A program made the translations under genes and the position numbers. A model generated the notes under the pieces. The model ran no database searches. It saw only the letters and a program-made list of their open reading frames with translations, and was not told the origin of the DNA. A DNA stretch of 24,000 bases. Source: Paraphotobacterium marinum (lineage in GTDB: Bacteria > Pseudomonadota > Gammaproteobacteria > Enterobacterales > Vibrionaceae). This document shows positions 1-24,000 of this stretch, in pieces. Positions within the stretch are counted from its first letter, which is position 1, and the number at the start of each line of letters is the position of its first letter. The DNA lies in NCBI RefSeq assembly GCF_002216855.1, contig NZ_CP022355.1, forward strand, positions 1,072,695-1,096,694, given 5' to 3'.

Positions 1-1
1 G

Positions 2-1660
2 GATATTCGTGAAATATTAGATAATGTGCAATATAAACCAACCAAGTCACGATTTAAAATATACATTATTGATGAAGTTCATATGCTCTCTAAGAGCAGT
101 TTTAATGCTCTTTTAAAGACACTTGAAGAACCTCCTCAATATGTAAAGTTTATTCTTGCGACAACTGATCCCCAAAAAATACCTCTTACAGTCATATCAA
201 GGTGTCTTCAATTTAAATTAAAGCCTATTACAACAGATATTTTGAATAAACAATTAGAAAAAATATTGATGCATGAAAATATTACCTTTGATATAGAAGC
301 TATTGCTCAAATATCAAAAGAAGCAAAAGGAAGTTTAAGAGATGCTCTGAGTCTTACTGAACAAGCTATTTTAATGAGTTCTACTGACAATAAACATATC
401 AGTGATAGTCTAGTTAGATCTATGCTGGGCTTAATAAGTCAGGAAGATAGTTTGAACTTTTTGATAAAATTTGCAAAAGAAGGGGTAAATTGTTTATCTA
501 AAGCACTAATATTTTTTAATGCAAAGGGAGTTGACTGGTTAAAATTATTAAAAAACTTACATAGTGATTTACATAAAGTTGCAATGTATCAAGTCCTTTC
601 TGAAAATTTATTTATTACTGATGCTAGCACTGAAGAATATAAAAGAAAAATTGAATACTTATCGAATAAATTTTCCCCTCAGGAAATACAAGTTTTCTGC
701 GAAATTATTATAAAGTCTATAAAAGATTTAGAGTTCAGTCCAACAGAACAAACAGGTTTTGAAATAGCGATTTTACGGATGTACGCATTTCGAATTGATG
801 AAGGTGAATTTTTGTTTAAAGCTTCAGACATGAATTCTGCTTCAGAATCTGAAGGCATTAAAAGAAATTGTTTAAAACAAAATAATAAGCAAGAAGTAGT
901 TTCAGAACAAAATAACAATTTTATAAAAGAAAATAAAATTGTTTCATCTAAAACTGAAGATAATAATTTTGAGCAAATTGTAGAAAAAAAAATTGAATCT
1001 AAAACTAATCTAACTAATGAAAAACATAGTTTTAGTGGAGATATAGAAAAGCCATCTTTGTCAGACAGCTTAATAAAATCAAGAAATTTGCTTCGCGCAA
1101 AAGAAGAAAAAAAAAAAGATAAATTAACGACTCTATCAGCGCCTAATGGTAAGACGGATTCTGAAGGATTTGACAAAAAAAGCTCTCTAGAAGAGCCTAT
1201 TCATCCAGAAAAAATGATAATAAACCAAGAAAAAATCCATTCATCCCATCTGATAAGTAATTTATCTGATGAAAACGATGAGTTCATTAATATTGAAAAA
1301 TGGTCTACAATAATTGAAAAATTATCAGTATCTAAAATATCAAAACAAATATTGCTTAATTCAGCCATGAAGAAGCACAAACAGCTTATTAATTTGTTTC
1401 TTAGAGATTCCCATAAACAACTACAACAAAAAAAATATATGAATGAAATAAAATCGGAGTTATCTGATTTTTTTGGGGAGGCTGTAAACATAGAAGTTTT
1501 TATAACGAAAGAAGGTATTACTCCAAATGAAAGAAAAGACTTTTTAAGGGAACAAAAATTAACTAATATTAAGAAAGAAATAAATACAAATGAAAATGTT
1601 AAGTTTTTTATTGAAAATTTTGATGCACAAGTGGATTATAATAATATAGAATTATATTAA
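2..1660 (+). CDS. dnaX: DNA polymerase III subunit tau/gamma (DnaX), 5-prime end cut by the window edge
   Basis: The frame of ORF 26..1660 stays open back to nt 2 (DIREILDNVQYKPTKSRFKIYIIDEVHML...). Clamp-loader AAA+ motifs are present: Walker B IDEVHML, ATTDPQKIP, the SRC motif VISRCLQF, and GSLRDALSL. The C-terminal roughly 120 aa aligns to E. coli tau domain V. The middle is a lineage-specific K/E/N/S-rich low-complexity linker. Confidence 0.95.
   Translation, partial: DIREILDNVQYKPTKSRFKIYIIDEVHMLSKSSFNALLKTLEEPPQYVKFILATTDPQKIPLTVISRCLQFKLKPITTDILNKQLEKILMHENITFDIEAIAQISKEAKGSLRDALSLTEQAILMSSTDNKHISDSLVRSMLGLISQEDSLNFLIKFAKEGVNCLSKALIFFNAKGVDWLKLLKNLHSDLHKVAMYQVLSENLFITDASTEEYKRKIEYLSNKFSPQEIQVFCEIIIKSIKDLEFSPTEQTGFEIAILRMYAFRIDEGEFLFKASDMNSASESEGIKRNCLKQNNKQEVVSEQNNNFIKENKIVSSKTEDNNFEQIVEKKIESKTNLTNEKHSFSGDIEKPSLSDSLIKSRNLLRAKEEKKKDKLTTLSAPNGKTDSEGFDKKSSLEEPIHPEKMIINQEKIHSSHLISNLSDENDEFINIEKWSTIIEKLSVSKISKQILLNSAMKKHKQLINLFLRDSHKQLQQKKYMNEIKSELSDFFGEAVNIEVFITKEGITPNERKDFLREQKLTNIKKEINTNENVKFFIENFDAQVDYNNIELY
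1107..1117 (+). other. A11 homopolymer inside dnaX, in phase as overlapping A_AAA_AAA heptamers; candidate gamma-producing slippage site
   Basis: The zero frame reads GAA GAA AAA AAA AAA GAT AAA. After a -1 slip, or one extra A in the mRNA, the frame reads AGA TAA (stop at 1120..1122). With one A fewer it reads ATA AAT TAA. The tract lies between domain III and domain V, as does the E. coli A_AAA_AAG site. Confidence 0.5.
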
Positions 1661-1687
1661 AGTTTTTATTTATTGAGAGAGAAATTT

Positions 1688-2017
1688 ATGTTTAACAAAG
1701 GTGGAATGGGCAATTTAATGAAACAAGCCCAGCAAATGCAAGAAAAGATGGCAAAAATGCAAGAAGAGATTGCTAACATGGAAGTTACTGGTGAATCAGG
1801 AGCTGGTTTAGTTAAAATAACTATTACTGGTTCGCATAACGTTAGAAAAGTCCACATTGACGATTCATTACTAGATGATGACAAAGATATGCTTGAAGAT
1901 TTAATTGCAGCGGCATTTAATGATGCAAGTAGAAGAGTTGATGAAGCTCAAAAAGAAAAGATGTCGGCAGTTGGTGGAGGTATGAACTTACCGGCGGGAT
2001 TTAAAATGCCATTTTAA
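1688..2017 (+). CDS. ybaB: Nucleoid-associated protein YbaB/EbfC
   Basis: [21 protein letters not shown]...GFKMPF is near-identical in pattern to E. coli YbaB. I prefer the ATG at 1688 over the TTG at 1673 because the homologue starts at MF.KGG. It sits in the conserved dnaX-ybaB-recR position. Confidence 0.93.
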
Positions 2018-2025
2018 AGCATCTT

Positions 2026-2625
2026 ATGAAAAATAGTAAGTTAATAGAAACAGCTATAGAGGCTCTCACTTGCTTACCAGGTGTGGGGCCTAAATCTGCA
2101 CAAAGAATGATATATTCGTTATTAAAAAATAACAGACATGGTGGAATTAATTTAAGTCAAGTTTTGAAACAAGCTATGACTGAAGTTTCAAATTGTAGTG
2201 TATGTCAGACTTATACTGAAAATGAGATCTGTGAGATCTGTCTTAATAAAGATAGATTGGCTACAGGTACGGTTTGTGTGGTTGAAAACCCATCTGATAT
2301 AATTGCTGTTGAAAGAACAGGTCAGTTTGATGGACGTTATTTTGTTCTTCATGGCAACTTATCTCCTATAGATGGAATTTCTCCTGAAGATTTAAAGATA
2401 GACATACTGGAAAATCAATTGAAAAGTGGTAATATTTCTGAAGTGATTCTTGCAACAAGCTCAACTATTCATGGGGAAGCTACAGCACTTTTCATCTCCG
2501 AAATTTGTAAGAAATATAAAATTCAATCTACTCGCATTGCTTATGGTATTCCAATTGGTGGTGAGCTTGATTTAGTGGATGGTAGTACTCTAATTCATGC
2601 ATTTTCCGGTCGTAAAACATATTAG
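2026..2625 (+). CDS. recR: Recombination protein RecR
   Basis: It has the LPGVGPKSAQRM helix-hairpin-helix, the C4 zinc motif (CSVC...CEIC), and a Toprim region (VCVVENPSDIIAVERTGQFDGRYFVL). It aligns full-length to E. coli RecR. Confidence 0.95.
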   Translation: MKNSKLIETAIEALTCLPGVGPKSAQRMIYSLLKNNRHGGINLSQVLKQAMTEVSNCSVCQTYTENEICEICLNKDRLATGTVCVVENPSDIIAVERTGQFDGRYFVLHGNLSPIDGISPEDLKIDILENQLKSGNISEVILATSSTIHGEATALFISEICKKYKIQSTRIAYGIPIGGELDLVDGSTLIHAFSGRKTY

Positions 2626-2648
2626 CATAAAAAATTTTTACATTCTGA

Positions 2649-2677
2649 CTTGATAAAAATAAATTTGCCCCTATTTA
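2649..2677 (+). promoter_or_regulatory. Sigma-32 (heat-shock) type promoter for htpG
   Basis: CTTGATAA (2649..2656) is followed after a roughly 12-13 nt spacer by CCCCTATTTA (2668..2677). This matches the RpoH consensus CTTGAAA / CCCCATnT. It lies about 44 nt upstream of the htpG ATG, which has an AGGAG RBS at 2711..2715. A GC-rich CCCC box stands out in this AT-rich spacer. Confidence 0.6.
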
Positions 2678-2720
2678 TAAGACATATCAAAATTTTTATT
2701 CTTCAATCTTAGGAGTAACT

Positions 2721-4625
2721 ATGTCAGAACAAGTAACAAGTCAAAAAGAGACTCTAGGCTTTCAATCTGAAGTCAAACAATTATTAAATTTAATGATTCA
2801 TTCTTTGTATTCAAATAAGGAAATCTTTTTAAGAGAATTAATTTCTAATGCCTCTGATGCTGCTGATAAGTTAAGATTTAAAGCCTTATCTGATTCAGAA
2901 TTATATCAAAATGATGCTGATCTTAGAGTAAGGCTTTCTTTTGATGAAGAAGCAGGGACATTGACTATAAGTGATAATGGTATTGGAATGAACCGTTCTG
3001 AGATTATTGAGCATTTAGGAACAATCGCGAAATCTGGAACAGCTGAGTTTTTTGAAAAGTTGAGTCAAGATGAGACTAAAGATTCTCAATTAATAGGTCA
3101 GTTTGGGGTTGGCTTTTATTCTGCATTTATCGTTGCAAATGAAGTAACTGTAATTTCTCGTTCGGCATTTTCGTCTGAAAATGATGCTGTCCAGTGGCAT
3201 TCTCTTGGAGAAGGAGAATATACTATTGAAAATGTCTCCAAAAAAGAAAGAGGTACAGATATAATTCTTCATTTAAAAGAAGAAGAAAAAGAATTTTTAA
3301 ATGACTACCGGTTAAGAGAAGTTGTTGGTAAATATTCCGATCATATAGGTATACCTGTATATATTTGGACTACAGAAAAAGATGAAGATGGTAAGCCAAA
3401 AGAGAGTAAATGGGAGCAAATAAACAAGGCTCAGGCACTTTGGACTCGCTCCAAATCAGACATTTCTAAAGAAGAGTATAACGAATTTTATAAACATATC
3501 TCCCATGATTTTTCCGAACCACTAACGTGGTCACACAATAAAGTTGAAGGCAAACAAGATTACACAAGTCTATTATATGTACCAAGTAAAGCCCCATGGG
3601 ATCTTTACAATAGAGATCAAAAGCATGGATTGAAGCTTTATGTACAAAGAGTGTTCATAATGGATGATGCTGAACAATTTATGCCAAGTTATTTAAGATT
3701 TATGAAAGGGCTAATTGATTCGAATGATTTACCTTTAAATGTTTCTCGTGAAATATTACAGGATAATAAGGTGACTCAATCATTAAGAAATGCTTGCACG
3801 AAAAGAACTTTACAAATGCTAGAAAAATTATCAAACAATGATAATGATAAATATCAAGCATTCTGGAATGAATTTGGACAAGTTTTGAAAGAAGGGCTTG
3901 CTGAAGATTTTTCAAATAAGGAAAAAATTGCAAACCTATTAAGGTTTTCAACAACTAACAATGAATCTAATCAGCAGAATGTTTCTTTGAAAAATTACTT
4001 GGAAAGAATGTCAGAAGATCAAGACACTATTTATTACTTAACAGCTGACAGTTATAGCACAGCCATAAACAGTCCACACTTAGAGCAGTTTAAATCGAAA
4101 GGGATTGAAGTTATTTTAATGTATGATCGCATTGATGAGTGGATGATGAGTTATTTAACTGAGTTTGAAGGTAAAAAACTACAATCAATTAGTAAGTCAG
4201 ATTTAGACTTAAGTAAATTTGAGTCTGATGAAGATAAAGAAAAGAAAGAACAAACTGAAAAAGAGTTTTCTTCAGTGGTTGAAAGAATCAAAACTTATTT
4301 AAGTGACAGAGTTAAAGATGTTAAAACAACTTTTAAGCTTAATAATACACCGGCGATAGTTGTTACTGATGAAAATGAAATGGGAACTCAAATGGCGAAA
4401 TTACTTGCTGCTGCAGGTCAAAATGCACCAGAAGTAAAATATATATTTGAAATTAACCCTGAACATACATTAATTAAACAAATGGCTGATGAAGCAGATG
4501 AAGAAACTTTTAATCACTGGGTTGAGTACTTAATTGGACAAGCAATGTTATCTGAAAAGGGAATGATGGAAGATACATCTAAATTTGTTTCCGCAACTCA
4601 AGCTCTTTTAGGAAAATTAGCTTAA
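2721..4625 (+). CDS. htpG: Molecular chaperone HtpG (Hsp90)
   Basis: It aligns full-length to E. coli HtpG: [57 protein letters not shown]. Confidence 0.97.
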
Positions 4626-4634
4626 ACATTAATT

Positions 4635-4657
4635 GTAAGTGGATAATATCCACTTAC
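4635..4657. terminator. Perfect 23-nt palindrome (hairpin) between htpG and adk; no U-tract
   Basis: gtaagtggata-a-tatccacttac has 11-nt arms centred on 4646. No T-run follows on either strand, so it is not a canonical intrinsic terminator. It may be an attenuator or an mRNA 3-prime stabiliser. Confidence 0.35.
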
Positions 4658-4677
4658 GAAATAAGAAAAGGTTTTAA

Positions 4678-5322
<645 letters not shown>

Positions 5323-5376
5323 AATCTGTAAAAGGTTAATTATTATCTGGATTAGTCCATCTTGTGGAAATAAAAT

Positions 5377-6348
5377 ATGAAAAAAAAAGGATTATTACTT
5401 GTAAATTTGGGTTCTCCTGAAAGTTATTCAAAAAAAGATATAAGAGCTTTTTTGAAGCAGTTCTTATCTGATAGACGGGTAATTGAAAAGTCTCCCTTAA
5501 TTTGGAAACCAATTTTATATTTAGTAATTCTTCCATTTAGAAGCAGGAAAAATATCGAGGCTTATAAATCCATTTGGACAGAAAAAGGCTCTCCATTAAA
5601 GCTTTATAGTAGAAAACAGAAAGAAAAAATTGAAGATGAAATTGATTTCCCCGTTGAGTATTCAATGACTTATGGGGAACCTTCGATTTCTAATGCTCTG
5701 AAAGAATTAATTGAATCCAAAAATTGTGAAAATATTATGGTTTTACCAATGTTTCCTCAATTTTCGGCAACAACATCAGCTGCTGTATTTGATCAGATAG
5801 GTCAATACTTTAAAAACAAACGGTTTATTCCTCAAATACAATTTATCAATTATTATTTTAATCATCCTCATTATATTAGAGTGTTGGCTAATAGCATCAC
5901 TCAACATAGAAAAAAACATAAAAAATCAAATCTTATAATTTGCTCTTATCATGGTATCCCTAAAGATTATTCTGATAAAGGTGATCCTTATTACGAACAA
6001 TGTATTGAAAACACTAAGTTATTAAAAGAAGAACTTAAGCTTTCTGATAAGGATATAATTACAACTTTCCAATCTAGGCTTGGTCCTCAAGAGTGGTTAA
6101 AACCCTATACTTTTGATACTTTAAAAGCTCTCGGTAAACAAGGAATACAAGAAATTGATATACTTTCTCCATCTTTCTCTGTGGACTGTTTGGAAACTTT
6201 AGAAGAAATTAAAGAGGAAGCTGAAGAGGTTTTTATTAGTGCTGGAGGAAAAAAATTGAATTATATACCTTGTTTGAATGATGAAAATGAACATATTCAA
6301 TTTTTGGTATCGTTTATTAAAGAAAATTTTCATTCCACAAGTAATTAA
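5377..6348 (+). CDS. hemH: Ferrochelatase
   Basis: LLVNLGSPES...FLKQFLSDRRV, PMFPQFSATT, SYHGIP, CLETLEEI. It is collinear with E. coli HemH. It starts ATG AAA AAA AAA, an intact A9 tract at 5380..5388. Confidence 0.95.
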   Translation: MKKKGLLLVNLGSPESYSKKDIRAFLKQFLSDRRVIEKSPLIWKPILYLVILPFRSRKNIEAYKSIWTEKGSPLKLYSRKQKEKIEDEIDFPVEYSMTYGEPSISNALKELIESKNCENIMVLPMFPQFSATTSAAVFDQIGQYFKNKRFIPQIQFINYYFNHPHYIRVLANSITQHRKKHKKSNLIICSYHGIPKDYSDKGDPYYEQCIENTKLLKEELKLSDKDIITTFQSRLGPQEWLKPYTFDTLKALGKQGIQEIDILSPSFSVDCLETLEEIKEEAEEVFISAGGKKLNYIPCLNDENEHIQFLVSFIKENFHSTSN

Positions 6349-6387
6349 AGTTATGTTAATATCTTCTTTTATTTTTAGTTTATTTAT

Positions 6388-7689
6388 ATGAAGTTTCCAG
6401 GTAGAAGAAAAACAAAACATTATTTTCCCATTGATGATGCTAATAATCAAAGCTCATTAAAGTCCCAGAAGCAATTTAAACGCAGACATCTCATTGGGAT
6501 TGATCAAACTATGGTTGATATTGAGGCAAAAGTGTCTGATGACTTTCTTAGGAAGTTCGATTTAATAAAAGGTTCTTCTTTTATTATTGATAACCAAAAA
6601 GCTCTCAAGTTACATAATGAGCTTATTTCTGAAAATTTAATTGAATATGAACATCCTGGTGGAACTATAGCCAATACTTTACATAATTATTCTATGCTGG
6701 CTGATGATAAGTCTGTTTTGTTGGGAGTGATGAGTAAAAAAATCAACGTAGGATCTTTTGCTTACAAATATTTATGTCATTCATCTAGTCGAATGGATTT
6801 AAATTATCTTGATGCTGTCGATGGGCCGATTGGAAGATGCTATACATTAATTAGCTCTGATGGTGAACGTACATTTGCTATTAATAAAGGGTCTATGAAC
6901 GAATTATCACCTAAAGCTATTGATGAAAGTATTTTTCAAGATTCATGTGCTCTTGTTATAAGTGCTTATATCACAAGATGTGAAAGTTATGAAGAAATCC
7001 AGCGATCATCGGAAAAAGCTATTGCGATAGCAAAAAATTATAAGATACCAGTTGTTTTATCTACAGGTACAAAATTTCTCATACAAGATAGACCTGAATG
7101 GTGGTTAAACTTTATTAAAGAAAATATCGATATTTTAGCTATGAATGAAGAAGAATCAATGGCTTTAACAGGATGTGAAAATGTCATTGAATCAATGAAC
7201 CAATTATTAGATATTACTGATTATATATTATGTACAGTTGGTTCTGAAGGAATTTATACAGCTGGTTATACTGATGATGATGCTAAAAGATTAACAACTT
7301 TGCCATTAATCTCAAACTTTAAAGAGAAGTTTAATGAATACGAATTTAGTCGAGCAATGATGAAATCTGATTGCATACAACCTTTAAAAGTATTTTCTTA
7401 TAAAGCACCTTTCAAAGGCGGACCAGAAAAGATAAAAAATACAAATGGTGCAGGTGATGGGGCTTTAGCTGCCTTATTACATGACATTTCAGCAAATCAA
7501 TTTCATAGAGATAATTATCCTAATTCAGAAAAACATAATTTTAATTTTTTAACTTACTCTTCATTCTCGCAAGTTTGTAAATACGCAAATAGAGTTAGTT
7601 ACGAAGTTATTTCACAACACTCTCCTAGACTAATGAGAGGGCTTCCTGAAAAAGAGGATTGTTTAGAGGAAGCCTATTGGGATAATTAA
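6388..7689 (+). CDS. gsk: Inosine-guanosine kinase
   Basis: MKFPGRRKTKHYFP...GIDQTMVDIEAKV...NTNGAGDGALAALLHDI...SPRLMRGLPEKEDCLEEAYWD is collinear with E. coli Gsk over the whole length. Confidence 0.95.
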   Translation: MKFPGRRKTKHYFPIDDANNQSSLKSQKQFKRRHLIGIDQTMVDIEAKVSDDFLRKFDLIKGSSFIIDNQKALKLHNELISENLIEYEHPGGTIANTLHNYSMLADDKSVLLGVMSKKINVGSFAYKYLCHSSSRMDLNYLDAVDGPIGRCYTLISSDGERTFAINKGSMNELSPKAIDESIFQDSCALVISAYITRCESYEEIQRSSEKAIAIAKNYKIPVVLSTGTKFLIQDRPEWWLNFIKENIDILAMNEEESMALTGCENVIESMNQLLDITDYILCTVGSEGIYTAGYTDDDAKRLTTLPLISNFKEKFNEYEFSRAMMKSDCIQPLKVFSYKAPFKGGPEKIKNTNGAGDGALAALLHDISANQFHRDNYPNSEKHNFNFLTYSSFSQVCKYANRVSYEVISQHSPRLMRGLPEKEDCLEEAYWDN

Positions 7690-7695
7690 GAGTAA

Positions 7696-9357
7696 TTAAT
7701 ATCCATCGGTATGAATTTCTGATATTATTCTACCGGAAGGGTCATTAGAGTTTTTAAATGAGCTATCCCAATTTATTGCTTCTGGAGTAGAGCAAGCCAC
7801 TGTTGGACCACCAGGCACAAGTTCTAAAGAACCTTTTGTTTTAAACAGCTTTTCAAAGATATCTCTATAAAGGTATCCTTCCTTAGTTTTAGGAGTATTA
7901 AAAGGAAATTTGTATGAAGCATTTTTCATATCTTCATCAGATATTTTTTGTTCTGAATATTCCTTCAATGAATCAATCCAACTATAACCAACACCATCTG
8001 AAAATTGTTCTTTTTGCCGGTTAATGATCTCATTTGGTAAATTTTCTTTGAAAATATCTCTCAAAACCTGCTTTTCAATTTTTGATTTAGTTACCATTTT
8101 CAACTTTGGATCCATATTCATTGCTGCATCTAAAAACTGTTTGTCAAGAAATGGTACTCTAGTTTCAATTCCCCAAGCAGCCATGGATTTATTTGCTCGA
8201 TTACAGTCAAATTTATTTAATGCGAAAACTTTTCTTATAGTTTCTTTATGAAACTCATGATGATTTGGAGCTTTATGAAAATACAAATAGCCACCAAATA
8301 TCTCATCTGCGCCTTCTCCTGATAGAACCATTTTTATTCCCATTGCTTTTATTTTCCTAGCCATTAAAAACATTGGAGTAGAAGCCCTGATAGTTGTAAT
8401 ATCATATGTTTCTAGGTGATAAATTATATCTTCAAGAGAATCCAACCCTTCCTGAATAGTATACTCAAAACTATGGTGGATGGTTCCAATGTAATCAGCA
8501 ACAGTTTGTGCAGCTTTAAGATCAGGGGAATTTTTTAAACCAATTGCGAAAGAATGAAGAGATGGCCACCAAGCGGTTGATTTGCTATCATCTTCAATTC
8601 TTTTGGTTGAGAACTTTTTTGCGATTGAAGCAATAATGGAGGAGTCAAGACCACCTGATAGTAAGACACCGTAGGGTACATCACACATTAATTGTCTTTT
8701 AACAGCACTTTCTAATTCATGTTTAATCGCCTTTGGTGTTGAAAAATTAAGATTTTCAACTTTTGACGTTTCCCAGGATGGCTTATAGTATCTAATATAT
8801 GTCTTATTTTGGCTGGAGTAGTAATGTCCTGGGGGAAACTCAGATACATTTGAGCATACGTCCTCAAGAGCTTTAAGTTCAGATGCGATATAAATTTGTT
8901 CTATTTTATCAATTCCCTGGTATAATGGCACTATTCCAATATGGTCTCTAGCAATGAAGTATATATCTTTATTTTGATCATATAAAATAAAAGAAAAAAT
9001 ACCGTTTAATTTATTAATGAAATCAATTCCATATTTTTCGTATAAAGCTATGATTATTTCACAATCTGAGTCAGTTTGAAATTTGTAATCCATGACTTCA
9101 CTTCTTAACTCATTATGATTATATATTTCACCATTTACGGCAAGTACGATGGATTTATCATTGTTAAATAAAGGTTGTCCACCACTATTTAACCCAACAA
9201 TAGCCAGCCTTTCATGAGCTAAAATAACACTACTAGATGCAAAAATACCTGACCAATCAGGTCCTCTGTGTCTTAATTTTTTTGATTGGATTAATGCTAT
9301 TTTTCGCATTTTTTCCATATCATCTTTAAGTCCTAATATTCCTAATATTCCACACAT
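7696..9357 (-). CDS. asnB: Asparagine synthetase B (glutamine-hydrolysing)
   Basis: MCGILGIL carries the N-terminal nucleophile Cys2. SGGLDSS is the PP-loop. It aligns full-length to E. coli AsnB. Confidence 0.97.
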   Translation of the reverse strand: MCGILGILGLKDDMEKMRKIALIQSKKLRHRGPDWSGIFASSSVILAHERLAIVGLNSGGQPLFNNDKSIVLAVNGEIYNHNELRSEVMDYKFQTDSDCEIIIALYEKYGIDFINKLNGIFSFILYDQNKDIYFIARDHIGIVPLYQGIDKIEQIYIASELKALEDVCSNVSEFPPGHYYSSQNKTYIRYYKPSWETSKVENLNFSTPKAIKHELESAVKRQLMCDVPYGVLLSGGLDSSIIASIAKKFSTKRIEDDSKSTAWWPSLHSFAIGLKNSPDLKAAQTVADYIGTIHHSFEYTIQEGLDSLEDIIYHLETYDITTIRASTPMFLMARKIKAMGIKMVLSGEGADEIFGGYLYFHKAPNHHEFHKETIRKVFALNKFDCNRANKSMAAWGIETRVPFLDKQFLDAAMNMDPKLKMVTKSKIEKQVLRDIFKENLPNEIINRQKEQFSDGVGYSWIDSLKEYSEQKISDEDMKNASYKFPFNTPKTKEGYLYRDIFEKLFKTKGSLELVPGGPTVACSTPEAINWDSSFKNSNDPSGRIISEIHTDGY

Positions 9358-9509
9358 TAGTTTTGTTTTCCTTTTGAATTGAGTCCCTAAAATTAATATG
9401 CTTTATTTTTACTGTAAAATCTAGTACTTATTATCGAAGTTATATATTTTTCCTAAGAATTTTTTATATGGTAGGCATTTGATGACTCTAAAATTTTAAT
9501 GTCAACTTC

Positions 9510-9558
9510 ATTAAAACTCTTAATTACAACTATGAATATTGTAATTAAGAGTTTTAAT
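9510..9558. repeat. Perfect 20-bp inverted repeat with a 9-nt loop; possible nagA 3-prime hairpin
   Basis: attaaaactcttaattacaa (9510..9529), loop ctatgaata, then ttgtaattaagagttttaat (9539..9558), which is the exact reverse complement. It lies 51 nt downstream of the nagA stop on the minus strand. The stem is mostly A/T and no U-tract follows. Confidence 0.5.
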
Positions 9559-9608
9559 ATTGATAGATAAAGTCTTAAATTAGAATTGATTGGAATGAAG
9601 TGTTAATT

Positions 9609-10742
9609 TTAACTAATCATATTACCCTCAAAAACTGTACTTACCATTTTTAATGAGTGATCAAAAACTGCTAAGTTTGCTATTCTATTTTCTTTGATCC
9701 TGCCGAAATTTTGTTCACATTTAATTGCTTTAGCTGGATTAATGGTAGCCATTTTTATTGCTTCACTCAGGGGTATGCGTGTATTTAATACACAATTTTT
9801 AATTGCTTCAATCATAGTTAGAGAAGATCCACCTAATGTGTTATTTGAATCAACACACTGACCATCTTTGATGTAAATTTTGGTACCCACAAAATCAAAG
9901 CTTGGTATGTTGGAGGATGCTGCAGCTGTAGCATCAGTAACAAGAACCAACTTATCCGATAGAATGTTATGAGCTAACTCTATATTTGGGTATGAGACGT
10001 GAAAACCATCAGCAATAATTCCTGCAAATATTTCTTTTGATGAAAAAACTGCGCCTACAATACCAGGCTCTCTGCTATTTAAAGGTGTCATTGCATTAAA
10101 TAAATGCGTAGCAAATGAAATTCCATTTTTAAATGAATTCATTGCTTCTTCATATGTTGCCAAGGAGTGTCCGATTGAAACAATAACGCCGGCATCATTT
10201 AATTTTTTTATGAATTTTTCTGAATTTAATTCAGGCGCCAAGGTTATTTTTCTAATAATATCTTTATTTGAAATGATATAATTAACCATTTCTTTACTTA
10301 AGGGTTTTATAAAAGACTTATTATGAATACCTTTCTTTTTTTCGTTTAAATAAGGCCCCTCTAAATGAATTCCGAGTGAACTATTAATATTTGACTGTTG
10401 ATATGTTCTTACTGATTCAACAGCAATTTTCAAATCTTCTTCGGAGGCTGTAATAAAGGTAGGAAGAAAGTTTGTACACCCTGTTATTAAGTTTGTTTTA
10501 TGCATAATCTCAATGGTTTTAGGCGTTGTGTCTGAATTAAACATAACACCACCACATCCATTTAACTGGAGATCAATGAATCCTGGTGTAACGAAATTAC
10601 CATTTAAATCTATGGTTTTTATGGAAGAATCAATTTCTTCATTTTTACATACTTTTAGTATTTTATTATTCTTTATGATTATTGAGTGGTTATAGATAAA
10701 TTTGATGCCATCATGAATAATACAATTTGTAAGGACAAACAT
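9609..10742 (-). CDS. nagA: N-acetylglucosamine-6-phosphate deacetylase
   Basis: PGFIDLQLNGCGG, GIHLEGPYLN, ATHLFNAM, and DGFHV metal-ligand motifs. It is collinear with E. coli NagA. Its ATG shares one base with the nagB TAA (TAATG). Confidence 0.96.
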   Translation of the reverse strand: MFVLTNCIIHDGIKFIYNHSIIIKNNKILKVCKNEEIDSSIKTIDLNGNFVTPGFIDLQLNGCGGVMFNSDTTPKTIEIMHKTNLITGCTNFLPTFITASEEDLKIAVESVRTYQQSNINSSLGIHLEGPYLNEKKKGIHNKSFIKPLSKEMVNYIISNKDIIRKITLAPELNSEKFIKKLNDAGVIVSIGHSLATYEEAMNSFKNGISFATHLFNAMTPLNSREPGIVGAVFSSKEIFAGIIADGFHVSYPNIELAHNILSDKLVLVTDATAAASSNIPSFDFVGTKIYIKDGQCVDSNNTLGGSSLTMIEAIKNCVLNTRIPLSEAIKMATINPAKAIKCEQNFGRIKENRIANLAVFDHSLKMVSTVFEGNMIS

Positions 10743-11551
10743 TAAACCTCCTTAAATGTTGTAAGTTGGTCATGTTCTAGTTTTTTAAAATAATTTAAAG
10801 TTTTTACTTTCAATTCAATTGTTGCCTCTGGATCACATACTAGGATGGATTTTTTGTGAAGCTGTAACGCCGATACAGTCCATAAATGATTAACAGATCC
10901 TTCAACTGCAGCATGAACAGCATGAGCTTTATTCATTCCTGTAGCTAAAATCATAACTTCTTCTGCATCTAAGAGAGTACCAACACCGATGGTTAATGCA
11001 TATTTAGGTACTTTATTAATGTCGTTTTCAAAAAATCTAGAGTTTGCAATTAAAGTTTCTTCTGTTAAGGTTTTTATTCTTGTACGAGAGGATAATGAAG
11101 ATGTAGGTTCATTGAAAGCTATATGTCCATCGGTACCTACTCCACCTAGAAATAAGTGTATACCACCATAACTTTTAATCTTTTTCTCATAATTTAAGCA
11201 AACTTCCTCATGATTTTTAGACATCCCATCTAAAAGATTAATATTTTCAGGCAATATATCAATTTTTGAAAAAAAATTGTGGTGCATAAAATAGTGGTAA
11301 GATTGAGGATTATCTTTTTCTAATCCAACATATTCATCCATATTAAATGTCACTACATTTTTAAAGCTTACTATTCCTTTATTGTAAAATTCGATTAATT
11401 TTTTATAAGTTTTAAGAGGAGTACCTCCAGTTGGAAGTCCAAGTACAAATGGTTTTTCTGGTGTGGGTTGAAAAGTATTTATTTTATTAATAATTCTTTT
11501 GGCAGACCATAATGCAACATCATCACATGAATTTAATGGGACAACTCTCAT
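10742..11551 (-). CDS. nagB: Glucosamine-6-phosphate deaminase
   Basis: [38 protein letters not shown]. It aligns full-length to E. coli NagB. Confidence 0.97.
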
Positions 11552-11714
11552 ATCTTTTCCTTTGTTGTTTTTTTTTGATTTTACGTTAATAAATAAAAAT
11601 AAGAAATAAGTTAATGTTGATTGAGATCACAAAACACATTAAGTGAAATTGTATAAATAATGTATTTATTAGAATATTTATTCTTAAAAATTATAAACAA
11701 CAAGGAAAAATTCA

Positions 11715-13256
11715 GTGAATATATTAGGTTCTGTACAAAGGCTAGGTAAAGCCTTAATGTTGCCAATAGCTATCTTACCTATAGCTGCATTACTTCTGAG
11801 GCTTGGAGCTCCTGATGTGTTAAACATTCCATTTATGAGCTCATCTGGAAATGCGATTATTTCAAATCTTCCTTTGCTTTTCGCATTAGGTATAGGCATA
11901 GGTCTCTCTAAGGATGAGCACGGTTCAGCTGGTTTAGCTGCTGCTGTTTCATATTTTGTATTAGTTGCGAGTGCTAAAGCTATTAACCCTGATATTGATA
12001 TGAGCTTTTTTGCTGGTTTCATAGCAGGTATTATTGGAGGCGTCGTATATAATAAATTCAATGATGTGAAGCTTCCTGAATGGTTAGGATTTTTTGCAGG
12101 TAAACGTTTACCTCCAATTATGTCTGGAATAATTACACTAATTTTTGGTTTTGCAGCTGGGTATTTATGGCCATATGCTCAAAATGGTTTAAATGAAATA
12201 GCTCAAACTGTTCTAAGTTCCGGTTCTATTGGAGAATTTGGCTATGGTGTTTTGAATAGACTTTTACTTCCTTTTGGATTACACCACGTAATTAATAGTT
12301 ATATTTGGTTTTTACTTGGCAGTTGTCAGCAAATACAAGTAGATCCCGTAGCAGCACTTCACGGAGCAACTCATCTATGTGTTGATCCAAGTGTGACTAA
12401 AGACTTAGTTGTAGGGCAATCACATACTTTTTATTTTAATAATTCGGTAACGCCTGAAATACAAGCAACTGTCACAAAAATCACAAACAATATTGTTAAT
12501 GGTGATATAAGTAGGTTTTTAGCAGGTGATAAGTCTGCAGGTGTATATTTGGCAGGTTTTTTCCCAGTTATGATGGGCGGACTTCCTGGGGCAGCTTTAG
12601 CAATGTATTTTGCTGCACCCAAGGAGAATAGAGCTATTGTTGGTGGTATACTTTTCTCTCTAGGGTTTACAGCGTTTTTAACAGGAATAACTGAACCATT
12701 AGAGTTTTCGTTTGTATTTATAGCGCCCGTCTTATTTTTAATACATGCTATTTTAACTGGCTTATCTTTAGTTATAAGTAATGCTTTTGGTATATTGGAT
12801 GGTTTTGGCTTTTCAGCTGGTGCTATTGACTATGTATTAAACTGGGGTTTAGCTACAAAACCTTTAGCTTTACTAGTTCAAATTATTGCTTTTTTCTTTA
12901 TATATTTTATCATTTTTTATTTTTCAATTAAGTTTTTTAAGCTTAAAACACCTGGAAGAGAAGATGATTTTAATGCAACTACTGCAATGTCACAAAACTC
13001 AAAAACAGAACAAGAAACTTCAGAAAGAGGTAAAAATTTTATTGTTGCATTGGGTGGCGATGATAATATAGAAATAATAGATTCTTGCATTACTAGGTTA
13101 AGGTTAACTCTAAGGGACTCAACCACAATTAATGAAAACGAATTGAAAAGGCTAGGTGCAAAAGCAATCGTCAAACTATCAGATAAAAATATACAAGTTA
13201 TTCTAGGTACAATTGCAGAACAAGTTGCCAAAGAAATAAAAGCTTCAAAACAATAA
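11715..13256 (+). CDS. nagE: PTS N-acetylglucosamine transporter, EIIC-EIIB only (no EIIA domain)
   Basis: It has a GTG start with an AAGGA RBS at 11702..11706. MNILGSVQRLGKALMLPIAILPIAALLLRLG matches the E. coli NagE N-terminus. The EIIB active-site motif DSCITRLRLTL is present. The protein stops about 20 aa after EIIB, whereas E. coli NagE continues into a roughly 150-aa EIIA domain. It is divergent from nagBA, as in E. coli. Confidence 0.9.
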   Translation: MNILGSVQRLGKALMLPIAILPIAALLLRLGAPDVLNIPFMSSSGNAIISNLPLLFALGIGIGLSKDEHGSAGLAAAVSYFVLVASAKAINPDIDMSFFAGFIAGIIGGVVYNKFNDVKLPEWLGFFAGKRLPPIMSGIITLIFGFAAGYLWPYAQNGLNEIAQTVLSSGSIGEFGYGVLNRLLLPFGLHHVINSYIWFLLGSCQQIQVDPVAALHGATHLCVDPSVTKDLVVGQSHTFYFNNSVTPEIQATVTKITNNIVNGDISRFLAGDKSAGVYLAGFFPVMMGGLPGAALAMYFAAPKENRAIVGGILFSLGFTAFLTGITEPLEFSFVFIAPVLFLIHAILTGLSLVISNAFGILDGFGFSAGAIDYVLNWGLATKPLALLVQIIAFFFIYFIIFYFSIKFFKLKTPGREDDFNATTAMSQNSKTEQETSERGKNFIVALGGDDNIEIIDSCITRLRLTLRDSTTINENELKRLGAKAIVKLSDKNIQVILGTIAEQVAKEIKASKQ

Positions 13257-13307
13257 GTAAACTAAAAAGAATACTCGATATATTTAATAAGAATGTATAT
13301 CATTTTT

Positions 13308-13336
13308 AAAAAAGCCAGACAATTCTGGCTTTTTTT
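13308..13336 (+). terminator. Rho-independent terminator after nagE
   Basis: aaaaaagccaga-caat-tctggctttttt. The core stem is AGCCAGA/TCTGGCT, flanked by an A-tract and a T7 run. It has the classic bidirectional intrinsic-terminator shape and lies about 50 nt after the nagE stop. Confidence 0.8.
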
Positions 13337-13420
13337 GTTTTATTTTAGGTAAAAAAGAAACTTATACTTTATTTGTCAGTGGTTATAATTAACTTTTGTA
13401 AATTTATAGTGAAGAGCAAT

Positions 13421-14083
13421 ATGATGATAGTTAAAACAAATTTTTTTAATAAGAATTCGGTTGAATTAGCTCAAAGCCTTATAGGAAAAATGATTTATAG
13501 AAAGTATAATCACCTTGATTTAAGGGCAATTATAATTGAAACGGAAGCTTATGAATTAAATGATGAAGCTAGCCATGCTTCACTGGGATATTCGCCTAAA
13601 ATAAAGGCCTTATACATGACACCTGGAACAATTTATATGCACTTTGCTCATGGGCAGGCTTCATTTGGAATACACTCAAGGAAGAATGGCGGTGCCGTTT
13701 TGATTAAATCCGCTAGAATTTATCCTGATGATTTAGATAACTCTAATGTTATAGAAACAATGCAATCTCTTTCATTATTATGTGGCGGCAAAAAGAGAAG
13801 CACTGATAAGCTTTTAACTGGACAAACGATCTTATGCAAATCACTTGATTTAAAAGTTAAAGATTGGAGCCAAAAACAATTTAATAATACTTTCAATATT
13901 CAAAATATCGATTATGAACCACAAAAAATAATCGCAACAACAAGAGTAGGTATACCTCCTAATAGAGACAATGGACTTTTGAATAGATTCATTGACTATA
14001 AATATGTAAGACAATCTTCAAAAAATCCATTAACAACCAGAAAGAAAACAAATTTTATTTTAGAAGATCATTGGCATGATTAA
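13421..14083 (+). CDS. mpg: Divergent 3-methyladenine (alkylpurine) DNA glycosylase, Mpg/AAG family
   Basis: Family landmarks appear in the correct order: FF.K.SVELAQSLIGK, IIIETEAY..NDEASHA, PGTIYMH, GAVLIKSARIYP, TTRVGI, NRF..YKYV. I prefer the ATG at 13421 (GAAGAG upstream) over the TTG at 13373. The central substrate-pocket region is poorly conserved. Confidence 0.7.
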   Translation: MMIVKTNFFNKNSVELAQSLIGKMIYRKYNHLDLRAIIIETEAYELNDEASHASLGYSPKIKALYMTPGTIYMHFAHGQASFGIHSRKNGGAVLIKSARIYPDDLDNSNVIETMQSLSLLCGGKKRSTDKLLTGQTILCKSLDLKVKDWSQKQFNNTFNIQNIDYEPQKIIATTRVGIPPNRDNGLLNRFIDYKYVRQSSKNPLTTRKKTNFILEDHWHD

Positions 14084-14235
14084 TATTTTTCGCTAGCACA
14101 CTTAATATAAACTTATATCTGTGTATTTTTTAATATAAAATTATTAATGTCACATCTATTTTATATACATTTGAATTAGGTTAAACTATCATAATGTCTA
14201 AAATATTAAAATAACTTATAAATGAGGTTTGTTTG

Positions 14236-15885
14236 ATGAGTGTAGAAGTGGCTCGTCCAAAGAATTTTATAGAACAAAAAATAGATTCAGATTTAGAAAA
14301 CAATGTTGTTACAACTGTCCACACCAGATTCCCCCCAGAACCTAATGGCTTTTTACATATTGGACATGCTAAATCTATTTGTTTAAACTTCGGTTTAGCG
14401 AAAGAATATAATGGCACATGTAATTTAAGATTTGATGATACTAACCCGTTAAAAGAAACTGCAGAGTTTGTTGAAGCCATTAAAAAAGATGTAAAGTGGT
14501 TGGGTTTTAAATGGGATGAACTTAGACACTCTTCTGATTATTTTGAACAGTTATATCTATACGCAAAAGAACTAATTAGTTCGGGTCTAGCATATGTAGA
14601 TGAATTAACCGATGATGAAATAAGACAGTATAGAGGAAATTTTACTACACCAGGTAAGAACAGCCCCTATAGAGATAGAAGTATATCAGAGAATCTCAAC
14701 TTATTTGAGAAAATGAAAATGGGTGGCTTTCAAGAAGGTAAGGCGTGCTTAAGAGCAAAAATTGACATGTCGTCAAGCTTTATGGTTATGCGTGATCCTG
14801 TTCTTTATAGAGTTCGATTTATTCAGCATCATCAAACTAAAGATAAATGGTGTATATATCCCATGTATGATTTTACCCATTGTATTTCTGATGCCATTGA
14901 AAATATTTCACATTCATTATGTACATTAGAGTTTCAAGATAATAGAAGAATTTACGATTGGATTCTTGATAATATTTCAATAAAATCTAGACCCCATCAA
15001 TATGAGTTTAGTAGACTTAATCTTGAATATACTTTAACTTCCAAAAGAAAATTAAGCGATCTAGTTGAAGAGCGATTTGTTGATGGTTGGGATGATCCTA
15101 GAATGCCAACGATATCTGGTTTGAGAAGAAGAGGATATACTCCTGCTTCTATTAGAGAGTTTTGCTCAAGAATTGGTGTTACCAAACAAGAAAATACAAT
15201 TGAATTAAATGCTCTTGAAGCTTGTATTCGGGAAGATCTAAATACTAATGCTAGACGAGTTATGGCTGTATTAGATCCCGTAAAAGTAATTATTGAAAAT
15301 TTTGATGACCAACCATTTTTTATAGATGCCAAAAATCATCCTAATAATGATGAGATGGGAACTCGTAAAGTGCAGTTTTCAAGAGAGATTTGGATTGAAA
15401 GAGAAGACTTTAAGGTAGAGGCCAATAAAAAATTCAAACGTTTAGTTTTGGGTAAAGAGGTTCGGCTACGCAATTGTTTTGTTATTAAAGCTAATGATGT
15501 TGTATATGATGAATACGGATCTATAAAAGAAATAATTTGCACATATGATCCAAATACATTAGGACAAGATCCTTTAGATGGTAGGAAAGTAAAAGGAGTG
15601 ATTCATTGGGTTTCGAGTACAAATGCAATCTCAGCTCAATTTAGAGTCTATGAAAAACTTTTTAATCATAAAAATCCAGCACAAGTTGAAGATTTCAGAA
15701 CAGAACTTAACTTAAAATCATTGGAAACCTTCAATGGATTTGTAGAAAACTCAGTAAAAGAAAATGATATAGAGGAAAGGTATCAATTTGAAAGAAAGGG
15801 CTATTTTACACAAGACAATAAAGATTTTAGCAAAGAATTTCTAATATTTAATCAGATTGTTGGTTTAAGAGAAACAAATAAATAG
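14236..15885 (+). CDS. glnS: Glutamine--tRNA ligase
   Basis: [19 protein letters not shown] carries the HIGH motif and LTSKRKLS the KMSKS-type motif. It is collinear with E. coli GlnS. I prefer the ATG at 14236, which has GAGG 8 nt upstream, over the TTG at 14233. Confidence 0.97.
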
Positions 15886-15922
15886 CTTTCAGTTAAACAA
15901 AAGTTTTAAAAAATTGTTATAT

Positions 15923-15955
15923 AAGAAATAGATTTTTATAAATCTATTTCTTTTT
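15923..15955. terminator. Bidirectional hairpin terminator between the convergent glnS and fur genes
   Basis: aagaaatagattt (15923..15935), loop ttat, aaatctatttctt (15940..15952), then ttt. The 13-bp stem is perfect. The right arm overlaps the last fur codons and its TAG stop. Confidence 0.65.
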
Positions 15956-16390
15956 ATGAAGGTCCGGATTATCTTGGCAATTCTTTTTTGTGCAATGACC
16001 GTAAAGATAAAGACTATGGTTTGTTAATCTAATATTGTATCTATCAGCTATTTCTGTTTGTCTATTTTCGATTAAGTCATCGTTAAATTCAATCACTTTC
16101 CCACAATCAAGGCAAACCAAATGATCATGATGTTCTTGCTTGGAAAGTTCAAAAACCGATTTTCCACCTTCAAAATGATGCCTTGTGACAATGCCTGCAT
16201 CATCAAACTGATTTAATACTCTATATACAGTCGCTAGTCCAATTTCTTCGCCAATGTCTAAAAACTTTTTATAGAGCTCTTCGGCACTAATATGCTGATT
16301 TTCAGGATGTTGCAAAAATTCCAGTATTTTTAACCTTGGTAAAGTAACCTTTAAACCTGCTTTTTTTAGAGCATTGTTGTTTTCCATCAT
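15944..16390 (-). CDS. fur: Ferric uptake regulator
   Basis: LKKAGLKVTLPRLKILE...GLATVYRVLNQFDDAGIV...HHDHLVCLDCGKVIEF...HSLYLYGHC. It has the same length as E. coli Fur (148 aa) and aligns to it. Confidence 0.97.
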   Translation of the reverse strand: MMENNNALKKAGLKVTLPRLKILEFLQHPENQHISAEELYKKFLDIGEEIGLATVYRVLNQFDDAGIVTRHHFEGGKSVFELSKQEHHDHLVCLDCGKVIEFNDDLIENRQTEIADRYNIRLTNHSLYLYGHCTKKNCQDNPDLHKKK

Positions 16391-16406
16391 ATATTCCTAT
16401 GATTAA

Positions 16407-16919
16407 TTATAAATTCATTTCAGTTTTGATTTGTTTAACCCAATTTAACACACGTTCTTCGGTCATTTCAGGTTGTCGATCTTCATCAATACACAAACCA
16501 ACCAATTGATTATCTTCTAATAATGCTTTAGATTCTTCGAATTCATATCCCTCAGAAGATGTTTTACCAATTAAAGAAGCACCATTATTAGTTAAAATTT
16601 CTGCAATTGCGCCCATAGCATCACAAAAATATTCAGCATAATCTTCCTGATCACCACATCCAAAAATACCAACTTTCTTGCCGTTAAAGTCAATCGTTTC
16701 TAATTCAGGAAAAAAATCATCCCAATCACACTGATTTTCTCCATAATACCATGTTGGAATCCCAAATAAAAATAAGTCGTAGTTTTCAAAATCTTCTTTA
16801 GTGGAATTAGCGATATCTTTAACATCTACAATATCAGAACCAATTTTATCCTGAATGATTTTTGAAATTTCTTCTGTATTTCCTGTATCACTCCCAAAAA
16901 ACAAACCTACTTTTTGCAT
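16407..16919 (-). CDS. fldA: Flavodoxin 1
   Basis: Homology starts at MQKVGLFFGSDTGNTEE (ATG at 16919, AAGG RBS upstream). GIPTWYYGE.QCDWDDFFP, FGCGDQEDYAEYFCDA, and IDEDRQPE follow. The 57 upstream codons in the ORF track have no flavodoxin homology. Confidence 0.95.
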   Translation of the reverse strand: MQKVGLFFGSDTGNTEEISKIIQDKIGSDIVDVKDIANSTKEDFENYDLFLFGIPTWYYGENQCDWDDFFPELETIDFNGKKVGIFGCGDQEDYAEYFCDAMGAIAEILTNNGASLIGKTSSEGYEFEESKALLEDNQLVGLCIDEDRQPEMTEERVLNWVKQIKTEMNL

Positions 16920-16942
16920 ACCATTACCTTTATTATATTTAT

Positions 16943-17149
16943 TTAAGTTACTATAGTTGATATTATACTCTTTACAATAAAACCAAAACAACCCAAAAAT
17001 AAAATAAACCAAATAATTATCTTTCCAAATTTTGAAATATTTGTTTTTTTCGTTATTGTAAGTATTGTGTAAACTATAAAAAGAACACAAAATATGAGCA
17101 TAAAATTCAATATTAAATTTTCATAAAGAACTAATTTCTCATAGTTCAT
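16943..17149 (-). CDS. Hypothetical small protein, predicted two-TM hairpin (68 aa from the first ATG)
   Basis: The ORF fills the ybfF-fldA spacer on the same strand. Its ATG overlaps the ybfF 3-prime end by 11 nt (ATGAACTATGA). Two hydrophobic stretches, LILNFMLIFCVLFIVYTILTI and IIIWFILFLGCFGFIVKSII, are separated by the basic loop TKKTNISKFGK. It has no recognisable homologue and no clear SD. AT-rich sequence is biased toward F/I/L codons, so it may be spurious. Confidence 0.25.
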   Translation of the reverse strand: MNYEKLVLYENLILNFMLIFCVLFIVYTILTITKKTNISKFGKIIIWFILFLGCFGFIVKSIISTIVT

Positions 17150-17936
17150 ATTGATAAAACTTTTCAATTATTGCTATTAATTTAACTGGATACTCAGCGT
17201 GCACCCAATGTCCAGCGTTTGCAATTATATGAATTTTGCTATTTGGTACTTGCTTTAAACTATCACTAGAATATTCTGGCAATATGTAATCAGATAAGTT
17301 ACCTTTTATAAAAAGAGTTTTAGTTTGGATTGGTTTAATTTCGGTCCATTCCATTATCTTGGAATAATTTTCTGACAATGATTTTAAGTTAAATTTCCAT
17401 GAATAAGAGCCATTAGTTTTAACCAAAGATTTTAGCAAAAATTGAGAAATAGATTCTTCTTTTACATAAGTATTTAAAACACTGTATATTTCACTCCTAT
17501 TTAAATTTTCATCTTTTAAAATGCTTTCAGTTTTAAGTAGACCCTCAAAAATAGATTTGTGTTTGTTCACTTTATAACTGATAGGTGCAATATCAATTAT
17601 AACTAATGATTGTACTTTTTTTGGGTTTAAACTTGCACATTTTAAGGCAACTTTTCCTCCCATTGAATGACCAATAAGATGAGCGGACTCAATATTTTTA
17701 TTTTTCATCAACTGTAATATATCTTCCGCCATAGTATCGTAATCATGTGTTATTGAGTGAAACGAATTACCATGATTTCTTACATCAACACAAATACAAT
17801 AAGAATGGCTTGAAAAGTGAGTAGCAATTCTTCTAAGATTACCAGAATCTCCAAATAAACCATGGATAAAAATAATGACATTTTTGCTACTGGATTCACC
17901 AAGTGAGTTATAGGATAAGTTTAAATTATTTCGCAT
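17139..17936 (-). CDS. ybfF: Alpha/beta-hydrolase esterase YbfF
   Basis: IIFIHGLFGD, the nucleophile elbow GHSMGGK, and AGHWVHAE. It is collinear with E. coli YbfF and divergent from seqA, as in E. coli. Confidence 0.9.
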   Translation of the reverse strand: MRNNLNLSYNSLGESSSKNVIIFIHGLFGDSGNLRRIATHFSSHSYCICVDVRNHGNSFHSITHDYDTMAEDILQLMKNKNIESAHLIGHSMGGKVALKCASLNPKKVQSLVIIDIAPISYKVNKHKSIFEGLLKTESILKDENLNRSEIYSVLNTYVKEESISQFLLKSLVKTNGSYSWKFNLKSLSENYSKIMEWTEIKPIQTKTLFIKGNLSDYILPEYSSDSLKQVPNSKIHIIANAGHWVHAEYPVKLIAIIEKFYQYEL

Positions 17937-18018
17937 TATAATAATGTTTTAATAGAGAGTTTGTTATTAAAATTATATAATCTAAGATAACATAACATTA
18001 ATTTGTGTGAAATAAAAA

Positions 18019-18545
18019 ATGAAAAGAATAGATCTAGATGAAGATTTGTATAACTATATAGCAAGTCAAACAAAGAGAATTGGGGAAAGTGCTTCAGATA
18101 TTCTTCGCAGATTACTGAACTTTGAGAAATTAACAGAAGACGTCTCTAATGTTGAAGTCATTAGTAAATTAGCATCATCTGAAAATCATATAAAAAAGTT
18201 TCATAGAGATGAAGCTTTATTAAATAATTTAGAGTTTCTAAGAAATAGCTCTACAATAAAAAAATAACCGATAAATTTATGATCATCTTGTCTCAACTGT
18301 ATTTAGTTGATTCTCAAAGGTTTAAAAATGTGGAAGTAAGGGGAAGAAGTAGATTATATTTGTCACCATCAAAAGAGCTTTTAATTAAGAGTGGCACTAA
18401 TACTCGTCCTAAACAAATTCCAAGAACTTCATTTTGGATTATCACTAATACTAACACTGAAAGAAAAAAACAAATTATTGAAGATGTAATGCAACAGATG
18501 GATTTTAAGAAACTGACTATTGAATCAGTTATCCAAATAATATAG
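18019..18545 (+). pseudogene. seqA: seqA (replication-origin sequestration protein) interrupted by a single-base frameshift in an A7 tract
   Basis: ORF 18019..18267 encodes the SeqA N-terminal domain ([27 protein letters not shown]). The frame of ORF 18279..18545 is open from 18249. It reads [22 protein letters not shown]...FWIITNTNTERKK, which is the SeqA C-terminal DNA-binding domain. The two frames are joined by a -1 shift at 18258..18264. Confidence 0.9.
18258..18264 (+). other. In-phase A_AAA_AAA -1 slippery heptamer followed directly by TAA, at the seqA frame break
   Basis: The zero frame reads AT[A AAA AAA] TAA. The -1 frame continues ATA ACC GAT AAA TTT ATG (ITDKFM), restoring SeqA homology. 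Confidence 0.6.
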
Positions 18546-18561
18546 GAGCATACTTGTTACA

Positions 18562-20202
18562 ATGAAAACTCATCCAAGAGCTGGCCTCAAAGCAATAGAA
18601 AGTGATTTGATTGATTGTAAAAAGCTTGAAAATGCATATTACAATAAAAAACCATTAAAAGATGAAAAAGACACTTATGTTTCATTTGGAACTTCTGGAC
18701 ATAGAGGGTCATCTTTGAAAAGTTCTTTTAATGAACTTCATATTTTTGCGATTACATTAGCTATCATTGATTTTAGAAAAAAAAATGAAATAAATGGCCC
18801 AATTTTTGTTGGTATGGATACCCATCTTTTATCAAAGCTTGCAATGCAAAGTGTCTTGCAGGTTTTATCATTTCATGGAATTAAAACTTTAACATCGGAG
18901 AAAGAATTTGTCCCAACTCCAGCATTATCCTTTGCTATTCTAAAACATAATAGAACGAATAGTCAGGATAACTTGTCAGATGGTATTATAATAACACCAT
19001 CTCACAACCCTCCAGAAGATGGAGGTATAAAGTATAATTTTACTCATGGCGGGCCATCAGAAGAAAGTATAACGAAATTTATAGAAAATAGAGCTAATGA
19101 AATTTTGTTTTCGGGATTAGTTAATTTTAATGAATTTAGAAGTCAATCATATTTAATGTCTGACTCTATTTCTGAATATGATTTCTTAACGCCATATGTA
19201 AGTGATTTAAGTAATGTTATTAACTTTGAAAAAATTAAAGCTTCAAATCTAAAAATTGCTGTTGACCCAATGGGGGGAGCTGGACTGAAATACTGGCAAA
19301 AAATTTCTGATTTTTACGATTTAAATATTGATATTATAAATAAGAAAATAGATCCACAGTTTAGTTTTATGACTCTTGATAAGGACGGAGTCATTAGAAT
19401 GGATTGTTCATCCGAGTATGCTATGAATAGTCTCTTAGAACATTGCGAGGATTATGATTTGTTGCTTGGGAATGATCCTGATTTTGACCGTCATGGTGTC
19501 GCGACAAAAGCAGGACTTATGAAACCCAATCATTTTCTATCAGTTTGTATCGACTATTTATTTAAAACAAGAACTGAATGGAATAAAATTTCTCAAAATG
19601 TTGGAAAAACACTGGTATCAAGCTTAATGGTCGATAGAGTTGCAAAATCAAATAAGCTCACTGTTTATGAAGTACCTGTTGGTTTCAAATGGTTTGTTAA
19701 AGGTTTACTGAACCATGAAATAGGTTTTGCTGGAGAGGAAAGTGCAGGAGCTTCTTTTCTTAGGTTAGATGGTAAAACATGGACAACTGATAAGGATGGG
19801 ATTATTTTGTGTTTGCTTGCGGCCGAGATTATGGCGGTTGAAGGTATATCTCCTCAGACTTACTATAATAGTTTAGAAAAGAAATTAGGTAAATCCTATT
19901 ATACACGAATACATTTAACAGCTAATAAAAAACAAAAAGACAAACTATTAAACTTTTTAGAATCCAATTTTAAGCATAAATTTCTTGCTGAAGAAAAAAT
20001 TACACAAGTGCTCACATGCGCGCCTGGAAATAATGAAAAAATTGGCGGGATAAAAATTGAAACCGACAATGGATGGTTTGTCGCAAGACCTTCAGGAACT
20101 GAAGATTTTTTGAAGGTCTACTGTGAAAGCTTCATTAGTGAAGACCATTTACAAAAAATTATAAAGGGAGCTGAAAAAATCATCTACGAAATAATGCATT
20201 AA
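18562..20202 (+). CDS. pgm: Phosphoglucomutase
   Basis: FGTSGHRGS carries the active-site Ser. ITPSHNPPEDGGIKYN, GNDPDFDRHG, GEESAGASF, and ARPSGTED follow. It has the same length as E. coli Pgm (546 aa). It contains an intact in-frame A9 tract at 18777..18785. Confidence 0.97.
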   Translation: MKTHPRAGLKAIESDLIDCKKLENAYYNKKPLKDEKDTYVSFGTSGHRGSSLKSSFNELHIFAITLAIIDFRKKNEINGPIFVGMDTHLLSKLAMQSVLQVLSFHGIKTLTSEKEFVPTPALSFAILKHNRTNSQDNLSDGIIITPSHNPPEDGGIKYNFTHGGPSEESITKFIENRANEILFSGLVNFNEFRSQSYLMSDSISEYDFLTPYVSDLSNVINFEKIKASNLKIAVDPMGGAGLKYWQKISDFYDLNIDIINKKIDPQFSFMTLDKDGVIRMDCSSEYAMNSLLEHCEDYDLLLGNDPDFDRHGVATKAGLMKPNHFLSVCIDYLFKTRTEWNKISQNVGKTLVSSLMVDRVAKSNKLTVYEVPVGFKWFVKGLLNHEIGFAGEESAGASFLRLDGKTWTTDKDGIILCLLAAEIMAVEGISPQTYYNSLEKKLGKSYYTRIHLTANKKQKDKLLNFLESNFKHKFLAEEKITQVLTCAPGNNEKIGGIKIETDNGWFVARPSGTEDFLKVYCESFISEDHLQKIIKGAEKIIYEIMH

Positions 20203-20244
20203 ATTTGAGTGGATATTAATTAAGTTTATTGAAAGAGGACTGTT

Positions 20245-20997
20245 GTGAACAATTTTAATCTCGAAAAAATTTTAAATGAGTTTTTGGATATTAAAAATAT
20301 TAAAGATTATTGCCCAAATGGGCTTCAAGTTCAGGGTAGAAGTGATATTAAAAATATTATTTTAGGCGTAACTGCATGTGAAGATTTAATTGATGTTGCA
20401 ATTCGAGAAAAGGCAGATGCGTTAATAGTTCATCATGGATATTTTTGGAAGAATGAATCAAGCGTTATAACCAAAATGAAATATCACAGAATATCTAAAC
20501 TTATTAAAAATGATATAAATTTATTTGCTTATCATTTACCCTTAGATATATCAAAACATGTTGGTAATAATGTTGAGTTTGCAAAGTCCTTGAATTTGAT
20601 TATTAATGGGCCCTTACCTGACAATAATGTTATTTTATCGGCTTGCACAGAAACTCCTGAAAATATCGAGCAATTTGTCAAGCGTTTAAACTTTTTATTA
20701 GACAGAGATGCTTTATTGATTAGCCCAGATAATAAATCAAAACAAATAAGTAAGGTAGCAATATGTACTGGAGGTGGTCAGGACTTTATAGATTTAGCAG
20801 CTGATAATGAATTTGATCTGTTCATTTCAGGAGAAATTTCAGAAAGAACTTATCATATAGCAAAAGAAAGAAACATTTATTATTGCGCCGCTGGGCATCA
20901 CGCAACCGAAACCTTTGGTGTTAACAGCCTATCAACCTGGCTTCAATCTAATTTGAAGTTAAATGCTAAGTTTGTAGATATAAAAAATCCTGTTTAA
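20245..20997 (+). CDS. ybgI: NIF3-family metal-binding protein YbgI (GTP cyclohydrolase 1 type 2 homologue)
   Basis: It has a GTG start. DYCPNGLQVQG, ALIVHHGYFWK, YHLPLD, and AGHHATE are present. It is collinear with E. coli YbgI. Confidence 0.93.
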   Translation: MNNFNLEKILNEFLDIKNIKDYCPNGLQVQGRSDIKNIILGVTACEDLIDVAIREKADALIVHHGYFWKNESSVITKMKYHRISKLIKNDINLFAYHLPLDISKHVGNNVEFAKSLNLIINGPLPDNNVILSACTETPENIEQFVKRLNFLLDRDALLISPDNKSKQISKVAICTGGGQDFIDLAADNEFDLFISGEISERTYHIAKERNIYYCAAGHHATETFGVNSLSTWLQSNLKLNAKFVDIKNPV

Positions 20998-21009
20998 AAC
21001 AGGATTTTT
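20983..21009. terminator. Bidirectional intrinsic terminator between the convergent ybgI and gltA genes
   Basis: aaaaatcctgtt (20983..20994), loop taa (the ybgI stop codon), aacaggattttt (20998..21009). The arms are perfectly complementary, with A/T runs on both sides. Confidence 0.75.
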
Positions 21010-21018
21010 AAACTCAAA

Positions 21019-22307
21019 TTATTCCCTTTCATGTATTGGACTAAAATCTCTTTTTGATTCCCCGGTGTATAACTGTCTTGGACGACCAATTCTAAATAGA
21101 GGATCTTTGTGCATTTCAAGCCAATGAGAAATCCAACCAACAGTTCTAGCAACTGCAAAAATAACTGTAAACATCGAAGTGGGAATTCCTATTGCCTTTA
21201 GTATTATTCCAGAATAAAAGTCCACATTAGGATATAATTTTTTCTCAATGAAATATTCGTCTGATAATGCAATTTTTTCAAGCTCCATTGCAACATCCAA
21301 CAAAGGATCTTTAATGTTGAGTTCTTTAAGAACGTTATGACAAGTTTCCCTCATTACTGTAGCTCTTGGATCGTAATTTTTGTAGACTCGGTGACCAAAG
21401 CCCATTAATCTAAATGGATCATTTTTGTCTTTAGCTTTGTCGACATACTCTTTTATATTTTCAACACTACCTATTTGCTCAAGCATTTTTAAGCAAGCTT
21501 CATTAGCACCACCGTGTGCAGGTCCCCAAAGCGATGCTATTCCTGCAGCAATACATGCAAAAGGGTTTGCTCCAGATGAACCAGCAAGTCTAACAGTTGT
21601 CGTTGAAGCATTTTGCTCATGATCAGCATGAAGAGTAAAGATAACATCCATCGCTTTTGCAACAGTAGGGTTGACTTCATATTTTTCACATGGTGTGGCG
21701 AACATCATATGAAGAAAATTTTCTGCATAACCAAGGTCATTTTGTGGGAACATAAAAGGTTGACCATTTGTATATTTGAAACACATTGCAGCGAGGGTTG
21801 GCATTTTTGCTACTAATCGAAATGCTGCTACCTCTCTATGTTTCTCATTGGATACATCTAGTGAATCGTGATAAAAAGCTGATAATGCACCTACTACTCC
21901 ACACATTATAGCCATGGGGTGTGCGTCTCTTCTAAAACCTTGAAAAAAGAAGCGATCTGCTGATGTACCATAGTATGTCTAGTAATTGTATTTTTAAAAG
22001 ACTCATACTCTTCCTTGGAAGGAGCCTGCCCATATATAAGGATATAACAAACTTCTAAATAATTTGCTTTCTTCGCAAGTTCATCGATTGGATATCCTCG
22101 GTGAAGAAGAATTCCTTTGTTGCCATCAATATAAGTGATTTTTGATTCACAAGATGCTGTAGATAGGAAACCAGGATCATATGTATAAATTCCATTTTTT
22201 CCTAGGCTTTGAATATCAATAACTTTATATCCATATGTACCTTCTAAAACAGGAAATTCTCCAAGTGTTTCATCATTACAATTAAAGTTTACTAATTTAT
22301 TGGTCAT
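21019..22307 (-). pseudogene. gltA: gltA (type II citrate synthase) interrupted by a single-base frameshift in a T6 tract (coding strand)
   Basis: ORF 21906..22307 is the GltA N-terminus ([31 protein letters not shown]...[12 protein letters not shown]). The ORF 21019..21915 frame, extended upstream, reads [26 protein letters not shown]...[10 protein letters not shown]...[14 protein letters not shown]. Both parts align residue for residue with E. coli GltA. The frames switch at 21942..21948. Confidence 0.9.
21942..21948 (-). other. In-phase U_UUU_UUC -1 slippery heptamer at the gltA frame break
   Basis: The coding strand reads GCT TC[T TTT TTC] AAG GTT TTA in the zero frame, with the stop 12 codons later. 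The -1 frame reads TTT TTT CAA GGT TTT AGA AGA GAC, giving FFQGFRRD against E. coli LFHAFRRD. Confidence 0.6.
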
Positions 22308-22392
22308 TTGACTTCCTTAGTGACAAAAATTATGAATTTGTTAATGTTAACCATATTAAACTAAGTTACACCAATGATGTAACAATCATTTT

Positions 22393-22448
22393 TGATAAAT
22401 GAGATATCATTTATTTTAAGCATTATAAATGATAAATAAGATATTATT
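22393..22448. repeat. Two copies of a 19-nt AT-rich motif in the gltA-sdhC divergent control region; the first copy contains a dyad
   Basis: tgataaatgagatatcatt (22393..22411) and tgataaataagatattatt (22430..22448) match at 17 of 19 positions. Copy 1 contains ataaatga-gata-tcatttat, a dyad with 8-bp arms. The function is unknown. Confidence 0.4.
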
Positions 22449-22657
22449 TTTTATATTTATTATTTCAAAAATAAAGATTATAATTTTTTCAGGAATATTT
22501 AAAGCATTTGTGCCATAAACAAGGCTAATTAATTCATTTATTCTTTTTTTGGGTATTAGATCACATTAGCTAGTCTTATTATTCAAATAAATGGCTTTTA
22601 ACGCTAACATATGTTCCGCCAATAAATATATTCTAATAATACAAACGGAGATAAATT

Positions 22658-23038
22658 GTGAAAAGTCAAAAGGTTCGTCCGACTAATCTTGATTTGACGA
22701 CTATCAAACAGCCAGTTTCGGCCATTGCTTCAATTCTTCATAGAATTTCTGGTGTCATTAACTTTATTCTTGTAGGGTTTTTGCTTATTTTGCTAGATTT
22801 CTCTTTACAATCCTCAAACAACTATCAGTCGATTGTTTCATTTTTACATAATTATTTTGTAATTTTTATTATGTGGGGATTCTTAACAGCTCTAACTTAT
22901 CATCTATTTGCCGGCATTAGACACATGCTCATGGATTTAGGGTATTTTGAAGAAATAGCCTCAGGTAGAAAAAGTGCCATAGTAGTTATGATTATAACAA
23001 TTATTTTTTCTCTAATCATTTTGGGAGCTTTAGTATGA
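22658..23038 (+). CDS. sdhC: Succinate dehydrogenase cytochrome b556 subunit
   Basis: It has a GTG start with a GGAG RBS at 22645..22648. RPTNLDLTTIKQPVSAIASILHRISGV and YHLFAGIRHMLMDLGY are present. It is collinear with E. coli SdhC. Confidence 0.93.
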   Translation: MKSQKVRPTNLDLTTIKQPVSAIASILHRISGVINFILVGFLLILLDFSLQSSNNYQSIVSFLHNYFVIFIMWGFLTALTYHLFAGIRHMLMDLGYFEEIASGRKSAIVVMIITIIFSLIILGALV

Positions 23039-23382
23039 TTAAGCAAGCATCTTCATTTGGACGAAATGGTGTGCAAGACTATGTATTCACACGTGCAACT
23101 GCAGTCATCATTGTATTATATGTCTTGTGGATTGTAGGGTTTATGTTATTTAAATCAGATGGTTCCTTTATTCAGTGGAAAAGTTTTTTTGAAAGTAATT
23201 TTAATAAAGTGTTTACGATTATCACCTTAATATCAATTCTTATTCATGCTTGGATTGGGCTTTGGCAAGTTTTTACAGATTATGTCAAAAACACCTTATT
23301 GAGGGCAATTTTACAATTTTTTGTTGTAACAATTCTATTAATTTACGTGATTTATGGTTTTTTTATTTTGTGGGGAGCTTAA
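23035..23382 (+). CDS. sdhD: Succinate dehydrogenase hydrophobic membrane anchor subunit
   Basis: It overlaps sdhC by ATGA. GVQDYVFTRATAVII and HAWIGLWQVFTDY are present, with three TM segments. It aligns with E. coli SdhD. Confidence 0.92.
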   Translation: MIKQASSFGRNGVQDYVFTRATAVIIVLYVLWIVGFMLFKSDGSFIQWKSFFESNFNKVFTIITLISILIHAWIGLWQVFTDYVKNTLLRAILQFFVVTILLIYVIYGFFILWGA

Positions 23383-24000
23383 ATGAATATTCCAGTAAGA
23401 GAGTTTGACGCTATAGTTATTGGTGCTGGTGGAGCTGGGATGAGAGCAGCTCTTCAAATTTCTGAACAAGGTTTGTCTTGTGCACTATTGTCAAAGGTAT
23501 TTCCAACGCGTTCGCATACAGTTTCGGCTCAAGGAGGGATAACGGTTGCATTGGGTAATTCGCACAAAGATGATTGGCAGTGGCATATGTATGATACAGT
23601 CAAAGGTTCTGATTATATTGGTGACCAAGCTGCAATTGAATATATGTGTCATCAAGGACCAAAATCTGTAGTAGAGCTTGAAAAAATGGGTCTTCCTTTT
23701 TCAAGGTTTGATAATGGAACTATATACCAAAGACCGTTTGGTGGTCAATCTAAAGAGTTTGGTGGTGAGCAAGCAGCTCGTACAGCTGCCTGTGCTGATA
23801 GAACGGGCCATGCGTTACTTCATACACTTTATCAACAAAACATAAAACATAAGACAACAATTTTTTCTGAATGGTACGCTTTAGATTTGGTAAAAAATCA
23901 AGATGGTGTTGTCGTTGGTGCAACAGCAATTTGTATAGAAACAGGCGAAGTTAATTATTTTAAAGCTAAAGCTACAGTATTAGCCACTGGCGGTGCTGGA
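23383..24000 (+). CDS. sdhA: Succinate dehydrogenase flavoprotein subunit, 3-prime end cut by the window edge
   Basis: It is absent from the ORF track because it has no stop codon inside the window. My translation from the ATG at 23383, directly after the sdhD TAA, is [53 protein letters not shown]...[13 protein letters not shown]...[10 protein letters not shown]. This nearly matches E. coli SdhA, including the FAD-binding GAGGAG and the His of the SHT motif. It is open through nt 24000 (206 codons). Confidence 0.95.

Follow-up and report, generated by a model that had tools for sequence, protein, structure and literature searches.

The frame break in seqA of the Paraphotobacterium marinum reference genome is very probably a homopolymer under-call rather than a site of recoding

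In E. coli dnaX, a conserved -1 frameshift occurs on the slippery heptamer A_AAA_AAG, which lies in phase on Lys codons and has an SD-like element on its 5′ side and a stem-loop on its 3′ side. The new frame soon meets a stop codon, and an intact long ORF yields a second, shorter product (gamma/tau). Among insect endosymbionts, poly(A) frameshifts rescued by slippage typically involve tracts of 9-10 A or more, and some of these tracts are conserved across lineages. In Buchnera and Blochmannia such frameshifts have been verified in genomic DNA; they lie within A runs of AT-rich, reduced genomes and the two halves of the gene are otherwise intact (PMC3017870, PMC5009743, PMC5574713). A third origin for split ORFs is technical. 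The first closed genome of Clostridium autoethanogenum, another bacterium with 31% G+C, was sequenced on the PacBio RS II and contained approximately 240 single-base deletions that Sanger sequencing showed to be erroneous; most lay in homopolymers of more than 5 bases, and they had been annotated as frameshifts (PMC4687164). Here we compare a frame break in the seqA gene of P. marinum with these three systems.

The window, by which we mean the whole stretch of 24,000 nucleotides that was analysed, has a G+C content of 31% and derives from chromosome I of P. marinum NSCS20N07D. The corresponding deposit (CP022355-CP022357) comprises two chromosomes and a plasmid (PMC5649133). As assembled, seqA is divided between two ORFs on the forward strand. 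The 5′ part (18019..18267) encodes 82 aa comprising the N-terminal oligomerisation domain and linker (Pfam SeqA_N, E 8.4e-22), and is separately annotated as the hypothetical protein WP_404824941.1. The 3′ part (18264..18545) encodes the C-terminal domain that binds hemimethylated GATC and is read in frame -1 with respect to the 5′ part; its annotation is ASK78539.1 / CF386_05725. The ORF listed for this half begins only at an internal ATG at 18279 and runs to 18545 (88 aa; E 1.5e-29). At the junction the 5′ ORF reads ATA AAA AAA TAA, with exactly 7 A (18258..18264, forward strand), and ends at the TAA next to the run. This TAA is no more than the codons ATA ACC shifted by one base. Homology of the 3′ part starts at 18264 (ATA ACC GAT AAA TTT ATG...), that is, 5′ of the ATG. 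We considered whether the C-terminal half might be translated independently from ATG 18279 and rejected this, because no Shine-Dalgarno-like sequence precedes that codon in ATAACCGATAAATTTATG and because the homology continues upstream of it.

When the two frames are joined at the A7 run, a SeqA protein of 175 aa results. The N-terminal oligomerisation domain (PF17206) occupies residues 1-35 with a score above the gathering score, and the C-terminal domain (PF03925) residues 79-172 (E 1.6e-32); the two are contiguous only after correction to A8. In the joined protein the match to the C-terminal profile starts at position 14 instead of 23, nine positions earlier, and gains approximately 9.5 bits. 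Moreover, alignment with the solved structure of E. coli SeqA (3fmt) passes unbroken over the junction (KRAVNRFMLLLSTLY on the E. coli side; E 2.2e-33). The joined sequence is 100% identical to the intact 175-aa SeqA (P0122) of a second assembly described below. These results uphold the first-pass annotation of the window in what it had proposed about the structure of the gene, namely that the N- and C-terminal domains sit on two ORFs in different frames, that homology in the second frame begins 5′ of its ATG, that the switch point is the A7 run (AT[A AAA AAA] TAA, as read directly), that no other lesion is present in seqA and that joining restores the full-length product.

Domains, full-length alignment and synteny all mark the gene as a regular SeqA family member, SeqA being a negative regulator of replication initiation. 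Both Pfam domains are present in the joined product, which aligns end to end with E. coli SeqA, for which the structures 3fmt, 1lrr and 1xrx are known, and the motifs GR(S/T)R and (I/V)TNTNT(E/G)RK of the SeqA homologues aligned with it are kept. Identity to SeqA of other Vibrionaceae and Enterobacterales is only ~40-46%, and the linker is species-specific. A YbfF-like alpha/beta hydrolase (17139..17936, reverse strand) is encoded upstream and pgm (18562..20202, forward strand) directly downstream, giving the order fur-fldA-ybfF-seqA-pgm, which we take to match the enterobacterial gene order. The best match to a sigma-70-like promoter upstream of seqA lies at 17953..17981 on the forward strand (10/12, a consensus match only).

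The genome of NSCS20N07D was obtained from one SMRT cell on the PacBio RSII and assembled with HGAP 3.0, with Illumina sequencing used for 16S amplicons only (PMC5649133). The assembly is thus the product of an error-prone long-read platform without short-read polishing. A second data set is available as GCA_965138095.1 and as the Logan assembly of the short-read run ERR14335601, both of which encode the 175-aa SeqA. Comparison of the assemblies at the DNA level spans window positions 8019..24000 and covers 15,984 bases, in which there are 0 mismatches and only 2 gaps, each of one base. In both gaps the window is the shorter sequence, and each lies in an A/T homopolymer. At the seqA run (18258..18264) the second assembly has A8 where the window has A7 and reads ATA AAA AAA ATA, that is, I K K I. 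At 21943..21948, within gltA, it has A7 where the window has A6. The second assembly appears to represent the same strain, because there are 0 substitutions in 16 kb, compared with ~3% divergence in the environmental relatives. Ten other window proteins are identical residue for residue between both assemblies; the genes for eight of these lie in 2026..11551, five being inside 1..8018.

The compared stretch contains 18 homopolymers of at least 7 bases, which make up ~0.8% of positions, and the probability that two random differences would both fall in such runs is ~7e-5. Two of these 18 runs differ and none of the 53 runs of six bases does; there is no further difference. An in-frame A9 in pgm (18777..18785, forward strand) is called alike by both assemblies, therefore the long-read consensus did not under-call every long run. 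The second affected tract breaks gltA, the gene for citrate synthase (21019..22307, reverse strand), into an ORF of 133 aa (21906..22307) and one of 298 aa (21019..21915), the A6 of the forward strand being T6 on the coding strand (T7 in the second assembly). In the second assembly gltA is intact and encodes 429 aa. This lesion lies 3.7 kb from the seqA break and is what chiefly raises the suspicion of a systematic artefact of assembly.

An A8 tract was found at the seqA site in 9 of 9 loci from eight environmental metagenome relatives (Tara and others; ~96-97% DNA identity). The gltA tract is likewise full-length in these relatives wherever it is covered, with GG AAAAAA replacing G AAAAAAA and the total length unchanged. 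In a cluster at 90% identity, all 14 distinct full-length SeqA variants read the junction in one frame. Within the species, purifying selection acts on each half of seqA, with dN/dS of 0.26-0.41 for the N-terminal half with the linker and 0.05 for the C-terminal half. The Lys-Lys dipeptide at the junction is not conserved outside the species. A search of a collection of genome contigs with the joined SeqA returned no confirmed relative, and an exact DNA pattern allowing A7 or A8 had no match in the genome-contig and metagenome-contig collections searched. P. marinum appears to be absent from these collections.

Two members of the SeqA set depart from the usual length. One environmental variant has 174 aa and lacks one linker residue (SKLASS to SKASS). 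Another has 90 aa, ends in ...IKKITDKNHVR and comes from a 529-bp contig; it is probably a contig-end or chimeric artefact. The A-tract is not frameshifted in either (P0128/P0133 pair).

We consider it very probable that the seqA frameshift reflects under-calling of a homopolymer by a PacBio-only consensus and not recoding. On this reading, the organism would possess an ordinary, uninterrupted seqA gene of 175 codons, in which codons 80-83 (ATA AAA AAA ATA) would contain an A8 run. The PacBio RSII/HGAP3 consensus, without short-read polish, would have called this run one base short as A7; the missing A would place the rest of seqA in the -1 frame and expose the TAA. The same kind of error would have turned the T7 of gltA into T6, and neither recoding nor slippage rescue nor pseudogenisation would be required. 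The signature, which consists of one-sided single-base deletions that are confined to long A/T runs, occur without substitutions and break conserved genes, fits the documented artefact. As in C. autoethanogenum, a long-read-only consensus of an AT-rich genome (31% G+C) is involved, all discrepancies are single homopolymer bases lost from the long-read record, and the split ORFs are restored by short-read data. The C. autoethanogenum errors were confirmed by Sanger sequencing, whereas the P. marinum case is a comparison of assemblies over 16 kb. Extrapolation from 2 differences per 16 kb gives ~325 per genome (Poisson 95% range roughly 40-1,200), which lies within ~two-fold per base of C. autoethanogenum and in the same order of magnitude. 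From the observed A7/A8 and A6/A7 differences, the 0 substitutions, the intact genes elsewhere and the sequencing platform, we infer an error of the PacBio consensus instead of a mutation in the DNA preparation used. Some points run counter to the artefact. The PacBio read count implies very high coverage, at which Quiver-type polishing is often better than 1 error per 8 kb. In addition, homopolymers are also genuine hotspots of mutation, therefore the signature alone does not separate error from mutation.

It is very unlikely that seqA is a two-frame gene by design, expressed through dnaX-like -1 frameshifting or transcriptional slippage at the A7 run. Shared with E. coli dnaX are the in-phase slippery heptamer on Lys codons (AT[A AAA AAA] TAA, of the type X_XXY_YYZ) and a nearby stop in the new frame; the stop is adjacent to the heptamer and both halves of the gene are intact. 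However, no other sequence of the species has the frame break, not even the second assembly, otherwise identical to the window across 16 kb, and therefore the two-frame arrangement is not conserved: the second assembly, the nine loci and the 14 protein variants all have A8 or a single frame. The motif itself is common in the window and not enriched, with AAAAAAA counted 42 times against 64 +/- 13 expected from shuffles. Off-frame stops are ubiquitous. In the part of dnaX present in the same window, a stop in the -1 frame occurs within 2 codons at 40% of positions, and the range for off-frame stops is 26-40%. We therefore discount the TAA next to the heptamer as evidence and reject it as a designed stimulator. 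Nor is there any sign of the stimulatory stem-loop, pseudoknot or SD-like sequence that accompanies recoding of the dnaX type. The 76 nt downstream of the run fold no better than shuffled sequences (-9.9 kcal/mol, z -0.26), and by inspection the 18 nt upstream (AAGAAATAGCTCTACAAT) contain no SD-like stimulator (GGAG/AGGA). An RNA element at the break was also considered and rejected, as no Rfam family matches anywhere in the window and there is no terminator-like site. Thus, the dnaX frameshift is conserved and has its SD-like element and stem-loop, whereas the seqA break is seen in a single assembly and stimulators were looked for without success. Moreover, the long ORF of dnaX is intact and the shift adds a second, shorter product, but in seqA the shift would be needed for the sole functional product.

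A genuine and very recent deletion from A8 to A7 in the laboratory stock sequenced in 2017, which would make seqA a fresh pseudogene, is unlikely, although homopolymers are hotspots of replication slippage and seqA is dispensable in Vibrio cholerae (PMC2865523), therefore a real loss of seqA would be viable. This explanation requires two independent gene-breaking deletions, in seqA and gltA, within 16 kb that bears no substitution, and, extrapolated to the whole genome, it would imply frameshifts in the hundreds, a load that is implausible in a strain that can be cultured. Moreover, the two changes are in the direction of the PacBio artefact, the PacBio record being the shorter (PMC4687164), and the pathway reconstruction of the genome paper has a complete TCA cycle (PMC5649133). 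Under a genuine deletion some full-length SeqA might still arise adventitiously, through an extra A added by RNA polymerase or a ribosomal -1 slip. Slipping by -1 on the in-phase heptamer yields exactly the wild-type protein; insertions during transcription do occur in A/T runs, at a frequency that increases exponentially as the run lengthens (PMC5574713), the run here being A7 as assembled. It is nevertheless quite improbable that A7 is real in the type-strain culture, perhaps as a mixture of A7 and A8, with SeqA and GltA partly functional through slippage of RNA polymerase or -1 slippage of the ribosome. If true, a replication regulator would be subject to slippage rescue or phase variation in a free-living Vibrionaceae bacterium with a reduced genome. 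The likeness to the endosymbionts extends to an AT-rich reduced genome, a frameshift within an A run and halves that are otherwise intact. However, the endosymbiont frameshifts were verified in genomic DNA and involve longer tracts, whereas in P. marinum the tract is A7, independent sequencing did not reproduce the frameshift (A8 in the assembly with 0 substitutions), and the gene of the relatives is in frame. The reverse error, in which A7 would be correct and the A8 of seqA and the A7 of gltA would have been over-called in the second data set, is scarcely credible. Nothing specific speaks for it beyond the formal symmetry of comparing two assemblies. Against it, A8 is also present in eight independent metagenome assemblies from different projects, both longer calls give back full-length conserved proteins, and the total length of the gltA tract is the same in the relatives, despite the exchange of GG AAAAAA for G AAAAAAA.

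Of the three origins that the first-pass annotation had left open for the break, a homopolymer miscall is therefore favoured, by the A8 of the second assembly and the relatives, by the gltA lesion and by the PacBio RSII-only origin of the genome. For recoding or slippage rescue the evidence is contrary, given the A8 in an independent assembly and in relatives and the want of downstream structure. The reading of the run as a slippery site stands as far as an in-phase heptamer followed by a stop is concerned; it loses force in that the motif is no more frequent than in shuffled sequence and is not accompanied by stimulators. It had been stated that A8 in genomic reads would speak against recoding, and A8 is indeed what the genomic data contain, the source being an independent read set rather than the original reads. 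The comparison of tract length and of both halves in relatives, which had been suggested, found A8 throughout and both halves in one frame. The break displays every testable mark of a long-read homopolymer artefact, and it departs from both the dnaX type and the endosymbiont type.

With the break taken as a homopolymer under-call, it has little biological significance in itself and its value is practical. Of the complete Vibrionaceae genomes, the P. marinum reference is described as the smallest, and it probably contains on the order of hundreds of gene-splitting homopolymer deletions. Therefore, inferences on its gene content, pseudogene counts and genome reduction should be rechecked against the short-read assembly. 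In the window alone, seqA and gltA are each present as two pieces, and the pieces of seqA are recorded as separate hypothetical proteins. The case also bears on scans for recoding in AT-rich long-read assemblies, where an under-called homopolymer mimics an in-phase slippery heptamer beside a stop.

Several other features of the window merit description. The 3′ 1.66 kb of dnaX (1..1660, forward strand) contains four in-frame A runs: A9 (984..992), A11 (1107..1117), A7 (1175..1181) and A8 (1428..1435). Two of them, A9 and A11, fall in the interval from Pfam domain III to the tau-specific domain V, presumably the region in which E. coli (by -1 frameshifting) and Thermus (by transcriptional slippage on A9) make gamma. 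With one additional A, translation ends after one or two codons (...EKKN* at A9 and ...EEKKKR* at A11). This proximity of stops is not significant and only suggestive, given the 40% of dnaX positions with a -1-frame stop within 2 codons.

Two gene calls upstream of seqA differ between annotations. The YbfF-like hydrolase at 17139..17936 (reverse strand) is named 'histidine kinase' in GenBank and UniProt (ASK78538.1) and alpha/beta fold hydrolase in RefSeq. Its homologue in the second assembly matches Pfam Abhydrolase_1/_6 and Hydrolase_4, and the GenBank name is probably an annotation error. The flavodoxin ORF (16407..17167, reverse strand) is given as 227 aa from a TTG codon both by the ORF list of the window and by one annotation. 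In the alternative gene call, FldA has 170 aa and a DUF2788 gene of 68 aa stands on its own between fldA and ybfF. The 227-aa form looks like an over-extension of the start codon that overlaps the small DUF2788 gene.
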